Shown here one piece after another: positions 1-64,000 of a stretch of 64,000 nt of DNA. The DNA lies in IMG/VR virus record IMGVR_UViG_3300036766_000185, positions 1 to 64,000 of that record; one strand, written 5' to 3'. The notes beneath the pieces were generated by a model that was not told where the DNA came from, did no database searches, and worked only from the letters and a program-made list of their open reading frames with translations. Position 1 is the first letter of the stretch. The number at the start of each line of letters is the position of its first letter. The stretch is from a virus. Position numbers and translations under genes: made by a program.

Positions 1-712
1 CGTTCGCCAATGAAGCATCGAGCGCGGGCGTTGCGGTATCAGCTAATGCGGATACCTTCTGTAACATAGCGTTGCCAAAGCTAACGCCTTTTGTTCCCTT
101 GCCCGTAATGGTTAGTCCTACATTTGTTTCTCCACTTGCTGTGAGACTAGGACTTCCACCCGTTGCCGCATTGGCGAGAGTGATTTCATTGACTGCTGAT
201 GCCGTCGCCGTTAACAGGAACAACTCGTTTCCGTTTGTATCCAAAATGCTCGTTACTAAGCGTGGGGAGATATTGAATACCAAGAGCGCTCCCGATGAAA
301 AGCCTGTCTCATCTGATGTAACTCCTGCCAATTCAGCCGAAGAAGTTGCAGCGAAAACACTAAGCTTGTTGGCGGTAACTGCTACCGTTCCAGTCGTGGG
401 AAGAGTAATAGATGACCCAGCAGCATTACCTATTAAAGTTACGTCTCCGGTTTGAATAGTTAAACTTTTCTTTAGAGCTAAAGTTCTGGCTCCATTGTCT
501 ACATCAATCGTTAATATTCTGCCAGCAGCCAGCATAGTGGAGGATACGGCTGCAAGAGTAACATCGTAGGCCGCCGAAGTATCTCTCAGACCAAAATTGG
601 TAATCGCTGTCAGAGCAAGCTTACTAGACGCGATAGCCGCTGCTGACGCTACATCTGCATCAACAATGCTATTATCTAAAATTTGCCCTGATCGTACATT
701 AGTTTGTGCCAT
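1..712 (-). CDS. Fibre-like virion protein, 3' end runs off the window
   Basis: Not in the ORF track. ATG at 712 follows a GAGGG RBS; my translation begins MAQTNVRSGQILDNSIVDADV and stays open to the window edge. Ala/Thr/Gly-rich; N-terminus resembles 770..1462 and 20453..21748. Confidence 0.75.
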   Translation of the reverse strand, partial: MAQTNVRSGQILDNSIVDADVASAAAIASSKLALTAITNFGLRDTSAAYDVTLAAVSSTMLAAGRILTIDVDNGARTLALKKSLTIQTGDVTLIGNAAGSSITLPTTGTVAVTANKLSVFAATSSAELAGVTSDETGFSSGALLVFNISPRLVTSILDTNGNELFLLTATASAVNEITLANAATGGSPSLTASGETNVGLTITGKGTKGVSFGNAMLQKVSALADTATPALDASLAN

Positions 713-726
713 GTTTTTGTCCCTCA

Positions 727-756
727 GGGCGGGGAGCTTAAAATTGCTCCCCGCCC
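727..756 (-). other. GC-rich intergenic hairpin (11-bp stem) without U-tract
   Basis: gggcggggagc-ttaaaatt-gctccccgccc between the stop of 770..1462 and the next RBS. Confidence 0.7.
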
Positions 757-769
757 ATCAGATATTTAA

Positions 770-1462
770 TTACTTGCGATAGTCCGCCAAGAGCATATCT
801 GTTGAAATTGGCGCACTTGTGAATGTAATCGTCAGAGTAGCAAGAGTGTAGTCATTCCCACCACCCTCAGTCAGACGAAGACCATTTTTGTACACATGTA
901 GACTACCAGCAGGACTCGGAGCAAACGCGAGGGTGTAAGTAACATCCACACCATCCAAGTCTCCACTCGGAACTTCATTATCAACGAAGTTACTGGTTGT
1001 GTAAAATCCCTGATCGACAATCAACCAGGCACGTTCGTCGGTAACTGATACAATATCACCGCTAGCGGTAACGACTGTTGCTAGTGGGACGCTCCCAGCA
1101 GTAAACCCTACGAGATTGGATGAAATGACTCCAGCGTTGTTCACTTCAACGTAGCTAGTGTCATCATCTGCTAACGTCAACGTATCCGCAGAAACGTGCG
1201 TAACAGTAGCATCATTACGAATCGTTCCAGCAGCAATATCCACGTCTAGCACTCCAGCATCCGTAACGCGCAGATCAGATAGCTTTGCAACAGTAACATT
1301 GCCATTAAGAATCTTAACGGTTGTTACTGAATCGCTGGCTAACTTCCCTGCGGTAACATTCGAATCTAGAATCTTAACTGTAGTAACCGAGTCGCTTGCC
1401 AAGTCTGCGGCCACGATAGTACCGTCAAGAATCTGAGCACTACGAATTTGTGTAGTTGCCAT
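770..1462 (-). CDS. Fibre/decoration-type virion protein
   Basis: Repeats of LASDSVTTVKIL; C-terminal domain NEVPSGDLDG...VYKNGL...DYT...ITF shared with 6301..6999 and 20453..21748. Confidence 0.7.
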   Translation of the reverse strand: MATTQIRSAQILDGTIVAADLASDSVTTVKILDSNVTAGKLASDSVTTVKILNGNVTVAKLSDLRVTDAGVLDVDIAAGTIRNDATVTHVSADTLTLADDDTSYVEVNNAGVISSNLVGFTAGSVPLATVVTASGDIVSVTDERAWLIVDQGFYTTSNFVDNEVPSGDLDGVDVTYTLAFAPSPAGSLHVYKNGLRLTEGGGNDYTLATLTITFTSAPISTDMLLADYRK

Positions 1463-1475
1463 TTATTGTCTCCTC

Positions 1476-1784
1476 TTACTTTCTATTTTTCTTTTCTTCA
1501 ATTTCAGAGATATTTTTCATTCCCGCCCCATGACACGTTGGGCATTGTGTATAGCCGTTGCGGAGATTGCTTTTGCAAGCACATTTTTCAAGTAGTCCGT
1601 CTTTCTCTAGTTCCGCAAACAGCTTTTGAAGCTTTGTATAAAACGAATCCATTACTACCTTCTTAAAATATTTGTATGCCTTTTGGTCTCTATCTAGTTT
1701 GTATTCTCCTAGGTCAAGAATAGTCTTCATTACATCAAGATAAGCTAGAAAGATTTGTTCTGCCAGATTCTTTTTCATTAGCAT
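1476..1784 (-). CDS. Hypothetical protein with C-terminal Cys cluster
   Basis: CACK...CPTCHG; tightly packed in operon. Confidence 0.6.
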   Translation of the reverse strand: MLMKKNLAEQIFLAYLDVMKTILDLGEYKLDRDQKAYKYFKKVVMDSFYTKLQKLFAELEKDGLLEKCACKSNLRNGYTQCPTCHGAGMKNISEIEEKKNRK

Positions 1785-2056
1785 CCTTCCTCCGATGAGT
1801 ATGGAGGTTCTGCTTCTTTTAACAAATCTTTAAATAAAGACTCCAAATCTGTTTTGCTTAGTTCCTCTAGATTTTTATTTCCGTGCAGAAAATAGTGTCC
1901 TACAATCTCTGTAAAAGCGGTCATTAATTTAACAAGAGGTTCATGTTTCTTCCATTTGACAACAATCGCTCGCTCATCGACGTTAGTATCTAGATCGTCA
2001 ATATATCTGATTACCAAATGATCTCCTACGATCTCTGCACGAGTAATTGATACCAT
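1778..2056 (-). CDS. Hypothetical protein
   Basis: ORF abutting neighbours in the minus-strand operon. Confidence 0.55.
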   Translation of the reverse strand: MVSITRAEIVGDHLVIRYIDDLDTNVDERAIVVKWKKHEPLVKLMTAFTEIVGHYFLHGNKNLEELSKTDLESLFKDLLKEAEPPYSSEEGC

Positions 2057-2057
2057 G

Positions 2058-2480
2058 TCAAGATCCCGCGCTTAATTTCGACACAAAATGTGCTACAACC
2101 TTGTGGCAGTGATGAACAAATTCATCTGCACTGAGTAGTCTCTTAGCGTAGTTGCAGTTGCGGCAACAGGAAACTACATTGTTCAATGTATACCCAATTG
2201 AGGAATCGATTCGGTCTAGCCCAACAACATTTAATTGCTCCCCACAGTAGTAACAGACTTGGTCTGCAAATGTGAGATATTGCTTAAGTGTAAGAGCAAA
2301 TGCGATTCCGCGCACTTTCGCTTGCGCTTTACATTGTCCATATCTACACCTGGGAGTGAGTCGCTGTTTTGCTCTCTGCGCCTTCCCTTTAAAACTACTC
2401 CTGTACTTCTTCTCCGCCCTACGATGCACGTCTGGATGAGCTTTCTGATATCGAGTAATCCAAGGCGGAGTTGGCATCAT
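2058..2480 (-). CDS. HNH-family homing endonuclease
   Basis: CYYCG...GLDRIDSSIGYTLNNVVSCCRNCNYAK motif. Confidence 0.85.
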   Translation of the reverse strand: MMPTPPWITRYQKAHPDVHRRAEKKYRSSFKGKAQRAKQRLTPRCRYGQCKAQAKVRGIAFALTLKQYLTFADQVCYYCGEQLNVVGLDRIDSSIGYTLNNVVSCCRNCNYAKRLLSADEFVHHCHKVVAHFVSKLSAGS

Positions 2481-3382
2481 TATACTCCTAGCTTTTTGTG
2501 TCTTTTAAGAATTTCGTGAGCCTGCAAATCTAAATATTTAATTAGACCCGCATACGGCATCTCTCCGTAATTCTTACTCACCCCATCCATGTTAATAGAA
2601 GTTGCACCAGATGATTGAAAGATACCCTTGTCTTTAAGCACGTAGATGGCAGCTAGCGACGCGGTGGCATCTGTTATCTCAAGCGGCAGACTGCCACGAT
2701 CAAGTCCTGTCAGATCGTCGGCTTTAGTGGGATCTGAGTACCCATACACATATCGTACACGAACATTTTGCGTTCCGCCAAGAAAACTGTAGTTCCAAAA
2801 CGGGACTGCTTGTCCCTCTAGGAACAAAATGCGCGGAGGGATCGTTAGAGTTCCTAGTGAAGTGTTTACGAAGAGATCAGACTTCCCGTACTGCGTCGTG
2901 CTATTACTAAAATTCGCTGTCTGATTCGCCTCCAGAGCATCTTGATTTTTAAATCCCAAGGCTACATCGTAAACATAGTCAATAGAAACTGGAATGTCAG
3001 CGCTTGTTAATGCAGCATTTTTCGGGTCAACTCCCCCGCCACGAGCCACTTTAATGCCAAGTCCATTGGTAGTAGAAACGTAGAACCAACGCTTGAATTG
3101 GTACCACTGAGCAGAAGGGATTAAATAAAGCGTAACGTTCAAGACCTCTCGAATTGGATAATGACGAAGATGAAGCATCTGAGTTCCAGTTCCGTTATAG
3201 AACTCCTCGGTCTCAGTAGCGTCAAAGTTCGCCCCGCACCCTGAGTCCACGTCCCGTTGAGACCAGGGAATATAATGAGAGGTTATCTTAGAAATAAGTG
3301 AATCTGGGATATCACTCACATCCAGACCGAGAAGCTTGGCTCGCACATCAGCCTCGGTACAATAGGGAAAGCTTAGCGCCAT
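2480..3382 (-). CDS. Head-tail connector / neck protein
   Basis: N-terminal YCTEADVR, ETEEFYNGTG...LRHYPI, VRVRYVYGY...LPLEI pattern of head-completion proteins; downstream of capsid gene. Confidence 0.65.
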   Translation of the reverse strand: MALSFPYCTEADVRAKLLGLDVSDIPDSLISKITSHYIPWSQRDVDSGCGANFDATETEEFYNGTGTQMLHLRHYPIREVLNVTLYLIPSAQWYQFKRWFYVSTTNGLGIKVARGGGVDPKNAALTSADIPVSIDYVYDVALGFKNQDALEANQTANFSNSTTQYGKSDLFVNTSLGTLTIPPRILFLEGQAVPFWNYSFLGGTQNVRVRYVYGYSDPTKADDLTGLDRGSLPLEITDATASLAAIYVLKDKGIFQSSGATSINMDGVSKNYGEMPYAGLIKYLDLQAHEILKRHKKLGV

Positions 3383-3383
3383 C

Positions 3384-3968
3384 TTATCTCTCCTTAATGC
3401 ATGAACACGTAGGACAGTGCTTCATATCTATAGATCTAACTCCCGCGGGCTGCACTTTGTGCCAAAGTTCTAGATTCTCGATTCGATTGTCAGAACGAAT
3501 TCCGTTCTGATGATGCACATTCTCGTGGGGCAAAAGAGGGCGTCCTAACTGTTGCTCCATCATCAACCTATGCAGGGGAACGTATTTGCCGTTTATTCTG
3601 GTCTTAATATATCCGTAACCCGTGTCCACCAGGCCGTTCCCAAGTGTCCGTTCTCTCCAATCTTGAGGAAGACTCTCAAGAGGTTTTAAGCTCTGCCCTT
3701 TACGTTGCTGTGTCCAATGCCCGTTGCATAATGTATGCGCGATGGCGGGCTTAGAGCACCCTACAAAGCTGCACGATCTTCCAGAGTTTATTCTCCAACT
3801 GTTAATAGGTTTTAACTCATGCCCCGCTCGCAATTGATAAGCATGCGCGGGACATAGCAGGTAGTGAGTTGCGGGTCTATTGCACTCCGGACCTGTGCAC
3901 GTCTTTCCTTTGTTGACGCATTTCTTTTTCACGTCGTTTTCAGTTGCGTATAAGTAACTCAGAGCCAT
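3384..3968 (-). CDS. HNH homing endonuclease with two N-terminal Cys/His modules
   Basis: [37 protein letters not shown]; ATG at 3968 follows GGAGG. Confidence 0.9.
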
Positions 3969-4143
3969 TACGACTTTCCTCCGCAAGGATTAAACATTAA
4001 GTTACACTGATGTATAGGTGATATTGACTGTGATTTTCAGGGTGAAAGCTGAAGTCTTTGTAATTGCCTGTCCATCAATTCCATGCCAGAGCGGTAGATC
4101 TGTGCGCCCTGCATGATATTACCACACCCACACGGATTGAACA

Positions 4144-4509
4144 TTATTTCTTCACCAAAAGCCAAATGATTACATTGCGTCCGTTTGTGTCTACCGCCGT
4201 CAAAATGAATCTATATTTTAATCCTACAGGGACTTCCATTTCGCCATCGGGATTTGTAATGGTAATTTCTCGTTCCCCTGGTGGTAAATAAGCTGTCTCT
4301 GCAAATTGTCCAACAATCCCCACAGTAGGATGTACAATAAATAGTTCTCCGTAATCTCCGTAACTACAATCTTTTGTAATAAGAACTACTCCAATAGGTT
4401 TAGTTCCCCAGGCAAATGTTTTATCAATGGTTATAGTGCTTTCCCCTGGGAGAATTTGCGCGAGAAGCCCACTTACATAAAGTTGGTCTGAAAATCCAAT
4501 GATAGCCAT
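4144..4509 (-). CDS. Hypothetical protein (structural region)
   Basis: Start overlaps the stop of the upstream gene; beta-rich. Confidence 0.55.
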   Translation of the reverse strand: MAIIGFSDQLYVSGLLAQILPGESTITIDKTFAWGTKPIGVVLITKDCSYGDYGELFIVHPTVGIVGQFAETAYLPPGEREITITNPDGEMEVPVGLKYRFILTAVDTNGRNVIIWLLVKK

Positions 4510-6134
4510 TAGACTACCTCCGTCCAGTAAACTGTGATTACCGTATTACGATTATTGCTCAAAGGGTCGCCAGTTAGAAGCATTACATTACCTGGGTTGA
4601 TAACAAATAAAGCATCACCAATAACTTCGGTGCTATTCATGTTTTGTCCCGATTCATACCTAAAGAGGCTTGCCCCATTTGCTGTAATCGTCGGAGTCGT
4701 AAAGGTCTGAGAGATTGTCGCGGGATTTGAGGCTCCCCCAACATTTAGATTGACAGGGCTGATTGCTGTTCCATTTGCGGAGACCGTTGGGTTTGCAAAG
4801 ACTCTCCAAATACCTGAAACATTTGCTATCGTCAATCCGACATTGAGGCGAGTTATGCGAATTCGCTTTCCGCTTCCTATAGGATTCTTTAGTAGTAAAA
4901 CGGGATTAAAGGTTCCCGCCGTAGGGAGCGAAAAATCAAAAGCCAAACCAAAAGATTGTCCTAAATCAACGGCGGTAGCTGTGGATGACTGACTACTAAC
5001 TACGTTTACATCTAATGCTTGCTTTGTGCTAACAAGACTTGAGGTAATTGCATTTCCAGCACTATCAAAGAGTCCTCGAACTTGAGTTGTTAATTGTGTC
5101 TTAATTTGAGCCAGTGTTGCCTGAGTCGCAAAGTCCTTCCCCGCGAGTACCGCGAGAGTGGTCTGGGTGGCAAAGTCTTTTCCTGCAAGTGTCGCTAGGT
5201 TCCCGCCTTCTCTTGCTGGGTCGGCGGGGATTTTGTCTACGTCAGTCTTAATAAGAGCGAGTGTGGTTTCTGTTGCGAAATCTTTAGCCTCCAATGCCGC
5301 AAGTGTGGCTTCACTGGCTCTGGTGGAGAGCAACACATCTAGTTGGTCGCGCACCGATTGAACTTTCGCCTCTAGGTCATCAGTGTTGACTTCCAGGCTG
5401 TCGGTGTTATCAATAATCGACTGTAACTTGGCTTCTACGGTATCTAGTTCATCCTTGATTAAGGCAAGCGTGGTTTCTGTCGCAAAGTCCTCTGCCTCAA
5501 AGTCAGCCTTAATTGCAGCCAGGGTCGTTTCAGTGGAATAATCTTTGGCAATTAGTGTGTCTAGTTTCGCCTCAACCTCATCGACATTCAGGTTGATACT
5601 GTCCGCGTTCATGTTAATAGTATCCGCGTCCAGTCTAATTTCGGCGGTATTGGTAACAATGTCGTCGAGTTTAAGAAGGGCTGAATCTAAGTCTGCTTTT
5701 ACATCGAGTAGCGTCGCTTCAGTAGCAAAATCCTCAGCCGTGAACGTCGCTTCAGTAAGCAACGTCCCCAAAGTGGTTTCTGTGGCAAAGTCTTTACCTT
5801 CTAACGAAGACAACGTAGCTTCGGTGGCCAGCACGGACAGGTCTGTATCCAAATGTTGAAAGAGGGGTGTTAAATCTGCGCCTGTCTGTGCTGTCCCGCC
5901 CCATTTCTCTACATTCACGTCGGGGCTAACATTGATAACTGCATCTTCAACTACTAGCTCTGTATCAACCTTCAGGGCTAGTGTTCCGTCTCCTTGATCG
6001 GTTGATGCAATTGGTGCCCAGCCAATAATCTGTCCCGTACCATCAACTATAGGAAGACATAGACCTGCAAGTGATCGACCATTTCGATCAACGGGCAGAG
6101 CGGGAGGCTTGCTACCTGTTACGTCGTTAACCAT
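4509..6134 (-). CDS. Fibrous coiled-coil virion protein with DFATETTL repeats
   Basis: Many D(F/Y)(A/S)T(E/Q)(T/A)TL repeats; paralogue of 7002..8312; distinct beta-rich C-terminal domain. Confidence 0.7.
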   Translation of the reverse strand: MVNDVTGSKPPALPVDRNGRSLAGLCLPIVDGTGQIIGWAPIASTDQGDGTLALKVDTELVVEDAVINVSPDVNVEKWGGTAQTGADLTPLFQHLDTDLSVLATEATLSSLEGKDFATETTLGTLLTEATFTAEDFATEATLLDVKADLDSALLKLDDIVTNTAEIRLDADTINMNADSINLNVDEVEAKLDTLIAKDYSTETTLAAIKADFEAEDFATETTLALIKDELDTVEAKLQSIIDNTDSLEVNTDDLEAKVQSVRDQLDVLLSTRASEATLAALEAKDFATETTLALIKTDVDKIPADPAREGGNLATLAGKDFATQTTLAVLAGKDFATQATLAQIKTQLTTQVRGLFDSAGNAITSSLVSTKQALDVNVVSSQSSTATAVDLGQSFGLAFDFSLPTAGTFNPVLLLKNPIGSGKRIRITRLNVGLTIANVSGIWRVFANPTVSANGTAISPVNLNVGGASNPATISQTFTTPTITANGASLFRYESGQNMNSTEVIGDALFVINPGNVMLLTGDPLSNNRNTVITVYWTEVV

Positions 6135-6300
6135 CTAGCATGTCTCCATATTCGCTTTAGTTCCCATTTGATTTTACTCTTAAGCGGGAGCAAGGACCAA
6201 TGATGTGGGACAGAGCGCACTCGTCTAAAAACGAGATACGCGTGATTCCCGCGTTTGTTTCCGATTCGCACTCGCTTTTTCGTAAGGGATAAGATCATAT

Positions 6301-6999
6301 TTAGGCTTTAACGTATGTAACGCGAATCTTATCGCCAATTTCTGGGGGATCATTGAACGTAATCGTATCCGTAACGATAGTATAGTCTTCAGTTGCTCCA
6401 ACATCTTGGAGTAACCCGTTCACATAGACTTGCTCTGTTCCCACTTCTGGAGTATTCGCGAGCATAAACGTGTCGTTCATTCCATCTACATCTCCAGTCG
6501 GGGTCTCTCGAACAATATACTCAGAGACCAGAACAGTATTTCCTGGATCAGTTATTTCATCAAAGTATGCTAGCACATGATCAGTATTTGTGGTGTCCTT
6601 GAAATGAAGACGATCATCAGTTCCGGCCAATACCGCCCAAAGACCTGTGCTGTCTATATCATCAGGGTCAGTTGAATTGCCGAATTGCAAGATAGCTTTT
6701 GTTGTAGCACTCTCAAGAATACTTATCGAACCTGCAACAGCAATTCCCTGTAAGGCCAGGAGTAGCGTTTGTCGTGTGGTACTAAAATCACCATCAAGAG
6801 CCGTATTAGCCTCAAGAAAAAGAGCATCATCAGAACCACGTATACGCCATAGACCATCAGGCAACGCATAGTCTGTATTTCTAAAAATTACCGCAGGATG
6901 CTCTTTCTCAATACGAAGATTTGCCGTTGTTTTTCTCGGCAAAATATCTCCGTCAGTGTTAATTTTCCACTTAGAAGGCGGACTTCCTAAAATTGCCAT
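6301..6999 (-). CDS. Fibre-associated virion protein
   Basis: C-terminal RETPTGDVDG...VYVNGLLQ...DYT domain; middle region similar to 20453..21748. Confidence 0.65.
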   Translation of the reverse strand: MAILGSPPSKWKINTDGDILPRKTTANLRIEKEHPAVIFRNTDYALPDGLWRIRGSDDALFLEANTALDGDFSTTRQTLLLALQGIAVAGSISILESATTKAILQFGNSTDPDDIDSTGLWAVLAGTDDRLHFKDTTNTDHVLAYFDEITDPGNTVLVSEYIVRETPTGDVDGMNDTFMLANTPEVGTEQVYVNGLLQDVGATEDYTIVTDTITFNDPPEIGDKIRVTYVKA

Positions 7000-7001
7000 C
7001 G

Positions 7002-8312
7002 TTATCTCACCTCTACTACACGCACATCAATAGTTACTCCCGTCGGGGCGACTGCGTAAACAAATCCGTAGTATTTGTCAGAGCCAAATAACTGATTCCC
7101 AACAATTGGGATTCCCGTTGCAACTGTAACTGAGGGATCGAATCCAACATAGAGCGTATTAGTCGAATCTTCATGGACGATTATATACTCTTTTCTCGAC
7201 GCATCCGCCGAAAGAAGTAGAGTCGCGGGAGCAACAGAATCATCGACAGAAATTGCTGCTGGATAAGCCGCTCCAACGCGAGCTTCTTGAACTCTGACGT
7301 TAAAGTCAGCGTCAATTACATCGTTAATCTGATTTTTTAAAGCAGCGAGTGTCGTTTGTGTAGCAAAATCTACCGCCGCTAATGTATCAAGGTCGGATTT
7401 TATTGCATCTAGATTTCCGCCCGATTCTAGAGCGAGTGTTCCTAGCGTCGTTTCTGTGGCGTAATCCTTAGCAATCAATGTATCAAGTTTTGGCTCGATC
7501 TCATCAACTGCAGAAAGGATACTTGCTAGGGTTGTTTCGGTCGCAAAATCTGTTGCATTAAGAGTGTCAAGTTTGGATTTAATATCCTCCAACTTTGCCT
7601 CAACATCATCAACACTTGTTAGGACACTCGCCAAAGTAGTCTCTGTGGCGTAGTCCTTTGCGATGAGGGAATCAAGTTTAGTCTTGATATCCTCTAACTT
7701 GGATTCCAACTCATCCGTGTTGACTTCCAAGGTATCCGTGTTGTCAATGATGGACTGTAGTTTTGCTTCTACTGTGTCCAACTCATCTTTAATGTCAGAT
7801 AACGTAGATTCTGAAGCTCTTGTAGATAATGCTACATCGAGTGCCGCAAGAATAGAATCTAAGTCTGTTTTAACGTCGGATAGCGTGGCTTCCGTCGCAA
7901 CAGTGCTTAAATCAACATCTAAGTGTTGAAAGAGAGGTGTAAGGTCAGCACCTGTTTGCGCGGTTCCGCCCCACTTTTCCACATTAACATCTGTGAGGGG
8001 AGCCGCAGCCATGCTAACGTGAACTGTACCGTCTGGATCAGTTAACAAAAATGTGTCAGATTGAATGCCGTCGGTTGAACCAACTTTTAGATTTCCAATA
8101 TTCACTGTGTCAGCATTAAGAGTCAACTCAGTGTCAACTTTTAACTTAGCGGTTCCATTTCCAGCGTCCACCGCGGCTGCAGGAAGATATCCTAGAATCG
8201 TTCCACCATCTACGATGGGCAGCACTAATACAGAAGAAGCCCGTCCATTTTTATCATATGGAAAGGCCGCTATTTTCTTACCCTTATATTGTCCTGGATC
8301 CGTGATTGGCAT
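7002..8312 (-). CDS. Fibrous coiled-coil virion protein with DFATETTL repeats
   Basis: Shares LPIVDG...LKVDTEL and DVNVEKWGGTAQTGADLTPLFQHLD with 4509..6134. Confidence 0.7.
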   Translation of the reverse strand: MPITDPGQYKGKKIAAFPYDKNGRASSVLVLPIVDGGTILGYLPAAAVDAGNGTAKLKVDTELTLNADTVNIGNLKVGSTDGIQSDTFLLTDPDGTVHVSMAAAPLTDVNVEKWGGTAQTGADLTPLFQHLDVDLSTVATEATLSDVKTDLDSILAALDVALSTRASESTLSDIKDELDTVEAKLQSIIDNTDTLEVNTDELESKLEDIKTKLDSLIAKDYATETTLASVLTSVDDVEAKLEDIKSKLDTLNATDFATETTLASILSAVDEIEPKLDTLIAKDYATETTLGTLALESGGNLDAIKSDLDTLAAVDFATQTTLAALKNQINDVIDADFNVRVQEARVGAAYPAAISVDDSVAPATLLLSADASRKEYIIVHEDSTNTLYVGFDPSVTVATGIPIVGNQLFGSDKYYGFVYAVAPTGVTIDVRVVEVR

Positions 8313-8392
8313 TTCTTCTCCTTTTTGCGCAATCGTCCGCTTTGTAGAAGTGTATTTGTAGCTTGCGTTGTACAGTCAAGACTACGCACGAT

Positions 8393-8866
8393 CTACGCGG
8401 AAGTATTGGTATTCAATTTTACGAGCTTTACTTTAGGAACTATGTGAAAAACTCTCTTTATTTGATCAGAAAGACGACAAAATATACATGGTTTTGAAGC
8501 AAAATTGGCACTGGCATTAACACCGATTGCATCGCTACTCGTTCTAGATAATTCTAAGTTTTCGAGACGTTTTAATACGGTGTCTTTAGAATAATACTGA
8601 ATGTAATCTTTAAGCTTGCTTATCTTTCCAGGGTATTCAGACTCAGAAATCGGTTCATATCCTCGACTGACTAGCTCTTTCTTGATCTCATTGTCAAATA
8701 CCACAGTATATCCTCGATTAGACTTGGAAAGATGCTTTATATAAACATTCTTCCCATTAACAGAATCAGTTAGTCGTGTATATCCCTCAGGAGCGCGAAG
8801 AATCTGCATTATACCCTCGTGTTTGACATACCAAAAAATCCCGATTGATGGTCCACCCGTGCCCAT
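8393..8866 (-). CDS. Hypothetical protein, AT-rich, possible moron
   Basis: 157-aa ORF between capsid and fibre genes; looks more AT-rich than flanks; start uncertain. Confidence 0.45.
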   Translation of the reverse strand: MGTGGPSIGIFWYVKHEGIMQILRAPEGYTRLTDSVNGKNVYIKHLSKSNRGYTVVFDNEIKKELVSRGYEPISESEYPGKISKLKDYIQYYSKDTVLKRLENLELSRTSSDAIGVNASANFASKPCIFCRLSDQIKRVFHIVPKVKLVKLNTNTSA

Positions 8867-8897
8867 CGAGTCTTACGATTGTCTAAAGCTTTCATTG

Positions 8898-8943
8898 TTG
8901 AGTGGGGGAGTGGAGAGCTTGTTGCTCTCCACTCCGTCCTCAA
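8898..8943 (-). other. Long hairpin just downstream of the major capsid gene
   Basis: ggagtggagagc-ttgtt-gctctccactcc 12-bp perfect stem, extendable by ttgag/ctcaa; no U-tract on the sense strand. Confidence 0.7.
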
Positions 8944-8963
8944 TACAATTCTATAACTAAGTC

Positions 8964-9965
8964 TTACACTGGTTCGGTTAAACCCGCACCGGTAATCTTA
9001 GCCTGGAACGCCTCGCATGTGATTTGAAGAACAGTAAACTCAGCTACCAGCGTTCGGTAAGCGGACTGCAGAAGAGCCAAGTCAATAGCGCTCAGCGGCA
9101 TAAGGTCAACCATCTGAATTGCGTTGCCATCCTCAAGCACCGTCTTGTCATCGAGCACAAGAATAGATGCCTCGTCATCCCCATCTGGAGGAAGATAACG
9201 AGAACCGATAATGTCAACCGTACCGAATGGAGAAGTCCATCGAGTAACGCTGACACCGGCTGGAACATCAGCCATCGAACCAGCACCGGCCTGAAATAGG
9301 CGGTAGAACGAGCCAAGAACAAGCTCGCTGATTCGCTGCACTTCACGATAACCTGCAACCACACACTGAGGTTTGCCACCCTTGTTAACGATTTCTCGTT
9401 CTTGGTCAGTAATATCTGACAAAGAGAGTGCAACACCCATTAGATCTTTGGTGTTGGTGACGGTCTGCTTGAGCAAACCATCGTACTGCAAACCAGCACC
9501 GACAGAAGAATCGCCATTTATAATAGCCCATTCTTCCATCAAGGCCACGTTCAACATCTTGACCTTGATCTGATGCTTTTTAACGTCGGTGTAAGTCGCG
9601 CCTGCCATTTGGTCGAAGAACGTCACCGCAACCACATCACCAAGGCTCGTGTACGGAGCGCTTAGATATTTGTAGCTCGGAGTCGTTGCTCCCGGAAGAC
9701 CACCCTTCTCGAAGAACCCGTTAGCCGGATTCGTACCCAAGAAGAGACCTTCAGCAGCACTCGTCGGAACCAAACGATACCAAGAGTGGGCTTTGCCATT
9801 CCCTTGAATTCGGTTCAAACGGTTGCGCAGAGGGGTGTCCGTCGGGGCCATGATAGCCATCTCGGACTGTAGATCTTCTCTGACCAGCAGCAGACCAGAC
9901 ACGTCCACAGACGATATCGCCTTCTGGATGTCTTGAATGGCCTGATCAACTACTTGTGCATTCAT
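8964..9965 (-). CDS. Major capsid protein (HK97 fold)
   Basis: 333 aa; PTDTPLRNRL, EEWAIINGD, YDGL, SPFGTVDII; follows prohead protease; GGAG RBS. Confidence 0.85.
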   Translation of the reverse strand: MNAQVVDQAIQDIQKAISSVDVSGLLLVREDLQSEMAIMAPTDTPLRNRLNRIQGNGKAHSWYRLVPTSAAEGLFLGTNPANGFFEKGGLPGATTPSYKYLSAPYTSLGDVVAVTFFDQMAGATYTDVKKHQIKVKMLNVALMEEWAIINGDSSVGAGLQYDGLLKQTVTNTKDLMGVALSLSDITDQEREIVNKGGKPQCVVAGYREVQRISELVLGSFYRLFQAGAGSMADVPAGVSVTRWTSPFGTVDIIGSRYLPPDGDDEASILVLDDKTVLEDGNAIQMVDLMPLSAIDLALLQSAYRTLVAEFTVLQITCEAFQAKITGAGLTEPV

Positions 9966-10054
9966 GTTATTTTTATTTCTCCTTTTGTCTTACGTTAACT
10001 GGGCGTTATCTTAGGCCCATTTTGTGATTACTATTTTCTTGCCTCTTATTTAAA

Positions 10055-10258
10055 TTACGCGGACTGAGCACCAACCACGACCCAAGCCGAATCGGTTTTA
10101 ACCATCAACTTGTGTGTCTCAGCGTCATATGCAACTGCACCCTCTGGAGCATCAGCAGGAAGATCATCCGTGTCAGCATAATTGGACGGCATGACATACC
10201 CAGTGGTTACCTTCAGAGGCCCAACCCAATGATTGTCAGGACTGTTATTCAGTGCCAT
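10055..10258 (-). CDS. Small capsid decoration / head fibre protein
   Basis: Between scaffold and capsid genes; GAVAYDAETHKLMV...W motif; GGAGG RBS. Confidence 0.6.
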   Translation of the reverse strand: MALNNSPDNHWVGPLKVTTGYVMPSNYADTDDLPADAPEGAVAYDAETHKLMVKTDSAWVVVGAQSA

Positions 10259-10285
10259 TTTATTGTATATCCTCCTTCTACTTCG

Positions 10286-11608
10286 TTAACTCTTTCGAAT
10301 ATCCCCGCCGAATTTTCGGTCAAGGGACTTGTTGATTAAGGACTCGCGTTTCTGTGCTAGCTCTGGAGGAAGATCCTTGTGTGGATTAGCCTTCACCCAA
10401 GCGTGGACTTCATCGTAATCCTTCTGAATTGTATCCTCTTCAGTTGTCTCATAAACCTTGTTAATTTTGTTGTATTTACGAGGAAGAGGTTCCTTCTCCA
10501 ATTTCTCAATCTTCTCTTGAAGAGTCGCCACGGTCTTTCGAAGATCTTCTACGCCGTCGCTCTTAGCTACTTTCACAGCGCCGTCTTCTGCATCTTCATC
10601 TGCGCCATGATCTGCCGCGTCTTCTGCATCAGCCGGTTTGTCTTTCTTTTTAACTGGAACCGCTGGTGTTTCTTGAGTCTTAAGATCGGACGTAGCTGGA
10701 TCTTTCGCCTTCTCTACTTCAGCCTCTTTCTTAACAGGAACAGCCGGAGTTTCTTGCGTCTTCAAGTCAGAAGTTGCTGGGTCTTTCGCCTTCTCGGTCG
10801 GTTCGCCTTCAGCTTCTTTCTTGACGGGCACGGCGGGAGTTTCCTGAGTCTTAAGATCGGAAGTGGCCGGATCCTTAGCTTTCTCAGTAACGTCTTCTTT
10901 AGCTTTCTCTTTCTCAGCTTCAATCTTCGCTTTGAGTTCTGGCGGCATTTCACCCTTGAGCAATTTGCCAATATTCTCAATTAATGAATCAATCTTGCCA
11001 GTAAGTTCTTTGACTAGAGTTGCGTCCATATCTACACTTTCACCTCCTGCTCTCTTCTCAGTTTCCAAAGAGTCGTTTGTTAGATCTGCACTCTTTTGTG
11101 TATCTTCAACTACCTCTGTTTGCTGCAGAGTTCCATCATCTGCCATCTTTACCAACGTAAATGTCGATTCTGGATTGGCAGGGTTATCTACGAGCGAAAG
11201 CTCATTAAGACGGTACTTGGTGATTCTGGTAATCTGTCTATCTTTCCCACTGTCTGCATCTTTAATAATCTGAACACTTTTGTCTAGCGTATTCCCACCG
11301 ATACTAAATCCGGTTAAAATACCCTCTTTCACTTTTGTCCAAGTATCCTCGGCTCCTTTAGAAATGTAAGCCTTCACATACACTGACTTGGTTTCATCAT
11401 CAGGAATAATCTCAATGGCTTTACCAACCGCGATAGGATTATGCATCTCGCGAACTGCGCCTGCCCACTCCTTAAAGGCGGCTTTGGAAGCACCGTAGTC
11501 CACGATCTCTGACTGTTTGTCCACCGCCTCGGTCGTGGCATAGCCGGCAACAGTTCGAGCTTCTTTATCGACCTTCAAAATTGGAACGTAAAAGTTCAAA
11601 TTGTTCAT
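10286..11608 (-). CDS. Prohead protease fused to scaffold region
   Basis: VAGYAT...VDKQSE, EMH, GFSIGG, ELSLVDNPANP (HK97/XkdF-type protease), followed by charged low-complexity scaffold. Confidence 0.9.
   Translation of the reverse strand: MNNLNFYVPILKVDKEARTVAGYATTEAVDKQSEIVDYGASKAAFKEWAGAVREMHNPIAVGKAIEIIPDDETKSVYVKAYISKGAEDTWTKVKEGILTGFSIGGNTLDKSVQIIKDADSGKDRQITRITKYRLNELSLVDNPANPESTFTLVKMADDGTLQQTEVVEDTQKSADLTNDSLETEKRAGGESVDMDATLVKELTGKIDSLIENIGKLLKGEMPPELKAKIEAEKEKAKEDVTEKAKDPATSDLKTQETPAVPVKKEAEGEPTEKAKDPATSDLKTQETPAVPVKKEAEVEKAKDPATSDLKTQETPAVPVKKKDKPADAEDAADHGADEDAEDGAVKVAKSDGVEDLRKTVATLQEKIEKLEKEPLPRKYNKINKVYETTEEDTIQKDYDEVHAWVKANPHKDLPPELAQKRESLINKSLDRKFGGDIRKS
10646..10885 (-). 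repeat. Three copies of EKAKDPATSDLKTQETPAVPVKK in the scaffold
   Basis: Identical 23-aa unit three times with different synonymous codons; boundaries approximate. Confidence 0.9.
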
Positions 11609-12134
11609 TTATTTTAGTTTCCTTTGCCTTATGGGGACAGACTCCTGCATTGAAAGCTCGCCCAAACTGGCAGTTCATGCACAACACTTCGTACCCCGAC
11701 GGGAAATTGTTTCTTATGACCCAAGTATAAAAGGCAGAGCCGCCTCTTTTTATTTCTTTCCTGTGTCGTGTTCCACCACCGCCGATGTGTTCAAGAGTTA
11801 GAAATACTACTTCAGTCTCTTCGCAACAAGAACATTTAAGTATGTCGACACTGGAACTGTAGTGTTGCAATACCCTTATTTTTCTAGATCGCAACAACTG
11901 CTTATTTTTTGCAAGTCTAACCGTTCTATGACGATAATAGCTATTTCGATCTTGCTCTTGTTTACGACCTGGATGTAATCGGTATGACTTGTCGCGAGCT
12001 TCTGTCATACAAGACTTGCAATAATACTGATATTTTCTTGTACGATTTGGTGCATTTCGTTTTGAAAACGAAGTCTTAGATTTCCACAATCTACATTTAT
12101 AACATAGCAACAAATCGATCATTTTAGAAGTCAA
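11565..12134 (-). CDS. HNH-like homing endonuclease
   Basis: CSCCEET...FLTLEH...YEVLCMNCQ...CPH; same family as 27278..27652. Confidence 0.8.
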   Translation of the reverse strand: MTSKMIDLLLCYKCRLWKSKTSFSKRNAPNRTRKYQYYCKSCMTEARDKSYRLHPGRKQEQDRNSYYRHRTVRLAKNKQLLRSRKIRVLQHYSSSVDILKCSCCEETEVVFLTLEHIGGGGTRHRKEIKRGGSAFYTWVIRNNFPSGYEVLCMNCQFGRAFNAGVCPHKAKETKINEQFELLRSNFEGR

Positions 12135-12675
12135 GACTAATATAAACTATAGCGGCGTTTTCCCCTGCCTTTAGATCTCGACCAACCCCAATCCCAATGC
12201 TTGTGTTGTCAATCTTAATTGGCCCGTTTAAGTGCAAATCGTAGCTTATGCCTGCACCTATAAAGGGTACCATCGCTAACAAATCTAAGTTTAAATTGTA
12301 GGCGTGCGCGACCTCTAATGCAACACCAACTGCTTCACTTCCTGCTGATGTAATTCCCGCAGCTAGCTTGGGGTGCATCTCCAGCCCAAAGGCTCGTAGA
12401 GTAGGAATCTCTCTATTAGAAACAATCTTCCCGTCAAACTTCATCACGCCATTTTTAACATCCAGCGTGTGTTGCTGTTTGTTGGCGTCAGACAGAACTA
12501 TATGAGCATCTCTCATATCAACATGAACTGGGCGATTTCTATATCCTTTATAATACCCCCACCCTAGAGCAATCAAACCTACTACTATCGCAACTCGAAG
12601 AGTATGCCCTATCGTCTTCCCCCAAGTTTGAGGGTCTAAAAGATGCTGCTTGAGAAAATCAATTGTTTTAGCCAT
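12124..12675 (-). CDS. Membrane-anchored protein with amphipathic beta-strand C-terminus
   Basis: N-terminal TM segment VAIVVGLIALGWGYY; ends AAIVYISLDF. Confidence 0.6.
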   Translation of the reverse strand: MAKTIDFLKQHLLDPQTWGKTIGHTLRVAIVVGLIALGWGYYKGYRNRPVHVDMRDAHIVLSDANKQQHTLDVKNGVMKFDGKIVSNREIPTLRAFGLEMHPKLAAGITSAGSEAVGVALEVAHAYNLNLDLLAMVPFIGAGISYDLHLNGPIKIDNTSIGIGVGRDLKAGENAAIVYISLDF

Positions 12676-12974
12676 TATCCTCTAAGACGGGTCAGACTTG
12701 CTTTCTGATGTGCCTCTAATTTGCTCAGAGTTTCTTCTAGCGAAGTCTTTTTCAAGACGAGAGAATCCTCTCCCAGAGCTTTACGAACTGTGCTCGACTC
12801 CACTTTAGAAAGGCGCTTTTCGAGATCAGCTATATTTACTAGATATTCCTTTAATACGGACTTACAAGATTCTAGTCTAGTAATATAGTTTGTTACAAAC
12901 TGTCCATCGAGCGTTTTTAAAATCATTCCCACATCAATCGCTGTGGGATTTTGAGTTGAGGAAGTATTTTCCAT
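12675..12974 (-). CDS. Hypothetical coiled-coil protein
   Basis: GGAG RBS; heptad pattern. Confidence 0.55.
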   Translation of the reverse strand: MENTSSTQNPTAIDVGMILKTLDGQFVTNYITRLESCKSVLKEYLVNIADLEKRLSKVESSTVRKALGEDSLVLKKTSLEETLSKLEAHQKASLTRLRG

Positions 12975-13045
12975 ATTACTCCTGAATGGTTGGGAACAAT
13001 TCTCCCGTTGTAAGGCAGATCTTCCCTTAGTATGCAGCTTTACAA

Positions 13046-13369
13046 CTACGCTACTTGACCTGGGTCTGGCTCTAACCCTAGCCTAACTCGGTCAGCATTC
13101 GACATAACGTTCTTAGGCTTTATCTTGTCACCAGAGAAAAAGAACTTACCACCCCCACCAGCGTCTCTCATCGTCTCTTCTTTAAAACGAAGCTTCTTGG
13201 GATCTCTAGTACAATCAAAACTCGATCCGTCGTCATGATGTACTTTGAACGTGTTCTGCCCAGTTCTCTCCATCTTAGTAGGCTGAGAGTTCGTCTGAGC
13301 ATGTTTCTTGCTAATACACTTCTCTTGCCCTTTATGTAATCTAGTTCTGGGAGTGATCAGATTGCTCAT
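13046..13369 (-). CDS. Hypothetical protein
   Basis: ORF overlapping the end of the MuF-like gene. Confidence 0.5.
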   Translation of the reverse strand: MSNLITPRTRLHKGQEKCISKKHAQTNSQPTKMERTGQNTFKVHHDDGSSFDCTRDPKKLRFKEETMRDAGGGGKFFFSGDKIKPKNVMSNADRVRLGLEPDPGQVA

Positions 13370-16300
13370 TTAGTCGCTCTTTTCGTTTAGCTTCAACTCG
13401 TGCACGTGCTGCTGCTACGATTCTAGCCCGCTCTCCAATCTTGGGAGCATCTCCAGATCCTGACTCCGCCCCTCCTTTGTGCTCTTCAACGTATACTCCC
13501 TCTTTCGGAAACAGAAATCCGCCATCTACTACATCATTAGCCGAGATAATCCCTTTGTCCTCTAGTTCGTTTATCGCCTGAGCGTGAGTACTAGCACCAC
13601 GAACGTAATATACCGATCCGTCTGCAGTTCTAATCGTAGACAACACCGACTCCGGGTTCTTTTCATAAACCTTAGGAGGATTCTTGGGATCGTATTTTCC
13701 GTGATTCTGTCCCTCACTCTCAGATTTAGACTCACCAAATCTTCCTTTTTCATCTCTTGGATGAAGTGATTCAGTGAACTCTTTAGTCATATCACTCCAC
13801 ATCGTTTTGACGACTTTCTGATTTTCTCCCTCTTTGAGTTTAAATGATCGATATACGATCGCTCTAGTTACAGCAGTTAGACCTTCAGTCAAATAGAGTT
13901 CGTTTTTATAGCTAGACCACTCAGCAGGAGTAAGCTCATGTACGTTAGATTTGTCCTTTGGCAGAGGGATTGTATACTCAGACGGATCGAATCGAATTCC
14001 TTCGCTCTCTGCTACGCTTCCAGAATCTGAGAACTGCCCATGATTATCGCGAGGATGAAGGTCTTCTGACCATTCAGCTTTAGAGACTTCTCCTGTTATC
14101 TTCTCATAAGCCGCTTTAGTCGCAGGAATATAAACCGTGATGCTATCATCCTCTTTGTGCACCGCTGTAATCCATTCCGCTTTAATGTGATCCAGCATAT
14201 ACGACTGGTCAGGATCTTCAGTATCTCGCTGCGCATTCTTCTTGAAATAATCCTTGGGAATTCTAGCTTCAATCACGACCGGCGTGGCATCTTTCTCGTC
14301 GCTAAACGCAACTGCCATTTCCGCATAGGTTTGAGCATGCGCAGAATATCTAGTAACAAAGACTTTCCCTTCTCGCAGCTTAGCTTCTCTTCCGGGACCA
14401 ACTTGAGCCTCCTGATCAAAGACGTGATATTTCCCTACTTTTAACCCAGTTTGGAGGATAGACTTAACGTTCGATTCGACGGTTCCGTGGTAAACGAGCA
14501 CCGCGGAAAACTTCCCTCTATCGTCTCGTGGGTGAGATTCTTCAGTCCAATCGGCCTTCTCGATTTTTAATCCGGGAAATGAGTAGATATGCGTCCCATT
14601 CGACAATACGTGAATCTCCAGACTTGATGAAGACGCTTCGCTCTTTTTAACGTATTCTTTCCCATGGAAAATGTTCGTCTTGTACCAGGAATAGGTCTGA
14701 GGGGTGGTCTGTCTCATTTTCCCTGGAGACTCGATGTATGCTCGAAATAGTCCAGCCAAAAGTTCTACGGGTCCACCTTGCTCACCCTTGATTAGCACTT
14801 TTTCTACGGGTTCGTCTACAGCATGTCTGAGCAAGCTAGCACCTGGCTCCTTTGTCATGTCAGTTCTCCCAGCGCCAAAGTGTCCTGCTTCATGTAAGAG
14901 TACCGTCTCAAGAGATGGGGCTTTAGACCAATCTGCATTGGCATTTATAATGAGTTTTCCAGACTTGGGATCGGAGAAAGCAAAAGTAAGCTTGGCATTC
15001 TCCTCGTCTGGTTTGATTCCGGCCTCGTACATCTCTGCAGCGATAGATCCGCCTCTAAACTTTGCGCTGGTGAATTGATTTGTTACTTCAACTGTTTTAA
15101 TCTTGTCAGCAATTTGTGAAGGAAGTTTATCTTTTATAACAGTCATTGTATCGTTAACTTGGGTACGTACCAGAGAGAGAGTCTTTCTGTCTACAATTTC
15201 CTTCTCCCGTCTCCAAGCAATCCCTGCAGTACCACCACCACCTGCAGCGTAGGTAGCGGTCTCCCCGAATCTTCCACCTGCGTCCCTAGGGTGAAGCTCC
15301 TCGGTCCATTCGCCCTTGTTAATCTTCTGGGCTTCACGTCGGTCGATCTCTGCTAGAACCGATTCCCAATCACCTGTGAAAGCGACCGCTCTATCATCTA
15401 TGTAGTACGATGCTAGAGGCTTTCCCTGATTGGCGTCCTCTGGCTGATTGGGATTGTGATTGATAGCAGTAAACGGGATCTCATGATCGCCTAAGTAGGT
15501 CTCAATCGCGGCTGTATCTCCGCGACAAGTGTGAACAATAATCGTATAGCCTCTGTTTTTGAGTTCTATGAGGGCTTCTTTAGCGCCAGGAAGAACCTTA
15601 CCAAATCGTTTATCGTTATACTCTGGCTTTTCAAGAATTGTTCCGTCTAAATCAACAGCGATCGTTTTAGCTTCGATAGGCTCAGCCTTAGTAACTTTTG
15701 TGGAATCGCCCTCGTCGGGAGGCTGCTCAGAAGGTTCAAACAATTCTATACATCTGCAATTCGTAAGACATTCATTAGAACCGGCTTCATTTGCAAAATC
15801 GTCAGTTGTCATCCACTGATCATCGTTAGCTTCGCACCCATCGCATACGCGGTCATCGTGCACTGTATGCCAAATGCCGCCTTCTACCACATCTCCAATG
15901 GGTAACCCTGTTTCTTCATCTATAATAGGTTCTCCTGTTGGATCGCCGTTCTCATCCACCCCCTGAACATCCTTGATAGACTGACTCATTCCAGCGGCTA
16001 GCAGAATACTACCGGCAGCGGCTGCAAACATTCCTAGACGCCCTAAATCTGAGTTCTGAGCGTCTCCCAGTTTCTGCGTCAGGTCTTCGTCTGATAGCCC
16101 CTCGTCAGCAAGCATTTCTGAATATTGCTCATAGGCATCGTCTGATAACTTGTCAATGTACTCGTCATTCCAAGCGAGCTTGTCGTTCAATACTTCTTGA
16201 TCAACAGGAGTAACTGCATCATCGACTTCTTGATTGGTGAGAGCTTGCCCACGATTCTTGCCCAAGATGTAGGCGCTGGCAAATGCAGTCGTAGCAGCAG

Positions 16301-16823
16301 CTTTTAATGCCTCATTCATCTGATCAATCTTCGGCTTAATTAGCTTATCTTTTTGTGCGCGAAGATACTTCATGTACAAAACTTGTCTACGATCGGGGTC
16401 GGACTCTCGATTCACTTCAGCTAACGTATCAGGAGCATCATCGTTCGCTTTCATAAACTTCTTTACGCTGTCAGGATGAAGAGAGTTCACGATCTCTGTG
16501 TGATGCTGTTTCCAAATACTAAGAAGATTGCCTTTATAACTCTCGATGATTCTATCGAGTTTTTTCCCAATTTTAATGGGGACTGACCGTTTCCTCATAA
16601 TGGAAAGGTAGTCCCCATTAAACTCAATAGCGCTGATTAGTGGATATGACTTCGTTGTAGTTATAAAGATAGCTTTGTCGTTATAGACCTTACGCAACTT
16701 TTCTATAGGCTGAGGAACGTCGAGGTCTAGGTGCATTTTCGGGATTATATTTACCTTTATTGATAATCTTCCACAGCTTTTTCTTAGGCAGTCTATTTTT
16801 AATTCTGTGCCTAGCCGGAACAA
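13341..16823 (-). CDS. MuF-like head morphogenesis polyprotein with HAD phosphatase, zincin-like and ADP-ribosyltransferase-like modules
   Basis: Next to portal; WHTVHDDRVCDGC...CLTNCRC (MuF-like); IAVDLDGT...YIDDRA (HAD); HEAGH (zincin); YHGT...GL...VFVT...YA (ART-like); true start uncertain. Confidence 0.8.
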   Translation of the reverse strand: MFRLGTELKIDCLRKSCGRLSIKVNIIPKMHLDLDVPQPIEKLRKVYNDKAIFITTTKSYPLISAIEFNGDYLSIMRKRSVPIKIGKKLDRIIESYKGNLLSIWKQHHTEIVNSLHPDSVKKFMKANDDAPDTLAEVNRESDPDRRQVLYMKYLRAQKDKLIKPKIDQMNEALKAAATTAFASAYILGKNRGQALTNQEVDDAVTPVDQEVLNDKLAWNDEYIDKLSDDAYEQYSEMLADEGLSDEDLTQKLGDAQNSDLGRLGMFAAAAGSILLAAGMSQSIKDVQGVDENGDPTGEPIIDEETGLPIGDVVEGGIWHTVHDDRVCDGCEANDDQWMTTDDFANEAGSNECLTNCRCIELFEPSEQPPDEGDSTKVTKAEPIEAKTIAVDLDGTILEKPEYNDKRFGKVLPGAKEALIELKNRGYTIIVHTCRGDTAAIETYLGDHEIPFTAINHNPNQPEDANQGKPLASYYIDDRAVAFTGDWESVLAEIDRREAQKINKGEWTEELHPRDAGGRFGETATYAAGGGGTAGIAWRREKEIVDRKTLSLVRTQVNDTMTVIKDKLPSQIADKIKTVEVTNQFTSAKFRGGSIAAEMYEAGIKPDEENAKLTFAFSDPKSGKLIINANADWSKAPSLETVLLHEAGHFGAGRTDMTKEPGASLLRHAVDEPVEKVLIKGEQGGPVELLAGLFRAYIESPGKMRQTTPQTYSWYKTNIFHGKEYVKKSEASSSSLEIHVLSNGTHIYSFPGLKIEKADWTEESHPRDDRGKFSAVLVYHGTVESNVKSILQTGLKVGKYHVFDQEAQVGPGREAKLREGKVFVTRYSAHAQTYAEMAVAFSDEKDATPVVIEARIPKDYFKKNAQRDTEDPDQSYMLDHIKAEWITAVHKEDDSITVYIPATKAAYEKITGEVSKAEWSEDLHPRDNHGQFSDSGSVAESEGIRFDPSEYTIPLPKDKSNVHELTPAEWSSYKNELYLTEGLTAVTRAIVYRSFKLKEGENQKVVKTMWSDMTKEFTESLHPRDEKGRFGESKSESEGQNHGKYDPKNPPKVYEKNPESVLSTIRTADGSVYYVRGASTHAQAINELEDKGIISANDVVDGGFLFPKEGVYVEEHKGGAESGSGDAPKIGERARIVAAARARVEAKRKERLNEQSDHSQN

Positions 16824-17034
16824 TGATACTCAGAATGTCATCATCTAAAACAAGAATATTCCCACAGTTAGAGCAGATCAATCCCTGTGCAACTATCCCT
16901 TTGTGAGGACGAACTAGTTGCTCTACTGGAGATTCAATCATACCAGAGCAATAGTTACATATAATAACTACGTTATCTGGAGAGGTCTGTACGAAGAGAG
17001 ATCTTTTATTTGTCTTTTGCGATGGTCTTCGCAT
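16690..17034 (-). CDS. Zn-ribbon protein
   Basis: CNYC...CSNC; overlaps both neighbours. Confidence 0.5.
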   Translation of the reverse strand: MRRPSQKTNKRSLFVQTSPDNVVIICNYCSGMIESPVEQLVRPHKGIVAQGLICSNCGNILVLDDDILSIIVPARHRIKNRLPKKKLWKIINKGKYNPENAPRPRRSSAYRKVA

Positions 17035-18865
17035 CTTCGAATCCGATCTTGATAGTGGCGTCTATTCCCTTCTCTTGTAGGGATTGTACGACCTCTTTTA
17101 ACATTTCATGCTGTTTATCGATCGGTTTTCGACGATTAACTTTCATAGCAACCACGCCTGTAGTGGGTGCTTTCTCTTCTTCAGGTTTAGCAGCGACTTC
17201 TTCCTTCTTATCTGATTCTTTAGGAGTTGGTTTCTCTCCAGGCTTAGGAGTCTCTTTCAAATTCTGATTCGGAGCGCCCTGCTCTTTATCAGCAGCGGCT
17301 TGCTCGTCAATATCTTCACGCCCTTCTTCTTTGGCTGCAAGATCAGAAACGGCCACTACTTGCGGAGTCGCGATAGTAACGGTATCTCCGCCATCGACCG
17401 GTTTCAATCCTAGTTTCTTTCTTCGTTCGTTGATGGACAGCACACCATGTTCAATATCTCGTGCATCCACGTTTGATTCCTTCTCTTGATCAGCAACGTC
17501 TGAGTCCTGCCACACAAACTTAATATCTGAGTAAGGCTTCCCGTAATTAGAGTCAAAAATTTCCTTCTTAACAATCTCTGTGTTGTAATATTGCTGTAGT
17601 AAATGAAAGACCGTCTGAATCCCTCTAGCTCGTGAAATTCCCTGCTGTGTTTCACTTGTGGTTCGATGATAGTCCACAACGAATCCAATATCCTGACCTG
17701 ATAGGCCGTAACAAGCAGTCTTAATGGCAAGAGTCCATTTGAGATACTCCATCATCTGCATATCTCTGTTGGACATATTTCTGATGGGAATAAACTTAGA
17801 GTTCTCGCTCCCACTAATAAAGAGCATCTTGTGTAGACCACCACGACCCTTAATTTCGTTCTCCCACATCGATTGAAAGTTAGTTCTTTGATCGTCGGTT
17901 ACATCTTTTCCTAAATCAAAGACGCCTGGCGGAACGTTAGAGTTCTTAAAGTAATCGATGTTGTATTCATCTGCATAGATGCTCGCTGTGATCACGTACG
18001 CAGCTACCTCTAGTGGGCTAATTCCGTATCCGGATGCCTGAGGATTCGACACCATATAGATCAATTCATCTTTGGTAAATTCGGCTCGAATTATACCGCC
18101 ATCTTCCCAAACGAACGCGGGGTCCGGAGGAAGAGGAATTGTGCGATCCTCATTTCTGTAGATTCGCACATCTTTTCCCGGAATGTGATAGAGTTCAGCT
18201 AGCTCTCCACGATGATTTAGATTCTTTACTAGACAACCGGCATCGTAAATTAAAATGTCGTCTAATAGCAAGTCTTGTAGAGTCCTAAATGTTGATTCGA
18301 CTCCGCGCTCGGATGGAGTGCTAAAGATCTTTTTAACTGGCTCTATGTGGCTTTCTGCCTCGGCCCGTATCTGTCTGACTACAGAAGCAAAATACCATTG
18401 AATCGCCTTTTTCTTTTCCGACATGGCAGTTGGCTCTGTCATGATCTTCTTAAGCGTAGAACTAATATCATTCACTAATTTAGGATCAAGCTTGTCCGTA
18501 TGAAAATCATTCAGATTTCCTATCGCATACGGGGATAGATGAGACAACGCATATTCTTCCCATCGATCTACTTCTTGCTCGACTGCTTCGGTATCAATGT
18601 CAATATCCCACTCTGCTTGATTTACGAAGGCTCGAATGGTCCTTCGAATCGCCCACGTAATTGGGTCGGAGTTGGCAAGTCTGCTTAGAGTCTCTGCATT
18701 CAGCGTAAATAACTTCTGCTGTTTTTTGTTTACAGAGGTGTTCAAAAATCTCCACAGACCTTTTCGAGGCTCAGGATCTCTTGGATCTGGCTCTGTTTTC
18801 TTAGCAAACATAAATTGCTTGATGCTGTTGACCAGCCCAGATGAATTACTTTTGCTTGGTGGCAT
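17006..18865 (-). CDS. Portal protein
   Basis: YGISPLE, YFKNSNVPPG, DMQMMEY, SINERRKKLGLKPVDGGD (HK97-like portal). Confidence 0.9.
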   Translation of the reverse strand: MPPSKSNSSGLVNSIKQFMFAKKTEPDPRDPEPRKGLWRFLNTSVNKKQQKLFTLNAETLSRLANSDPITWAIRRTIRAFVNQAEWDIDIDTEAVEQEVDRWEEYALSHLSPYAIGNLNDFHTDKLDPKLVNDISSTLKKIMTEPTAMSEKKKAIQWYFASVVRQIRAEAESHIEPVKKIFSTPSERGVESTFRTLQDLLLDDILIYDAGCLVKNLNHRGELAELYHIPGKDVRIYRNEDRTIPLPPDPAFVWEDGGIIRAEFTKDELIYMVSNPQASGYGISPLEVAAYVITASIYADEYNIDYFKNSNVPPGVFDLGKDVTDDQRTNFQSMWENEIKGRGGLHKMLFISGSENSKFIPIRNMSNRDMQMMEYLKWTLAIKTACYGLSGQDIGFVVDYHRTTSETQQGISRARGIQTVFHLLQQYYNTEIVKKEIFDSNYGKPYSDIKFVWQDSDVADQEKESNVDARDIEHGVLSINERRKKLGLKPVDGGDTVTIATPQVVAVSDLAAKEEGREDIDEQAAADKEQGAPNQNLKETPKPGEKPTPKESDKKEEVAAKPEEEKAPTTGVVAMKVNRRKPIDKQHEMLKEVVQSLQEKGIDATIKIGFEDAKTIAKDK

Positions 18866-19268
18866 TATTCTTTCGACTCCTATATTTCTTATCTAATGCG
18901 TCTGTGATCGCAACAACAATCTTGTGTTCAATTTTATCCGCTTGTCGAATGAATGTTTTTCTGGCTTTAGGGCTGTCAACGTGATTTCGAACAATTTCTG
19001 CTAACAATTCTGCGTATTCGTTGAATCTTGTATGTAAAAGTTCGTGAATGACTGTTCTCTCTACTTCCTGAGGCTCTTTTAATAGTCGTGTTCTATTAAT
19101 GTCGATCGCGACTTCTCTAGTCTCATCGTCCGTATCCACACGAGCATAATCACCACTTATAGACGAATTGCTTACATAGTTAAGAATGAACTTGTAGTCT
19201 GAAATTCCCAATTCGTTAGCCCAATGACCGATACTCTTCGCGAGCTTGATACCCCACGCATCTTTCAT
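18846..19268 (-). CDS. Zincin-like metallopeptidase
   Basis: TVIHELLH HExxH motif with downstream EH. Confidence 0.65.
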   Translation of the reverse strand: MKDAWGIKLAKSIGHWANELGISDYKFILNYVSNSSISGDYARVDTDDETREVAIDINRTRLLKEPQEVERTVIHELLHTRFNEYAELLAEIVRNHVDSPKARKTFIRQADKIEHKIVVAITDALDKKYRSRKNNATKQK

Positions 19269-19534
19269 TGTTGAGCTTTCCTTTTTAAATCGGCCATTAA
19301 ATCTATCTTATCTTGTACGCTAAGAGGCTTCCCAAGTTCTTGTAGGCCTCTGCAATCGTAGCATCTCTTCACTGTGCAATCGGAGCAATACTGACTCCAG
19401 TATCCAATTCTAGTCAGAAATAGAAGAATCTTATCCTTGTCAATTCGAGTCTCTGATGCTATCTCGTTAACGGTATGCCCAGCCTTGAAGAGACGCACTA
19501 TTACCCCTTGACTTTCCGAGGGTATGGAGTACAT
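19265..19534 (-). CDS. HTH protein with Cys cluster
   Basis: GHTVNEIASETRI helix-turn-helix; CSDC...CYDC. Confidence 0.55.
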   Translation of the reverse strand: MYSIPSESQGVIVRLFKAGHTVNEIASETRIDKDKILLFLTRIGYWSQYCSDCTVKRCYDCRGLQELGKPLSVQDKIDLMADLKRKAQQ

Positions 19535-19569
19535 GTTTAGCTACTCCTATATTTAAAGTGTCTACAAAT

Positions 19570-19875
19570 TTACGCGCTGTCTAAACTTCCAGCGCGGGAA
19601 TCTATATATGCCGTATCAGTTCGAACTTGATTTCCAGGTTCGGAGTGCATAATGTCTTTCCCCTGTCCAGATTGACGTTGCCCATAAGCCTCGTCTTTTT
19701 TGCGTGGCTTTTTCTCGTCGTCTTTCTTGGGAAAAATAGCTGATCTAGTATCTGGAGGCTCTGTCGCCGAATCAGTTTGAGGAGATAGAACGTTGTTATC
19801 TCCTATTGTCTTCTTCAACGAAACGAGAACGTCCTTCAACAAGATCAACGTTTCTTGATTCATATTAGTGTACAC
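19570..19875 (-). CDS. Hypothetical protein
   Basis: ORF in operon. Confidence 0.5.
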   Translation of the reverse strand: MYTNMNQETLILLKDVLVSLKKTIGDNNVLSPQTDSATEPPDTRSAIFPKKDDEKKPRKKDEAYGQRQSGQGKDIMHSEPGNQVRTDTAYIDSRAGSLDSA

Positions 19876-20161
19876 CAGGGAGCAATTTCTTCACTGCCCA
19901 GATAGCTGTAGCGATGGTAACAATTCCTTTTAAGCAGACTGAAACAAATCTAGAGATCGCATCCAAATCACCCATCTTTCGATGAATGGAGTCCAATACC
20001 ACATTTTGTTCTGCTAATATCGTGGGAATGTGATTGTCTACTTGATCGCTGATATGTCCAACTGTCAATTCTAGGGCCGTAAGGCGATGCTCGATTGAAC
20101 TATCAGACATTGCTCGTGATTTCTTTACTTTGTTAGTCATAGCCTTGTGTAAGCCTTTCAA
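19865..20161 (-). CDS. Coiled-coil protein with C-terminal hydrophobic helix (holin-like architecture)
   Basis: IEHRLTALE coiled coil plus hydrophobic C-terminus. Confidence 0.45.
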   Translation of the reverse strand: MKGLHKAMTNKVKKSRAMSDSSIEHRLTALELTVGHISDQVDNHIPTILAEQNVVLDSIHRKMGDLDAISRFVSVCLKGIVTIATAIWAVKKLLPGVH

Positions 20162-20163
20162 CG

Positions 20164-20451
20164 TTATCTTATAGTCTTAATCGATAGATGAACCAGTAGC
20201 AGTACCCAATTTAACAGCATTCCTGCTAGCAACAACCAACCTGTTCCTGGGTCTTTCTCAACAAGATGCTCGAAGATCTGCGTAACAGTGTATCCTGTGT
20301 ACATGAACGAGGTAGCTTCGACCAAACAAACCTGCAGAAAGATCGACAGCCACAGCAGCGACATTCCGTACATCTGTTTGTACCAGAATATGCCTGATAG
20401 TGCTAGCCAGTTAATTGCAAACGCCACTAGATATTTGTCAGCGAGATTCAT
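20164..20451 (-). CDS. Small multi-pass membrane protein
   Basis: About three hydrophobic segments. Confidence 0.55.
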   Translation of the reverse strand: MNLADKYLVAFAINWLALSGIFWYKQMYGMSLLWLSIFLQVCLVEATSFMYTGYTVTQIFEHLVEKDPGTGWLLLAGMLLNWVLLLVHLSIKTIR

Positions 20452-20452
20452 A

Positions 20453-21748
20453 TTATTGCTTGACGTAGCTTACTAGAAGCACGTCTCCTGTTAGTGGGGC
20501 TGTGTTGAAGGTGATTGTGTCTGCTACTATTGTGTAGTCGTTGGTCATCCCAGGAGCCTGTAGAAGCCCGTTAAGATAGACCGACACCGTTCCTGCTCCA
20601 GGAGTATTGGCTAGAACAAATGTATCGTTCACACCGTTGATATCCCCAGAGGGAATTTCATTAGCAACGTAGTCTGATGTGATAACAACTTCATCTAGAT
20701 AGGCCAGTCCATGATCCACGCTAGACCCATCTTTCCAATGGATACGCTCATCATCAGCCGACGACACAAAAAGAGAATCATCTGCAATATCCACCGCGGC
20801 TTCAAATGCTATGAAGTTAATCATCGTCGGTCCGGTGCCATTAGTCAAACGAACGGCTCCTGGAACAACGATACCGAGACTATCAATAGCAAGTCTAGCT
20901 TCTGCCATACTGAAGTTCCCTTCAGCGGCTAGGTTCTGAATGATACTAACGGTCTCTGGACCAGAAACGGAGACCTTCCACAGTCCTGATGTTACTGGTT
21001 CTCCGTCTTTGTAGAGTATTACACTTGGATCTGTAGCGTGTTGAATCTGCACCGGATGAAATATCTGCACCTGATCAGTCACCGCATCTATAATCAGATG
21101 ATTTATTGTACCAGTGAATAGTCCATCATCGTTGTTGTCAGAATCGATCTTCAGAACTTCTTCACTGAACTCATCAGCACGAGTCAAGAAAATGCGCCAA
21201 TACTTGTTCCCTCCTTGACCCAGATGATAGACCAATCCTGCACCGTCGAATGAAGAATCATTAAGAAGAGTAGCCAATCTCCATCTTAGCTCTGTAGTGT
21301 TAGGCTGCTGTCCATCGCTCACTATCCCTATGTCGTCAAAAGTATGTATATCACCCGTCACGGTTCCAATCAGACCATGTACGGTTGGGCTGCTTCCTGT
21401 CCCGCTTACACGATAGATCTTGTGTTGCTTCATTCCTATCGCATTAGACCAATTGATACGGTTGAAGTTAGTATCGTCTAGAACGTCGTTGCCCTCGGTA
21501 GTTGATGCTGAACCAGAAGCAACAGTCTCTCCAGATATCGCAACTCCGACTATTTCATATGTCCAAGTTGCAACTCCAGTTGTTCCCTGAGCGAGCACAC
21601 CTAGAATGCTTGGAACCTCAGCACTTCGTAGCAACGCACCACCAGTCTGCTCTAATTTGAATCCTTGAATATCAGCAGTAGACGATACATCGGCATCTTC
21701 TAGCGTGTGATCTAATACTTGTCTTCCAGAAACTTGTGTCCTAGGCAT
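20453..21748 (-). CDS. Fibre-like virion protein
   Basis: N-terminus MPRTQVSGRQVLD and C-terminal NEIPSGDING...DYT domain shared with other fibre genes. Confidence 0.7.
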   Translation of the reverse strand: MPRTQVSGRQVLDHTLEDADVSSTADIQGFKLEQTGGALLRSAEVPSILGVLAQGTTGVATWTYEIVGVAISGETVASGSASTTEGNDVLDDTNFNRINWSNAIGMKQHKIYRVSGTGSSPTVHGLIGTVTGDIHTFDDIGIVSDGQQPNTTELRWRLATLLNDSSFDGAGLVYHLGQGGNKYWRIFLTRADEFSEEVLKIDSDNNDDGLFTGTINHLIIDAVTDQVQIFHPVQIQHATDPSVILYKDGEPVTSGLWKVSVSGPETVSIIQNLAAEGNFSMAEARLAIDSLGIVVPGAVRLTNGTGPTMINFIAFEAAVDIADDSLFVSSADDERIHWKDGSSVDHGLAYLDEVVITSDYVANEIPSGDINGVNDTFVLANTPGAGTVSVYLNGLLQAPGMTNDYTIVADTITFNTAPLTGDVLLVSYVKQ

Positions 21749-21777
21749 TGATTATGTCCGTCCTCTCATGAAATCTT

Positions 21778-22059
21778 TTACTTTTCTTGATTTACAATCT
21801 GGTCAGCCGTCTCAGGAGTCTTGACTGCCTTCTCAGCGATCGCGAGTCTTGCTTCGTGCTCTTTTTCAGCCTTAACCACATCTGCAAGCATTTCTTCCGT
21901 CAGAATCTTTGCCCCTTCGATCCTCAGGACTTGCTCTCTGGTAACGCTAAGCTGATTAGTCAAACGCGTAACTATCAACTGTCCCTCGGCTAGTTCTCTT
22001 CGCAGCATTTGAAGGCGTGCGTCATACACTCTTTTTACGGCCTCTGATTCGATTTTCAT
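21778..22059 (-). CDS. Hypothetical coiled-coil protein
   Basis: GGAG RBS; heptad pattern. Confidence 0.5.
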   Translation of the reverse strand: MKIESEAVKRVYDARLQMLRRELAEGQLIVTRLTNQLSVTREQVLRIEGAKILTEEMLADVVKAEKEHEARLAIAEKAVKTPETADQIVNQEK

Positions 22060-22074
22060 TTTAATCTCCTAGGG

Positions 22075-22296
22075 TTAAACTATCTCATCTTGAACAACTC
22101 TATCCAGACACGTCCCGCATAGGGCGCAAAAGGTCTCAAGGTATTTTCTTACTTTGTTTTCTTCACTTTGCGGGAGAGTTGATGTTAGTTGACGAAAGAC
22201 TATGACCTTCTTCGCACATGAGGGGCATAGGTATAGCTCTTCTTTGCTTATACTATCTGGGGTTTGAGTAGATGGAAGTTGCGGAAGCTGTTCCAT
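22075..22296 (-). CDS. Small Zn-ribbon protein
   Basis: CPSC...CALC. Confidence 0.5.
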   Translation of the reverse strand: MEQLPQLPSTQTPDSISKEELYLCPSCAKKVIVFRQLTSTLPQSEENKVRKYLETFCALCGTCLDRVVQDEIV

Positions 22297-22709
22297 TACT
22301 TAGCCTCAGGAAGCTTTATGTACGGCTTCGGGCCATGTCGAACACCTAGATCTTCTCTAGTCAAATTGAGACCGTCTACTGACCCCTCAGAAATCTGCTT
22401 CATGAGAGTGTCAGTGCAGTCAATCAGTTTGCTCAGTGATTGTAGTAACAAATCTGTGTTAGTCATTGCCTTTAGCAATTTCTCTGTTTTCCCATCATCC
22501 CAAACAATATCTGTCGCATCGCCATGTCCATGAATTTCTTTCACATCGGCTATACTGTCAAACACTGTCGTGGTAGCTGTCGTGGTAGCTGTCTCAGTCA
22601 GCCAACGCATAGCAACTTTCCCATCGCCGAAGACCACACCCTCAGCAACTTTGCCAGTCCCGCTATGCCCGGAAACGTCTACATGACGATCAAGATGAAA
22701 TTGTTTCAT
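22296..22709 (-). CDS. Conserved phage protein
   Basis: DVSGHSGTGKVAEGVVF.DG...HGHG motif recalled from phage hypothetical proteins; contains a 12-bp tandem duplication at 22565-22593. Confidence 0.65.
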   Translation of the reverse strand: MKQFHLDRHVDVSGHSGTGKVAEGVVFGDGKVAMRWLTETATTTATTTVFDSIADVKEIHGHGDATDIVWDDGKTEKLLKAMTNTDLLLQSLSKLIDCTDTLMKQISEGSVDGLNLTREDLGVRHGPKPYIKLPEAK

Positions 22710-22752
22710 TATTTTCTCGGATAATCTTCTTAACCTTCCTCTTAACCAACGC

Positions 22753-23211
22753 TTATCGGCTAAGAAGTGCTGCTAAGATACTTGCAGCCTGAATCGCTCC
22801 CATAGCCGCTTCAACAACTGACCAATTCATCCAGTTGTATCTCAGCGATAATCGATAGAGCGGGATGAACGTCAAAGCCGCGACTATCGGCCATGCAAGA
22901 CGTGCACTGAGGAGACACGCCGGTACACCCAATGATAATCCAACGACTACTCTCTGCCACCAACGCGTTGACTCTCCGTAGCCCAAGGAATTAACTATAC
23001 CTAATCCTATAGCTACTCCTATGCTCTGAACCCAGGGGACATTATTAAGGACGCAGACGGCACCCGCTACGATAGGCCATACTATTCTTCGGAATGCTTT
23101 CCCGATAGCTGGAAGTCCTTCGTCTGGAATTCCGTCGTCTCCGTACCCATATCCTCCTAAGTACCAGAGGACTGCTCCGATCGGAACGAGCAGCAAATTT
23201 AACAGCATCAT
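22753..23211 (-). CDS. Integral membrane protein
   Basis: Several TM segments; LGG...RR...SLGYG pattern. Confidence 0.6.
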   Translation of the reverse strand: MMLLNLLLVPIGAVLWYLGGYGYGDDGIPDEGLPAIGKAFRRIVWPIVAGAVCVLNNVPWVQSIGVAIGLGIVNSLGYGESTRWWQRVVVGLSLGVPACLLSARLAWPIVAALTFIPLYRLSLRYNWMNWSVVEAAMGAIQAASILAALLSR

Positions 23212-23368
23212 CCTATCTTCTCCACAACGTAGAGATCCTTGCCGTCTTTGTTAGTATCAAGAACTCTCCAATAACCGACGATAGTAGTGAACTCATCACC
23301 TACTTTGAGCTTACGTCCTAGTTTTGCTTCAAGTGCTTTCCACGAAACGGTCTGCACCTCGCTTGTCA

Positions 23369-24421
23369 TTACTCTTGCTCGTTAGCTTCCGAAAGTTCTA
23401 ACGACAGAGCGGACAAGATCGTTTCTGCGATCTGACGCATACTATCAACGATCTGACCATAGGAATCTGCAATTTCAGGGTCAACTGAATGACGTGCTTG
23501 CATAGCCTTCATATCGCCTGCAAGTCCGACGACTCGCTCTAGTGAGGAGAGCAAATCCTGAAACGGGGTGGGCATCATCGGCATAGATTGTGCTGGAGTC
23601 GGAAGAATGTCTCCGTCTTTCTTGACTTTCTCATCTCCACCCTGCTCATGAACGATGTAGTTGGCCAGAGCGTGTGGATCCTCTACTCCTGGCTTGTCTT
23701 TGACCGCTTCATAGACCTCTGTATGAGAGGGACTACCCTTCTTTACGGGAATATCTGTCGTCTGATTAACTGCCAGTGGTCGAGCTTCTTCTATATGACA
23801 CTTGACTAGCAAATACGCAATCTCATGCGTCTGAAGACCATTAGCCCACTTGACTACTGCACGATCGTTAACTACGTTCAGAACGACACCCTTAACGATT
23901 TGCTGTCCAGTACGAGCGAAATTCTTAACAACTTGATCACCAATCTTGACTGGATCAACAGCGACAAATTTAGCTGCTGGCTCAGTCGTTACTGGTAGCG
24001 CTTGAGGAGCGTTAGTCGGATTGCTTACGTCGATCTGTATCTTGTCTGACAAAGCTTGCTCTTCCGTAGTAACTGTTTTACCCTTCTCATCTACGTCTGG
24101 GAGCTTCTCTCCACCTCTCAATGATTCATCGGGTTGAGCATCATTGTCATGCGTCGGAGTCGCTTTGGTGTCTGATATGGGACGCACAGCCTCTACTCTA
24201 GTCGGAGTCTGCATCTGTTTCTTAAGATCAGACTCTTTTTCTTTTCGAAGCTCGGTCCCTGTAACGATACGAACTGTCTTCTGTACTGTCTTTTTGCTGT
24301 CCATCATCGCGTCAAATAGCTTACGCGAATAATTTTCTTCTTCCGTAGACAACAAGATAGACTGCGCTCTCTTAGAGAGAATCGTCTTGATCTTGTCATT
24401 GTCGAATTTAAACTCTGCCAT
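23369..24421 (-). CDS. Hypothetical protein, probable head cargo
   Basis: Low-complexity linkers around small modules (VKDKPGVEDPHALA); GGAG RBS. Confidence 0.55.
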   Translation of the reverse strand: MAEFKFDNDKIKTILSKRAQSILLSTEEENYSRKLFDAMMDSKKTVQKTVRIVTGTELRKEKESDLKKQMQTPTRVEAVRPISDTKATPTHDNDAQPDESLRGGEKLPDVDEKGKTVTTEEQALSDKIQIDVSNPTNAPQALPVTTEPAAKFVAVDPVKIGDQVVKNFARTGQQIVKGVVLNVVNDRAVVKWANGLQTHEIAYLLVKCHIEEARPLAVNQTTDIPVKKGSPSHTEVYEAVKDKPGVEDPHALANYIVHEQGGDEKVKKDGDILPTPAQSMPMMPTPFQDLLSSLERVVGLAGDMKAMQARHSVDPEIADSYGQIVDSMRQIAETILSALSLELSEANEQE

Positions 24422-24426
24422 TTTAA

Positions 24427-25986
24427 TTACTTCCCTCCTTCGGGGCCACGATTAAGTGCACTTAGTAAGTCTCTTAGTTTTTCGAGCAAATCCGCTTTTG
24501 TTAGCTTCTTATGTTCATCGTTAGAGCGCAGTTCTTCGGCTAATCGTGAAGCTTCACCCATGCGCTCATCTTGATCATCATATTGATGTTTAGGATCATT
24601 CTCTTTATACTGATTGGGAGCGTCTTTTGAGCGCTCTGCTTCTACTCGTTCTCTAGCCGCGCCACTAGCACGACCAACTACTCTGGAGTAGCTCTCACGG
24701 GCATCCTGTTTGTCTTTCGTAGACATTCCATCCCACTTCTCTTTATCAACAGTAGGAGGACGATGGAGGCTTTCTGCTCCGCCGCCCGCAGAAAACTTTC
24801 CGTCTTCCCCACGTGGGTGTTGAGACTCGTCGTATTCCTTAGAAAGATCACCAGTCTCACTAGCTTTCTTCTTATGTTCTGCTAACCAATCCTCTGCATC
24901 CTGACCCAGATGAGAAGCCATTTCCTCTCGAAGAGTGGGATCCGTTGAAGACATAGAATCAATACGCGCCTGTACTTTATCTGAAAATTCGCTCAAGTCT
25001 GCATCTCCATTGTCAACAGCCCGCGCCTCACTAGCCGTTAACTGCCCGCGCACGTAATCCGCGTCGTCCATAGCCAGACCAGTCATAGTCTCTTTTGCTG
25101 CTACTATGAGTGTCCTATCATTAAGAACTTGATACCCTCTATCAACAGCGGCTTGTAGAATTTGAGCAGGTTCTTTGTTGCCTTTAAAATAGGGATGAGA
25201 GAGCCACTTATCAGCAGCGGCCTTTGATTCTCTCGTCTTCACATTTGCTAAATATTCTTTACCCGACATATGCTCGCTTCTAGCTCTTCGCGCTTCAACA
25301 GCCGCTCTGGCCCCTACTGCTGCACGTTCTTGACTGGGACGCTCTTCGCCTCCACCTGCACCGAATTTACCATCAGAGGATCTAGGATGTTTGGCTTCAT
25401 CAAAATCTTTTTGAGTGTCGCCCGAATCGATCGCTTTTTCACCCTTGGGGCGATCTTCTAGATCACGCTCTCTAGCGGCATCGTGCTCGGTATCTATACG
25501 AGTTTGCTCCTTAGCACCACCCTCAACCTTCGGCTCTCTTAGACTTGCGGTTTCCATATACTCTAATTGCTCACCAATTTGTTGAATAGCATATTTGGCT
25601 GCTGCCACTTTATCACGGCTGACTGCTGTAGGATTTTTCTCTGCTCGTCTTAGATCTCTGTGCGCTTGCACTAGAGCTACTCTAAGCCTCTCATAGCGCT
25701 TAGCAGCTTCTCCCATTGGAGCACCGCCACCTTCTCCAAATTTACCATCGCTGGCTCGTGGGTGTTTTCCCTCTTCCCAATCACCTTTAGCAAATTTCTC
25801 AGCGTCGTACTCGTCTAGGAATTGCTTGGCTCCTGCTACATCGTCGTCTGCACCATCCCAGCCAAGTTCTTGCGCTCCATCAATGTAGTCCTGATCAGTT
25901 TGCTTATTAATCAGCGTAAGATCTCGCTTAGCTAGATCATTTCGCTGGAGAAACCCCAGAGCGTCTATGAGCTTGTGTATGTTCAT
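24427..25986 (-). CDS. Probable internal head polyprotein with three HPR-tag repeats
   Basis: KGDWEEGKHPRASDGKFG, KDFDEAKHPRSSDGKFG, KEYDESQHPRGEDGKFS. Confidence 0.7.
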   Translation of the reverse strand: MNIHKLIDALGFLQRNDLAKRDLTLINKQTDQDYIDGAQELGWDGADDDVAGAKQFLDEYDAEKFAKGDWEEGKHPRASDGKFGEGGGAPMGEAAKRYERLRVALVQAHRDLRRAEKNPTAVSRDKVAAAKYAIQQIGEQLEYMETASLREPKVEGGAKEQTRIDTEHDAARERDLEDRPKGEKAIDSGDTQKDFDEAKHPRSSDGKFGAGGGEERPSQERAAVGARAAVEARRARSEHMSGKEYLANVKTRESKAAADKWLSHPYFKGNKEPAQILQAAVDRGYQVLNDRTLIVAAKETMTGLAMDDADYVRGQLTASEARAVDNGDADLSEFSDKVQARIDSMSSTDPTLREEMASHLGQDAEDWLAEHKKKASETGDLSKEYDESQHPRGEDGKFSAGGGAESLHRPPTVDKEKWDGMSTKDKQDARESYSRVVGRASGAARERVEAERSKDAPNQYKENDPKHQYDDQDERMGEASRLAEELRSNDEHKKLTKADLLEKLRDLLSALNRGPEGGK

Positions 25987-25987
25987 T

Positions 25988-26239
25988 TTATTCCTTTAGA
26001 CGAATCCCACCTGTCTTAGTCATTGAATCTCTGACGGCATCAAGTCCTTGAAAGGCCTTCTGAATGTCCTCTTTCGTCAAAGCTTTGTTACCTTCTGCAG
26101 CTTTTTCCAGAGTCATTGTTAGGCGTGCTTTAATTACGTCAGCAGTTTCCTTATTAACAAGAACTTTAGATCCGAACTTTTTCATGAGCAGCGCATCGAT
26201 CTGTTTATTCTGCTCAGGGGTTAAACGAATCATATTCAT
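25988..26239 (-). CDS. Hypothetical protein
   Basis: GGAG RBS; operon packing. Confidence 0.5.
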   Translation of the reverse strand: MNMIRLTPEQNKQIDALLMKKFGSKVLVNKETADVIKARLTMTLEKAAEGNKALTKEDIQKAFQGLDAVRDSMTKTGGIRLKE

Positions 26240-26250
26240 GAATGTCTCCT

Positions 26251-26520
26251 TTAAACTATTCCGTATCTATTGAGAAGATCTCTACAAGCAGCAAAATCCC
26301 AGAAAATCACTTCACCAAAAGGATTTATCGTCCAATGCATGAGAACGTTTTTCTTAGCTTTCTGTCCACAAGCCCAACATCTCCACCCATTTCGTCTGAA
26401 TCTTAAGCTATAAACTAAGTCAACGATCTCTAGTTCGTCGGGATAGAGTACGACTTTCACTAGAGACTTTTTTGCTCTAGCTCTCATCAAATTAATTAAC
26501 GCCAGTGCCGCTCGGCCCAT
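26251..26520 (-). CDS. Hypothetical basic protein
   Basis: CWACG; overlaps upstream gene. Confidence 0.45.
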   Translation of the reverse strand: MGRAALALINLMRARAKKSLVKVVLYPDELEIVDLVYSLRFRRNGWRCWACGQKAKKNVLMHWTINPFGEVIFWDFAACRDLLNRYGIV

Positions 26521-26938
26521 TGTTCCCAGTTCCAGAAGAATCTCCAGAAATTCGTTGTCGTTGAATTGCTCTACCCGTTATGATAGGAAGCTGGTTCTCT
26601 GGCATATTGTTATGAGAATTGATCGTATTGCCTTGTTCTGGTTTCTGCTTTAGTCTGCTGGGATCTATTACTGGAGGACTACTAATAGCCTCTCCGTAAG
26701 CGCGGTCTGCTTCTGTTTTAGTGAGGGATGCAGCTTGATCTCTCAAGGAGTCAACAAATTTTCTATGCTTGAAGTATTCGATCTGTCCTAAGCGCTTTTT
26801 AGCTCCTGCTTCAGAGTCATAAGTTCCCATAGGCTTGCCTGCTTCTGAATGGACTGTCCACTTACTACCTAAATGGGTGATGTACTTCTGAAGATTAAAC
26901 ACAAGCGCCTGCAGTTTATTCAGTGTAGATTCAGCCAT
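26492..26938 (-). CDS. Conserved phage head-associated protein
   Basis: Likely start MAESTLNK at 26938; KWTVHSEAGKPMGTYDSEAGAKKRLGQIEYFKH small domain recalled from phage head regions. Confidence 0.6.
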   Translation of the reverse strand: MAESTLNKLQALVFNLQKYITHLGSKWTVHSEAGKPMGTYDSEAGAKKRLGQIEYFKHRKFVDSLRDQAASLTKTEADRAYGEAISSPPVIDPSRLKQKPEQGNTINSHNNMPENQLPIITGRAIQRQRISGDSSGTGNNGPSGTGVN

Positions 26939-26939
26939 C

Positions 26940-27281
26940 TTATTCTGTGTCCTTATTCTTCGTCGCTTTGGCGCGTCTCGCTTTTGGGCTATCAGTTGTT
27001 TCTGTCTTTTTCGATTTAACTGCTCGCCACTCAGCAGAACTCTTAACATTCAATGATGTTGATTTATCAGACTTCCAGTTCCCATATTTCTTAACTAACT
27101 TCGTTTCAAACTCAACCATACACTTGCTAGAACAATAATGACTGGGACCGTCAATAGAGTCGGCGGAATGGCCGTAGGGATAGTAGACCATGATAGGTGC
27201 GCCAGGCATAACTTTCACACAGTTTTCACAAACATATTCTACCAGTTCTATCATGCCCGGCATTTGAGTTCGCTTAATCAT
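26940..27281 (-). CDS. Hypothetical Zn-binding protein
   Basis: Likely start MIKRTQ at 27281 (GGAG RBS, ATGA overlap); CENC...YCSSKC. Confidence 0.55.
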   Translation of the reverse strand: MIKRTQMPGMIELVEYVCENCVKVMPGAPIMVYYPYGHSADSIDGPSHYCSSKCMVEFETKLVKKYGNWKSDKSTSLNVKSSAEWRAVKSKKTETTDSPKARRAKATKNKDTE

Positions 27282-27652
27282 TTGATTGTCTCCTTCTGAT
27301 GAGGGCAGGTCCCGCCGTTCATACGTTTTCCCCAATTGCAGTTCATACAAAGGATTTGATATTTATCAGGACGATAGCCCTCTTTTATAATTGCTCTACG
27401 CAGTGTTGATCTATGACCTAGTGCTTTTCGTTGTAGATTCCCGTCGTTATTTACGTGATCAAGAGTTAGAAACATTACATTAGTCTCATCGCAGCAGTTG
27501 CACGATCTTCCATACATGACAAACAGTTGTTCTCGCCATTTCTGTTGAAGCAGACACTGACCGATATTATATTTATCTCGATTCTTATGTCTCCAACGCA
27601 TTGCAATCTCAGTTCGAGTCAAAGGACGATCGGGTAAGATGCGTTTTGCCAT
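27278..27652 (-). CDS. HNH-like homing endonuclease
   Basis: CNCCDET...FLTLDHVNNDG...YQILCMNCNWG...CPH. Confidence 0.85.
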   Translation of the reverse strand: MAKRILPDRPLTRTEIAMRWRHKNRDKYNIGQCLLQQKWREQLFVMYGRSCNCCDETNVMFLTLDHVNNDGNLQRKALGHRSTLRRAIIKEGYRPDKYQILCMNCNWGKRMNGGTCPHQKETIK

Positions 27653-28009
27653 TTAGGTTATGTCTCCTTGCTCGAATAAATTTCCTAAAGTATCCTCTCT
27701 TAAAACGTGTTTATCTTCCCCTGCTAGCAGTCGATAAGCGATTAACTCACTAATTCCCTCATGTATTTTTCTCAATGAAGCTTTGATAGCAGGATCGAAG
27801 ATCATTGTATCTCGAAATCTAATAACTTGCTCGTAGTCTTTCAATGTGTTTAAGTCTGCTGAGGCTAGATCGCTGCCCGATAGATCTGCGAAGAATTTCT
27901 CGTCTAGGTCTCTTAGCGTGTCGAGGTCTGAGAAGATGTAGCGGACGACGATTGGTTGGTTGTAACGATAATGAAACTCTCGTACTCCAAATAGGTTGCT
28001 TAGATTCAT
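27653..28009 (-). CDS. Hypothetical protein
   Basis: ORF in operon. Confidence 0.5.
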   Translation of the reverse strand: MNLSNLFGVREFHYRYNQPIVVRYIFSDLDTLRDLDEKFFADLSGSDLASADLNTLKDYEQVIRFRDTMIFDPAIKASLRKIHEGISELIAYRLLAGEDKHVLREDTLGNLFEQGDIT

Positions 28010-28018
28010 ATGAACCTC

Positions 28019-28435
28019 TTAGAGTGTCGTTGCTTTATAGTATGTAACTGCCTTTTCATTTGCACATTGATCACAAAGGGTTTTAATCCAACCTGTATTT
28101 CGTTGCTTAACATTCTGAACGGTTCCGCATTTTTCACACACTCGTTCAGACATGTATTCAACCATTTGAATCATCGCTTGCTGCTTCTCGGTGGAGGAAT
28201 GCGTGTAGAAGCAGAGGCCTCCCCACTTTTCCTTGACCTGCGAAGCCACGACTTGCGGCTGCCAGTTATGTTTGATATCCCACTGTAGAGCCGAGCACAA
28301 TTCGTCTATGAGCCAATACCAACCATCGTTGCAGTCGAACCCCCAACACATCGCTGTCTCACTTACGCTTCCAAATCTCTGAGCGAAGATCTCTGGGTAT
28401 TTCTTTACAAGCTTGGCATCTAGTTCAGGAGTCAT
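28019..28435 (-). CDS. Conserved phage protein
   Basis: GWYWLI...QVKEKWGGLCFY...CEKCG...TLC motif common in phages. Confidence 0.7.
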   Translation of the reverse strand: MTPELDAKLVKKYPEIFAQRFGSVSETAMCWGFDCNDGWYWLIDELCSALQWDIKHNWQPQVVASQVKEKWGGLCFYTHSSTEKQQAMIQMVEYMSERVCEKCGTVQNVKQRNTGWIKTLCDQCANEKAVTYYKATTL

Positions 28436-28639
28436 TTTGTTTTTACGTCAAAGAAGACGCTCATTGTTAACAGCACGACAGATACAAGCAGAAACCACAT
28501 CAAATCGATCATTACGGAGCGCCATACTTTTTGAAGTACCAATAAACCAGCGCTTTGATTCCTACTAGCACTAGAACGACTATGACTATTAATTTTGGAA
28601 TATGCAGTTGTATGTTCATTTTTAGCTCCCAAAATTATT

Positions 28640-29180
28640 GTTGAGTTTGTAGCGGGCCGTTACTCTTCGCGAGGTTTTACGTCTGCCCATTCCTGGGACG
28701 CTAACGTTTATCAGACAGCTTGACTCAACTCGGCCAATATCTATGTTTGATCTACTCGCCGCTTTACCCTTCCATCACAAGTAACGGAGGGAGGTCTAGC
28801 AGGTTGCGGCTTTCGATCTAACCCGCCTCAACAGGCCACTCCTGTTTGTTGGCAGCAAGGAGAGTCTTTTTCATTTCAAGTGCTCTCTACTTTGTCCCTT
28901 GCGGGGAACACCCACTCACGTTGATCGGCTTTCCGCCTATGTGAGCCTGAGATTTACAGGGTCGTCTGTGGGCTTGAAGGAGAGTCCGTAGCGCTACTCA
29001 CTTCTCCAACAGTGTCCAGCAGATTTTATCTCAGTTTCCTCGTAGAGTCTTCAAGGTAAACTACGAGTTAGTAGCGCAATGCGACTGACTACGAGTGGTC
29101 TACACTCTGATTATCATTACCGGCTAGCTAGGCCGCTCCTAGTCACCAGCCAATCGCTTATAGGTTCAGCGCAAATTGTC
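28640..29180 (-). ncRNA. Large structured non-coding RNA candidate
   Basis: About 550-nt gap with no ORF in the track, containing at least 10 consecutive stems, GNRA tetraloops and long-range complements; strand inferred from GNRA loops, G-U pairs and gene context; ends approximate. Confidence 0.75.
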
Positions 29181-29187
29181 AAACGTC

Positions 29188-29385
29188 TTAATCTGGAGTT
29201 ACTGCAACGTCCTGTAACACTCCAGCGTAATTAGCTCGAAGATCGCTTCCAGTTCTCCAGCAATCACCATCGTGCGTATGTCCGAGCACATCGGATCCAC
29301 GATCTTGCAACTGCTTAAGATTCACTGTCACCTTGCGAGCCAGAGGCTCGATCAGTTTCTTCACTGTAGGTAATCCGTTATTCAT
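29188..29385 (-). CDS. Hypothetical protein
   Basis: GGAG RBS. Confidence 0.5.
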   Translation of the reverse strand: MNNGLPTVKKLIEPLARKVTVNLKQLQDRGSDVLGHTHDGDCWRTGSDLRANYAGVLQDVAVTPD

Positions 29386-29412
29386 CTAATGTGTATCTCC
29401 CTTCAAACTATA

Positions 29413-30087
29413 TTAAGCACTAGTAACAAGCTTCCAACTCGGAGTCGCTTTGCTTCCGCCATTCACGTACAGCTTTCCAGCCGAACGATCAACGCAAATC
29501 GAGCCAACCTCTGCCGTCCCAGCCCCTACTGAACTATCGGGGACTCCAGCGTTGCTCAAAAGACAGACCTCGTGCGACATTCGAACATCAGCTTTCAAAA
29601 TAGCCAGTGCGAGATAGCTATCGTGTGCTGCGCCGTGTAGATCAACGCCAAAGTCAAATCCTGACCCTGGGCTACTGTTGTTCGACATAGCTTTGAAAGC
29701 TGCGTTAGCTTTAGTAACTCCGCTATCCCCATCAATTACTGCTACAACTGCGCCGTCCGCAGCAGTAACGGTGTCCATAATCAGACCTAGAACAGCCCCT
29801 GTCGGATAGGACGTAGCCTTAGCTCCAGTAATCGAATATGCTCCAATAAGTCCAGCTAAGTAGTTAGCATCCTTAGTCAAACTGTCACCGAGAACGTTCC
29901 CCATGACAGCAGCGAGGAATTTAGGGTCTCCGCCGTCAGCACTACCTGCATCCGCTCCTAGGCTCAAGTCGGGAGCGATAACTTGGAATGAACTAGCGTC
30001 AGAGTAATCCTCTCCAGAACCCAAGAGCGCTCCAGTAATTCTCAAGTCGCCTACCCATGTATTGTCTGGTGAATTGTTCAGACCCAT
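29413..30087 (-). CDS. Long paralogue of the capsid decoration protein
   Basis: Start MGLNNSPDNTWVG at 30087 matches MALNNSPDNHWVG of 10055..10258; similar C-terminus. Confidence 0.7.
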   Translation of the reverse strand: MGLNNSPDNTWVGDLRITGALLGSGEDYSDASSFQVIAPDLSLGADAGSADGGDPKFLAAVMGNVLGDSLTKDANYLAGLIGAYSITGAKATSYPTGAVLGLIMDTVTAADGAVVAVIDGDSGVTKANAAFKAMSNNSSPGSGFDFGVDLHGAAHDSYLALAILKADVRMSHEVCLLSNAGVPDSSVGAGTAEVGSICVDRSAGKLYVNGGSKATPSWKLVTSA

Positions 30088-30283
30088 TTTGTTTAGATCT
30101 CCTTTTCCATATCTTATAGCCCGAAAGTTTCGCCCTATCAATTAGTGATGCTTTTTATACCAAAGCACTGCCAATACTAAAGCTGCAATTAAGAGTAAAA
30201 GTTTCATATCGTCTGTCATCTCCTTTATCCGCCCTTACAGATGCACTCTACAATCTCTCTTCCACACTCTTCACATTCCTGCA

Positions 30284-30514
30284 TTAGCGTAATCTTCGCA
30301 TAGCCTGTCTATCATTTTCGTTCGCGTCAATACCAGACTTCGTTAGAACTGCTACGTGTTCGTCCCAAAGAGTTTCTTTTACGGGTCTAAAACTGACGCT
30401 CTTGTTTCGAGGTCGTTTGTGTCCGCCCTTTTTAAGGTCCTTGGATTTCTCTGGAAGTAGATCGTCTTCTTTAACGTACAGAGGTCGATGTGGCCGATCG
30501 GTGTTATTTCTCAT
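30284..30514 (-). CDS. Hypothetical basic protein
   Basis: Short ORF. Confidence 0.4.
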   Translation of the reverse strand: MRNNTDRPHRPLYVKEDDLLPEKSKDLKKGGHKRPRNKSVSFRPVKETLWDEHVAVLTKSGIDANENDRQAMRRLR

Positions 30515-30585
30515 ATTTGTGCGTCCAAATTATTCCTAGAAGGATTCCAAACCAAACTGTCAAACTCAGAATAAACAGTAAAGTC

Positions 30586-30909
30586 TTAACTTTCTCGCTC
30601 ATTTATTCGAAGTTTACCTTTGCTCTTGATCTCCCAAGGATGCGTGATAATCTTCGCGGGAGGCTTGGGAAGACTAAGCTGTCCCGTCTTCACTAGATAC
30701 TGCACATACTCATCGCTGAATATATTTGAGTAATACTGCTCTCTAGCCTTACGCTCCCACTCCAGAATCTTTGTACTTGTTCCAGTGTCGGTGCTGGTAT
30801 TATCCCAAGTAGTAGTGGTTGTGTTACCAGGCCAAAAGTTTGGACTGTAGTAGTCAGATGTTCCGCTGCTTAGCATCGCTTTATTTACCTCGTACTCCTC
30901 GAAAGTCAT
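30586..30909 (-). CDS. Hypothetical protein
   Basis: Thr-rich ORF. Confidence 0.45.
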   Translation of the reverse strand: MTFEEYEVNKAMLSSGTSDYYSPNFWPGNTTTTTWDNTSTDTGTSTKILEWERKAREQYYSNIFSDEYVQYLVKTGQLSLPKPPAKIITHPWEIKSKGKLRINERES

Positions 30910-31056
30910 AGTTTGCCCACGTAGTCAGAGTTTTGCCCAGATCGATACCCTAGTTTTTGTAGTGATCGTCTATCAAAGTTTTAATAACAAGACCCATTAC
31001 ACCGAACATCAGTCCGACCATGTAGCCTAGAACAAAGCTTTGAACATCGAACGTCA

Positions 31057-31314
31057 TTATTCACCCAATAGTTTTTTGTAGTCGTCGTCCGTTGGCTTCT
31101 TCCAGTCGTCAGTCTTGTTCTTACCCTTTTCTTTCTTCCAATCTTCTCCGCCCATTAAGTAGCTGATATCGTCTTCCATGTCCTTAATCATTTTCTGAGC
31201 TTGATTATCTAGGGCGTGAAGAACGTACAGCCCTGTGATTACGCAGCCAGTAGCGATACCACACAGATAAGTAAAGATCAGTAAAAGCGGAGTTATCCAG
31301 TCGAGTGAAGTCAT
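31057..31314 (-). CDS. Small membrane protein
   Basis: N-terminal TM segment, charged tail. Confidence 0.5.
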   Translation of the reverse strand: MTSLDWITPLLLIFTYLCGIATGCVITGLYVLHALDNQAQKMIKDMEDDISYLMGGEDWKKEKGKNKTDDWKKPTDDDYKKLLGE

Positions 31315-31529
31315 TTTGCGATCTCTTTGTTTTGAACGCTTACTGTAGGCCCAGCGAAGAATTCGGTTTCCTGCTCAACTCTACATCCATCACAGTGGTC
31401 AATTTGCACTTCTATTCCCGATCGATAGATGCGCATAGTAGTATTCGTTGACAAGCTAGCTCTCCCGCAGTTTTCACAGAAGAAGCGATGCGATGATATC
31501 GAGTATGTCTGAACTACTTTATCTTTCAT
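31311..31529 (-). CDS. Small Zn-ribbon protein
   Basis: CENC...CDGC. Confidence 0.45.
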   Translation of the reverse strand: MKDKVVQTYSISSHRFFCENCGRASLSTNTTMRIYRSGIEVQIDHCDGCRVEQETEFFAGPTVSVQNKEIAK

Positions 31530-31608
31530 TTGGGGTCATCGCAGTTCATTAGAAACGCAACAATCAGCAACCAGACTCCGATGCCTACGGACATCCAATC
31601 AATCTGAT

Positions 31609-32391
31609 TCATTTTCTAATCGTCCACATGTCTCTTGCAAGATTTGGATTGCTAATGTACGCGTAGGGCATTGTGAAGTAGCCCTTTTGTCCCCAACCCG
31701 TTCCCCACGAGTTGCGTACTAACACTCTCTGCGCTGCGTCGTCATACCCAACTGCCAGCACTGCATGGCCGCCTACTGCCTGCTCATTGATGCTTGGAAG
31801 CTGAGCTATCCCTGTTTGTGCTACTTCTGACGACTCGAAACTTTCGTAGACTGTGAACCCGAACGCAAACGGAAATCCCTGCGCTAAACAATCTCTCATA
31901 TCATTTAAAGAAAGAAGTCGATGATAAGACGTGATTCTATGTACTAATGCATCTCGATAACTCTGTATTGAGGGCTTGACTGTAAACTTACAAATGTCGT
32001 ACGCCCACTCTCTCTCAGAACACGTTCCCCATCTCGCTAGCGCTTTAATTCCGTCTCTCAACTGCGCACCTGCGTCGTGATCTACTGTCTGCTCAATCAC
32101 TCTCTCGTTATAATAAACGAACAGTCTGCTCAAATCCATGAAGACTTCAGGATTAAATGCTAGATCGGTCGTGTTCTCTAAGTATTCGAGGGCTCCTACT
32201 AGCGCGTTGGCTGTGCAGGAACCAAGCTCTCCCTGATTCTCGACTGGCGAGCACCTATCTCTTATATCAACTTTCGTTGGGAGTACGATAAGCTGCTGAG
32301 TTCTAATGATATGGCAAAACAGTTGATCTCTGTGATCTGGTAGATCGGGATGCCATCCGTACTTCTGCATACTCATTTTTTCTTGTACCAA
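31609..32391 (-). CDS. Papain-like C1 family cysteine peptidase
   Basis: NQGELGSCTANA, GGHAVLAVGY, RNSWG catalytic motifs. Confidence 0.95.
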   Translation of the reverse strand: MVQEKMSMQKYGWHPDLPDHRDQLFCHIIRTQQLIVLPTKVDIRDRCSPVENQGELGSCTANALVGALEYLENTTDLAFNPEVFMDLSRLFVYYNERVIEQTVDHDAGAQLRDGIKALARWGTCSEREWAYDICKFTVKPSIQSYRDALVHRITSYHRLLSLNDMRDCLAQGFPFAFGFTVYESFESSEVAQTGIAQLPSINEQAVGGHAVLAVGYDDAAQRVLVRNSWGTGWGQKGYFTMPYAYISNPNLARDMWTIRK

Positions 32392-34151
32392 GGAGGCGGG
32401 CTTTCCCCGTATCGAATCAACTTCTCAGCTTCATACTTAACAGGCTGTCTCATTGGATCCGTGGGAGGCTGAAAACTTCCAGACCAGAACTTGAATTCTG
32501 ACTTTCCATGCTCGATGCAGAGTCTTACGCATCCTGCGACTGCATCAGCAACGTCCTTTGATCCTTTATTGATGTTGTCCTCGTAAAGCGCTCGATCGGG
32601 CGATACTACAGGGTGATCAACCTTCTTTCCGTCTATCAACTGTAGTTCACAAAGCTCTCGTACTAACGTCTTATGAAAGTAACACTCAAAGATTCCTTCG
32701 TTAATTGTTCTCTTGAGGGTGTCGTACGCTTTCAGATCCTTATCTACAGACTGCTCCTGCGCGTTAACTCCTGCACGTCTTAACTGTTGAATTGAGTCAA
32801 TTGACTGCCACCCATCATAGGTGACCATTTGTATTGGGAATTTCTCAATTCTTCTAAGACGCTCGATAAAGGCTCTCACCTCTTCGAACATAATCTCACC
32901 GCCAGGAGGAGCTTTTAGCTGCAAAACTAAGTCAATGATTGCGCCGACTTTCTTAATACCCTGCTGCAATCTAATTGCTTCTTCTGTCAACCCTGTTTCT
33001 TGAGAAAGAGCTTTAATGAAGTCATCTGGCATCTTCACCATCATGCCGCGCTTGAAGTGCCCTAAGGCGAGTCCACACGCGTCGTTACCCTTACCACCCT
33101 TGGCAAGATCTACGTGCATGTAGTATGAAGCTGCTATTTCTGGCTTGAAAAAATCTTTAAATGCGAGTGTTCTAAGATCTATAACGTTCGTTTTATCTTC
33201 TATAACGGGATTTATCCGATTACTAGAATTAATAACCTGTGAAATTCTTGTTCTATAGGGAAAGTATCCACCCTCGGAGGTATCTCCTTTACACTCGTAA
33301 ATACGTTCAGCGGTCTGCGCGTCTGCTATGTAATCACTTACGAAGTCCTCTTTAGTTCTTCGCGGATTCACATCCCAGGTGGCGTAGGGTCCGCTTCTGA
33401 AAGTAGACGGCTCAAACTCAGCCTGCTTAAACCGCGTTATCATAAAGTCTGTGTCGGCTCTTTTATACGACAACAGAAGGATTTTCATATGTTTCGGAAA
33501 GCGGGAGCGAGCCGTAGTCTTTAATGCGTCATACAAATCTTTGGCCTTTGTAACTTCAAATCCTGCGATTTCATCGTAAATGATTAGCAGAAGATTCAAC
33601 CCTTCACCTGTGTACTCTTTACTATCTAATGAATAAGCCGTTATGTTCTTGGGGAACTCAATGTCGCGCTTGTGTATGTCTTTCTTCGAGTTAAGTCCTC
33701 TTTCGTAGAACCAATTCTTTTTCGTTTTAGGATTGATCGTTTTCTTGACTAAATTAACAAAGTATTTGAAGAATACTGCCTTGGCTAGCTTAGCGTTAAT
33801 ACACACGTTGCCCACTTCAATTTTATCACCTGTTCCGCCCAGTCCAAGCATCTTGTAAGGATCTTTCATGCACAGCAGCTTATACACTACATACAACATA
33901 ATCTTTGCTGCTGTCTTATCTTTCCCTGAACCCTTTCCCCAGAGAGCGATTCCCTCCTGAAACTTATCATCCCAGACGAGAGGATCCTCACCAATACACG
34001 CATCGACGAATTCCTGCTGTTTTGGAAACAGCGGCTCATCTATGAACTTGTCAAAGAACTCTCGTGGACTTACTGGAATCTCTTCCCAGTCGCCCACTGA
34101 CTCTGGCGAAGCGGAAAGGCTATCACTATAATTAAGCTTTACTAGCTTCAT
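32373..34151 (-). CDS. terL: Terminase large subunit
   Basis: Walker A GKGSGKD, Walker B IIYDEIAG, nuclease HVDLA...YDGWQS...KDVADA. Confidence 0.9.
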   Translation of the reverse strand: MKLVKLNYSDSLSASPESVGDWEEIPVSPREFFDKFIDEPLFPKQQEFVDACIGEDPLVWDDKFQEGIALWGKGSGKDKTAAKIMLYVVYKLLCMKDPYKMLGLGGTGDKIEVGNVCINAKLAKAVFFKYFVNLVKKTINPKTKKNWFYERGLNSKKDIHKRDIEFPKNITAYSLDSKEYTGEGLNLLLIIYDEIAGFEVTKAKDLYDALKTTARSRFPKHMKILLLSYKRADTDFMITRFKQAEFEPSTFRSGPYATWDVNPRRTKEDFVSDYIADAQTAERIYECKGDTSEGGYFPYRTRISQVINSSNRINPVIEDKTNVIDLRTLAFKDFFKPEIAASYYMHVDLAKGGKGNDACGLALGHFKRGMMVKMPDDFIKALSQETGLTEEAIRLQQGIKKVGAIIDLVLQLKAPPGGEIMFEEVRAFIERLRRIEKFPIQMVTYDGWQSIDSIQQLRRAGVNAQEQSVDKDLKAYDTLKRTINEGIFECYFHKTLVRELCELQLIDGKKVDHPVVSPDRALYEDNINKGSKDVADAVAGCVRLCIEHGKSEFKFWSGSFQPPTDPMRQPVKYEAEKLIRYGESPPPWYKKK

Positions 34152-34701
34152 CTTTTGCGACTAAGGAGTCGAGCCAGTCTGCGAAGTCATGCTCAACCGC
34201 CAGTCGTGCGTTAGCGTCCACCACGTGTTTCTCAAACAACTCTCTCAGCTTTTCCCAGACCATTCCTGTATTTAAAATTTGATGAAGCTTGATTTCTATA
34301 TTTACTCTAGTCAGAATGAGCGAGGCTTTAGTCTCTTTGAGCTTTCTTATATCTTCGACTGCTCCCAAAGGGTCCATCGCTTCTATCATATCTATTAGAG
34401 CGCCCAACTTAATAATTTCGTCATCTAATTCAGTGATATTTCTTCGATTCTTAGCTAGATCTGCTGATCTCTCTTCTAACTCCCTGGCCATAGCCCATCG
34501 AATATCGTCGGGGATCATCGAAGCTTTTCGATAAGCTGCCCTACGTCCTGTGATATCATGAAGCGCACATCTACGCTTCTCTTCTACTGGCTTGTCGCAG
34601 TATTTCTCTTCTTGATTTATCCAGACGCGAGCGTTACACGTCTCAGTCGCTTCTTTGGGAGGACTTATAAACTCTCGATATGCTGAGACAGGAAGAGTCA
34701 T
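34132..34701 (-). CDS. Probable terminase small subunit
   Basis: Immediately upstream of terL; N-terminal C..C..C..H motif followed by helical region. Confidence 0.6.
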   Translation of the reverse strand: MTLPVSAYREFISPPKEATETCNARVWINQEEKYCDKPVEEKRRCALHDITGRRAAYRKASMIPDDIRWAMARELEERSADLAKNRRNITELDDEIIKLGALIDMIEAMDPLGAVEDIRKLKETKASLILTRVNIEIKLHQILNTGMVWEKLRELFEKHVVDANARLAVEHDFADWLDSLVAKDEASKA

Positions 34702-34821
34702 TATCGTTTCGTCTTCCTCTTAATCAGTTTTCTTAACTTTCGAATCTGTTTATCCCACTTATTTATAATACTTGTTAGCGTTACTTCCCTGCCATTCTTC
34801 CACTTAGGTCGGGTGTACATT

Positions 34822-35115
34822 TTATATTCTAATCCCTTCAGCATCCGCCGTCTGTCTGACTGTTTCCATCGTGTAACTTAACCCAAGTCGAAAGATCACT
34901 TCCACCCACTTCTGATCTGAGATTTTATCTCCAGCGAAGATCTTGGAGACTTCATAGTTGATCGCTGGCTGCCCTTGAAGCTGAAGATCGAGAATGATTT
35001 TTACTAATTCCCCGTCTCGACCAAAAGGCGAGGACTGTATTCTATTGACTATTTGGTTTACTTTATTCTGCACTTCAATTCGATCAGCTTCTTGCATGAT
35101 ATCACCTAGGAACAT
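34822..35115 (-). CDS. Hypothetical protein
   Basis: ORF in operon. Confidence 0.5.
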   Translation of the reverse strand: MFLGDIMQEADRIEVQNKVNQIVNRIQSSPFGRDGELVKIILDLQLQGQPAINYEVSKIFAGDKISDQKWVEVIFRLGLSYTMETVRQTADAEGIRI

Positions 35116-35135
35116 TCTCTCACAAATATGCGGGC

Positions 35136-35639
35136 TTACAACTCTTCTGACTGATGCTGCTGAACACTTTCCTTCGCTAGCTCTGCAACACGCTTTCTGA
35201 TGTATAGCTTGAGCTTCTTCTTAGCGGATTTCAGATATTTGGCGATCATCTGCTGCGATATTTTATCGCGCTTTCCAACCCACTCAGGAACATCTCCAAT
35301 AGCTTCTTTAGCTATTACCGCTTGTGTTTGAGATTCCGTCCCATACAACCCGTAGTATCTTCGTAGCACAGATTGCTCTACTGAGTTGAGAGTTGGTATC
35401 GCTTCTGCTAGCGCCTTGAGATATATCTGCATCTTTGGACTAAGCGGCATCTTCATATAATCTTCAGGAAGCCCTATCCACGCGGCTACCAACTCTAACT
35501 TAGCAGGATTCATTAGAGTTTCCCAGCGTGGACGCTTCCAGGGCTTGCCGCCCATTGTCTCATCGAGGTATTTGTCCCAAGCTTTTTGTAACTGTTTGGG
35601 CGGGAGGCTATCTGAGGGTCTTTTAGGAGGGGTCTTCAT
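35136..35639 (-). CDS. Sigma-70 region-4-like HTH protein
   Basis: LNSVEQSVLRRYYGL...TQAVIAKE...ISQQMIAKYLKSAKKKLK. Confidence 0.7.
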   Translation of the reverse strand: MKTPPKRPSDSLPPKQLQKAWDKYLDETMGGKPWKRPRWETLMNPAKLELVAAWIGLPEDYMKMPLSPKMQIYLKALAEAIPTLNSVEQSVLRRYYGLYGTESQTQAVIAKEAIGDVPEWVGKRDKISQQMIAKYLKSAKKKLKLYIRKRVAELAKESVQQHQSEEL

Positions 35640-35680
35640 CGTGCTCTTTCACTAACCAGTAACTATCTACTAGTTTGATT

Positions 35681-37069
35681 TCACATATCTTCGTCGTCTA
35701 GAAAGTCATGGAAACTACGAAGCCCCCGCTTTCCTGCATCGGAAGCTGCGCCGAATCCAGCAGGTGTTATCTTCTTCGCTGCCACTAGCTCAAGGTTGTT
35801 TATAAAATGCTTGCTTTTAAGAATGATCTTGTAGTTCTTATCAAGCGATTTCTCTTCTACTGCGGTCAGCACGGCTGAGTTCACCAATTCTTTGATATGT
35901 GCTCCGGTCATACCATCGGTCTTTTCACCAAGAGTCTTCATAAATTCGGCTTTCTTCTCTCCTGCTAGCCCAGCGAATAAGAAGTCTTTAGTGTACATAT
36001 CTAGCATTTTCATTCGGCATTCTGCATCTGGAATCGGAACTTCGAGCACTCGATCGAATCTGCCTGGGCGATTTCTGATGGCAGTTTCAACCTCTTCAAC
36101 CCGATTGGTAGTGGCGATTGTTACAACAAACTCGTTGCTAACAATCCCGTCGAGTTGGTTCATCAGTTCTCCTAAAACCTCGCCACGCGCTCGTTCTCGA
36201 TGAGCACCATAGAGATCAATGTCCTCTAGAAACAGCACAGTGGGAGCCAATTCTCTGGCCATTTCACAAATTGCCTTCACGGCTCTAGCGCCCGCCTCAA
36301 TGTGACCAGGAGTAACCCAAATAAAAGTAACGTCCTTGAGATTACTGCACAAGATCTTTCCAGTAAGAGTTTTTCCAGTCCCAGGCGGTCCTGCGAGAAT
36401 TAGCCCCCGTTTAAAGCTTATGTTATTTTTCTCGTAGACCACGACGCTTTCTAACAACAGATTGACATTCTTAACAATTTCCTGTTTAATGTTGGTCGGT
36501 AGAGCGATATCATCCCAGGTGTATGCTCTTTCTAGCTTTATGTGCGTCAGTTCTGGGGTAATTTTCTTCCCTCTGAATATGTTATGAACTTGAACATACT
36601 CTTTGAGATCAGCTTGAAACTTCAAAGCTTTTGCTTTGTCCTCTGACAGATAGTACATTCGATATTTTGACATTTCTGGAGTCCAATTAGCCCACTCTAC
36701 GGCAAGCTTCATATCGGGGCTTGATAGAAAGAGAATACCGTCATTTGGACCTTGCACAAAAACTTCTGGATCTGTTTCTACCTCTTGATATTCGAAAGGA
36801 TACTGATAGTCACCTTCTATATTAATAGCTTGCACGATCTTATATTTAGTCTTATTCAGATACTGCATAAATAGGGCTGATCGAATTGCGTGTTGAATCG
36901 CAGAAAGATTCTCGGTGGTGTTACTAATTTGAGATAAATCTGCCTCAAAGAAGTCAGACAATAACTCAGACTTTAATCCTTGTTGTCTTTTAAATTTCTT
37001 TCCTAGCTTAATAACATCACCGAAGGTGATTTCGGAAATTTTCTTGTCTAGCGGGAGCTTATCTTCCAT
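35681..37069 (-). CDS. AAA+ ATPase (classical AAA clade)
   Basis: GPPGTGKT, LFLEDID, TTNR, RPGRFDR. Confidence 0.95.
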   Translation of the reverse strand: MEDKLPLDKKISEITFGDVIKLGKKFKRQQGLKSELLSDFFEADLSQISNTTENLSAIQHAIRSALFMQYLNKTKYKIVQAINIEGDYQYPFEYQEVETDPEVFVQGPNDGILFLSSPDMKLAVEWANWTPEMSKYRMYYLSEDKAKALKFQADLKEYVQVHNIFRGKKITPELTHIKLERAYTWDDIALPTNIKQEIVKNVNLLLESVVVYEKNNISFKRGLILAGPPGTGKTLTGKILCSNLKDVTFIWVTPGHIEAGARAVKAICEMARELAPTVLFLEDIDLYGAHRERARGEVLGELMNQLDGIVSNEFVVTIATTNRVEEVETAIRNRPGRFDRVLEVPIPDAECRMKMLDMYTKDFLFAGLAGEKKAEFMKTLGEKTDGMTGAHIKELVNSAVLTAVEEKSLDKNYKIILKSKHFINNLELVAAKKITPAGFGAASDAGKRGLRSFHDFLDDEDM

Positions 37070-37487
37070 GTCTCGATCTCCATTTATTTTTCATTTTAGA
37101 CAGAACTATAAGAGTCCCAAGAATCAATAACACACAAGAAATTGCTGGCATCATCAATCCGTGCCCAACAGTTAGTCCTACGATGGCCACTCCCCAGAGG
37201 CTCGCCGCGGTTGTTAGCCCTTTCACCGAGGCTCTATTTCGCATAATCGTACCAGCACCAAGGAAGCCTATGCCACTCACCACCTGTGCAGAAATTCTGC
37301 TAACATCCGCCCCAGAATAAATACTGTGCAAGTGAACATCAACGATAGCAGCCAAACAAGCACCAAGACCAACAAGGATGTGTGTTCTAAGCCCAGCGCC
37401 ACGTCGTTGCAATTCTCGCTCATAGCCTATTAGGGCCGACAGAATCAACGACAAACTCAGTTTCTCTATCGGTAGAAGATCAATCAT
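37059..37487 (-). CDS. mgtC: MgtC/SapB family membrane protein
   Basis: IGYERE...AGLRTH...RISAQVVSGIGFLGAGTI...GLTTAASLW. Confidence 0.95.
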   Translation of the reverse strand: MIDLLPIEKLSLSLILSALIGYERELQRRGAGLRTHILVGLGACLAAIVDVHLHSIYSGADVSRISAQVVSGIGFLGAGTIMRNRASVKGLTTAASLWGVAIVGLTVGHGLMMPAISCVLLILGTLIVLSKMKNKWRSRHGR

Positions 37488-37655
37488 TGGGAATTTCGCC
37501 TGTATCCTCGTAATCCTCTAAGGCTTCATCCTGAAGTCTTCTCTTGTTATATTCGTTCAGGTCTGGATCCTTATCGAGCACGATCTTCTCTGTGGGTTTT
37601 CGAGTCCACGTTTTTCTAATTTTAATTCTATCAGACTTTTTCTTTTCCATCAGAC

Positions 37656-37868
37656 TTACTTCTTTTTATCGCCCTTCAAATAATCTAGCTGATCCTTAGT
37701 TAATTTTTCTGAACCCTCGAAAACTCGATGCAATTCTGCAACAACTCCTTTTAAATTGGAGCAGTAATGTGAGCTTTTTGTTGCGCGATTTGTATCAGAG
37801 AATAACGCGAAGCCATTGTCAAGACGTACAATTTGTACAATCTCATCCTTAGATGTTAATTCAGACAT
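37656..37868 (-). CDS. Hypothetical protein
   Basis: Short ORF in operon. Confidence 0.45.
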   Translation of the reverse strand: MSELTSKDEIVQIVRLDNGFALFSDTNRATKSSHYCSNLKGVVAELHRVFEGSEKLTKDQLDYLKGDKKK

Positions 37869-37874
37869 TTGTGT

Positions 37875-38078
37875 TTACTCCCATTTTCCATGAGTGAGCA
37901 GATTTCTTAGTCTCAACATTGGAAGCGCAGCATATAAATACACCGCCTGAAGCCAGTGTCTACGTTTAATGTTGAGAGCCTTGTCAAGTAAAAAGTCCCC
38001 AGCCCAACCTATTCTAAATCCCAGCTTCTGTCGATAAGTCAAGCTAGTCCAGACTTGACTTCCTACTAGATTTCTCAT
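37875..38078 (-). CDS. Hypothetical protein
   Basis: ATGA-coupled short ORF. Confidence 0.45.
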   Translation of the reverse strand: MRNLVGSQVWTSLTYRQKLGFRIGWAGDFLLDKALNIKRRHWLQAVYLYAALPMLRLRNLLTHGKWE

Positions 38079-38287
38079 TTTTCAAAGCTTCGTTCGAGAG
38101 ACTTCTTGCTACCAGGGCGAATCTGATCTATTACTTGTACCCATCGTCTAACAATGTCTTCGATGTATTTTAGACGTACTCTGTTACCTCCTTCGAAGTC
38201 TGCATTCAAAGCACCATACAATTCCAACATATAGAAGAAACTAACCGACTCGATTCGCTCTTTCTGAAGCTTGGAAACTTTATTCAT
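38075..38287 (-). CDS. Hypothetical protein
   Basis: Coupled short ORF with GGAG RBS. Confidence 0.5.
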   Translation of the reverse strand: MNKVSKLQKERIESVSFFYMLELYGALNADFEGGNRVRLKYIEDIVRRWVQVIDQIRPGSKKSLERSFEK

Positions 38288-39258
38288 TATTTCTCCTTTT
38301 CTTCTACCGAAAGTGCTTCGGTCGTTATTGTATATCGACTTGTCATCGTCCCCAGAATCGTAGACGCTTCACTAATCGGCACAGCGAAATTGATACCTGC
38401 GTTGCTCCCTGAGGACGATACCATTGAATTAATAACGGCAATCAGTCTACCGTTCATATCGACAACTGCACCGCCGCTGGACCCAGGATTCGCCATCGCG
38501 TCAAACTGCACCATGTGCTCTACGTATGCTTTCTGAGGACCGCCAAACAGAAGTTCTAACGCCCCTCCTGCATGAACGATTTCAAAGGCCTTAATAGACT
38601 TATCTTCTTTATCTTCTTCACTTTTTTCTTTCTTACCGCCTGGCTCCTCAATAACACGCTCTACTGCACTTACAATTCCCTGCGCTACAGACGCGGTAAA
38701 CCCGTTCACGACATGATGCGCAGGAAAACCAAACGTCATGATCTTTTGTCCAACCTCTACTGCCGACCCCAATTCTAGAGCAACCAAGTCATGCTGCACC
38801 AGAACGAGAGCGGCATCTGGCTGAACACGTTCCAGTTGCTCAGTTGTAACTTTGAGCAGCGCTAGATCTCGTTGTGCATCTGCAACGTAGTATCCAGCTG
38901 CAAAAACTCGTCCATCTATCGTCTTTATAAATACATGAGCCGCATCTGCGACATTATGCTTCGCGGTAAGGACATACCCATCAGATCTAACAACAACACC
39001 CGTTCCAACTGTTTCAACCTTTGAATCTCCTGGCAGCGCAATTCCTATCTGCACGATAGCTGGAAGAACTTTCTTTGCTACCACCTCTGACTCATCAGAG
39101 TTTCGACTGGACAACCCGATGACTAGAAAGGAGAAAGCTCCAAGCAGAACTGTTAGAGTCATACCCCACTTTATAAGAGTTGAAACACCAGCTTTGAACG
39201 TCATATCAGTTAATCCTCCCGATTTCAAGCATCTTAGTTGTATCCCAGGAATACACAC
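38287..39258 (-). CDS. Membrane-anchored trypsin-like (HtrA/DegP-type) serine protease without PDZ domain
   Basis: GTG, LTAKHNV, DLALLK, NPGSSGG; N-terminal TM segment; true start probably MTFKAG. Confidence 0.9.
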   Translation of the reverse strand: MCIPGIQLRCLKSGGLTDMTFKAGVSTLIKWGMTLTVLLGAFSFLVIGLSSRNSDESEVVAKKVLPAIVQIGIALPGDSKVETVGTGVVVRSDGYVLTAKHNVADAAHVFIKTIDGRVFAAGYYVADAQRDLALLKVTTEQLERVQPDAALVLVQHDLVALELGSAVEVGQKIMTFGFPAHHVVNGFTASVAQGIVSAVERVIEEPGGKKEKSEEDKEDKSIKAFEIVHAGGALELLFGGPQKAYVEHMVQFDAMANPGSSGGAVVDMNGRLIAVINSMVSSSGSNAGINFAVPISEASTILGTMTSRYTITTEALSVEEKEK

Positions 39259-39850
39259 AATAAAACAGCATATTAGAATAGCAGCGATGTATCATTTGTC
39301 TAATAGATGCAGTGGAAAAAGCGTCGTCTGACATTTCCCATTGTCCATTAACATCAATCAAATAGGTCATCTTCTTCTCAGGATTGTAATAGATAGAAAC
39401 GGCATGACCGTTTTTCTTATCTGTACCCGCCATCGTAACAAAATAAGCTTGCTTATATCCTTTTATGTGCATCATATAGGCAGCGAGTCGAGCATAGTCA
39501 TCGCAGTCTCCGCTCATATTGGCAAAAGCTACTACGGGAAGATCGGCTACGTCCCACAAGTATGAGTCTGATCTATAAATCCAATTTTCAAAGGTGAATG
39601 CGATAAGAAAGTCAAGATCGTACGTCTCAATAGCTTGATTGAACTGTTTTTGAAGAGGTCTATCGAGCGCTGTTAGAAGGTTTATTGGGAGGTGATCGTT
39701 GATGAAGTATTGAATCTTGTGAACGATCTCTGAGGCGTGAAAAACAGAAAGCGTAGACTTTTTAGCCCAGAAATAGACGAATATATCGAACGACAAGCTA
39801 ATAGCGAGGGAAACTAAAATCACCTTTAGATATCTTGATCGTCTTTGCAT
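39206..39850 (-). CDS. Transglutaminase-like cysteine peptidase
   Basis: GDCDDYA...GHAV...IDV triad; N-terminal membrane anchor. Confidence 0.8.
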   Translation of the reverse strand: MQRRSRYLKVILVSLAISLSFDIFVYFWAKKSTLSVFHASEIVHKIQYFINDHLPINLLTALDRPLQKQFNQAIETYDLDFLIAFTFENWIYRSDSYLWDVADLPVVAFANMSGDCDDYARLAAYMMHIKGYKQAYFVTMAGTDKKNGHAVSIYYNPEKKMTYLIDVNGQWEMSDDAFSTASIRQMIHRCYSNMLFYCVYSWDTTKMLEIGRIN

Positions 39851-40121
39851 AATGTCTACTCTTTCGTTTATCTTTAGATAGGTGAACAGAGATCCAGGAC
39901 CCCATCCCTGACCCTACAGCGTAGAAAAGTGCCACCCAGATATTATTGAGATTCTCTACAAGACTGCGCAACACGACGTACCACACTAAAACGTAGATTG
40001 TTCCTGCTAGAAACGCCATCAATCCTCTGCCATGGGCTAGAGAGCGAGTATGCCAGCCATTAATGAAGTTTTCAGCTAGCCCAGCAACGAACAGCAGCGA
40101 AGCTACTCCCAAGAACGTCAT
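39798..40121 (-). CDS. Small membrane protein
   Basis: Three TM segments ending YAVGSGMGSW. Confidence 0.6.
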   Translation of the reverse strand: MTFLGVASLLFVAGLAENFINGWHTRSLAHGRGLMAFLAGTIYVLVWYVVLRSLVENLNNIWVALFYAVGSGMGSWISVHLSKDKRKSRHYAKTIKISKGDFSFPRY

Positions 40122-40669
40122 TGTACTTCTTGTCCTTCTACAGTCTTGTTTTCCTCAATCTTTACTTCGCGCTCTCCGTACGTCTTTCCAAGAAAGTCAA
40201 CTAGCTCTGTCCAGGAGCTAAAAATGCGCCCATGACGACGAATCACTCGCAGCAGCCAATAGCTCCATTCCTTCAACGGAGAGTAGCTTACAACGTACAC
40301 AGGAATCCCTGTAACAATAACGGCGTGCCAAATCTCTGATATAGTCCCTGCTGACTGCTTACTGGGTTCATAATAAGCTACTACCATATTGGCCTCTTCT
40401 ACAAGCCTCTTGTCTCTGTCTATAAGTAAATCGACTAGATGATCGAAACGTTCCCAATTCTCTGCAGCTACGCACTCACTGATCGTCTCTTTTACTGACT
40501 CCGGATTGCCTAACTCCTTAGCCTCATAGATTGTAGGATCAAGAGCAACTATGCCTAGCTTCTCTAGCAGCGGAGTTATTGTACGCCTCCAAGCTACCCC
40601 ACCATCAGAGCTAGCCTGAATGCTGCCCGCTAGATAAGCTTTCATAGATGGAAGAGGCTCAGGAGCCAT
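40118..40669 (-). CDS. Nucleoside 2-deoxyribosyltransferase-like protein
   Basis: AYLAGSI...WR...DP...D...SAGTISE. Confidence 0.8.
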   Translation of the reverse strand: MAPEPLPSMKAYLAGSIQASSDGGVAWRRTITPLLEKLGIVALDPTIYEAKELGNPESVKETISECVAAENWERFDHLVDLLIDRDKRLVEEANMVVAYYEPSKQSAGTISEIWHAVIVTGIPVYVVSYSPLKEWSYWLLRVIRRHGRIFSSWTELVDFLGKTYGEREVKIEENKTVEGQEVQ

Positions 40670-40882
40670 TTACTTATCACTCTCCCTCGTAGTAGGTTGC
40701 GCTGACTGCCCTGGTTGATCATGATGCCCGTACCATCTAGACCTAGCCCTAACAGCGATACCAAAGAGAATCAGACAACCCGATAGATACTGTGCAAGTA
40801 TGAAATCAGGTGTATCAGAACCATTCTCCTGACTATACTTGTTGATTAGGGCTTCTAGTTCTTTCGCAAAGGTAGCAGTCAT
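40670..40882 (-). CDS. Conserved phage protein
   Basis: LINKYSQENGSDTPDFILAQYL motif. Confidence 0.65.
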   Translation of the reverse strand: MTATFAKELEALINKYSQENGSDTPDFILAQYLSGCLILFGIAVRARSRWYGHHDQPGQSAQPTTRESDK

Positions 40883-41100
40883 TTGCCAGCAAACCTCTCG
40901 AACAAACTCTTACTAACCCCAGCCGCGTTTATCCAAGAAATGTTACTCTCGCTATACACATCAACAATAAACGCGCCCTGCCCATCCTCATGGCTCAATG
41001 ATAATCCATGCTGTTTACAAAGCGAAGTTAGCTCAGTCATAAATAGCTCAACTGCCCCGATTTGAGCATCTATACTTAGTTCATGTACCCATCGTTTCAT
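40879..41100 (-). CDS. Hypothetical protein
   Basis: CKQHGLSLSHEDGQGAFIV. Confidence 0.55.
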   Translation of the reverse strand: MKRWVHELSIDAQIGAVELFMTELTSLCKQHGLSLSHEDGQGAFIVDVYSESNISWINAAGVSKSLFERFAGK

Positions 41101-41612
41101 TCAAATATGTCTCCATTTGCGTCTGCAGCATCTTGCTCATAAGGCGCTATACGACGCCTGTAATACTCAAATGCGACACAACGAATCATACCGTAAGCGT
41201 CATATCTACGATTCTCATCAATAGACGTTTCGCGCAGCGCAGTCTCTAGCACCCCAATAGCATTGTTGTAGTCGCTATATTTGCTATTTTCTTTAGAATA
41301 CAAAGCATTAATAATCGTACAAATCGTATAATTCAGAGTGCCATTCAGCTTCTCTTGTAAAGCGGGATTCTGCTTAATCGTCTCAATAAGAGGAAACAAT
41401 TTTTTATCTACCATTTGACGCTTCTCATCATCTACTGGAGGATAGACCTCGTTCTCTCTCTTACTATAAAACGCAGACAGAAGACGACGCACCACATGAT
41501 AAAATGTGTCATCCCTGGTACTCATAAGGTGAAAATTCCACCCCAACCACTCCACCAGATCGGTTAGTGGTGTCTCAAGCCAGGCTCTGTGAGTACCCGA
41601 AATGTACGGCAT
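41097..41612 (-). CDS. DUF6899-like phage protein
   Basis: MPYI...GTLNY...YSDYNNAIGVLE...EYYRRRIAPYE...NGD. Confidence 0.65.
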   Translation of the reverse strand: MPYISGTHRAWLETPLTDLVEWLGWNFHLMSTRDDTFYHVVRRLLSAFYSKRENEVYPPVDDEKRQMVDKKLFPLIETIKQNPALQEKLNGTLNYTICTIINALYSKENSKYSDYNNAIGVLETALRETSIDENRRYDAYGMIRCVAFEYYRRRIAPYEQDAADANGDIFE

Positions 41613-41809
41613 TAAAGATTCTCAACTCCCTCAATCTTACCACCTTCTTCATTCTCTCGCTCTTGTTTGTCTCGACAATCATCACATACATCGTCCTCAC
41701 TAGTAATGTCTTTATATTCCTCTAGCAGATCGTCCAAGCTAGACTCGAACAATCGCCAGATATGAAAGTCTAAGATCTGCTTGATCATTTCATCGCGAGA
41801 TTCCATCAA
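41612..41809 (-). CDS. Hypothetical acidic protein
   Basis: Short coupled ORF. Confidence 0.45.
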   Translation of the reverse strand: MMESRDEMIKQILDFHIWRLFESSLDDLLEEYKDITSEDDVCDDCRDKQERENEEGGKIEGVENL

Positions 41810-42093
41810 TTCCTCTCCTGCTTCATAAATGCGATTTCACCTTTTAGATTCTTCTGCTCATTTAGCGTATACATAGCGACTCGCTCTAAAGTCTGAACTC
41901 GATCTAAGAGACCTAGCTTTTCTGCTTCTGAGATTGCTGCGCTATGCATAAGACTCTTGATCTGCACAAGCTCTTCTCTCACTATACGTCTCGTAAGAAT
42001 GCCATTAAGACCAATTGATAGACCGACCGATGAAAGAATAGCAAATATCGCGCTAACACTAATCGTCAAATTTGCAGTAGTTCGCGCTTCCAT
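41806..42093 (-). CDS. Membrane-anchored coiled-coil protein
   Basis: N-terminal TM segment then coiled coil. Confidence 0.5.
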   Translation of the reverse strand: MEARTTANLTISVSAIFAILSSVGLSIGLNGILTRRIVREELVQIKSLMHSAAISEAEKLGLLDRVQTLERVAMYTLNEQKNLKGEIAFMKQERN

Positions 42094-42252
42094 TTTTGGC
42101 TTTCTCTTATTTTATCAAAACGATGGCCTCACAGTTGGTTCCTAATGCCTTCATGCGCTCTTCGTGTTGTCTGGTCAGATCTCTGTCCATCGCGATGATG
42201 AGAAGTACCACACCAATTAGAACGCTCACAGTTACACAGTATTCGGTTTTCA

Positions 42253-42465
42253 TCACCCTCTCCTCAGCAGCGCTTTTATCAGTCGCTTCTGTCGCTCGCT
42301 TTTCTGCGTTCGCCGGAGAGCATCCCAAAGCGCTACATTACACACGAGTCTTTCGCTTGCTACACCTTTTGCATTCTCGCGCTGAAAGCGCACCATCCCA
42401 TATCCTTCATCTACGCCGTAGTCGTTACGGTGAACTTCCTGAGGGATAAGCACTAACTTGTTCAT
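42253..42465 (-). CDS. Hypothetical protein
   Basis: ATGA-coupled to the exonuclease gene. Confidence 0.45.
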   Translation of the reverse strand: MNKLVLIPQEVHRNDYGVDEGYGMVRFQRENAKGVASERLVCNVALWDALRRTQKSERQKRLIKALLRRG

Positions 42466-43235
42466 AGCGCCATTCTTTCATTTTTTTCAGGACTAGGGAT
42501 GGTAACTCGACCTGCATAGCCTCCGTGGCCTTTGCAGAAGAAGGTTTGGTAACAAGTCTTACCTTGATATCGAATCCCATCCTTTCGCAGATCTTGACTG
42601 CCACAGTTAGCGCATCGAAAATCGCCGTAAAATGCTGATAAGTTCAGCTTCGGCTTAATGTGTGGCTGGAACTTATTCCACAAAGCTCGCGTGTCCTCAA
42701 CGTCCTTGCGATTGTAAGCACACATTTTATCAAAACTCTTTTTGTTCTTGCACTCTAAGATATCAATCCAGTCTTGCATTTCCATCTTCACTTTTCCGCC
42801 TAGCCCGAACTGTTTAGAAATGTAGTCTAAACTAGCAGACGGGAAGGCGAAATGCTTTCGAATCTGTTTCTCTAAGTCATCAGTATACTTCGCCCACTCA
42901 GGCAGAGGAGGCAGATTATTGAGCACTCGCTGAGTATTTATGTACTTAATATCAAACTTGTCTGAGTTTTTACCAATAGCTACGTCAGCCATTTTGACAA
43001 TTTTATCAAATTCACGAATCACTTTTCCCGAATCCTGCTCTTTAAAGCCCCAATCAATTGTCCTAGCCGATTTGCCGTCGTTAAACGCATAGCTTATGCA
43101 AATAATCCCATATCTACTGCTCTGCTCGGCTAGCTGATGCTGTCGTACATATTGCTTGCCGAGTCTCCAAACATAGACGAGAAGGGGCGTAGTCTCAATA
43201 TCGAAGAACATCACCAAAGGCTTTTTATTCAACAT
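42462..43235 (-). CDS. RNase H-like (DEDD) exonuclease with C-terminal Zn ribbon
   Basis: FFDIET, NSDKFDIK, YNRKDV; CANCGS. Confidence 0.85.
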   Translation of the reverse strand: MLNKKPLVMFFDIETTPLLVYVWRLGKQYVRQHQLAEQSSRYGIICISYAFNDGKSARTIDWGFKEQDSGKVIREFDKIVKMADVAIGKNSDKFDIKYINTQRVLNNLPPLPEWAKYTDDLEKQIRKHFAFPSASLDYISKQFGLGGKVKMEMQDWIDILECKNKKSFDKMCAYNRKDVEDTRALWNKFQPHIKPKLNLSAFYGDFRCANCGSQDLRKDGIRYQGKTCYQTFFCKGHGGYAGRVTIPSPEKNERMAL

Positions 43236-43268
43236 TCTTTCTCCTTGTTTTCTTCTTCTCTAGTATAG

Positions 43269-43297
43269 AGTATATCACACCACATACAACCAGTAAA
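43269..43297 (-). promoter_or_regulatory. Sigma-70-type promoter (extended -10)
   Basis: TTTACT-17 bp-TATACT with TGn; shares GGTGTGATATACT with 60745..60773. Confidence 0.7.
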
Positions 43298-44989
43298 TTA
43301 TTCCTTTAGAACGCGTGATTCCCCGTCAATCTTCTTGACTACTATCACGTTTTCTGCAGCGTACATATCTCTAATATCGGTGTGAGTCACCACGATCACT
43401 CGTTCGAACTGAGGGCGAAGCTGTTGCGACAGTTCTACAAATTTGATCTTTCCAAGCTCATCAAGAGAACCAAACCCTTCGTCTATAATTAGGGTAGAGA
43501 TCTTGAAGTTATTTCTTCGCGCTAGAACGCTGGACAGCGCAATTCTAATAGCCAAATCAATTCTAAACTTCTCGCCCCCACTCAAAGAGTCATACAATCT
43601 CCGATTCAAATCAGATAGCACAGCGATATCAAGAGTCTCTCCTATCCCACCGCTCTTGAGAGTCTTTTGTGTTGAGATCTCTAGTCTCAATTTTCTATCC
43701 GACAACACCTCTAGCAGCTTGTTAGATTCTAGTTCAATCTCCGGGATTACACTTTCAATGATACGAGTGGGAATTCCGTTCTTGTCGAAAGCTCCCTCCA
43801 GGGCGCTTAAAACTGCATGGTCATCGTCAATTAAAATTAGAGCGGCTTCAAGCTCTCTAACTCGTTGTTCCAATTTCAATTTTTCCGTTTCTTTGGCTTG
43901 AAGAAATCCAAGAGCAGATTCTAACGCTCGAATCGACGCATCGATGATCTCCGCCTGCTCGAAAATCGCTCTGATTCGAAGCTCGAATGCATTTATAGTT
44001 TGCTGCTGATGTGTTGTCCGTTCTAGCATTTGAAGAATCTTAGAACTAACACCAGAGCGCTCCTCTGCGTATCGAGATAATCTTGTTTTAAGAGTTTTTA
44101 TCAAGTCTACTTTTCTTTGCTCGTCAAGTTTAGACAAACAGAGCGGGCATTCTCCATTCATCTTGGCTAGCGTCTCAACTCTAGCGGCTACCTTGCTCAT
44201 AGCATCGTCTAGCTGAACACCATACATAGACAATTTTGATCGTTCTACGACATTAGAAGCTAGTTTGGCTTTTTCTTCGGCTAGCGGCATATCGATAGAC
44301 GAACGCTCGTCTGATAAGGTCTTTTCTAGGGTGATTTGCTCTCTTAGTTTATCTCTCTGCTCTTCTAGTGAAGATTCCTCAACCGCATCAGCTAGCTGCA
44401 TCTGTACAGCAGACAAGCTTAGATCTGTAGCGAAAGATTCCTTCTCTTTATTCTTCAAACGCAGTCTAACTTCCTCTAGATACTTATCGTATTCATCTAG
44501 ACGCAGAATCTTCATTATGATGTGCTTTGCCTCTTTGGGAGCTAGAACACTAAAACTGTCTGATTTTCCCTGCTCGACGCAAGCACTCATAATAAAAAGA
44601 TCGTACGTCATACCCAGCAGATTTTCAATTTTCTGTTGAGTCTCTGCAATCGTAGCACCATTATCGGGATGCCCCTTCCCATCAATGTAGCTAACATCTA
44701 GATTAAGAGTAGTTTTCTTTTCGCGCTCTCTCACTCTTCGTACACGATACGCATTCTGACCTAGTGAAAACTCTACTTCGACCTCGCAGCTTTTCTCGCC
44801 CTCGGTGATTAGCTCGTCTCCGTTAGCTCTAGCACGTCCAAATAAGCACCAGGTAACTGCATCTTTAACTAGAGAGGATTTTCCTGCACCATTCTCCCCT
44901 ACTACTATAACTGGATTCATGCTAGTTATATCTAGCTCTGTATGCTTATGAGAGAGAAAATTATGAACAGAAATCTTGTCGATTCTCAT
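43298..44989 (-). CDS. sbcC: SbcC/Rad50-like ATPase
   Basis: GENGAGKS, coiled coil with CPLC hook, LSGGE, IIDEGFGSLD. Confidence 0.95.
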   Translation of the reverse strand: MRIDKISVHNFLSHKHTELDITSMNPVIVVGENGAGKSSLVKDAVTWCLFGRARANGDELITEGEKSCEVEVEFSLGQNAYRVRRVREREKKTTLNLDVSYIDGKGHPDNGATIAETQQKIENLLGMTYDLFIMSACVEQGKSDSFSVLAPKEAKHIIMKILRLDEYDKYLEEVRLRLKNKEKESFATDLSLSAVQMQLADAVEESSLEEQRDKLREQITLEKTLSDERSSIDMPLAEEKAKLASNVVERSKLSMYGVQLDDAMSKVAARVETLAKMNGECPLCLSKLDEQRKVDLIKTLKTRLSRYAEERSGVSSKILQMLERTTHQQQTINAFELRIRAIFEQAEIIDASIRALESALGFLQAKETEKLKLEQRVRELEAALILIDDDHAVLSALEGAFDKNGIPTRIIESVIPEIELESNKLLEVLSDRKLRLEISTQKTLKSGGIGETLDIAVLSDLNRRLYDSLSGGEKFRIDLAIRIALSSVLARRNNFKISTLIIDEGFGSLDELGKIKFVELSQQLRPQFERVIVVTHTDIRDMYAAENVIVVKKIDGESRVLKE

Positions 44990-45174
44990 TCAGAAGTTAC
45001 GTCCTCTAAATCCACATCAAAGTTCTCTACGTCTACTGTTGACACCGCCTGACAGACCATACAGCGAATGTCAATGGCCTCTTTAGTCTCATGAGAGGAT
45101 ACAACGGTAACTTCCTCAGAGAAACAGAAGGAGCACTTGACACTATTCATTCTTTGCCTCGATAGCTCGCTCAC
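44986..45174 (-). CDS. Small Zn-ribbon protein
   Basis: CSFC...CMVC. Confidence 0.5.
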   Translation of the reverse strand: MSELSRQRMNSVKCSFCFSEEVTVVSSHETKEAIDIRCMVCQAVSTVDVENFDVDLEDVTSE

Positions 45175-46111
45175 TCATCATCTTGTCCACGACTAGTAAA
45201 CAAAGCTTGGGAGCTTGCTTTTTTATTAAGTTGAATTGTAATGTGTTAAAATCCTTTACAAGAAGCCAACACTCTTCCTTCATAATATCTTCTATCACAG
45301 CACGGGGTAGCACGTGCATGATTGTTCTGTCGATTGGCAATCCCTGCTCATCTTTAAGTCTCAAAATTGCTTTCCTAATTCGTGCTTCGGTATAGAATGC
45401 GGTGAGAAATCTAGAGGTATCATCTTGGAGATCTTTCACTCCACCACCAAAAGCTGCCATATTAGCCTCTTTGAAGGATTGAGTTACTAATTTGGCGAAC
45501 ATTTGTCTCCCGTACACATTTCTGCGAAAGTAATTCTTTATAACGATTCCTTCCATTCTGCCTTCATAGTAAGCGCTGTTACCAATGAAGTTTTCTAATC
45601 TCGCCACATCAATTTCTGCTACTGTAGTCTTCAAAATGAGTGGAACAATCGAAAGTCCCAGTCTTTCATATTCAGCTTTAACAGCCTCATAAGGAAGATA
45701 GATATGAGTCAGCGTATTATAGATATCGAACCCCATAAACTGAGGAGTTCGCGCCCAGTCGTAGTTGATAGTATGCTTTTTGCACCACTCGCCATAGTAG
45801 ATGTAGTCGGGATGCAAGACTTCAGCCCAAGTTTTACCCGCCACGAAATTTTCACTCATTTTATCAACCAACCAGTTGGCGTTTTTCCCAAACTGCTTGA
45901 GTTGCGGACTATTGGCATCAGTGAGTTTGAACTGATTGTTTCTGGATCCAAAAAGAAGTTCACCTTCCCACACTCTAAATTGGGCATTGCCCCCATCTAT
46001 TTTTTCTTGAATAACAATAACGTCTGTAGGCTCAGAAAAGAGACCATAATTTTCCTCATGACCAAGACGCTCTATATCCAAATACTTGTGAAATGTCGGG
46101 AGATCGCTCAT
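45143..46111 (-). CDS. RNA ligase (Rnl2-like nucleotidyltransferase)
   Basis: EKIDGGN, GSRN, YGEW, FDI, EGIVIKN, AKLV...FKE. Confidence 0.9.
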   Translation of the reverse strand: MSDLPTFHKYLDIERLGHEENYGLFSEPTDVIVIQEKIDGGNAQFRVWEGELLFGSRNNQFKLTDANSPQLKQFGKNANWLVDKMSENFVAGKTWAEVLHPDYIYYGEWCKKHTINYDWARTPQFMGFDIYNTLTHIYLPYEAVKAEYERLGLSIVPLILKTTVAEIDVARLENFIGNSAYYEGRMEGIVIKNYFRRNVYGRQMFAKLVTQSFKEANMAAFGGGVKDLQDDTSRFLTAFYTEARIRKAILRLKDEQGLPIDRTIMHVLPRAVIEDIMKEECWLLVKDFNTLQFNLIKKQAPKLCLLVVDKMMSERAIEAKNE

Positions 46112-46353
46112 TTCTTAGCCCTGCACTTTCCACATTTTCCTTTGATGGTATAAGTCATACAATGACATGAATCACACAGAGAGATTTCATTTCGAAAAGC
46201 TTCGAACTTCTCTGGAGTCCAATCTTGTCGCTCGATCCACCCGCCTCCCATCGAGCACGTAGAAAGGTGCACCTCTTCTCCTGGTCTACTATGGGCCCCG
46301 CACTCTTTACACTTACTCATTCTCTTCTGCGCTCTGTTCTTCATCAAGCTCAC
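46108..46353 (-). CDS. Cys-rich small protein
   Basis: CKEC, CDSCHC, CGKC. Confidence 0.5.
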   Translation of the reverse strand: MSLMKNRAQKRMSKCKECGAHSRPGEEVHLSTCSMGGGWIERQDWTPEKFEAFRNEISLCDSCHCMTYTIKGKCGKCRAKK

Positions 46354-46471
46354 TTATCTCTCCGCACTCTAGACACTCGATTATGGTGATCAATTCAATC
46401 GAAGTCTGAACCTTTTCGATCTCTCTCACCAACTCAGATTGACATGAAGAGCAGTTCATTTTATTTGTCCC

Positions 46472-46951
46472 TTAGTATCTGTAATCATAGATTCTCTCTA
46501 GGCCGTAACGCTTCAATATCGAGCTATCAGTCAGATCATCTTCCATCAATTTTCTAAAGTCTACATACACTCCCGCACCAGCATATACACTCTGAGCAAA
46601 ATCGTCGCATAAGATCTTTCCTGACCTGTATCCCACAGGAAGCTGCAGACATTTCAAAACGAAGCCAACCCAGTCAAAGTCTAAGATTTCATAGTTATAC
46701 AGAGCAGCCCGCATCCAGGATTCATCAAGATAGGCGGCGTCAACTCGTCGCAAAATCACGATCTGTTTCTGTCTGTATTCGTTCATGTCGCCAACTCTGA
46801 CGCCCTGCTTCAATGTCAATTCAAGAATTTCGTTGTCGTCTCGACACAGGAGGACGTGGTTCCAATAGAAGTGCAGAAGCTTGCGACTAAGCCAATGTCG
46901 CCACTTCGTACCTCTGGCTAACACTATATCTCCTGCTTTAACTTCAATCAT
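46472..46951 (-). CDS. Permuted papain-like (NlpC/P60, YiiX-type) protein
   Basis: GDIVL...WNHV...LCDDF with His preceding Cys. Confidence 0.7.
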   Translation of the reverse strand: MIEVKAGDIVLARGTKWRHWLSRKLLHFYWNHVLLCRDDNEILELTLKQGVRVGDMNEYRQKQIVILRRVDAAYLDESWMRAALYNYEILDFDWVGFVLKCLQLPVGYRSGKILCDDFAQSVYAGAGVYVDFRKLMEDDLTDSSILKRYGLERIYDYRY

Positions 46952-47133
46952 TAGATTCTCTCTGTCGCTATAACTAATCTTCCTGTTCCTCGATCATATG
47001 CCCTAGCAATAGCCTTTAACTCGTGCAGCAGCTTGTTACACAACTTCTCCATCTCCACGTCATATTCTGGTTTGGTTGCATCGTCTACAGTTACAGAGAT
47101 AGACAACTTGTAGCTTCTAGTTTTCTGAGTCAT
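46951..47133 (-). CDS. Hypothetical protein
   Basis: Short coupled ORF. Confidence 0.45.
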   Translation of the reverse strand: MTQKTRSYKLSISVTVDDATKPEYDVEMEKLCNKLLHELKAIARAYDRGTGRLVIATERI

Positions 47134-47217
47134 TTTTATTTCCCGCGTCGAACAAGCAGCGTGAAAACAACAATAGCCACAACTCCAACCAAAAGAGTAA
47201 GCGCGTTTCCTGACATT

Positions 47218-47811
47218 TTATTCTCCTTTCAGTTTACCCCTGTTTACGATATCCCACTTTACAGCAGAAAGCTGCGCATCTTCTCTCTTACGATTCTGCG
47301 ACCGCGCATCAAGTTTAGCTACCATTTCTATCGCGGCTCTCGTAGCCTTATTATTAAAATCACGAACTACATTATCAACAGTTCTATCGCTAACATCAAA
47401 AAGGTTCTGATCTCGAATGTCTCTGGTCGACTGAGAAGTTTGATCGTTTAATTGAGCCGTTGCATAGGCTCTGAAATCAAAGTGCAGACGCTCGCCGAAT
47501 TTGCTCGTCCAATACGCGATCTCAGAATCAGATAATTCGCTCTTAAACGGTTGAGTCTCTAGCGATACAAACAAGTCCAACCCTCCCGTATACAAGTCTG
47601 GTCTTTTTACTTGACAGTCTGAAACTGCATGAAGATATAGTTTAGATTGTACTAAACTCGTAGCGATGATAAAGGCAATCTCTCTCAATCTCTCAGCCAG
47701 AAGATATCTAATAGAAGTTTTCGACTGATTCATCTGCTGATATCTAGTGATGAGGGTTCCATACCAGCCGTACAGACTCTGATCTTGTCGATTACCCTCT
47801 AGTAGTGGCAT
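47218..47811 (-). CDS. Hypothetical protein
   Basis: Overlaps end of sbcD-like gene. Confidence 0.55.
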   Translation of the reverse strand: MPLLEGNRQDQSLYGWYGTLITRYQQMNQSKTSIRYLLAERLREIAFIIATSLVQSKLYLHAVSDCQVKRPDLYTGGLDLFVSLETQPFKSELSDSEIAYWTSKFGERLHFDFRAYATAQLNDQTSQSTRDIRDQNLFDVSDRTVDNVVRDFNNKATRAAIEMVAKLDARSQNRKREDAQLSAVKWDIVNRGKLKGE

Positions 47812-48820
47812 CGATCACTTCCTTTCCTACTGTCATCACTTTCGTTTTTTCTAGCTCAGATAACGAGGACTCTTTTAAATAGTCTGATAGCGCGTCAATC
47901 GCCGAAATCTGCTCAGACATAATTCTTTGAGAGGTGGGAACACTCTCTCTAACAACGTCATACTGTATTGTAAGCTCTTTAGCTCTGGAAGTCATTTGAC
48001 GCACTACATCTTCCTTGACATTTCTTGCAATCTCATTCGCCGTACCGTGAAAAATTATCTTGACAATAGCATCTTCAATTTCATTCACATGTAGCACAGT
48101 AGCACCAACATTAGATGCGTCAATGTCGTATTGAATCATCGAGCGGGTCTTAAGAGGAATAAACTCTGCTGTAATATGATGGTCGTCAATTGTTCCCTCC
48201 GGCTTAAGAGCGACAAACTGTACATCAAGTATTGTTACACCCTTTATATCGTCGCGCTCTCCAAAATCGACATGTTCAATACTACCCGAATACATGATCA
48301 AAGGATTCTCCCTCAAAATCTGATGCTTGTGTACATCGCCTAAAACATATGCTTTACAGTTTGGGTACTTAGCTAGGAGTTCGTCTGTGCTCATGGCTTC
48401 CATTAGTTGATAATCGGTGGGACCAATCTTCGCTTCTCTGAGCAGCAGGTGTCCCATAAATATAGTATCCTCGATGTAGGGATTAGTTACAATCTTTACA
48501 TCCTTAATCTGCAACTCTTCAAACGAATGGTAGCTGTGAACACCGTTCGGATATTCGTCGTGATTCCCACGCAGAATAACAAATTTCACACCAGAACCCG
48601 TAGCGCTCGGTGGAGCTACAATAGATCGCACCCATCGTTCGAACATTGCAAGCTCTTGACTATGAGGACGACGACTGGTAAAAGTGTCCCCTAGAATCAA
48701 CACCTTATCGACTTTCTCTTTGAAGATAAGCTGCTTAATCTGCTCCAGAGCCGACACTGTATCGTCGAAGCGACGATTGATGTTCAAGTGAATATCGGAA
48801 CAGATCAAGTAGCGGCTCAT
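47792..48820 (-). CDS. sbcD: SbcD/Mre11-like metallophosphoesterase nuclease
   Basis: SDIH, LGD, GNHD, LGDVHKHQ, YSGS...DFGE. Confidence 0.95.
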   Translation of the reverse strand: MSRYLICSDIHLNINRRFDDTVSALEQIKQLIFKEKVDKVLILGDTFTSRRPHSQELAMFERWVRSIVAPPSATGSGVKFVILRGNHDEYPNGVHSYHSFEELQIKDVKIVTNPYIEDTIFMGHLLLREAKIGPTDYQLMEAMSTDELLAKYPNCKAYVLGDVHKHQILRENPLIMYSGSIEHVDFGERDDIKGVTILDVQFVALKPEGTIDDHHITAEFIPLKTRSMIQYDIDASNVGATVLHVNEIEDAIVKIIFHGTANEIARNVKEDVVRQMTSRAKELTIQYDVVRESVPTSQRIMSEQISAIDALSDYLKESSLSELEKTKVMTVGKEVIDATTRG

Positions 48821-49683
48821 TTCTTGTCCTTGTTCTTCTTATTCGCATCATCGATAGCTTTATCGATACGTTCTTTTTCTTCTGTCTCTTTGACCATCTG
48901 CTGTAATTCTGTCTCTTTAATTCTAGTCATTTGATCTATGCGAATAGATAGATAGTCCTTTACGCGCATTCTAAGCTCAATGTCGCTTTCTTCAACTTTT
49001 CGTTTAATACCTACCAATCCGACAATCTCATCAAGATCAGCACCCTCTTTCTCAAAAAACTCTTCTCTCTTCCCCGCAATAAAAACATCGAAGAAGTCTG
49101 ATTCTGAGATTTGCGCTTTTAGCAGATCAACAATTGGGAATACTCGCTCAATTTTGACTAACAATGTTGGTTTCGCTTTTTTCTCACTACCCTTAACAGG
49201 GTCCGCCATATTATAGTCAACTTTTACTAAGTTAGTTCTAACGTAGACTGGAATGTTCTGTACGCGCAGCAAGAGCAAAATCTCCTGAGAGGCTGCGAGA
49301 GCATCAAACATCTGTGCAACAATCTCAAGTCGTAGAGTGAAAGAAGGCATTTTCGCCATTGGGTCCTTCTTTTTCTTCTTAGAAGATCCTACCTCTTCTT
49401 CCATCTCCTGAAAGTCTGGAGACTCAAATGGTACATCATCTTCTGGGTAATATTCTCTACCGCCTCCATCGGAATATGTACTCCCTCCGCCAGATGAAAC
49501 GTTCTCTATATTGATAATATCAATTTGAAATTTCTTACTATCGCAAATAAGCAACACTGGGCTAACTATCTTAAACGGAACCGATCTAGTGTCTATCTTT
49601 TTATAGCGGATAAGATTAACCAGTTCCTCAGGGGTTAAGTCTAGAGTATGCTGAACCGTTTTGTCTACTATTTTGATTCTCAT
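48817..49683 (-). CDS. Hypothetical protein
   Basis: 288-aa ATGA-coupled ORF. Confidence 0.6.
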   Translation of the reverse strand: MRIKIVDKTVQHTLDLTPEELVNLIRYKKIDTRSVPFKIVSPVLLICDSKKFQIDIINIENVSSGGGSTYSDGGGREYYPEDDVPFESPDFQEMEEEVGSSKKKKKDPMAKMPSFTLRLEIVAQMFDALAASQEILLLLRVQNIPVYVRTNLVKVDYNMADPVKGSEKKAKPTLLVKIERVFPIVDLLKAQISESDFFDVFIAGKREEFFEKEGADLDEIVGLVGIKRKVEESDIELRMRVKDYLSIRIDQMTRIKETELQQMVKETEEKERIDKAIDDANKKNKDKK

Positions 49684-49925
49684 TTCTTGAGTTTAGTTAC
49701 TTCCCATGGGTGTCGAAGTCCTTGCAAATACTCACCGCCATCGGGTCCTTCTTTTCTACCTTCATTCAAAGTCTTAATCAACACCATCAGACATCCAACA
49801 TTATTGACCTTAGACGATAGACTCGCTATGCCCTGTTGAAAAGTTAACCCTACAATGGAACATTCATTCCCTGTCAGATCATCTAACACACGCTCCCCTA
49901 TATCGAATCCCAGATCAACTTTCAT
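49680..49925 (-). CDS. Hypothetical protein
   Basis: ATGA-coupled ORF. Confidence 0.5.
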   Translation of the reverse strand: MKVDLGFDIGERVLDDLTGNECSIVGLTFQQGIASLSSKVNNVGCLMVLIKTLNEGRKEGPDGGEYLQGLRHPWEVTKLKK

Positions 49926-50326
49926 TTTTCACTTTCTTGTTGATCATCTGTCTTAGTTGGAACAGAAATTGTTCTCCTCTCAATATCTCTCATGAAGTCA
50001 ATTAGCTCTTGCATTGAGTTATGCATTCCCTCAAGCTCACCTTCTAGCTCTGCGATTTCTTTCTCCAACTGTTCTTTCTCCCACGCGCTAGTTGCTTCTT
50101 TCAATTTTCTCTTTAAGCGGTCTAGCTCCTTCGAATGGGAGTCATATTTCTCCTTTAGTTTGGCATAGAGATCCTCGATGGCTCTCTGCTTTTCTTGCTG
50201 CTTCTCGTAGGGAATCTCCCCAGACTTACGCATTTCAGAGATTTCTTCCTTAAGTATTTGAAACTGGCGTTTAGTGCGAGCGTAGCATGGCATTAGCGTA
50301 TCACCTCGATTTTGGGAGAGCAGCAC
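49922..50326 (-). CDS. Coiled-coil protein
   Basis: Heptad pattern; start likely MPCY. Confidence 0.55.
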   Translation of the reverse strand: MLLSQNRGDTLMPCYARTKRQFQILKEEISEMRKSGEIPYEKQQEKQRAIEDLYAKLKEKYDSHSKELDRLKRKLKEATSAWEKEQLEKEIAELEGELEGMHNSMQELIDFMRDIERRTISVPTKTDDQQESEK

Positions 50327-50577
50327 CCGTCGCAGCCATGAATCCCCTCATCAATCTGTAATTCAAACTTTTTCTGTCGTCCCTGAAGCCACACTAGAGA
50401 GTCGGGGTCAGGATGCCCGATTCCATGAGGACAGATACGCTCAGTTAAAGCTCCTCTGTCCAGACGAATATTCAACTGCCAGTCTATCATATGGTGCTTA
50501 CTCGGATTGTGAAAGCAGCATATAGTCCCCTCACACTGTTTCTTAGGGTGATAACACCCTTCTTTATTCGTTTTCAT
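50293..50577 (-). CDS. Conserved Cys/His-rich phage protein
   Basis: HNPSKHHM...ERICPHGIGHPDPD...HGCDGCC. Confidence 0.65.
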   Translation of the reverse strand: MKTNKEGCYHPKKQCEGTICCFHNPSKHHMIDWQLNIRLDRGALTERICPHGIGHPDPDSLVWLQGRQKKFELQIDEGIHGCDGCCSPKIEVIR

Positions 50578-50579
50578 TA

Positions 50580-50900
50580 TTACTTCCCTCCAAAAATCCC
50601 CTTCGACTTTTTGGCTTCGATGATCTTAACAACTAGCTCACCGACGGTACGACTATACGCTGTAAGCTCTATTTGCTTCTGAGCCGCTGTGAGTAGAGCG
50701 TCTAGTTGCCAAGATTTTCGTACGTTTGCATTAGGCTGGATAGCGAATTCGCCTGTCTCTGGGTCTAGAATTAGAGTTGCCAGCCACAATCGCTTCTGTT
50801 GATCTGCCTGTGCTTTCTGCTGATCAGTCTCCACCTGCTTGACTTCTGTCGCTTCCTGCTTAAGTTCTGTTTCCTTCTTCTCGGCCATTTCGTCGGACAT
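50580..50900 (-). CDS. Hypothetical protein
   Basis: GAGGAG RBS. Confidence 0.55.
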   Translation of the reverse strand: MSDEMAEKKETELKQEATEVKQVETDQQKAQADQQKRLWLATLILDPETGEFAIQPNANVRKSWQLDALLTAAQKQIELTAYSRTVGELVVKIIEAKKSKGIFGGK

Positions 50901-50991
50901 TGTTTATTTCTCCTCTAGTTTCAGTATTTCGTTTAACAGATAACTACCTCCCAATCCGCCCATGTTTCTCATTAAGATACTAAGTACGTCG

Positions 50992-51846
50992 TTAACCGCT
51001 CGATTGTACGCCTGTTGGCGAAGTCTCCGCTGCTGGAGCTTGCGTCTCTTTTTCATGAGCGACACTCGTTTCTTTCTCTTTCGGCTTTAATCCCTCTCCT
51101 TTGGAACGATCAAAATTATTGAGAGCCGACACTATCATACGCGACCCTCCTGCAATCTGATTAACACCAGTCCCAGCGATTCTTCCTGGGACTTCGAACG
51201 TCAGAGAGTATAGCGCTCCTCTTTTCTCAAAATAGAACTCCTCAAGTGTTCCCTCTTTATAGCTAGTAACCACTCCACTTTTACAGGTCTCCTTATAAAC
51301 GGTCTTGGTTTTTCTAATGTCAAAATAGGCCGCTACGTCATTCAACACCAATCGCGCTAGAGAGTTGGACGTTGGAATTTTTCTCTCGTATATGTACGCA
51401 GAGCTTTCATCTGCATCTCCGTGTACGTCGAGAAATAACGATAATTTTGTAGGAGTGTTATCAAAGATCAATCGCAATTCTCTGGTATCTCGCTCCCCAA
51501 CCTTTAAATTACTTCCCTTGCGATCTCCTGTCAATCTTGATGAGTGGCTCCATCCCCATGGATTCGCGCACGGAAAGATGTACAGATTCCAGCGATCTTT
51601 ATCTAATTCTCCCAGAGAGTGCAACAGACAATCAACACTCCAGTATTCGTTCCCATGTTGTCCCGCTACTATCACCACTGAATCTTTGGCTCGTCGAGAG
51701 ACTGATCTAATAGTTGGAAACGCAAAAGCTTCTTGTCCATACACAAGATGATCTAGAAATTTTACCTCTAGATCGGCCTTGGCTGCCTCTTCTATAATAG
51801 TGGTAAGCAGCCTATTATAGTCTTTGGGCCGCGACTGCTTCTCCAT
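50992..51846 (-). CDS. M14-family metallocarboxypeptidase / deacylase-like protein
   Basis: AGQHGNE, NPWG...R, LDVHG, TFEVP. Confidence 0.85.
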   Translation of the reverse strand: MEKQSRPKDYNRLLTTIIEEAAKADLEVKFLDHLVYGQEAFAFPTIRSVSRRAKDSVVIVAGQHGNEYWSVDCLLHSLGELDKDRWNLYIFPCANPWGWSHSSRLTGDRKGSNLKVGERDTRELRLIFDNTPTKLSLFLDVHGDADESSAYIYERKIPTSNSLARLVLNDVAAYFDIRKTKTVYKETCKSGVVTSYKEGTLEEFYFEKRGALYSLTFEVPGRIAGTGVNQIAGGSRMIVSALNNFDRSKGEGLKPKEKETSVAHEKETQAPAAETSPTGVQSSG

Positions 51847-51991
51847 CGTCTCTGACCCTCTTATTAATTAGCTCGTCGTCCTAGCTCGCCAAGAACACAT
51901 CCTGCCACAACAGCCCACCATAGATTGTGAGTAATCTGATACACAGCAAAAGCTCCGATCAGCGGAGCAAAATTAAAATCGATGTTCCACA

Positions 51992-52294
51992 TTATAGAAT
52001 TCCCTCTCTTATATTGTATCGTCGTCCGCCCATTTCAAGAACAAAGAGCGGAACTTTCCCTATCAGCGCTGCATTTTTTCTGAGAGTCTCCAGATCCTTA
52101 AAATTCAATTTAAAGCTCTTAGCGGTAGTAAACTTAGCTTGCACTAGATAGTCGAGCGTTGTGATATCCTCGCGCATTCCTGGAAACGCTCCAGATCCAG
52201 GCTGCACTCGTCCGCCGATCTTTTTAGCAAGCTTCTTTTCAAACTCTCGCCCTGCCACCTGCGGAGTCTTGGCTTTGAGCCAGCGTGGAATCAT
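51992..52294 (-). CDS. PD-(D/E)xK-like nuclease / Holliday junction resolvase-like protein
   Basis: GREFEKKLAK...GSGA...EDI...LVQAK. Confidence 0.7.
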   Translation of the reverse strand: MIPRWLKAKTPQVAGREFEKKLAKKIGGRVQPGSGAFPGMREDITTLDYLVQAKFTTAKSFKLNFKDLETLRKNAALIGKVPLFVLEMGGRRYNIREGIL

Positions 52295-52527
52295 CTTCGA
52301 TTTTTCCTATCTCTTCCAGTTGTGTCGTAGGAATAATCGTTTTGACCAGTGTCATGAACATAATAAATTGGGTCTTCCTTCAAATGCACGGCTAGCTCGC
52401 TTTTAGGCGTACAGTGCTTGATTCGATAGCCTTTGCGATAGTGCGCATGACAGTCCATTTCCTCAGACGCAGAGACCGCACTACATAGATTTAGAATTGA
52501 AACCATTACGAGAACCCAAACACGCAT
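52291..52527 (-). CDS. Small secreted protein
   Basis: Signal-peptide-like N-terminus. Confidence 0.45.
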   Translation of the reverse strand: MRVWVLVMVSILNLCSAVSASEEMDCHAHYRKGYRIKHCTPKSELAVHLKEDPIYYVHDTGQNDYSYDTTGRDRKNRR

Positions 52528-52570
52528 CTTATCCCTCTAAAGTGTAATTAAGAAACTCTTTCAACGTCTC

Positions 52571-52879
52571 TCATTTGCTCTCCAAGATTTGTTTCCACAT
52601 TGGAACGTAGGGCTTCTGTCGCGCTCTAAGATGTTCAATTTCTGCATCAGTGGGAGCGACCATAGATTCTTGTATGATTTGCGCCCACAGATCTTTACGA
52701 TTGTCTACACGAAACATGAGTCTACGCCCACCGCCCTGATAAATAGTAACAAGATACGCGACAGTTTTATTAATCGTCGATATCTCGTCTACTGTCTGCT
52801 CGACCAGACGCTTAATGTCGATACGACAGTCTGGATAGACTTTATCTTTAAGGCGTCTGCTCATTTTGCTTCCTCCCAA
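52571..52879 (-). CDS. Hypothetical protein
   Basis: ORF in operon. Confidence 0.5.
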   Translation of the reverse strand: MGGSKMSRRLKDKVYPDCRIDIKRLVEQTVDEISTINKTVAYLVTIYQGGGRRLMFRVDNRKDLWAQIIQESMVAPTDAEIEHLRARQKPYVPMWKQILESK

Positions 52880-53070
52880 GGGGCTTGTCCCATTTTCTCT
52901 AGTGCATCAGCTAGGTACACGGCCTGTTCAACAGATTCCTGCGCAGAGAGTAGCGGAGTATAAGAATAAATAATGCCGTAGTTATCTCGATGAGAACCCA
53001 AATGAGAATACAATCGAAGGGCAGCCTCTGCTATAAACGTTGCTCTATTTGAGATATTTATACCTTGCAT
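52861..53070 (-). CDS. Hypothetical protein
   Basis: ORF in operon. Confidence 0.45.
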   Translation of the reverse strand: MQGINISNRATFIAEAALRLYSHLGSHRDNYGIIYSYTPLLSAQESVEQAVYLADALEKMGQAPWEEAK

Positions 53071-53348
53071 CAGTGCCCTTCGTAAAGTTCCTCTTTTTCT
53101 CGATCTATATCTCTTTGAACATCCTTGATCAACGCATCCAGATAGCCTTTGACAAAGTAAATGGATAACTTTCCCGTATCGTTAGCTATCGCCTTCTCTA
53201 CTTCCTCTATCACGTTCTTTAAATGCGCAAGCATACCGTGATTGGTCATTAGTCGTATCTCCCGAACACAATGGCTTTTAGCAACCCTAGTGTGTTAGGT
53301 ATCAGTCTCAACAGGAACAGAAACGGTTGCAACAGTGGCGCATTCATT

Positions 53349-53879
53349 TCAATCTGAGTTTTCTCCAACAATGAACAAATTCCAGCGACCGATGCATCCC
53401 AAAAATCTATCCATGTCCGACTTCCAATCAATCAGATCGTCCAGTTTAGTGGGAAGCTTATTCTCTGCAATTCGCACTAGCGTATCGTCTTCAATATCAA
53501 TAGGATAAAGCCCTTCTTCTAAGTATTTATAGCTTCGATTGCAACTGAGACTAAAATCGCTCAAATCGTAATCGTAAGCTGCAAGTTCGTCTAATGTTGC
53601 TCCGAAAGCTCCACAGTTGCTCTCGTACCATTTGTCAGAGAGCCATTTCATGTATCGCTTCATGTACTTCGTTGGCGTCAAGATAGTCCCAAGAAATTTC
53701 GGATGATGACAAGCTATCCCTGCTGTTTGATGGACAATCTTAATCCACTTTCTAGTATCTTTAAAGGGAAGACCATCAAATGGAGAATAAACAGCGAGCA
53801 CCAGTTGAGGTAGAGTTAGTTTCAAATCAAGATCAAGAAACTTGTACTCGTCGTCTGGGGTGAACTCTAGCTCTTTCAT
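53349..53879 (-). CDS. Conserved hypothetical protein
   Basis: HQTAGIACHH...EG.YP...ENSD; GAGGAG RBS. Confidence 0.6.
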   Translation of the reverse strand: MKELEFTPDDEYKFLDLDLKLTLPQLVLAVYSPFDGLPFKDTRKWIKIVHQTAGIACHHPKFLGTILTPTKYMKRYMKWLSDKWYESNCGAFGATLDELAAYDYDLSDFSLSCNRSYKYLEEGLYPIDIEDDTLVRIAENKLPTKLDDLIDWKSDMDRFLGCIGRWNLFIVGENSD

Positions 53880-53902
53880 TCTGCTCTCCTCGTATCATAC
53901 TG

Positions 53903-53960
53903 AAAAAAGGCCGTCTCTCCGCGCTGTCAAGCCGTAAATTCGCAGGTCGGCTTTCCCCGT
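53903..53960 (-). ncRNA. Small structured RNA / terminator, C4-antisense-like
   Basis: GGGGAAAGCCG-loop-CGGCUUGACAGCGCGGAGAGACGGCCUUUUUU; UGACAGC..GGARAGACGG resembles the C4 RNA motif as I recall it. Confidence 0.5.
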
Positions 53961-53965
53961 AGATC

Positions 53966-54553
53966 TTAGTAGAAAATCCCAAAAAGATCACCAAACAGTG
54001 TTCGGTCGTTCTTCTTGCTCTGCTTCTCTAAACGCTTTAGAGCAGCCGCGTACTTCGGTGTGAACTCTTCTTTAGTCATTACACCAGCTTTGTACGCCTC
54101 AATCAGACGATTCAAGTACACGTCTGTCTTCGCGAAAACTGATGTACGAGAGAACCCAACACCACCCAAGAACGTACCGATATTGATCGAGTCCGTCCCA
54201 GCCGCCGCACTCGTCCCTGCAGAGCCGAACGAGTACACGCGGGTCTTGATACTGTTGCCACCGTTACTGGCCGTCGAGCTTCCACCATTTGCGGTGTTCG
54301 TGTTGTGAACACTCGCATTTCCGCCCGTCGCGGAATTGCCGTTCACGTTCTGATTCGTGTTCGTAACGGCATTGTTGGAGTTGCCGCCGTTCCCACCGTT
54401 GCCCCCGTTTCCACCATTACCGCCGTTGCCGCCATCGCCACCACAGCCAGCAGCCTGACCACCACTTGACTCACATCCCTGATCGCTAGCAGCCGCAAAA
54501 GCAAGCTGCGAGCCAATCAACACTAGAGCCACCACCAAAATCAACTTCTTCAT
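53966..54553 (-). CDS. Secreted Gly/Asn-rich protein
   Basis: Signal peptide MKKLILVVALVLIGSQLAFA; (GGN)n repeat; GGAGG RBS. Confidence 0.75.
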   Translation of the reverse strand: MKKLILVVALVLIGSQLAFAAASDQGCESSGGQAAGCGGDGGNGGNGGNGGNGGNGGNSNNAVTNTNQNVNGNSATGGNASVHNTNTANGGSSTASNGGNSIKTRVYSFGSAGTSAAAGTDSINIGTFLGGVGFSRTSVFAKTDVYLNRLIEAYKAGVMTKEEFTPKYAAALKRLEKQSKKNDRTLFGDLFGIFY

Positions 54554-54623
54554 TCTTCAACCCTCCCGATTTTCGGCCCGCACCACACGAGCCTGCGCTA
54601 CACGTTACTCAGATCATCCAACT

Positions 54624-55142
54624 CTAGCCTCTAAAGTCTGCTTCATTTTCTTTTCCTAAGCAACATTTTTTAAATTTCTTCTTGCTTCCGCACGGACAGA
54701 GAGTATTCCTCCCTATCTTTACTGATCGATATTCTTTATCAGCAATCGTAATCCCGTACAGATGATCAAGTTCATGCTGTACTACAATCGCCTCTAGCCC
54801 TGACAGCGCGTACTCTTTGTCGTCTCCGTTCTTCACAACGACCTCGGTCGCCCGCTGCACACTTTTCGTTAATCCTGGAAGACTCAAGCATCCTTCTGAG
54901 TGCACGACGAAATCAGACGCTTTGATGATCTCAGGATTCCAGAGATTTAGTTTAGTGTCTTTTACTCTCACGATCGCCGCTCGCTTTAGTACGCCGATCT
55001 GTACGGCAGCCAATCCAACTCCTGGAGTCTCTGAGTTTGTTAATTCAGTCTCCAATCTGTCAAAGAGCAGAGCTAGATTGTCTGCCTTTTCCACTGGGTC
55101 CGATATTCGATTTAAGAGCACTTTTGATAGTTCAATCATCAA
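54624..55142 (-). CDS. def: Peptide deformylase with C-terminal SEC-C motif
   Basis: GVGLAAVQ, EGCLS, HELDH; GRNTLCPCGSKKKFKKCC. Confidence 0.95.
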   Translation of the reverse strand: MMIELSKVLLNRISDPVEKADNLALLFDRLETELTNSETPGVGLAAVQIGVLKRAAIVRVKDTKLNLWNPEIIKASDFVVHSEGCLSLPGLTKSVQRATEVVVKNGDDKEYALSGLEAIVVQHELDHLYGITIADKEYRSVKIGRNTLCPCGSKKKFKKCCLGKENEADFRG

Positions 55143-55345
55143 ACTTTCGCGACTGGTTTCTTAAACCGAGCACGAGCTACAGCTTGAATCTCTAATAGTC
55201 TAGCCTCATCCTCAGTTGTGCGTCCTTGTTTAACCGCTAACGCCAAAGCTTCTACTAACTCCTCGCGCTTCATCAGATTAAAACAGCGCAGACCATATCC
55301 CTTTGCTGCTTTCTTCATCGCGTTAAAACTCATTTCTTCGGCCAT
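55139..55345 (-). CDS. Rho N-terminal-like helix-extension-helix protein
   Basis: MSFNAMKKAAKGYGLRCFNLMKREELVEAL; GGAGG RBS. Confidence 0.55.
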   Translation of the reverse strand: MAEEMSFNAMKKAAKGYGLRCFNLMKREELVEALALAVKQGRTTEDEARLLEIQAVARARFKKPVAKV

Positions 55346-55371
55346 CTGATCCTCCTTTGTCCTCTACTACA

Positions 55372-55401
55372 AGTATACACTATCCGATATATCGGTGTCA
55401 A
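55372..55401 (-). promoter_or_regulatory. Sigma-70-type promoter with palindromic spacer
   Basis: TTGACA-CCGATATATCGGATAGTG-TATACT. Confidence 0.8.
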
Positions 55402-55407
55402 GTATTC

Positions 55408-56430
55408 CTATTGCTGCCGAGCGAACGTCGAAATCTCTGTTGTCAACTTAGAAACTAACTTCTGATCTGGACGCACAACGGCTAAAAAGTTCTTTATCCC
55501 ATTCGCTTTAATATCGCCATACGTATAGACGCTCCCACTTCTATGAATCAAGTCGTACAAAGTACCATATCTTATGATCTCTTCTAGCGTATCGACCTGC
55601 CCCTGCAACGGGCCTTGAAAGTACAACGTAAACTGTCCCTCCCTATATGGACTATAGGTCTTGTTCTTTTTAGTCAGGAACTTGATCACGTGCCCAATTT
55701 TTACCTTATCACCCGCAGCGTTGTCCTCTTCGATCCACTCACCGTGCTTAAAGCGCACACGAATAGACGCTGCAAATCTAATACCCATACCCCCTGGAGT
55801 AGTCTCAGGGTCACCATAAACTATACCGATTTTTAGTCGAATCTGATTTATCAATAGCACTATGCAGTTATTCCAATCGTTGTTCTCATTCAGCGAATTT
55901 AGCGCTGCAGACAGTCTACGAATAGCGCGATTCATAAGTAGCGCTCGCTCTCCAATCTTCTCTACATCATCAACAACTGACTTGTCAAGCTCGCTCTGTG
56001 GACTCATGGCAGCCACGCTGTCTAGAACAACTATTCCGCAATCACCCGATCGAACAAACGCTTCCAAGACTTCAACCGCCTGTTCAGAAGTTTCAGGACG
56101 TGAGTAGATAAGACTTGCTACATCAACGCCCATCAACTCCGCCCATTTAGAGTCCCAGGTATTCTCAACGTCAATATAAACTGCGGTCTTTCCCGACTTC
56201 TGCACATTTGCTATAAGTTTTAACGCCATCGTGGTTTTCCCAGAGCTTTCCGCTCCGTACCACTCGATGATTCGTCCAAGAGGCATCCCTCCGCCACATT
56301 CAATATCGAGAGAAAGTGAGCCAGTTGAGACACGCTCTAGATCAACAGTTTTAATCCCAGATCCTTTCATCGCCAGACCTGTCCCGTATTTCTTTTGGAG
56401 ACGACTCATGATCTCCTCGGCGTTACTCAT
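55408..56430 (-). CDS. recA: RecA recombinase
   Basis: STGSLSLD...GAESSGKTT, IDVE, VLDSVAA, INQIR, TTPGG; likely start MSNAEE at 56430. Confidence 0.97.
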   Translation of the reverse strand: MSNAEEIMSRLQKKYGTGLAMKGSGIKTVDLERVSTGSLSLDIECGGGMPLGRIIEWYGAESSGKTTMALKLIANVQKSGKTAVYIDVENTWDSKWAELMGVDVASLIYSRPETSEQAVEVLEAFVRSGDCGIVVLDSVAAMSPQSELDKSVVDDVEKIGERALLMNRAIRRLSAALNSLNENNDWNNCIVLLINQIRLKIGIVYGDPETTPGGMGIRFAASIRVRFKHGEWIEEDNAAGDKVKIGHVIKFLTKKNKTYSPYREGQFTLYFQGPLQGQVDTLEEIIRYGTLYDLIHRSGSVYTYGDIKANGIKNFLAVVRPDQKLVSKLTTEISTFARQQ

Positions 56431-56875
56431 CGCTGATACGCTCTCCGATTTCATTGATGTGCTTCATCAACTCTTTAGCTGCTCCTAGCGACTCCTGACT
56501 GTGAATATCGCGGGCATGCCCTGGAACTCGGCTTTTTCGCATTTCGAATTGAAATCCTCGTCCAAGTTTTACTCGATCTCGCTTTACTATGACGTACGGA
56601 TGAATCATTTTCAGAAATCGATCCGCCATGTTGGCTGTTAAAATCCAATCACCAACGGGCTTGTGCATCCCATGACGCTTGTAAACTCGAAGATATCCAC
56701 CGAATTTTCTGTGAATTGATTTCATAAGATCCAGATGAGTATTTACAATTCCGATTCTAAGCGAATAGACCGTAGTCTTTGTTAGAGGCTTCAAGCTTCG
56801 TAGAATTGTTAGATATCCTTCTCCGTCGAACAGACCAGCTAGATATTTCGGAGTTAGTCTATCTTCGATTTCCAT
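56423..56875 (-). CDS. LAGLIDADG homing endonuclease (single motif)
   Basis: YLAGLFDGEG...PYVIVKR. Confidence 0.9.
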   Translation of the reverse strand: MEIEDRLTPKYLAGLFDGEGYLTILRSLKPLTKTTVYSLRIGIVNTHLDLMKSIHRKFGGYLRVYKRHGMHKPVGDWILTANMADRFLKMIHPYVIVKRDRVKLGRGFQFEMRKSRVPGHARDIHSQESLGAAKELMKHINEIGERISDE

Positions 56876-57408
56876 TACCGTTTCCCTCTTCGTGCTTTTG
56901 CTGTCGGAGCTTCTAATGTACTCTCGTATCCATACATCGCAAGGACGAATGCATCGGCTATGTCGTCTTGATCTATGTCAATTTTATATTTGTAGTTAAT
57001 AAAAGCTCGTACTTCTGGCTTTTTTACGTTTCCCTTACACCCTAATCTGCTTCTAGCTGAGGATGCATAGATCAAAATTGGTTTTGCTTCTTTTCGAGCA
57101 AGCCAGTCCCACAAAACTGCTCCCGACAATCTAGCTAGCAACTGAACTGTTCGATAGTTGTTTTTGAGAAAAACGTCCTCAACGACCATCAAATCTACAT
57201 CAGAGCGCGAGATAACAACGCTCAAATCACCAGCGATAACACGCATAACATCAAACTGATCAATACTTGCTTTAGTCTTGGCCTTCGTACCATACTTCTC
57301 TTTCAATCGCTCTACTGGGTTGATCACTCCCGACGCGAATATTTTTCCATCGTCGAGAATGCACCAACCCGTGCTTACGCTGCTGATATCAACCCCAAGA
57401 ACTCTCAT
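56875..57408 (-). CDS. ruvC: RuvC-like Holliday junction resolvase
   Basis: VLGVDISSVSTGW, VVED, DIADA. Confidence 0.85.
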   Translation of the reverse strand: MRVLGVDISSVSTGWCILDDGKIFASGVINPVERLKEKYGTKAKTKASIDQFDVMRVIAGDLSVVISRSDVDLMVVEDVFLKNNYRTVQLLARLSGAVLWDWLARKEAKPILIYASSARSRLGCKGNVKKPEVRAFINYKYKIDIDQDDIADAFVLAMYGYESTLEAPTAKARRGKR

Positions 57409-57599
57409 TCTGCAGCCTGCAAAGTGTTGTCTGTTACAGCCTCATTAAGCGCTGATATGTCATCTTCATCTAACCAGAGATCCAATTGCATCGCTCCCTC
57501 ACAGTACACACGAATATGTTTCATCGGACGATTCGTTGTGGCTGCTAGGTAATTCTCCACGTCAAATTTAAAGCGTTTAGATTCGTAGCGCGTGTTCAT
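57405..57599 (-). CDS. Hypothetical protein
   Basis: ATGA-coupled to ruvC. Confidence 0.45.
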   Translation of the reverse strand: MNTRYESKRFKFDVENYLAATTNRPMKHIRVYCEGAMQLDLWLDEDDISALNEAVTDNTLQAAE

Positions 57600-57614
57600 T
57601 TTTATTGAAGAGAA

Positions 57615-57677
57615 GAGACTAGAGGACTACAGGCAGCAGCACCGTCTATTGGGTGGCCCATCGTAGCCTCTAGTCTC
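57615..57677 (-). other. Branched stem-loop (11+4 bp closing stem with internal hairpins)
   Basis: GAGACUAGAGG-CUAC...GUAG-U-CCUCUAGUCUC enclosing UGGG-CCA-CCCA. Confidence 0.65.
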
Positions 57678-57697
57678 ATCTATGCACCAGCCTCCGA

Positions 57698-57934
57698 TTA
57701 CGCCAAACGCTCGATCACGACGTGCAGCAAACCCGCCGTAAGAGGGAGAGTAACAAGCCCCGGAACGATCGGGAGAACTGCATGAATCAGCGGGGTTACT
57801 AAACCCGCAACGAACACCAGCGTCCCAACCGACAAAACTCGGTCAAGATCACTTGAATCATCATCCGTTCGCATCACTGACGCGACTTTCTTCAAGATCT
57901 CCGGAAGAGTAACGTTCGCCATATCTATGCTCAC
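57698..57934 (-). CDS. Small membrane protein
   Basis: Two hydrophobic segments; own promoter upstream. Confidence 0.6.
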   Translation of the reverse strand: MSIDMANVTLPEILKKVASVMRTDDDSSDLDRVLSVGTLVFVAGLVTPLIHAVLPIVPGLVTLPLTAGLLHVVIERLA

Positions 57935-57954
57935 CCCCTCTCGTTTCTATTTTA

Positions 57955-57984
57955 AGTATACACTACCTGATGTATCGGTGTCAA
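57955..57984 (-). promoter_or_regulatory. Sigma-70-type promoter, near copy of 55372..55401
   Basis: TTGACA-CCGATACATCAGGTAGTG-TATACT. Confidence 0.8.
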
Positions 57985-58355
57985 GTATTTGACTTCCAAC
58001 GAATATCGTCAGTTCCAATGACGCGCTTCTCGAACATTATTAGCGTGAGACAGTGCCAGGCCGCGTGTGCTAGATGATGCTTTCCACTTTCGGGGTCATA
58101 CGATTCTCCGTTTAGCCATAGCATTAAATGTCGATACAGCGCATTTACCGAAAGCGACCATTTATAGCCCTTACGATAATTTGTGGGGTCATATTTCTGT
58201 GCCCCATACCCATAGACGCTGCCTAGCTCACTCAGCGCTTCGGGCGGTGCCCATCCCAACTGAGATTCTTTGCTACCCTTAGCTCCGCCAGTCTTAGGGT
58301 CAACAACAATCGTCTCTACTACTCGACTTGTCATTAGGCGCTCGCTAGATTTCAA
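57981..58355 (-). CDS. dATP/dGTP diphosphohydrolase-domain protein (DUF5664-like)
   Basis: YGAQKYDPTNYRKG...ALYRHL...GESYDPESGKHHLAHAAW. Confidence 0.85.
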   Translation of the reverse strand: MKSSERLMTSRVVETIVVDPKTGGAKGSKESQLGWAPPEALSELGSVYGYGAQKYDPTNYRKGYKWSLSVNALYRHLMLWLNGESYDPESGKHHLAHAAWHCLTLIMFEKRVIGTDDIRWKSNT

Positions 58356-58990
58356 AGAACGTCCGCACCGTCGTCTAATGGATTTAGCGTAGTCGCTGTC
58401 GTTGATTCATCTGACTCGGTTTCTGCTTCTTTCTCTGTCTCTTCCTTCTTGGGAGGAACTTGACCCTTGAGTAATGCATTCAGACGTTCAGGATTTATTT
58501 TGTAATATTCATCTAGGTCTACCTTCGCCAGAGTAAGCTCACCCTCGGACAACGGCTTCATATTCGGAGTAATTGTAACAGAGTAGCGCGTGTCCAGTTT
58601 CTCGCCCTTACGAGTAACGGCGATATCAAACTGCGTGGGATGCTTTTCCCACTCAACACTGGTCGCGTGAATCTGCCCCTTCTTCTCTTCGCTAAACTCC
58701 CAAATCTTAACTTTGCCGTCGCGACGATCTAGTACATTAACAATGTTCACTTTACGAATCACGTTTCCTGCAGCTTTGACGCGCTCATTATCTTCTCGCG
58801 CAACAGTAACGGGGTATCGCTTTCCGCCAACCTCAATTCTCGTCATGAAAACTTGCTTCGGCTCCATGTCTAGAATGCGCACGGCAGCCGTCTCACCGTC
58901 CTTTAAGTTAAAGTACAAAACCTTACTGTACTCTGTCTGTCGTGCATCTGGTTCCCATGCCTTCATCGTTTCGTTTGTCTGTGCGCTCAT
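58352..58990 (-). CDS. Single-stranded DNA-binding protein (gp32-like, no Zn site)
   Basis: LKDGE...VRIL, NVLDRRDGKVKI, DIAVTRKG...TRY; acidic C-tail. Confidence 0.75.
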   Translation of the reverse strand: MSAQTNETMKAWEPDARQTEYSKVLYFNLKDGETAAVRILDMEPKQVFMTRIEVGGKRYPVTVAREDNERVKAAGNVIRKVNIVNVLDRRDGKVKIWEFSEEKKGQIHATSVEWEKHPTQFDIAVTRKGEKLDTRYSVTITPNMKPLSEGELTLAKVDLDEYYKINPERLNALLKGQVPPKKEETEKEAETESDESTTATTLNPLDDGADVL

Positions 58991-58999
58991 TCGACCCTC

Positions 59000-59440
59000 C
59001 TAAGCTACTATCTGTTCCGTCACTAATGTATCTAGAAGCTTCTTGACACTATTAATGTATTCCACCGTTCTGGCTAGCTGTCCCTGATAGAAATTAACAA
59101 GGCTTGTAAGTGATCTAACTGCATACGACGCTTCCCTCTCAGCCGATGCTGAGACAAACTTTTCTCCACTAGCTAATGTAGTTGACTTTGCGGTTAGATA
59201 ACTCTCGGCCTCCTGATTATCAAGAATCGACTTCCACTTGTAAAACTGCGATGCAAAATAGCTATGTAGCGCGGTTGTTTCAGCCAATAGCTGTTGTAAC
59301 TTAACTCTGGGAAAGAATCGATCGGCCAGCGCTCCTACCATCGTCTCTTTATCAATATCAGATAGTCGTTGCGCTAGCTTCGACGCCTCAGCGGGAATCA
59401 GAGCTTCATATTCAGACGACAAAGTTTCTAGACTGTTCAT
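59000..59440 (-). CDS. Helical protein, possibly recombination-mediator-like
   Basis: All-helical ORF between SSB and exonuclease genes; function is a guess from context. Confidence 0.4.
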   Translation of the reverse strand: MNSLETLSSEYEALIPAEASKLAQRLSDIDKETMVGALADRFFPRVKLQQLLAETTALHSYFASQFYKWKSILDNQEAESYLTAKSTTLASGEKFVSASAEREASYAVRSLTSLVNFYQGQLARTVEYINSVKKLLDTLVTEQIVA

Positions 59441-60072
59441 ACTTGCTCTCCCACCAGATGCCCGCCCTCCCAGGCGACCTCTCCAATAGAAAACTTGCTT
59501 CCAACTAGATCTCCCATCACGTATTCTAAGATGCCAAGATTCATATAGGCATCGTGTAAGGCATGATGAGGGAGAAGCGTCGGAGCGTATCCAAGAGCGA
59601 AGCTATGCCCAATCGTTTTCGCTGCGTGTTTAGTAGACTGAAACGATGTTTGATGCCTCACAGCGTCCATAAATATCAACGCATTTAGATCAATGCTTCT
59701 ACGCCCAAACAGCGCCGCAGACTTTGGCAGCCATTTTCGTACAAATGGCATATCAAAGGCTCCCACGTTCAAACCGACAGGAATCAAATTGTATCTCTTC
59801 CCTTCTTTATAAAGAGGGGAATGCTTCGCCCAAGCATACAGTCTTTCATCCACTTGCTGAGCAGTCTCCAACTCAACTCGATCTACTTTGGTAATATTCA
59901 GACCGTTTACTCTCATAGCTTCCGGACTAACCATCAGATTCTCATGTCTTACCTCAGCATAGAATGAACTCATATCAGACGCCATAACACATCCAATAGA
60001 CAACAGAGAATGGATGGCGACTTCGCTGCCGCTGCTCTCAATATCTAAGGAAATCAAATCGAAGTCTAACAT
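59437..60072 (-). CDS. DEDDh 3'-5' exonuclease
   Basis: SLDIESSG, NVGAFDMPF, HHALHDA. Confidence 0.9.
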   Translation of the reverse strand: MLDFDLISLDIESSGSEVAIHSLLSIGCVMASDMSSFYAEVRHENLMVSPEAMRVNGLNITKVDRVELETAQQVDERLYAWAKHSPLYKEGKRYNLIPVGLNVGAFDMPFVRKWLPKSAALFGRRSIDLNALIFMDAVRHQTSFQSTKHAAKTIGHSFALGYAPTLLPHHALHDAYMNLGILEYVMGDLVGSKFSIGEVAWEGGHLVGEQV

Positions 60073-60722
60073 TAGATTGGTGCCTCCCCGTCTGAGATAG
60101 GAATTGCGTCTTCCTTCAGGCTACTAACCACGTCTTCATTAGGAGTAAATTCGCGAATCTTTCGACTAACTGCCTGGGATTTCTCTCGTAGATGCGTCAT
60201 CTGCTCAGTTGCTGGCATAGGCTTCAACAATTCGTCTAGATCATATGTTGTAATCTTCTCTGTCAAAGCTCCGATTTCACCCGTTTTAGCCACTTGATAT
60301 CGCGTGTCGTCCTTCGATTTGCCCGTGCGCACAATCGTTATATCGTATAAACGAGCATCTCCTGCAATCTTCATCAACGCCGCCAGGCCATCCTTGGCGT
60401 TTCCGTCTCTGTCTATGTATCCGACCAGCGCTCTTGAATAAACCATCACTTTGACTTTATTGTCCGAGCGATCTAAGACGTTGGTGTAGATTCGGAGAGT
60501 TTTGCTATCTCCACGATTGCAGAATAGACAATCATTCCCAGGACAGATAACCGGTTTCTTTCCCATACTTTCGAAGTGCACGTAACGACACACCGGAGAC
60601 TCGTCTAAAATACGCACTTTGTACGAACCCTCGTTAAGGCGCAGCAGAGGGAATCCAGCGCTGTCGCTCGTCGAGTCGGGCATCCATTTCTCTAAGGCAG
60701 CCAAGTATTTATTTTCGTTCAT
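60072..60722 (-). CDS. Single-stranded DNA-binding protein (gp32-like, Zn-binding)
   Basis: VRIL...VHF...CPGNDCLFC...NVLDRSDNKVKV...DITIVRTG...TRY; acidic tail. Confidence 0.75.
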   Translation of the reverse strand: MNENKYLAALEKWMPDSTSDSAGFPLLRLNEGSYKVRILDESPVCRYVHFESMGKKPVICPGNDCLFCNRGDSKTLRIYTNVLDRSDNKVKVMVYSRALVGYIDRDGNAKDGLAALMKIAGDARLYDITIVRTGKSKDDTRYQVAKTGEIGALTEKITTYDLDELLKPMPATEQMTHLREKSQAVSRKIREFTPNEDVVSSLKEDAIPISDGEAPI

Positions 60723-60744
60723 GCTTTCCTCCTCTTCTACAATT

Positions 60745-60773
60745 AGTATATCACACCGTGTTAGTGCTGTTAA
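60745..60773 (-). promoter_or_regulatory. Sigma-70-type promoter (extended -10)
   Basis: TTAACA-17 bp-TATACT with TGn, upstream of GAGGAGG RBS of the SSB gene. Confidence 0.7.
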
Positions 60774-63277
60774 TTATTCTCTTTGGCATACTTGAGATTT
60801 CCAAGAGATTTCCCATACTTTACTTCCACCGCAAGAGGCACAATAATTCCAGGCATAGCTCTGGTCATTTCTCGTTCCATAATCTCCGCAGCTTTCTTCC
60901 AATCGCTCTCGCGTACCTCAGTAACCAGTGAATCATGAACAGGCAATACGAGCCGCGCTGTTGGACACTCTGCTTTGAAGGCCATAGCAATACGATTCAT
61001 TGCCGCATAAAGTATGTGTGCTTCAAGATTTTGTATCGGGAAATTCACTGCCGATCGCTCTGCATGACCTCTCATCTTCTGATCAGGAGACGTAATTTCT
61101 GGCAATCGACGACGCGCTCCAAAGAGACTTATTACAAATCCGCGCTGTCTAGCCTCTTGAATCTTTCCTTGTGCATACTGTCTCGCTTTTGGACAGTTGG
61201 CAAAAAAGCGGGTGATATACACCTGTGCTTTCTCTTCACTAATTTTGAAGTGAGAGGCGATTTTCCACGCCGACGCTCCCATAATAGTCGCGTACGTGAA
61301 CGCCTTAGCATTTTGTCTCTCTTCTTTTGTAATTTGATCTTCTGGCTTATTAAAGATCATTGATGCTATAACCTTGTGCACGTCGCGCTTTTGTCTAAGA
61401 TCTTCAATCATTTTCTGATCGTTCATGTAGTTTACCCAAATCCTGAATTGAATTTGCGCATAGTCTGCAGCCACCAAGACACAACCCTCGTCAGCCACAA
61501 AAATATCTCTCGCTCGACTAGCTATGGTTGCTTTGCCACTTTCATCTTTTTCATCACGCGCAATATTCTGCAGATTGGGATTACGAGAGGCTAAGCGGTG
61601 AATCTCAGTTCCATACAGTAGAAACTTGCTGTGAATACGTCCATCTTTTCGAATAAACGCTTCGAAATTCTCACCGTAGGCCGACACCAGATGCTCATAT
61701 GACCTCTTCTCTGTGATCATTCTTGGAATTTCGTGCACACCAGCAAGCTCTTTAAGCGTGATTTCATCTGTCGATGCATTCCCCGTTTTAGTCTTTTTAA
61801 CCGGCCTGAGCTTGAGAATATTGAACAGAATCTTTCGCAATTGTACTGGAGAACTGTAATTAATCTCATCTAGTTCCAGCATAACTTTGGCTTGCGCGGT
61901 AACAGGATGCGCCTGCAGTTGCTTGTCAATATCCTCGGCGTACGATTGATACTCTTGACGAGTGGCATGAAGTCTCTCAATATCAATCTTCACCCCTGCC
62001 CATTCTACGTCGATCAGCGTATTCTGCACCGGCATCATGATACGTCTGAACACGGGCATTAGATTTTGTGTGTCTAGCTCTTTTAAGAACAATCTACGCA
62101 ATCGTCCGGTAGCGTCCACGTCAGCAGCCGCATAGGGCCATAGCACGTCGAAAGGAATCTTAGCAAAATCGACGGTCTTCTTGGCGTATGTCTTGTCTCC
62201 CTCAATTACGAGCTTAGTCTTCCATTCCTCGATTTCTGCATTGTACATACCCAAGTCTGTGAACTCTAGCGCCAACTCTTTAAGGCCATGACTTCTTGCA
62301 TTCTCATTTAGGAGATGGTGCATGATAATCGTATCGTATGCGAAGTTCTTCACTTGAATCCCAATTGCTCGTAGAAAGGGAATATCAAACGCTCCTAGAT
62401 GTGCAGATTTTGACACGTCAGACTCAAAGAACGTCTTAATCTCTTGCATCACGTCTGCTTGACGCTCACTCCACCATTCTTTTCCGTCTACGAAAATCGG
62501 CACTACATACGCCACGCGCTCGGCAGGGGAGAACCCAATCGAAATAATGCGATGCTTATCTACATCAAGCCCTGTCGTTTCAAGGTCGAAGTCTACCGTC
62601 TCTGCCGCTCGTAGCTCTGCAAGAGCCGCATCCAGATCCTCAAGCGTTTTGACAAGTTGATAGTCCGTAGGCAGTCTCTTAGTCTCCAGCGATTTTCCTT
62701 CAAGCATCAACTTAATCATTCGCAAGTCCTTGACAAATTGATCTTTCAGTCGTGTATCTCCAGGATTGCGAAGAATATACGATGGATGATAGGTCGGTAC
62801 CAGTTTACAATTAAAATCCTCACTAGAGAAGATAGATCCTCGCAAGCGTGTAATACCCGCTTTATCAAGAAAGACCTTTAGCGCTGTCGCTCCAAGTAAT
62901 ACTATGATCTTAGGTTGCACTTCTCGAATTTCTCTGATTAGATACGACGCATCACCAACGATCTCACTCATGGTTGGGACACGATTCTCAGGAGGGCGCA
63001 CATGATACACATTTGTAATATAGACCTGCTCACGGTCAAATCCGGCCTCAATAAGACATTTCGTAAGCACCTGCCCAGCAGGACCAACAAATGGTTTTCC
63101 TTGCGCATCTTCCTCAGCGCCAGGAGCTTCACCAATAAACATGAGTTCAGCAGGCGTAGGACCCGCGCCACAGACATATCGTGCATTTGGGATAGGGAGC
63201 GCACCTTCTGGGCACTCCTTGAATACTACGCTAATTATAGGTTCTGCTATCTTTTTAGTGTTCATTCTCGTAGTCAT
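60770..63277 (-). CDS. polA: Family A DNA polymerase with N-terminal uracil-DNA glycosylase-like domain and 3'-5' exonuclease
   Basis: GEAPG...PFVG...YHPS (UDG family 4-like); DLETTG/FD/YAAAD (exo); [23 protein letters not shown] (pol). Confidence 0.93.
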
Positions 63278-64000
63278 GATACCGTCACAGCATCCTTTAT
63301 GGGATGTGCTATGCTGTGATACATTTGCATCTTCTCTTTGCTACATTCTACGAGCGTGTGAAACGAATCGTAAAAATCGTAATACAGTCGTCCTCTAAAG
63401 GACGACGTACGATTTTTAGCACCAAAGTTAATCTCAACAATGGGCATCCACTCTCCGCTAGCTTGATTTATAACTTTCAGCTTAGCGGTTTCTACGCCTC
63501 TCGTATTCAGTTCATTGTACATCACACCGACCACATCCGCGTCGTATCCAAAGTCCGAACTTTCTTTAATGTCATCGATTGTGGGAAGTTTGTTGCTGTC
63601 GCGCTCAGGTCGACGCAATTCTACAGTAGCTAGAATCGGCACGTTATATATGTTTCTCCAGCGTTTGATAGCGTCAGAGATCTGTATAGAGTCCTCTCGT
63701 CTGTTGTTGCTAAATTTCTGCGGCACTCGAATACGATGCAAACTGTCGATGATCACTACCAGTTGTTTCTCTCCAGCTATTTGCTTATACATACTGATGT
63801 ATCGTTCAACATCAGTAATATCTCTGATACTAGTCTCATCCTTAATAGCGAATGAATTGGAAAGACTGTGTAAATATTTCAGAGCATCGTCGTACTTTGC
63901 TTTTAGACGTGCTCGTTCCTCCTCAGTGTAGGCCTCGTTTAGCTCAATGCGATACTTGGGATTTAGCATTGAGTTGATCTCTAGCCCACAACGCATGGCT
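63274..64000 (-). CDS. dnaB: Replicative DnaB-like helicase, C-terminal part (5' end probably outside window)
   Basis: [35 protein letters not shown]; frame is open at the window edge. Confidence 0.85.

Follow-up and report, generated by a model that had tools for sequence, protein, structure and literature searches.

Two otherwise unrelated proteins of an uncultured phage carry seven copies of a short HPR tag, each preceded by a Lys. The modules that these tags open probably come apart by cleavage within the capsid and reach the host, since a Lys site matching the phage's own head protease directly precedes the tag. We observed the positions of the motif, its spread, its placement where modules meet and the agreement between protease family and preceding residue, and from the sequences we infer cleavage, packaging, delivery and a role for the tag. 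Taken as a whole, the reading of these proteins as polyvalent cargo of the phage type, with two-part junctions and with modules that would be cut by the S78 protease, packaged and delivered, stands in our judgment about evenly poised between right and wrong. What the initial annotation of this DNA had observed is confirmed, and its interpretation is partly supported.

Phages inject enzymes along with their DNA, and we know of no rules for the loading and release of such cargo enzymes outside T4 and the phiKZ group. If the proposed system is real, a short tag found on thousands of cargo proteins and paired with a protease-matched cut site would let injected effectors, anti-defence enzymes and toxins among them, be spotted by a sequence rule in any phage genome. 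It would also explain the free swapping of modules between phages and give a simple handle on what moves cargo into capsids and back out.

Tagged junctions and modules in two phage proteins

A six-frame search of the window (the whole 64,000-nt stretch of DNA analysed) with the expression HPR.{2,5}G.[FWY] gave seven matches, all on the minus strand and in ORFs 13341..16823 and 24427..25986. When the entire 96,181-bp genome was scanned, the tag [WFY]-x-E-x-x-HPR-x3-G-[KRQ]-F was found in exactly seven copies, with no tag beyond these. Four lie in a MuF-like protein and three in the protein encoded by 24427..25986, at the coordinates first proposed for them (Table 1). Outside the tags the two proteins are unrelated, their sole match falling at a tag (E 1.1e-5). 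As had been described, a Lys precedes all seven tags, with a spacer of 1-2 residues, and I, V, M, F or L stands two residues before this Lys in six, the exception being TQK. Composition alone gives a chance of ~4e-11 for hydrophobic-x-K at all seven junctions, a figure that overstates independence because the seven copies are homologous. The short Lys site alone is not specific, since 10 of the 15 hydrophobic-x-K-[GASDE] sites in the MuF-like protein fall within modules.

Table 1. Features of the phage genome. Junction coordinates run from hydrophobic-x-K to the tag Phe; a slash marks the putative cut.
Feature	Coordinates	Strand	Evidence or location
Junction 1, INK/GEWTEELHPRDAGGRF	15267..15323	-	MuF-like protein, six-frame regex
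Junction 2, IEK/ADWTEESHPRDDRGKF	14508..14564	-	MuF-like protein, six-frame regex
Junction 3, VSK/AEWSEDLHPRDNHGQF	14031..14087	-	MuF-like protein, six-frame regex
Junction 4, MTK/EFTESLHPRDEKGRF	13737..13790	-	MuF-like protein, six-frame regex
Junction FAK/GDW...	25738..25794	-	in 24427..25986
Junction TQK/DF...	25363..25416	-	in 24427..25986
Junction LSK/EY...	24793..24846	-	in 24427..25986
Putative MuF-like polyvalent cargo gene	13341..16736	-	translation
MuF-like head-morphogenesis domain, Cys4 motif	15699..16736	-	PF04233, hhalign, gene position
HAD-type phosphatase module, DxDGT motif	15324..15683	-	phrog_1238 E 7e-25
Zincin-like module, HEAGH motif	14565..15251	-	motif read in sequence
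ADP-ribosyltransferase-fold (ART) module, Tpt1/KptA-like	14088..14501	-	AF2 + Foldseek
Module X, ~75 aa	13794..14021	-	phmmer E 4e-21 to L003
Module Y, C-terminal	13344..13727	-	no family assigned
Second tag protein, 519 aa: leader, then three charged modules with a junction at the head of each	24427..25986	-	
Prohead serine protease (Peptidase_S78) with scaffold-like C-terminal region	10286..11608	-	PF04586, phrog_9427
Portal protein	17006..18865	-	PF04860 E 1.5e-25; phrog_12
Major capsid protein, SU10_MCP family	8964..9965	-	PF17236 E 4.5e-16
Small protein, conserved domain after LQK/YITH	26492..27049	-	

The MuF-like protein is laid out as MuF-like anchor, HAD, tag, zincin-like, tag, ART, tag, X, tag, Y. 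Its true start is likely the ATG at 16736 and not the TTG at 16823; the homologous Met is the start in all three relatives, and the database representative (P0030) has 1131 aa. The MuF-like domain scores 18.1 bits with PF04233, under the cut-off of 29.6 bits, matches the phrog_324 MuF cluster over 60 columns (hhalign probability 87.8%, E 3e-6) and lies in the gene that directly follows the portal gene. The domain is a probable anchor of the protein on the portal. Unrelated effector or enzymatic domains follow, namely HAD, the ART fold and the HEAGH zincin-like module, plus X and Y. For the HAD module, Pfam Hydrolase_3 is slightly under its cut-off and PDB entry 2obb matches with E 2e-4. The ART module has weak PARP and Tpt1 sequence matches, and its AF2 model (core pLDDT 70-87) has its best Foldseek matches in Tpt1/KptA (E 5e-5, probability 1.00). 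Beside this well-folded core, AF2 confidence is low at the tag and junction, as expected for a linear motif. Family and homologue searches with module Y found neither. No polyvalent-specific family (InPase, PBECR, LPD and others) was detected in the MuF-like protein of the window. Among its orthologues, L053 has InPase (PF18823, E 4e-59) and L003 has RelA_SpoT (E 1e-20); PBECR1 or PBECR3 was found in other tag proteins.

The portal, the MuF-like protein, the S78 protease-scaffold and the capsid protein make up the head module, and the gene for the second tag protein lies between the terminase (32373..34151, a weak match) and the portal. Module B of this second protein has homologues, placed in a different order, in the tag proteins of two relatives, G007 and G036; leaders ahead of the first tag are not conserved. 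The three further Lys sites that had been pointed out are all present. IQK/AISS lies at residues 13-19 of the capsid protein, where its conservation is uninformative because the whole capsid N-terminus is conserved in relatives. VTK/AEP precedes the HAD module, without a tag, and LQK/YITH precedes the domain of the small protein, which in G036 is fused after ITK/YIRH at the end of the tag protein.

Module shuffling among relatives and the head protease

The window, L003, G036/L053 and G007/L105 form a clade with the same protease and capsid protein, in which Lys precedes all 23 tags and P3 is hydrophobic in 21. Among these four relatives, modules are shuffled, fused or split at junctions. Module X, for example, comes before the ART module in L003 and after it here, and a module Z has its own gene in L003, with a leader ending in VAK/, but is fused in L053 and L105. 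Homology blocks begin within 10 residues of a tag start in 23% of cases, versus 4.5% for random placement, which bears out the claim that the tag opens modules: blocks start or stop at tags 5 times more often than by chance. Some tagless junctions also carry hydrophobic-x-K. The MuF end in the clade reads VTK/A, VTK/V, IDK/A or MMK/V in an otherwise variable linker and has no tag, and the tagless junction between HAD and RelA-SpoT in L003 is FAK/A.

Module shuffling and homology-block breaks at tags might suggest a functionless peptide, encoded by DNA that serves as a linker for recombination. However, the seven tag-coding stretches have only 51% of bases in common, and third positions at identical residues agree in only 37%, so there is no DNA repeat to recombine on. 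This largely refutes the linker explanation, which we regard as very improbable; the amino-acid motif is also invariant across phyla. By these counts the seven copies are old and saturated at synonymous sites, and the Lys and the tag would therefore be kept by selection on the protein.

The annotation of 10286..11608 as an HK97-type prohead protease holds, with PF04586 at 25.5 bits, above its 21-bit cut-off, and phrog_9427 at E 3e-34; the S78 protease was also recovered by a six-frame family search. HK97 is cleaved at K103/S104, with a basic P1. For the HK97-like phage phi12, whose capsid protein and Ccm are cleaved, the reported cuts have a basic P1 (R128/L129 and K87/Q88; PMC8569155), and as in HK97/phi12 maturation the S78 protease here is in the same head module as candidate substrates with a basic P1, which stands in an exposed linker. 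A hydrophobic-x-K also follows the protease domain in all four relatives. There are differences. Proteases of the HK97 type are known to act on the delta domain of the capsid protein, on the scaffold and on themselves rather than on strings of effector enzymes. The enzyme here is also fused to a scaffold-like region, and the phage has an SU10-type capsid protein, which lacks a delta domain.

Across a wider set of contigs, the residue before the tag changes with the protease. It is K or R for 20/20 tags in Peptidase_S78 contigs (n = 6), versus Asp for 21/23 and Lys for 2/23 in DUF2213 contigs (n = 16). The association (Fisher p 4e-4, per contig) is confounded by phylogeny because the families mark deep lineages and, although the six S78 contigs comprise at least three distinct S78 types, four of them belong to one clade. 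Co-occurrence of the motif with this protease clade had been suggested as a check. The Lys site appears to track the head protease family without being universal, and the tag spans unrelated protease families.

Another protease might free the modules. The MuF-like protein carries the HEAGH module, for which the Atlas clusters closest by are peptidases of the ATLF/M90 type (0.90-0.92, a lead only), and processing by zincin-like metallopeptidases is a theme of PMC5512222, so that this embedded module, a JAB module or a host protease could make the cuts. This appears improbable to us. The zincin-like module has no Pfam match and its homologue search returned only itself, leaving it without a detectable family. 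It is also confined to the window protein, L003 having RelA-SpoT and JAB and L053 and L105 neither, whereas the same junctions are kept in all four relatives and the S78 protease is common to them all.

In the model that we favor, the MuF-like protein and the second tag protein would be cargo strings, with effector modules in series that include the HAD phosphatase, the zincin-like peptidase and the Tpt1/KptA-like ADP-ribosyltransferase. Each junction would combine a lineage-specific hydrophobic-x-Lys, followed by 1-2 small or acidic residues, with the universal 19-residue motif [WFY]-x-E-x-x-H-P-R-D-x-x-G-[KRQ]-F, after which there is usually a Gly/Ser-rich linker. The polyproteins would enter the procapsid, the MuF-like one probably via its MuF anchor on the portal. 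The S78 prohead protease would then cut after Lys, freeing modules with a new N-terminus 1-2 residues before the tag, and these would exit with the DNA at infection. The tag would not be the cleavage site but a portable signal for cargo handling, which a conserved partner would recognise and which would serve retention, exit through portal and tail, or a post-delivery step. It had also been suggested that the tag is a DNA-binding signal, which is unlikely because the tag is net acidic.

The tag across proteins and phyla

A profile of the tag matches 4,463 representative proteins, and a single protein can have as many as 20 matched stretches. Lys is enriched before the tag in homologues, as anticipated: it peaks at position -2 with 18% versus a 7.5% background (667 unique tags), and whatever the spacer (0-2), 53-71% of these Lys have a hydrophobic residue two positions ahead of them, versus 26% background. 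About 60% of tags overall have no Lys, and the Lys rule is therefore a feature of the lineage and not of the tag. The tag is N-terminal in 62 of 301 sampled copies; 56 of these have a Met, which in 43 stands 0-2 residues ahead of the aromatic one. The Met of natural N-terminal tags thus occupies the point where the Lys site ends here.

These data bear on whether the junctions are cut at all. The polyproteins could stay intact, like beads on a string, with the tag and its upstream residues forming one inter-domain docking or spacing motif and hydrophobic-x-K being merely the N-terminal flank in this lineage. Excess identity within proteins is even from -4 to +16 around the aromatic residue, so the whole unit could have evolved in concert, which would account for the consistency ahead of the tag; the many tags without Lys fit as well, and some polyvalent proteins are transferred full length (PMC5512222). 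Yet hydrophobic-x-K is also present at tagless junctions, shifts as a block with a variable spacer to the tag, tracks the protease family, ends at the position of natural N-termini and is kept with Lys in 23/23 despite the synonymous saturation of the copies. We hold the uncut reading to be rather unlikely.

The genomic setting of the tag is mixed. Most sampled tags adjoin portal, MuF, terminase or capsid genes, but some tag genes are outside recognisable head modules, and those of Melainabacteria have housekeeping genes for neighbours and lack any head gene in the surrounding 8 kb, so the role of the tag may not concern the capsid at all. It could be a general effector or toxin handling motif acting mainly outside the capsid, on a bacterial factor after delivery or by another route, with loading achieved only via MuF or portal fusion. 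Such a role would fit a tag that is conserved across unrelated portal, capsid and protease families and many bacterial phyla, and is kept in fusions anchored by portal or MuF, which have no need of a packaging signal. Proteins that stand alone and begin with the tag bear lysozyme, zincin, JAB or glutamine-deamidase toxin domains, and some of their genes are amid housekeeping genes or beside an RHS-repeat gene. Against it, the majority of sampled tags are beside head genes, one Melainabacteria cluster adjoins a terminase and a phage lysozyme, and the 8-kb windows are compatible with degraded prophages or with genes loading into a helper phage. We consider this role unlikely, though not negligible, and it is compatible with cleavage.

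A broader hypothesis, which we view as possible but doubtful, is that the HPR tag is a universal portable signal of tailed phages, read by a shared head component or by the portal/tail exit route, while each lineage's cut site is tuned to its own protease (Lys for S78, Asp for DUF2213). Cargo behind both would be loaded, released and injected, and bacteria or satellites may borrow the tag to load their own proteins into particles. A point against the favored model is that in portal-tag-cargo and MuF-tag-cargo fusions packaging does not need the tag.

Comparison with known cargo and maturation systems

Prohead proteases of T4 and phiKZ cut at L/I-x-E and S/A/G-x-E, respectively. In T4 and in phiKZ/SPN3US, the prohead takes up internal or ejection proteins, which the prohead protease then trims (PMC9026906, PMC5694885, and PMC7411985). 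The sites here are similarly short, their P1 being defined and their P3 hydrophobic or small, but unlike in T4 the P1 is Lys and the protease is of the S78 and not the gp21 type. The analogy with the T4 capsid-targeting sequence holds in part only, since that N-terminal leader is removed, whereas the conserved element here follows the putative cut and would be kept. Moreover, the sites here repeat within polyproteins, and the tag spans unrelated phage lineages while targeting sequences of the T4 type are each specific to a lineage.

MuF polymorphic toxins of temperate phages (Jamet et al. 2017, PMC5576092) have one C-terminal toxin and a downstream immunity gene. The MuF-like protein resembles them in its N-terminal MuF-like domain, variable C-terminal toxic or enzymatic domains and head-module location, but differs in having five modules after the MuF-like domain, with repeated junctions, rather than a single toxin. 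Tag, linker and cleavage are all unmentioned in that study. Searches of the literature with motif strings likewise found no mention of the tag, nor did a literature search find cleavage, virion proteomics or packaging data for any tag protein.

The closest likeness is to phage-type polyvalent proteins (Iyer, Burroughs, Anand, de Souza, and Aravind 2017, PMC5512222), for which processing and delivery with the DNA were predicted and zincin-like metallopeptidases favored for processing. The HPR tag has no occurrence in that paper, and a two-part junction whose cut-site half matches the prohead protease family sets the present proteins apart. A head-module gene fused to MuF may be a feature in common with them here, and at other loci the fusion is to the portal. 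Shared with polyvalent proteins are many effector domains per polypeptide and the domain vocabulary, with ART here and InPase, RelA-SpoT, JAB/RadC-like and PBECR1/3 in relatives or other tag proteins.

Tag copies and modules of the window phage

The source record (96,181 bp and complete by CheckV), whose first 64 kb make up the window, carries its head genes on the minus strand in the order terminase, P0002, portal, P0001, HNH endonuclease, Peptidase_S78 protease, and capsid protein (see table). The initial annotation described seven copies of the HPR tag, a 19-residue peptide ([WFY]-x-E-x-x-H-P-R-D-x-x-G-[KRQ]-F) heading enzyme modules, in two proteins. A six-frame scan bears this out, with exactly seven HPR...G.F motifs in the window, four in the MuF-like protein P0001 and three in P0002, all at the coordinates originally assigned, while scanning the remainder of the genome revealed no others. 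A Lys precedes the tag in 7/7 cases, with a spacer of 1-2 residues, and the residue two positions before this Lys (P3) is hydrophobic in 6/7, again as annotated. These junction Lys residues are K503, K756, K915, and K1014 of P0001 and K67, K193, and K383 of P0002.

Features of the window, in gene order on the minus strand
Feature	Position	Strand	Remarks
Terminase	32373..34151	minus	weak match
Small domain YITHLGSKWTVHSEAGKPMGTY...	26492-27049	minus	own gene; leader ending LQK (LQK/YITH)
P0002, 519 aa	24427..25986	minus	tag protein
Portal	17006..18865	minus	PF04860
P0001, MuF-like protein	13341..16823 (ORF as listed)	minus	tag protein
HNH/endonuclease VII-like gene	11565-12134	minus	phrog_2255; in head module, between MuF region and protease gene
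Peptidase_S78 protease with fused scaffold-like tail	10286..11608	minus	25.5 bits vs 21-bit cut-off
Capsid protein, SU10-type	8964..9965	minus	head module

P0001 is laid out as MuF-like, HAD, tag, zincin-like (HEAGH), tag, ART, tag, X, tag, and Y. Identification of the HAD module by profile match is solid (phrog_1238, E 7e-25), and the ART module, modeled by AF2 with a pLDDT of 70-87, has Tpt1/KptA as top structural matches (E 5e-5). The MuF assignment of the N-terminal domain is of moderate strength, with a Pfam score under the cut-off and an hhalign probability of 87.8%. The zincin-like module is a lead from its HEAGH motif and a language-model result; a homologue search returned P0001 itself and nothing else. 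The gene probably begins at ATG 16736 rather than at the listed TTG 16823, since the homologous Met (MHLDLDVPQP...) is the start in all relatives and in the database representative (1131 aa). P0002 consists of a leader and three charged modules, for which Pfam and PHROG searches gave no family match.

Base identity among the seven tag-coding stretches is 51%, and where residues are identical only 37% of third positions agree. The copies are therefore old, without a DNA repeat. This speaks against the tag-coding DNA being a recombination linker, a reading that we find hardly credible and that, at the DNA level, these figures lead us to reject. What is maintained in this lineage, for both the tag and the Lys, is the protein sequence. 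The picture is less clear across a wider tag sample, where within-protein excess identity was flat (-4 to +16); this test does not separate selection on the pre-tag site from concerted evolution of the unit as a whole, which is in general a possibility.

Module shuffling among relatives

The protease and capsid protein of the window are common to three other contigs, L003, L053 (= G036), and L105 (= G007), giving a clade of four in which L003 is a fragment and the other three genomes are complete. Comparison of their MuF proteins shows that module order differs: L003 has MuF, HAD, RelA-SpoT, tag, X, tag, ART, tag, and JAB; L053 has MuF, InPase, tag, Q, tag, and Z; and L105 has MuF, tag, ART, tag, and Z. 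X and ART are thus swapped between the window and L003, and module Z, fused in L053 and L105, has its own gene in L003, where a 24-residue leader ending in VAK comes before the tag. Across the clade, a Lys stands before the tag in 23/23 cases, with a hydrophobic P3 in 21/23. Neither tblastn with P0002 or long pieces of P0001 nor megablast of the region matched any of 50,697 phage records, and a related-locus search with P0002 as query found nothing.

The hydrophobic-x-K pattern is also found at tag-free junctions (a slash follows the Lys). In the four relatives, the variable linker that follows MuF closes with VTK/A, VTK/V, IDK/A, or MMK/V, and the protease domain is followed by TQK/S, IEK/S, LQK/V, or LKK/V. 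In L003, HAD and RelA-SpoT meet at FAK/A, without a tag. The small domain YITHLGSKWTVHSEAGKPMGTY..., a separate gene in the window, is fused in G036 (G036:C1:8570-9970) to the end of a P0002-like tag protein after ITK (ITK/YIRH). Judged by this comparison, it is a case of fission or fusion at a tag-free hydrophobic-x-K junction.

Spread of the tag and its position at module boundaries

How widespread is the tag? The DNA pattern W-x-E-x-x-HPRD-x-x-G-[KR]-F matched contigs of viruses (at least 118) and of bacteria from many phyla (at least 120). Tag counts are lower bounds, because an HPR pattern misses variants such as the one in a 526-aa protein of L105 (G007:C1:57410-58987), where a ParB/Srx-like DGHHR domain is followed by IDK and then AAFDEAKHSRDEKGRF, with HSR replacing HPR. 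A profile built from 150 tags retrieved 4,463 representative proteins at E <=1e-3 among 1.84 billion, including 464 at E <=1e-10. Its top match, P0003, has 7,334 aa and 20 matched tag stretches, and P0004 has 5,313 aa and 16. The pre-tag flank of these two giants, F-S-x-(D)-W, is of neither the Lys nor the Asp type and suggests that there are other candidate cut-site classes.

Cultured phages (50,697 records) were matched only with a 30-residue tag query at E up to 10; a Lys-type tag query gave no match, and neither did the plasmid collection at that sensitivity, which is not evidence of absence. The carriers are Xanthomonas PhiXhv-5/-7, in which the tag falls within the CDS annotated as portal, Pseudomonas syringae phages Orimi01 and Orisa01-03, and Burkholderia Bups phi1 (records include PV764598.1, 2302-4398, and PP179326.1). 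The tag is not mentioned in PMC5512222 or PMC5576092, and literature searches with motif strings or on DUF2213 retrieved nothing relevant.

In viral contigs, the genes near the tag encode portals, MuF proteins, terminases, capsid proteins, and proteases. Among genome loci, a head marker was found under stricter rules in 32/120, which is an undercount. Streptomyces loci have a portal-MuF fusion followed by giant proteins with an N-terminal tag. In Oligella sp. (L188:4914-6620), a single protein combines tag, PBECR1 nuclease, and DUF2213 head protease, and in a viral contig (L067:1245-3281) a portal (PF06381) is followed by tag and PBECR3 nuclease. The tag therefore also joins cargo to protease and to portal.

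The predicted position at domain boundaries was confirmed by local alignments between different tag proteins with tags unmasked: in 23% the alignment begins no more than 10 residues from where the tag does, compared to 4.5% for random placement, and alignment ends cluster at the tag's end. By this measure, the tag is a module boundary.

Pre-tag residue, head protease, and readings of the junction

A Lys before the tag is not general, being present within four residues upstream in 40% of 667 unique tags, where Asp and Ala are as common, but it is enriched at -2 (18% vs 7.5% background). In Lys-type tags with spacers of 0-2, the residue two before the Lys is hydrophobic in 53-71%, compared to 26% background. 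The Lys site therefore acts as a unit of its own, distinct from the tag.

As the initial annotation had suggested, we compared protease family with pre-tag residue, using 50 viral contigs. Peptidase_S78 is found in six, the four clade members plus two with different S78 types (L034 and L082), and all 20 of their tags have K or R 0-2 residues ahead. In contrast, the 16 contigs with DUF2213, an alternative head protease (PHROG "head maturation protease"), have Asp at -1 to -4 in 21/23 tags and Lys in only 2/23. This co-occurrence (Fisher p 4e-4 per contig) favors the proposed role of the head protease but is confounded by phylogeny. Methylobacterium prophages with the window-type protease have L/M/F-A-K before the tag, and the HK97-like phage phi12 is a documented case of a basic P1 (PMC8569155). 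Our best reading, to which we give an even chance, is of a phage-type polyvalent cargo system with a bipartite junction, a predicted S78 cut site plus a universal tag for cargo. That no cleavage takes place is unlikely in our view, and cleavage by an embedded peptidase or a host enzyme is very improbable.

In 62/301 cases, an in-frame stop no more than 20 residues upstream makes the tag N-terminal, and of the 56 such tags having a Met, 43 have it 0-2 residues ahead of the aromatic residue. Cutting after the junction Lys would give the window phage proteins the same N-terminus as these native ones. Stand-alone proteins with an N-terminal tag carry zincin, JAB, lysozyme, or glutamine-deamidase toxin domains, which are typical polyvalent modules. 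No spacer (K/W, K/F) is seen in 65/268 Lys-type tags, where cutting would leave Trp, Phe, or Tyr as the new N-terminus. In bacteria, these N-terminal residues are ClpS/ClpAP N-degrons, and it is pure speculation that they might limit the lifetime of injected modules.

DNA binding by the tag, one of the functions originally proposed, is rejected as unlikely because the tag is net acidic. AF2 gives it no stable structure beside the folded ART core, and it thus resembles a linear motif dependent on a partner. The tag might act outside the capsid, which we rate as a minor possibility: anchored fusions do not need it for loading, and at two Melainabacteria loci the tag genes are surrounded by genes for MBOAT/AlgX, AlaRS, Mur ligase, and GH57 proteins and have no head gene within 8 kb, one of them adjoining an RHS-repeat gene, whereas another tag cluster adjoins a terminase and phage lysozyme. 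Proteins of ~250-330 aa starting M-x-x-W-N-E-x-x-HPRD (L244 and L245 in Melainabacteria G004; L242, G001:C1:1-16000) occur in several copies per small genome, some with housekeeping genes around them or an RHS/MORN gene next to them; one pair, adjoining a terminase and phage lysozyme, has a glutamine-deamidase toxin domain. They may represent toxins that stand alone, what is left of prophages, or genes of a host or satellite whose products load into phage particles.

Follow-up and report, generated by a model that had tools for sequence, protein, structure and literature searches.

The stretch of DNA analysed here, referred to as the window, comprises the first 64 kb of an uncultured phage from IMG/VR, whose complete genome measures 96 kb. 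All likely real genes of at least 120 aa in the window are encoded on the minus strand. An earlier first-pass annotation had described one long gap without an open reading frame in this densely coding late region, and the description is correct: with minus-strand ORFs of at least 35 aa taken into account, 28633-29187 (555 nt) is the sole internal gap of at least 150 nt in the 64-kb window. The non-coding gap itself spans 28620-29187 on the minus strand. On its upstream side lies a 65-aa ORF (p65, 29188-29385, minus strand), whose TAA stop codon occupies 29190-29188, while on its downstream side lies the gene for a 35-aa hydrophobic peptide (28512-28619, minus strand), with the gap being closed by a GGGAG ribosome-binding site ahead of the ATG at 28619. 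A gene for a 26-aa peptide (28432-28512) overlaps the stop of the 35-aa gene, and is followed by a 138-aa gene (p138). A terminase and a papain-like protease are encoded upstream of the gap.

This largest "empty" stretch of the phage late region is not a missed gene. The stop codons TAA, TAG and TGA are present in each of the three minus-strand frames, an alternative genetic code was ruled out in that no stop reassignment opens any frame, and a decayed gene was ruled out by a tblastx comparison with all fetched relatives that gave no trace of one. The minus strand of the gap contains no promoter-like or terminator-like sites. The pair TTGACA...TATAAG (29181-29157) was considered as a promoter and rejected, with its spacing being 14 nt, its position falling within the conserved RNA described below, and its motif being unique in the window. 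The gap also has no tRNA beside it, as had been claimed, with ARAGORN detecting 0 tRNAs and no tmRNA in the window and the single tRNA-Arg of the genome being located 45 kb away at 74370. The runs listed as containing this phage are two DNA runs from sediment metagenomes, one of which is probably that of the source sample, with no RNA run among them.

To place the gap among known RNAs, the 4227 covariance models of Rfam 15 were applied to the whole window at gathering thresholds, where no match was found, and to 28300-29500 at E<=10 with permissive filters, where just two chance-level matches were returned, both of them to eukaryotic RNAs. GOLLD, ROOL, OLE, RNase P, tmRNA, group I/II introns, known self-cleaving ribozymes and riboswitches all lack an Rfam match in the window, and those of them for which the first-pass annotation had proposed a cmscan search (GOLLD, ROOL, OLE, RNase P, tmRNA and the introns) go unmatched even at E<=10. 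The likeness to GOLLD-class RNAs suggested in that annotation finds no counterpart in these searches, nor in the neighbourhood, where no tRNA is adjacent, nor in the string AUCUCAG, which is without a conserved counterpart. The folding energy of the gap, which had likewise been put forward as a touchstone, is no better than that of dinucleotide shuffles (541 nt, z = -0.82 for the minus strand and -0.73 for the plus strand), and among 120-nt segments only 28740-28859 folds better than its shuffles (z = -2.3). Folding energy is nevertheless uninformative in this setting, because the covariation-supported module described below, for which the comparative support is overwhelming, itself scores a z of only -0.84.

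The 5′ end of the gap is occupied by a complete conserved RNA module (29074-29172, minus strand, with a core of 29169-29079), which is present as a single copy in the phage genome. Comparative analysis shows a predicted fold in which a closing stem surrounds a three-way junction, with a pseudoknot, kissing hairpin loops and near-invariant junction strands. From 5′ to 3′, the architecture consists of UGAA-[CYYA]-UAA, the 5′ strand of helix P1 (~10 nt), G-GUGAC-[URRG]-rK, hairpin Pa, (G)UAAnGrUA, hairpin Pb, and the 3′ strand of P1. In the window, the closing stem GCGC/GCGC pairs 29172-29169 with 29077-29074, starting 15 nt after the stop of p65, and the match to the covariance model starts 3 nt further in, at 29169, 18 nt from that stop. 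Next comes the conserved 5′ strand UGAA-CCUA-UAA (29158-29168), where CCUA (29164-29161) provides the 5′ half of the pseudoknot, and then helix P1, in which GCGAUUGGCU (29157-29148) pairs with AGUCAGUCGC (29090-29081) to enclose the three-way junction. The junction strand GUGAC-UAGG (29138-29146) contributes UAGG (29141-29138) as the pairing partner of CCUA. It is followed by hairpin Pa (29121-29135; stem CGGC/GCCG, loop CUAGCUA), by a second junction strand, GUAAUGAUAAUCA (29108-29120), which carries the conserved UAAnGrUA, and by hairpin Pb (29093-29107), which reads GAGUG-UAGAC-CACUC; all of these elements lie on the minus strand. The helices of the window copy thus comprise 10-11 bp in P1, 4 bp in Pa and 5 bp in Pb, and its junction reads GUAAUGAUA. 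Among the stems that had been drawn by eye in the first pass, Pb is the sole one that matches the conserved fold. The hairpin GGCUGG..CUAGCC drawn at 29122-29151 dissolves upon comparison with homologues, which place GGCU in P1, UAGG in the pseudoknot and CGGC/GCCG in Pa.

Relatives were collected in several ways. The neighbouring 242-aa protein, used as bait, yielded 8 loci in IMG/VR and 15 in metagenomes, and only one of the 15 (L110) represents a new phage with the module. A gap at the position corresponding to that in the window is present in three of the related phages (L003, L004 and L110), and an alignment of all four reveals a common short 5′ element, CUGAACCUAUAAG...GGUGACUAGG. That this element might be a reiterated promoter was considered and rejected, as the window contains it only once. 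L002, which is the closest relative at 82% identity, has nothing of the block formed by p65, the RNA, the small peptides and p138, and the block is therefore an insertion island. Scanning IMG/VR with GAACCTATAA-N(5-30)-GTGACTAGG produced 44 stretches, and a looser pattern produced 89. Since members were gathered by the sequence pattern TGAACYYATAA...GTGACTRRG, to which these anchors belong, UGAAC and GUGAC owe part of their invariance to the way of collection. A covariance model was built from 60 sequences, including that of the window, and identifies 81 matches in the fetched loci, representing 63 distinct sequences. The window is matched at 29079-29169 over model positions 1-89 of 89 with 74.2 bits (E 3e-14). 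This match is partly by construction, given the presence of the window sequence in the seed, but it ranks 8th of 81.

The 63 distinct members are found almost entirely in uncultured phages, with the addition of one cultured phage, Sinorhizobium phage Phosso. Their size is constant (84-95 nt), while their carriers range from contigs of less than 10 kb to jumbo phages of 560 kb and the GC content of the module from 34 to 66%. Across 185,579 species-representative prokaryote genomes, the narrow pattern has 6 matches, of which only 1 is a true member, situated on a 4.4-kb MAG contig, and the family is therefore essentially phage-restricted. The other 5 were set aside as chance or coding matches, 3 of them falling, by our own reading, in a conserved coding segment of GxGxxG type. 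BLAST searches of 50,697 cultured-phage records with the gap, the 5′ module and a compact relative returned no match; Phosso was instead reached by way of its tail-sheath protein and then by the covariance model, which scores 54.7 bits. Here, the module is located in an unannotated gap after the sheath gene (PV764938.1, 288298-288387), and GUCGAC takes the place of GGUGAC. In Rfam, 20 loci with family members have nothing at the motif positions other than one chance-level MicX match (E 0.31). Literature searches with the motif strings and the topic yield no description, and a 2023 survey of candidate structured RNAs in IMG/VR (PMC10690425) may include the motif unnamed. Judged by its sequence, the 5′ ~100 nt of the gap is a member of a putative RNA family that we found in no catalogue or paper.

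Comparison across this family provides the evidence for the fold. The alignment was fitted to the model, which favours P1, Pa and Pb, and with that in mind 84.8% of all cells are paired as compared to 56.6% after shuffling, with a covariation score of 0.719 as compared to 0.205 for shuffled alignments, of which 0/500 attain it; displacing the partners by 1-3 columns lowers the score to 0.158 or less. P1 has compensatory changes at 10/10 pairs (85.7% of cells paired), and in Pa 4/4 pairs covary (95% of cells paired). The pseudoknot, which was added by hand, and the kissing loops are both outside the model. All four positions of the 4-bp pseudoknot CYYA/URRG pair in 63/63 distinct sequences, through the variants CCUA/UAGG, CCCA/UGGG, CUCA/UGAG and CUUA/UAAG, with 26 and 3 double changes at its two variable pairs, and RNAalifold finds this helix unprompted. 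In UAAnGrUA, the A, A, G, U and A are 95-100% conserved, though this strand lies outside the search pattern. The loops of Pa and Pb have a mean complementarity of 3.08 across the family, as compared to 2.41 +/- 0.08 for permuted partners (0/1000 reach it), and the pairs themselves vary (UGCCA/UGGCA, CACUA/UAGUG, CGCUA/UAGCG, ACCA/UGGU), extending by our own reading to a 6-bp kiss, UUUCUA/UAGAAA, in Phosso. This complementarity supports a predicted kissing-loop contact between the two hairpins, which in the window amounts to only 3 bp (CUA/UAG).

The frame in which the module is held differs between phages. A stem of its own closes off every member inspected, and these stems covary among the four related phages (GCGC/GCGC, GUAGA/UCUAC, UCUC/GAGA and CUGUC/GACAG). 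In many members, a small hairpin on the 5′ side and a 5-bp hairpin with a 6-7-nt loop on the 3′ side complete a cloverleaf, in which the module takes the position of the anticodon arm. Such cloverleaf-like frames are found in L046, L082, Phosso and others, with plain minimum-free-energy folding of the Phosso sequence giving a textbook cloverleaf (z = -2.8), while a true acceptor stem is combined with a T arm in L050 and L056, and several members in tRNA arrays sit inside a long clamp, UGUGUUUCAAUAUGG/CCAUAUUGAAACACA. In the clade of the window, the frame is just a 4-5-bp stem, and the window lacks the hairpins that resemble a D arm and a T arm in the complete cloverleaf. In nearly all other phages, module and frame stand alone at about 90-190 nt.

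The genomic settings are equally diverse, although the module is always on the same strand as the neighbouring genes. Of the 62 distinct members other than that of the window, 23 have tRNAs at a distance of no more than 1.5 kb, all of them on the same strand, while the other 39 have no tRNA nearby and are placed shortly after one ORF and before the next. Large myoviruses carry the module beside the tail sheath gene (phrog_10581, about 16 loci) or the tail tube gene (phrog_4542, about 14 loci), and in some phages it is found between the two. At five loci, a DNA polymerase gene (about 820-890 aa) starts 28-33 nt after the module, with a ParB-like gene upstream. Clustering of the neighbouring genes found no single protein family that accompanies the module.

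Beyond the module, conservation of the gap declines rapidly. A second, lineage-specific segment, module 2 (28865-29037, minus strand), includes GGACACUGUUG..GAAGUGAGUAGCGCUACG..UUCAAGCCC and a GNRA hairpin, and is common only to one related 94-kb phage (L004/L040; nhmmer E 4.5e-10), with 85% identity over 59 nt. The similarity extends to all six frames in tblastx, which fits non-coding conservation. A few helices are compatible with both of the two sequences available, including the GNRA hairpin and a GCCC...GGGY enclosure. The GCAA-tetraloop stem that had been noticed near 28893-28910 is retained in this sole relative as CCCC-GAAA-GGGG. A search of IMG/VR with the module 2 pattern, GAAGTGNGTAGCGCTAC, recovered only the known relative and one match inside a long open reading frame. 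The remainder of the gap (28620-28864, minus strand), which holds the candidate stems drawn by eye at 28640-28860, is free of relatives in the fetched loci, the whole genomes of related phages and the metagenome loci, and these last ~245 nt align to the L004 extension at chance level. The extensions of L003, L004 and L110 are also largely unrelated to each other. For the long-range pair CUGAGAU/AUCUCAG put forward in the first pass, our own reading of L110 gives a hint only, with CUGAGAC and GUCUCGG about 100 nt apart. Together, the comparisons support an arrangement in which a ~100-nt module is followed by a fast-evolving non-coding extension or leader, and we infer that the ~450 nt beyond the module are a lineage-specific extension, or a leader of the downstream small-peptide genes, that is partly conserved.

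The explanation that we favour, to which we give an even chance, is that the module is an autonomous RNA domain, either excised or left embedded, that would bind a factor common to diverse hosts; much of this rests on the fold and family set out above. Under this explanation, the module would function independently and not as a leader tuned to one gene. It would be transcribed within a highly expressed polycistronic RNA, which here would be the late transcript and elsewhere a tRNA operon, a sheath/tube operon or a polymerase leader. After transcription, it would either stay embedded or be trimmed to its closing stem to become a stable small RNA; frames that are tRNA-like or clamped are typical substrates of processing enzymes. 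The conserved junction pocket would then bind a partner common to very different hosts, candidates for which are a small molecule and a protein that takes part in translation or RNA processing. The junction sequences are nearly unchanged across phages of very different size and GC content. Similar cases are known among phage RNAs. The species 1 and 2 RNAs of T4 (rnaC/rnaD) and the stable RNAs of T5 are stable small phage RNAs in tRNA clusters. They are likewise structured non-tRNA transcripts, co-transcribed with tRNAs and bounded by stems or tRNA-like ends open to recognition by processing enzymes; the new module differs in being found between protein genes as well, away from tRNA clusters.

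A bolder reading, which we regard as possible but hold only tentatively, is that the module represents a new catalytic or ligand-binding class of RNA, being either a ribozyme (self-cleaving or processing) or an aptamer against a conserved host molecule. As an aptamer, it may be expressed in bulk by the phage against a target such as a translation factor or a nucleotide of immune signalling or stress. The tRNA-like cloverleaf, the tail-operon spacer and the polymerase leader would then be three interchangeable formats of the same device, and the clade of the window would have built it into a longer, still evolving non-coding RNA.

It is unlikely, in our estimate, that the module is specifically a new self-cleaving ribozyme, or a structure-specific processing site, that would cut polycistronic transcripts. 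Its build is suggestive of such an activity, being small (~88 nt), pseudoknotted and arranged as a three-way junction with a loop-loop contact and about 20 near-invariant junction nucleotides. The phage-restricted distribution and the constant placement between co-directional genes or tRNAs point the same way, since hammerhead, twister and HDV-like theta ribozymes have the same genomic lifestyle, with theta ribozymes adjoining phage tRNAs (PMC10879173). However, the module is usually locked in a closing stem of 5-17 bp or in a tRNA-like frame, so that the fragments left by internal cleavage would remain paired. Moreover, no Rfam ribozyme model matches, the sequence points to no cleavage site, and our own comparison finds no fit of the junction strands to the cores of hammerhead, hatchet, pistol, twister or HDV ribozymes.

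A role as a cis-acting leader, in which the module (and here the whole gap) would be a riboswitch-like element, a protein-binding operator or an mRNA-stabilising structure, appears rather improbable. In the window, the genes so controlled would be those of the 35-aa and 26-aa membrane peptides and p138. The members without a nearby tRNA (39/62), lying as they do shortly after one ORF and before the next, would suit such a role, as would the five loci where the polymerase gene follows at 28-33 nt. The three-way junction with kissing loops also recalls, by our own comparison, the build of the purine-riboswitch aptamer (RF00167), with a closing helix, conserved joining strands at the junction and two parallel kissing hairpins. 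This is a resemblance only: the junction sequences of the module differ, with lengths of about 13, 10 and 0-3 nt, an extra 5′ pseudoknot is present, and there is no Rfam match. In contrast to the purine riboswitch, the module is also found in tRNA arrays and tRNA-like frames, where there is no gene to control and a riboswitch has nothing to regulate. The downstream genes are wholly different between contexts, the distance to the next start codon varies from 0 to about 450 nt, the closing stem leaves free the ribosome-binding sites that were read at the polymerase loci, and no terminator follows the module.

That the whole ~550 nt forms one large ornate RNA of the GOLLD or ROOL kind, or a permuted relative of these, with the module as its 5′ domain, is quite improbable. 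In its favour, the minus strand of the gap is unbroken by ORFs or by promoter-like or terminator-like sites, and the gap of L004 is also long (about 410-660 nt), with the module coming first and ~170 nt more in common, while L110 has about 195-350 nt after the module. GOLLD (RF01998) and ROOL (RF03087) are comparable as phage-associated structured RNAs of unknown function with no known protein partner, and many of their genes adjoin tRNAs, as 37% of the members do here. Yet no large RNA in Rfam, GOLLD, ROOL and OLE included, matches even at E<=10, and GOLLD and ROOL give no covariance-model match at any threshold tried; they measure 580-800 nt, as compared to a conserved unit of ~90-190 nt here, and no tRNA adjoins the gap of the window. 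In nearly all other phages, the module is alone and closed off by a stem of its own, little similarity links most of the extensions of the four related phages to one another, and the last ~245 nt are without a relative in the searched loci. The earlier proposal of a new-class structured RNA on the minus strand is sustained for the 5′ ~100 nt, the part that the evidence covers, and a single ornate RNA of 540 nt finds no support in these comparisons.

Least credible is a role as the Y-RNA-like partner of a phage Ro60 (TROVE) ring protein, a link that is lineage-specific at best: a Ro60 gene (TROVE + vWA) does lie 0.8-1.9 kb downstream on the same strand in Phosso and at four related loci of uncultured jumbo phages, and bacterial YrlA Y RNAs (RF02553) also join a tRNA-like frame, with another functional element at the anticodon-arm position, to a protein-binding stem, but the Ro-linked loci belong to one jumbo-phage lineage with one synteny and may count as a single event, most carrier genomes are without a Ro60-like gene (TROVE in 7/49 and DUF2828 in 2/49 motif-bearing records, 9/49 in total, and 1/12 for each among records at least 90% complete), neither gene occurs in the complete 96-kb genome of the window or in the complete L003 and L004, Atu_ph07 has a Ro gene but no motif, and the Rfam YrlA model does not match the motif.

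What is new among the stable or tRNA-framed structured RNAs of phages is a well-defined cargo fold. The comparative support is unusually strong for a phage structured RNA, with both the pseudoknot and the kissing-loop contact being backed by covariation. Its spread over very different phages and three genomic settings points to a self-sufficient RNA device with a host-conserved target. In the tRNA-scaffold method of Ponchon and Dardel, recombinant RNAs are reportedly expressed as cargo at the anticodon-arm position, where they are stable and processable. While that method is engineered, the arrangement of the module is natural, and in the window no more than a 4-bp stem is left of its frame. 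The occurrence of tRNA-shaped frames suggests that a cargo RNA is stabilised by phages on a tRNA scaffold, much as in the laboratory method, and with Phosso as a cultured carrier the function of the module is directly testable.

The direct repeat UGCGC lies on both sides of the window's copy of the pseudoknotted three-way-junction module, at 29173-29169 and 29078-29074 on the minus strand, and may be a target-site duplication from an insertion. Being a palindrome, the GCGC within this repeat also forms the closing stem of the module. Two diverged copies of the module are found in one related 95-kb phage, L003 (IMGVR_UViG_3300019458_000003), at 4621-4710 and 5502-5589, about 880 nt apart and with a 97-aa ORF between them. 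The pseudoknot pairs differ between these copies, being CUCA/UGAG in the first and CCUA/UAGG in the second, where the second copy is identical to the window's module over its first ~20 nt.

Downstream of the window's ORF-free gap are two tiny hydrophobic peptide genes of 35 and 26 aa (28432-28619, minus strand), which share one base (TAATG), with the 26-aa gene in turn overlapping the start of a 138-aa protein gene (ATGA; 28019-28435, minus strand). The mechanically called 66-aa TTG ORF at 28432-28632 (minus strand) is probably not the real gene. The 138-aa protein contains two CxxC pairs and has no family match, and it recurs in L003 (6297-6716) and also at 30-413 of L038, an unrelated tRNA-array phage where the module lies 11 kb away.

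The 8.5-kb viral contig L088 (IMGVR_UViG_3300037830_000019) carries, at 3400-3695, a bacterial RNase P RNA of class A that is full-length and scores 185 bits against a gathering score of 100; a tRNA lies 0.5 kb before it and a module copy 1.2 kb after it. Either this RNA is phage-encoded or the contig is a misclassified bacterial fragment. Within the phage tRNA array of a further locus, L024, a tmRNA gene (899-1278) is separated from the module by a few hundred nt, matching both the permuted-tmRNA (116 bits) and beta-proteobacterial tmRNA models, with ANDEVYALAA as its tag predicted by ARAGORN.

In Agrobacterium phage Atu_ph07, a CDS annotated as 'Clp protease-like protein' (MF403008.1 93591-95246; L125:8134-9789) shares 49% identity over 529 residues with the Ro60 protein (TROVE + vWA) of the cultured Sinorhizobium phage Phosso, and for this reason the label is probably wrong. 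No module copy lies near this Ro60-like gene. Four jumbo-phage loci (L082, L094, L095, L098) have in common an extra conserved non-coding stretch 3′ of the tRNA-like cloverleaf, made up of UAArGUG..CGAGG, a hairpin and then CUCyAGGAGU. This stretch, located in the ~0.8 kb separating the module from the Ro60 gene, may represent a further RNA tied to that gene.

What the first reader, a model, noticed from the sequence alone, without database searches (positions are those of the whole stretch)
60770..61640. PolA with a rewired nucleotide-selection pocket
Catalytic residues look intact (motif A Asp, motif B Arg and Lys, motif C His-Asp), but normally near-invariant neighbours differ, using E. coli Pol I numbering. 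DYSQIE becomes DYAQIQ (steric-gate E710 to Q). KAINFGLIYG becomes [10 protein letters not shown] (F762 to Y, Y766 to M). TGRLSS becomes IHRLAS, PIQGTAAD becomes PIQNLEAH, and QVHDE becomes PVHDS. E710 and Y766 interact in the closed complex, so their joint change looks co-evolved rather than decayed. Inference: altered sugar or base selectivity (modified dNTP, ribonucleotide tolerance, lower fidelity) or a specialised repair/recombination polymerase.
Basis: partly seen in the sequence, partly recalled or inferred. Interest (0 to 1): 0.72.

Follow-up and report, generated by a model that had tools for sequence, protein, structure and literature searches.

The report
Z-genome phage polymerase, rewired pocket
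The only DNA polymerase of this uncultured 96-kb phage carries three linked, conserved changes around the nucleotide pocket, and it sits in a genome with genes for making 2-aminoadenine (Z) in place of adenine, so it may be a third, independently evolved Z-DNA polymerase, though nothing has been tested at the bench.

Summary
ORF 60770-63277 (-) encodes an 835-aa family-4 UDG / 3'-5' exonuclease / PolA fusion. Catalytic residues are intact, but E. coli E710 is Gln, Y766 is Met and F762 is Tyr.

- **Not decay:** Q710 with M/F766 is fixed in a monophyletic clade of six divergent metagenomic proteins (47-72% identity). Its sister clade keeps E710/Y766.
- **A third partner:** A852E occurs only in the seven proteins that carry Q710. 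That includes an unrelated singleton, so the triad arose twice among about 500 PolAs.
- **Genome context:** this is the genome's only polymerase. The genome also encodes a PurZ0-type synthetase (catalytic Asp replaced by Ser; best PDB match 7VF6) and a DUF5664 dATP/dGTP pyrophosphohydrolase. The PurZ0 lead came from earlier scan notes on this genome and I verified it.
- **Relatives:** every testable clade member has PurZ0. The one sister genome seen has a syntenic replication module without PurZ0 or DUF5664.
- **Not a known DpoZ:** identity to both DpoZ subfamilies is only 21-23%.

Best reading (confidence about 0.45): a convergent Z-adapted replicase. Caveat: 38 of 50 PurZ-linked PolAs keep the canonical pocket. 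No biochemistry exists.

The parts
60770..63277 (-). Gene for the 835-aa UDG / 3'-5' exonuclease / family A DNA polymerase fusion (P0001). Its start overlaps the stop of the primase-helicase gene (ATGA).
   Evidence: ORF list; translation; Pfam PF03167 1.7e-37, PF01612 3.1e-19, PF00476 3e-96; AlphaFold mean pLDDT 86.4, pTM 0.75.
62720..63169 (-). Family-4 UDG-like domain (residues 37-186). The GEAPG and HPSY motifs are kept; the Fe-S cluster cysteines are lost.
   Evidence: Pfam. Alignment to Thermotoga TM0511 (1vk2), 133 bits: the CxxC and two further Cys of TM0511 align to CPEG, T and H.
62075..62662 (-). 3'-5' proofreading exonuclease domain (residues 206-401) with Exo I D231/E233, Exo II D298 and Exo III Y382/D386 conserved.
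   Evidence: Pfam; invariant columns of alignment A1.
60803..61939 (-). Polymerase domain (residues 447-825) with catalytic D605, R654, K658, H781 and D782.
61448..61450 (-). Codon CAA = Q610, the equivalent of the E. coli steric-gate E710 (motif A position A2).
   Evidence: Q at this site occurs only in the 6-member clade and in the singleton P0080.
61280..61282 (-). Codon ATG = M666, the equivalent of E. coli Y766 (motif B position B4, the residue that is Phe in both known DpoZ subfamilies).
   Evidence: PMC8599892 and PMC10201439.
61022..61024 (-). Codon GAA = E752, the equivalent of E. coli A852, three residues after the minor-groove reader Q849. This is the third member of the covarying triad.
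   Evidence: E852 is found only where Q710 is found.
61601..61603 (-). Codon ATT = I559, the equivalent of E. coli T666, two residues before the minor-groove reader R668. The change is derived in this clade.
61292..61294 (-). Codon TAC = Y662, the equivalent of E. coli F762 (position B3). This is the T7-like state, shared with the sister clade and common in phages.
57981..58355 (-). DUF5664 (PF18909) dATP/dGTP diphosphohydrolase homologue, 124 aa (P0269), 2.4 kb downstream of polA.
   Evidence: Pfam 3.1e-29. The Wayne orthologue family is characterised as a dATP>dGTP pyrophosphohydrolase (PMC12884076). It is present in G001 and absent from the syntenic slot of sister genome L097.
63274..64000 (-). 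3' part of the DnaG-primase / DnaB-helicase fusion gene (genome 63274-65583), immediately upstream of polA. The PurZ0 gene lies further upstream, outside the window at genome 68017-69093 (L003:5017-6093:-).
   Evidence: Pfam; PurZ0.

Best explanation
This is the sole, replicative DNA polymerase of an uncultured 96-kb phage that very probably replaces adenine with 2-aminoadenine (Z). It is a three-domain fusion of a family-4 UDG-like domain, a proofreading exonuclease and a PolA polymerase. In its clade the hydrogen-bonded E710-Y766 pair that shapes the nascent-base-pair pocket has been replaced as a unit. The steric-gate Glu became the isosteric but uncharged Gln. The Tyr lost its hydroxyl and became Met or Phe. 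A new carboxylate appeared one helical turn after the minor-groove reader Q849 (A852E), and T666 next to the other minor-groove reader R668 became Ile or Val. I infer that this remodelling adapts the polymerase site to ZTGC-DNA synthesis. A pocket that stabilises the closed complex less would make fingers closing depend more on the strength of the nascent pair. That would favour three-bond Z:T and G:C pairs over two-bond A:T pairs, and so help exclude dATP in a phage that lacks DatZ- or DutZ-type dATPases. The sequence facts, conservation, covariation and gene context are shown. The Z content of the DNA and the effect on selectivity are inferred.
For: (1) It is intact and under constraint. The catalytic and exonuclease residues are conserved and the model is confident. 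Q710 with M/F766 is fixed in six proteins of 47-72% mutual identity that form a clade with SH-aLRT support 99. The sister clade (support 97) is all E710/Y766.
(2) Covariation. E852 occurs in exactly the seven proteins that have Q710, including P0080. P0080 is a non-UDG PolA whose 119 nearest relatives are all E710/Y766 with A or S at 852.
(3) It is the only polymerase: one PolA, no PolB and no PrimPol in a CheckV-complete genome.
(4) Z genes. The PurZ0-like synthetase has Ser in place of the catalytic Asp, and its best PDB hit is 7VF6, the PurZ0 of Gordonia phage Archimedes, at E=8e-46. A DUF5664 gene is also present.
(5) Link within the lineage. PurZ0 lies on the same record as the Q710 polymerase in G000, G001 and G081 (direct). 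Contig-length pairing among the top five hits points the same way for P0003 and P0005. The sister genome L097 has the same replication module but no PurZ0 or DUF5664 in 22.6 kb.
(6) Among 80 UDG-PolA records in IMG/VR, non-Glu at 710 occurs in 2 of 5 PurZ-positive records and in 0 of 75 others.
(7) Literature. The only substitution shared by both DpoZ subfamilies is Tyr to Phe at this same B4 site, and the exonuclease-deficient DpoZ keeps its roughly 36-fold preference for Z, so selectivity lies in the polymerase site (PMC8599892, PMC10201439). In Klenow fragment, Y766A is impaired at A/T templates but near wild type for G-dCTP (PMC3715850).
(8) The Q710 genomes and the D710 genome G002 lack dUTPase-family genes, which 17 of 23 complete PurZ-positive records carry.
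Against: - Most PurZ-linked PolAs keep the canonical pocket: 38 of 50 within 10 kb of a Ser-type PurZ are E/F/Y, including three other PurZ-positive UDG-PolA records. The triad is therefore not needed to replicate a PurZ genome.
- The DpoZ authors judged the B4 change unlikely to explain A/Z discrimination.
- The association rests on few independent events: the Q clade, the D710 lineage and L223.
- Only one sister genome could be examined, and only 22.6 kb of its 98.5 kb.
- The context of P0080 is unknown.
- In Klenow fragment, E710Q alone is a slow mutator, so the change may need compensation without giving any new specificity.
- No nucleoside analysis or enzyme assay exists.
- I could not measure distances in the model, so the proximity of E752 to Q610 and M666 is inferred from covariation only.
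Confidence: 0.45

Rival explanations
1. Structural compensation without any change in substrate choice. Y766 drifted to Phe or Met, which is tolerated in Klenow fragment and Taq. The now unpaired buried carboxylate of E710 was neutralised to Gln, and A852E restored local charge. On this reading the enzyme copies whatever dNTP pool it is given, and the pool is fixed by PurZ0, DUF5664 and host enzymes, as in cyanophage S-2L, whose PrimPol is not selective.
For: Y766F behaves like wild type in Klenow fragment. F766 with E710 occurs 22 times in UDG-PolAs, some in complete PurZ-negative records such as G024 and G026. Most PurZ-linked PolAs are canonical. S-2L shows that a selective polymerase is dispensable.
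Against: The triad arose twice in exactly the same combination. It is fixed across deep divergence. It appears on the same branch as PurZ0. Non-Glu at 710 was seen in IMG/VR UDG-PolAs only in PurZ-positive records. These genomes lack DatZ and DutZ.
Confidence: 0.3
2. Altered sugar selectivity. The changed steric gate and B4 residue relax discrimination against rNTPs or ddNTPs.
For: E710 and Y766 are the classical sugar-discrimination residues. Y762 is the T7-like state that accepts ddNTPs.
Against: Gln has the same shape as Glu, so the steric block on the 2'-OH should persist. Y762 is shared with the sister clade and with 40 other relatives. Nothing in the genome points to ribonucleotide use. 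In Klenow fragment, E710Q did not improve binding of the rNTPs tested (Table 1).
Confidence: 0.08
3. Adaptation to a modified pyrimidine, such as 5-hydroxymethyluracil or a hypermodified thymine, as in SPO1, SP-10 and other phages with UDG-PolAs. The catalytically competent-looking UDG domain would police uracil or thymine.
For: The nearest cultured relatives by tblastn are SPO1-like and SP-10-like UDG-PolAs at 26-30% identity. The UDG motifs GEAPG and HPSY are intact.
Against: The genome has no ThyA-type hydroxymethylase, ThyX or dUTPase. The sister clade has the same UDG domain with a canonical pocket. The genes gained on this branch are purine genes (PurZ0, DUF5664).
Confidence: 0.07
4. A decaying or inactive polymerase.
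For: E710Q alone cripples Klenow fragment.
Against: It is the sole polymerase of a complete genome. All catalytic residues are intact, the triad is conserved in six divergent homologues, and the fold is predicted with confidence.
Confidence: 0.03

Closest known systems
DpoZ, phiVC8-like subfamily (PolA cluster 18; PDB 7PBK; Vibrio phage phiVC8, Acinetobacter phage SH-Ab 15497)
   Same: A PolA with proofreading exonuclease, encoded a few kb from a PurZ-type synthetase. The motif B Tyr (B4, Eco Y766) has lost its hydroxyl.
   Different: Only about 23% identical to P0001, which is less than E. coli Pol I at 31%. It has no UDG domain, keeps E710 and A852, has Leu at B3, and carries specific insertions 1-3 and extended exonuclease helices. 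Its partner is ATP-using PurZ with DatZ, not PurZ0.
DpoZ, Wayne-like subfamily (PolA cluster 19 / DpoZ-1, PurZ0 phages of Actinobacteria)
   Same: Linked to PurZ0 and a stand-alone DUF5664. Its B4 residue is Phe.
   Different: 21.5% identity over 451 residues. It has no UDG domain and keeps E710. Those phages are about 44 kb and always carry DutZ, which this genome lacks.
UDG-PolA fusions of phages (SPO1 gp31, SP-10, N4-like cluster 17)
   Same: The same three-domain architecture, with an N-terminal family-4 UDG. The UDG catalytic motifs are retained, as in the non-N4 members.
   Different: Those enzymes have a canonical E710/Y766 pocket. They are associated with modified uracil or with no modification, not with PurZ.
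Klenow fragment mutants E710Q, Y766F and Y766A (Hohlbein et al. 2013, PMC3715850)
   Same: The same two positions. The laboratory mutants show that this pair controls fingers closing and nascent-pair geometry.
   Different: These are single laboratory substitutions. E710Q alone is slow and mutagenic. The natural enzyme combines Q710 with M/F766 and E852, a combination never tested.

Membership tests
Family A DNA polymerase (PF00476) | Profile match above the curated cut-off, with motif A Asp, motif B Arg/Lys and motif C His-Asp | tested here: met
   323 bits against a cut-off of 34.3. D605, R654, K658, H781 and D782 align to Klenow D705, R754, K758, H881 and D882.
Family A DNA polymerase (PF00476) | Hydrogen-bonded Glu (A2) - Tyr (B4) pair, described as invariant in the family | tested here: not met
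   Q610 and M666. The pair is called invariant in PMC3715850. This is a departure within the family, not an exclusion from it.
UDG-PolA fusion | [quoted passage not shown] | tested here: met
   PF03167 at 1.7e-37 over residues 37-186. 133 bits to TM0511. GEAPG and HPSY are present; the Fe-S cysteines are absent.
DpoZ (Z-selective PolA) | Encoded in a genome with a PurZ-type synthetase (Ser replacing the catalytic Asp) | tested here: met
   P0268 carries GSEGKG. The best PDB hit is PurZ0 7VF6 at 8e-46. The gene lies 4.7 kb upstream of polA.
DpoZ (Z-selective PolA) | Membership of the phiVC8-like or Wayne-like sequence cluster | tested here: not met
   21-23% identity and 48-88 bits to the DpoZ enzymes, against 257 bits to E. 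coli Pol I. The nearest relatives are UDG-PolAs.
DpoZ (Z-selective PolA) | Tyr to Phe at motif B position B4 | tested here: inconclusive
   The hydroxyl is lost, but the residue is Met in this protein and three relatives, and Phe in P0005 and P0006.
DpoZ (Z-selective PolA) | Biochemical preference for dZTP over dATP | not testable with these tools
   Needs purified enzyme.
PurZ0-type Z-genome phage | DutZ (dUTPase-family dATPase) present. It is reported in all 98 PurZ0 genomes of isolates. | tested here: not met
   No PF00692 match in G000, G001 or G081. The report for isolates is in PMC12884076.

The most novel reading that the evidence does not exclude
This is a third, independent origin of a 2-aminoadenine-selective family A polymerase, this time inside the UDG-PolA group. 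Selectivity would be built by dismantling the 'invariant' E710-Y766 hydrogen-bonded pair and moving its carboxylate to position 852. The result would be a natural 'weak-pair filter' that rejects two-bond A:T pairs at the fingers-closing step and lets the phage do without DatZ- or DutZ-type dATPases. The same triad in the unrelated P0080 would then mark a fourth origin.
Probability: 0.3. Interest if true: 0.8.

Novelty: new variant of a known kind. Interest (0 to 1): 0.62.

Why it matters
How DpoZ enzymes prefer Z to A inside the polymerase site is unresolved. The only shared clue so far is the Tyr-to-Phe change at B4, and no ternary complex structure exists (PMC8599892, PMC10201439). A separate PurZ-linked lineage that changed the same residue, its hydrogen-bond partner E710 and a third covarying site gives three defined positions to revert and assay. 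That makes the question directly testable.

The finding also offers an explanation for why the UDG Pfam domain came out associated with dZ-modified contigs in a 2025 metagenomic association study, which left the link undefined (10.1101/2025.10.22.683976). The explanation is that UDG is fused to the polymerase in some PurZ phages.

It further shows that a substitution that is mutagenic and slow in Klenow fragment can be a fixed natural state when it is accompanied by partner changes. That is useful for engineering polymerases for non-standard bases.

Tried and rejected
The contigs of P0003, P0005, P0009-P0011, P0123, P0124 and P0080 could therefore not be fetched.
- I could not extend the sister contig beyond 22.6 kb. 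The genome search does not hold it, and I had no usable handle for the fetch from genomes.
- A single-protein scan of IMG/VR with P0001 found nothing, and a scan with P0080 also found nothing.
- A full MAFFT alignment of 268 proteins timed out. I replaced it with hmmalign to a Klenow-anchored profile.
- Matching contig lengths between protein searches can mislead. P0091 and record G085 share the length 45,659 by chance. I trust this only for P0003 and P0005, where the top five PolA hits pair with the top five PurZ0 hits.
- The HD_3 (DatZ) search was uninformative, with 0 of 44 PurZ-positive records matching.
- I considered and rejected the idea that loss of Y766 is a general signature of PurZ-linked polymerases, because 38 of 50 keep Tyr.
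- No coordinates are returned for the AlphaFold model, so I did not measure distances among residues 610, 666 and 752. I built no closed-complex model.
Full report
**Observation.** The ORF at window 60770-63277 (minus strand) encodes 835 residues. One search places them at:
- IHRLAS: 61586-61603
- DYAQIQ: 61448-61465
- [10 protein letters not shown]: 61277-61306
- PIQNLEAH: 61016-61039
- PVHDS: 60929-60943

The HMMER alignment to Klenow fragment (E=4e-74) and a Klenow-anchored profile alignment confirm the equivalences:

| E. coli | This protein |
|---|---|
| E710 | Q610 |
| F762 | Y662 |
| Y766 | M666 |

R668, Q849, D705, R754, K758, H881 and D882 are all retained.

**What the gene is.** Pfam finds three domains:
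- a family-4 UDG domain (residues 37-186, 1.7e-37)
- a 3'-5' exonuclease (206-401, 3.1e-19)
- DNA_pol_A (447-825, 3e-96)

AlphaFold2 with a 12-sequence alignment gives mean pLDDT 86.4 and pTM 0.75. The exonuclease carboxylates are invariant in the alignment. The UDG domain keeps the GEAPG and HPSY motifs but has lost the Fe-S cysteines of Thermotoga TM0511. The window belongs to a 96,181-bp IMG/VR virus record that CheckV rates complete. It has one PolA and no PolB or PrimPol. The gene's ATG overlaps the stop of a DnaG-DnaB primase-helicase gene. It is followed by an exonuclease-like gene, RuvC, RecA and other replication and recombination genes. It is therefore the replicase, not an accessory repair enzyme.

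**Are the substitutions conserved?** I aligned about 265 relatives from two database searches.
- Q710 occurs in P0001 and five metagenomic homologues, P0003-P0007. These are 47-72% identical to one another. All have Tyr at 762 and Met (four proteins) or Phe (two) at 766.
- The next relatives, P0008-P0011, P0123 and P0124 (43-48% identity), all have E710 and Y766.
- A quick IQ-TREE tree gives SH-aLRT support of 99 for the Q710 clade, 97 for the E710 sister clade and 100 for the two together.
- A scan for residues fixed in the Q clade but different in the sister clade and outgroups returned only eight derived sites. Five are in polymerase motifs: Y659F, T666I/V, E710Q, Y766M/F and A852E.
- Glu at 852 occurs in exactly seven sequences, the same seven that have Q710.
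- The seventh is P0080, a 1110-aa PolA without a UDG domain. Its 119 nearest relatives, Bacteroidota-type Pol I at 43% identity or less, all have E710, Y766 and Ala or Ser at 852.

The triad Q710 + non-Tyr766 + E852 therefore arose twice independently among roughly 500 PolAs examined. This is good evidence for structural coupling and against decay. By contrast, Y762 (40 cases) and Ser at E883 (117 cases, the commonest state) are ordinary in this group.

**Genome context.** Earlier scan notes on this genome suggested a PurZ-like gene beyond the window. I checked it.
- L003:5017-6093 (genome 68017-69093, 4.7 kb upstream of polA, same strand) encodes a 358-aa adenylosuccinate-synthetase homologue (PF00709, 5.5e-33).
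- It carries GSEGKG, with Ser where PurA has the catalytic Asp. That Ser is invariant in an alignment with phiVC8, Wayne, Hiyaa, DMU1 and PSA28 PurZ.
- Its best solved relative is 7VF6 (E=8e-46), ahead of archaeal PurA and phiVC8 or S-2L PurZ. 7VF6 is the PurZ0 of Gordonia phage Archimedes (PMC12884076).
- Window 57981-58355 encodes a 124-aa DUF5664 protein (PF18909, 3.1e-29). The Wayne member of this family is a dATP>dGTP pyrophosphohydrolase.
- The genome has no HD_3 (DatZ), DUF550, dUTPase, ThyA or ThyX match.

**Does the pocket track PurZ0?** PurZ0 and a Q710 polymerase lie on the same record in G000, in G001 (95,342 bp) and in G081 (93,921 bp). For P0003 and P0005 the link is indirect: their contigs have the same lengths as those of two of the five best PurZ0 homologues.

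The one sister-clade genome I could reach is contig OBEQ011195658.1 (98,527 bp), of which locus L097 covers 22.6 kb. It has the same gene order, from the PD-(D/E)XK nuclease and primase-helicase through polA to RuvC, RecA and deformylase. It has no match to PurZ0 or DUF5664. A DNMK-like kinase sits in the DUF5664 slot. No PurZ homologue on a contig of that length appears among the 120 best hits.

Among 80 UDG-PolA records in IMG/VR, five have a Ser-type synthetase:
- two of these carry a non-Glu residue at 710: G001 has Q, and G002 has D710 with F766
- none of the other 75 records has a non-Glu residue at 710

G002's polymerase lineage (P0127 and P0168) is the next outgroup of the Q and sister clades. 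Its PurZ is only 39% identical to P0268.

**Comparison with known Z polymerases.** I extracted the polymerases of phiVC8, Wayne, DMU1, PSA28 and Hiyaa.
- The four DpoZ-type enzymes have E710 and Phe at 766, with Leu or Phe at 762. Hiyaa is canonical.
- P0001 is 21-23% identical to them, less than to E. coli Pol I at 31%. It belongs to neither DpoZ subfamily.
- Czernecki et al. report that Tyr to Phe at this B4 position is the only substitution shared by the two convergent DpoZ subfamilies. They also report that an exonuclease-deficient DpoZ keeps its preference (mid-points 75 µM dATP against 2.1 µM dZTP). They judge that B4 alone is unlikely to explain selectivity, and they ask whether other PolA subfamilies have made the same shift (PMC8599892, PMC10201439).
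- A 2025 preprint found the UDG Pfam domain associated with dZ-modified contigs and left the link undefined. A UDG-PolA in PurZ phages would explain it.

**A necessary caveat.** I fetched 80 IMG/VR loci around Ser-type PurZ genes and found 50 PolAs within 10 kb:

| State at 710/762/766 | Count | Note |
|---|---|---|
| E/F/Y (canonical) | 38 | |
| E/F/F | 6 | |
| E/L/Y | 3 | |
| Q/Y/M | 1 | G081 |
| D/F/Y | 1 | |
| E/F/T | 1 | |

Three further PurZ-positive UDG-PolA records (G011, G061, G062) are also canonical. The remodelled pocket is therefore not required in a PurZ genome, and the B4 Phe signature is not general in metagenomic PurZ-linked PolAs.

One further pattern is suggestive but rests on few lineages. 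A dUTPase-family (DutZ-like) gene is present in 17 of 23 complete PurZ-positive records. It is absent from all three Q710 genomes, from G002 (D710) and from G110 (B4 = Thr), as well as from G011 and G062.

**How it most likely works.**
- Shown: the enzyme is intact, it is the sole replicase, the triad is conserved and covarying, and it is linked to PurZ0 within its lineage.
- From the literature: the E710-Y766 pair forms part of the nascent-pair pocket. In Klenow fragment E710Q is a slow mutator (Kd2 for A-dTTP of 230 µM against 0.83 µM). Y766F is near wild type. Y766A is impaired at A and T templates but close to wild type for G-dCTP (PMC3715850).
- Inferred: the clade replaced the pair as a unit. 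The charge was removed at 710, the hydroxyl was removed at 766 and a carboxylate was added at 852, with T666 changed beside R668. A pocket that contributes less to closure would make incorporation depend more on the stability of the nascent pair. That would favour Z:T and G:C over A:T and give intrinsic exclusion of dATP.

I put this at about 0.45. The main rival is compensated drift with no change of specificity, at about 0.3. Altered sugar selectivity, a pyrimidine modification and inactivity are each unlikely, for the reasons given under the rival explanations.

**Novelty.** I found no description of a natural PolA with Gln at the steric gate, of the A852E partner, or of a UDG-PolA linked to PurZ. 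The literature searches returned only the two DpoZ subfamilies and laboratory E710 mutants. The kinds involved (PolA, UDG-PolA, Z-genome phage, DpoZ) are known, so I class this as a new variant of a known kind.

**Limits.** No biochemistry or nucleoside data exist. Only one partial sister genome was available. There are no model coordinates for distance checks. The associations rest on two or three independent evolutionary events.

Noticed in passing
L177-L256 (IMG/VR loci around PurZ genes): Of 50 PolAs within 10 kb of a Ser-type PurZ, 38 keep Tyr at B4 (Eco Y766). Many of these have Wayne-like motif B strings (KRINFSVIYGI, against Wayne's KRANFSLIFGV). The published 'unique Phe at B4' signature of DpoZ therefore does not hold for most metagenomic PurZ-linked PolAs.
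   Followed up: partly
L006:10001-12478 (IMGVR_UViG_3300019458_000027, 104,918 bp): A second PurZ-positive UDG-PolA lineage has Asp at the steric gate and Phe at B4 (DYRQMDFRMW; KTVVYSMIFKI). It is the next outgroup of the clade studied here. Its relative P0168 is D710/Y766.
   Followed up: partly
P0080 (JGI contig of 11,945 bp, not retrievable): This singleton 1110-aa PolA has no UDG domain and lies nearest Bacteroidota Pol I (43%). It independently carries Q710, F766 and E852. Its genomic context is unknown.
   Followed up: partly
L003:6090-7628 (genome 69090-70628), minus strand: A 512-aa protein with an ABC-type ATPase N-terminus (PF00005, 6e-12) ends 4 nt inside the PurZ0 start. It is not adjacent to PurZ0 in G001. 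Another reader of this genome flagged it as a possible purine-modification partner.
   Followed up: no
L097:15971-16528, 3925-4677 and 20630-21694 (sister genome): The sister phage has a DNMK-like deoxynucleotide monophosphate kinase exactly where this genome has DUF5664. It also has a Thg1-like gene and a T4-type RNA ligase that are absent here.
   Followed up: partly
window 63143-63277: The public gene call for this polymerase (P0002, 790 aa) starts 45 codons later than the ORF. Homology to TM0511 UDG begins at residue 6-10, so the 835-aa start, ATGA-coupled to the primase-helicase stop, is the better one.
   Followed up: yes
window 54624-55142, 56423-56875: A phage-encoded peptide deformylase carries a C-terminal SEC-C zinc motif. 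A LAGLIDADG-like ORF lies between RecA and RuvC.
   Followed up: no
P0006, P0100, P0131-P0134 and others: Many UDG-PolA homologues are 1100-1600 aa and match in 2-4 stretches. At least one (P0100) has an HNH/intein-like insert inside the TGRLS motif. Inteins or homing elements seem frequent in this family.
   Followed up: no
L228 (G110, 46,964 bp, complete): This PurZ-linked PolA has Thr at B4 (KTANFSILTGI), in a genome that also lacks a dUTPase-family gene.
   Followed up: no
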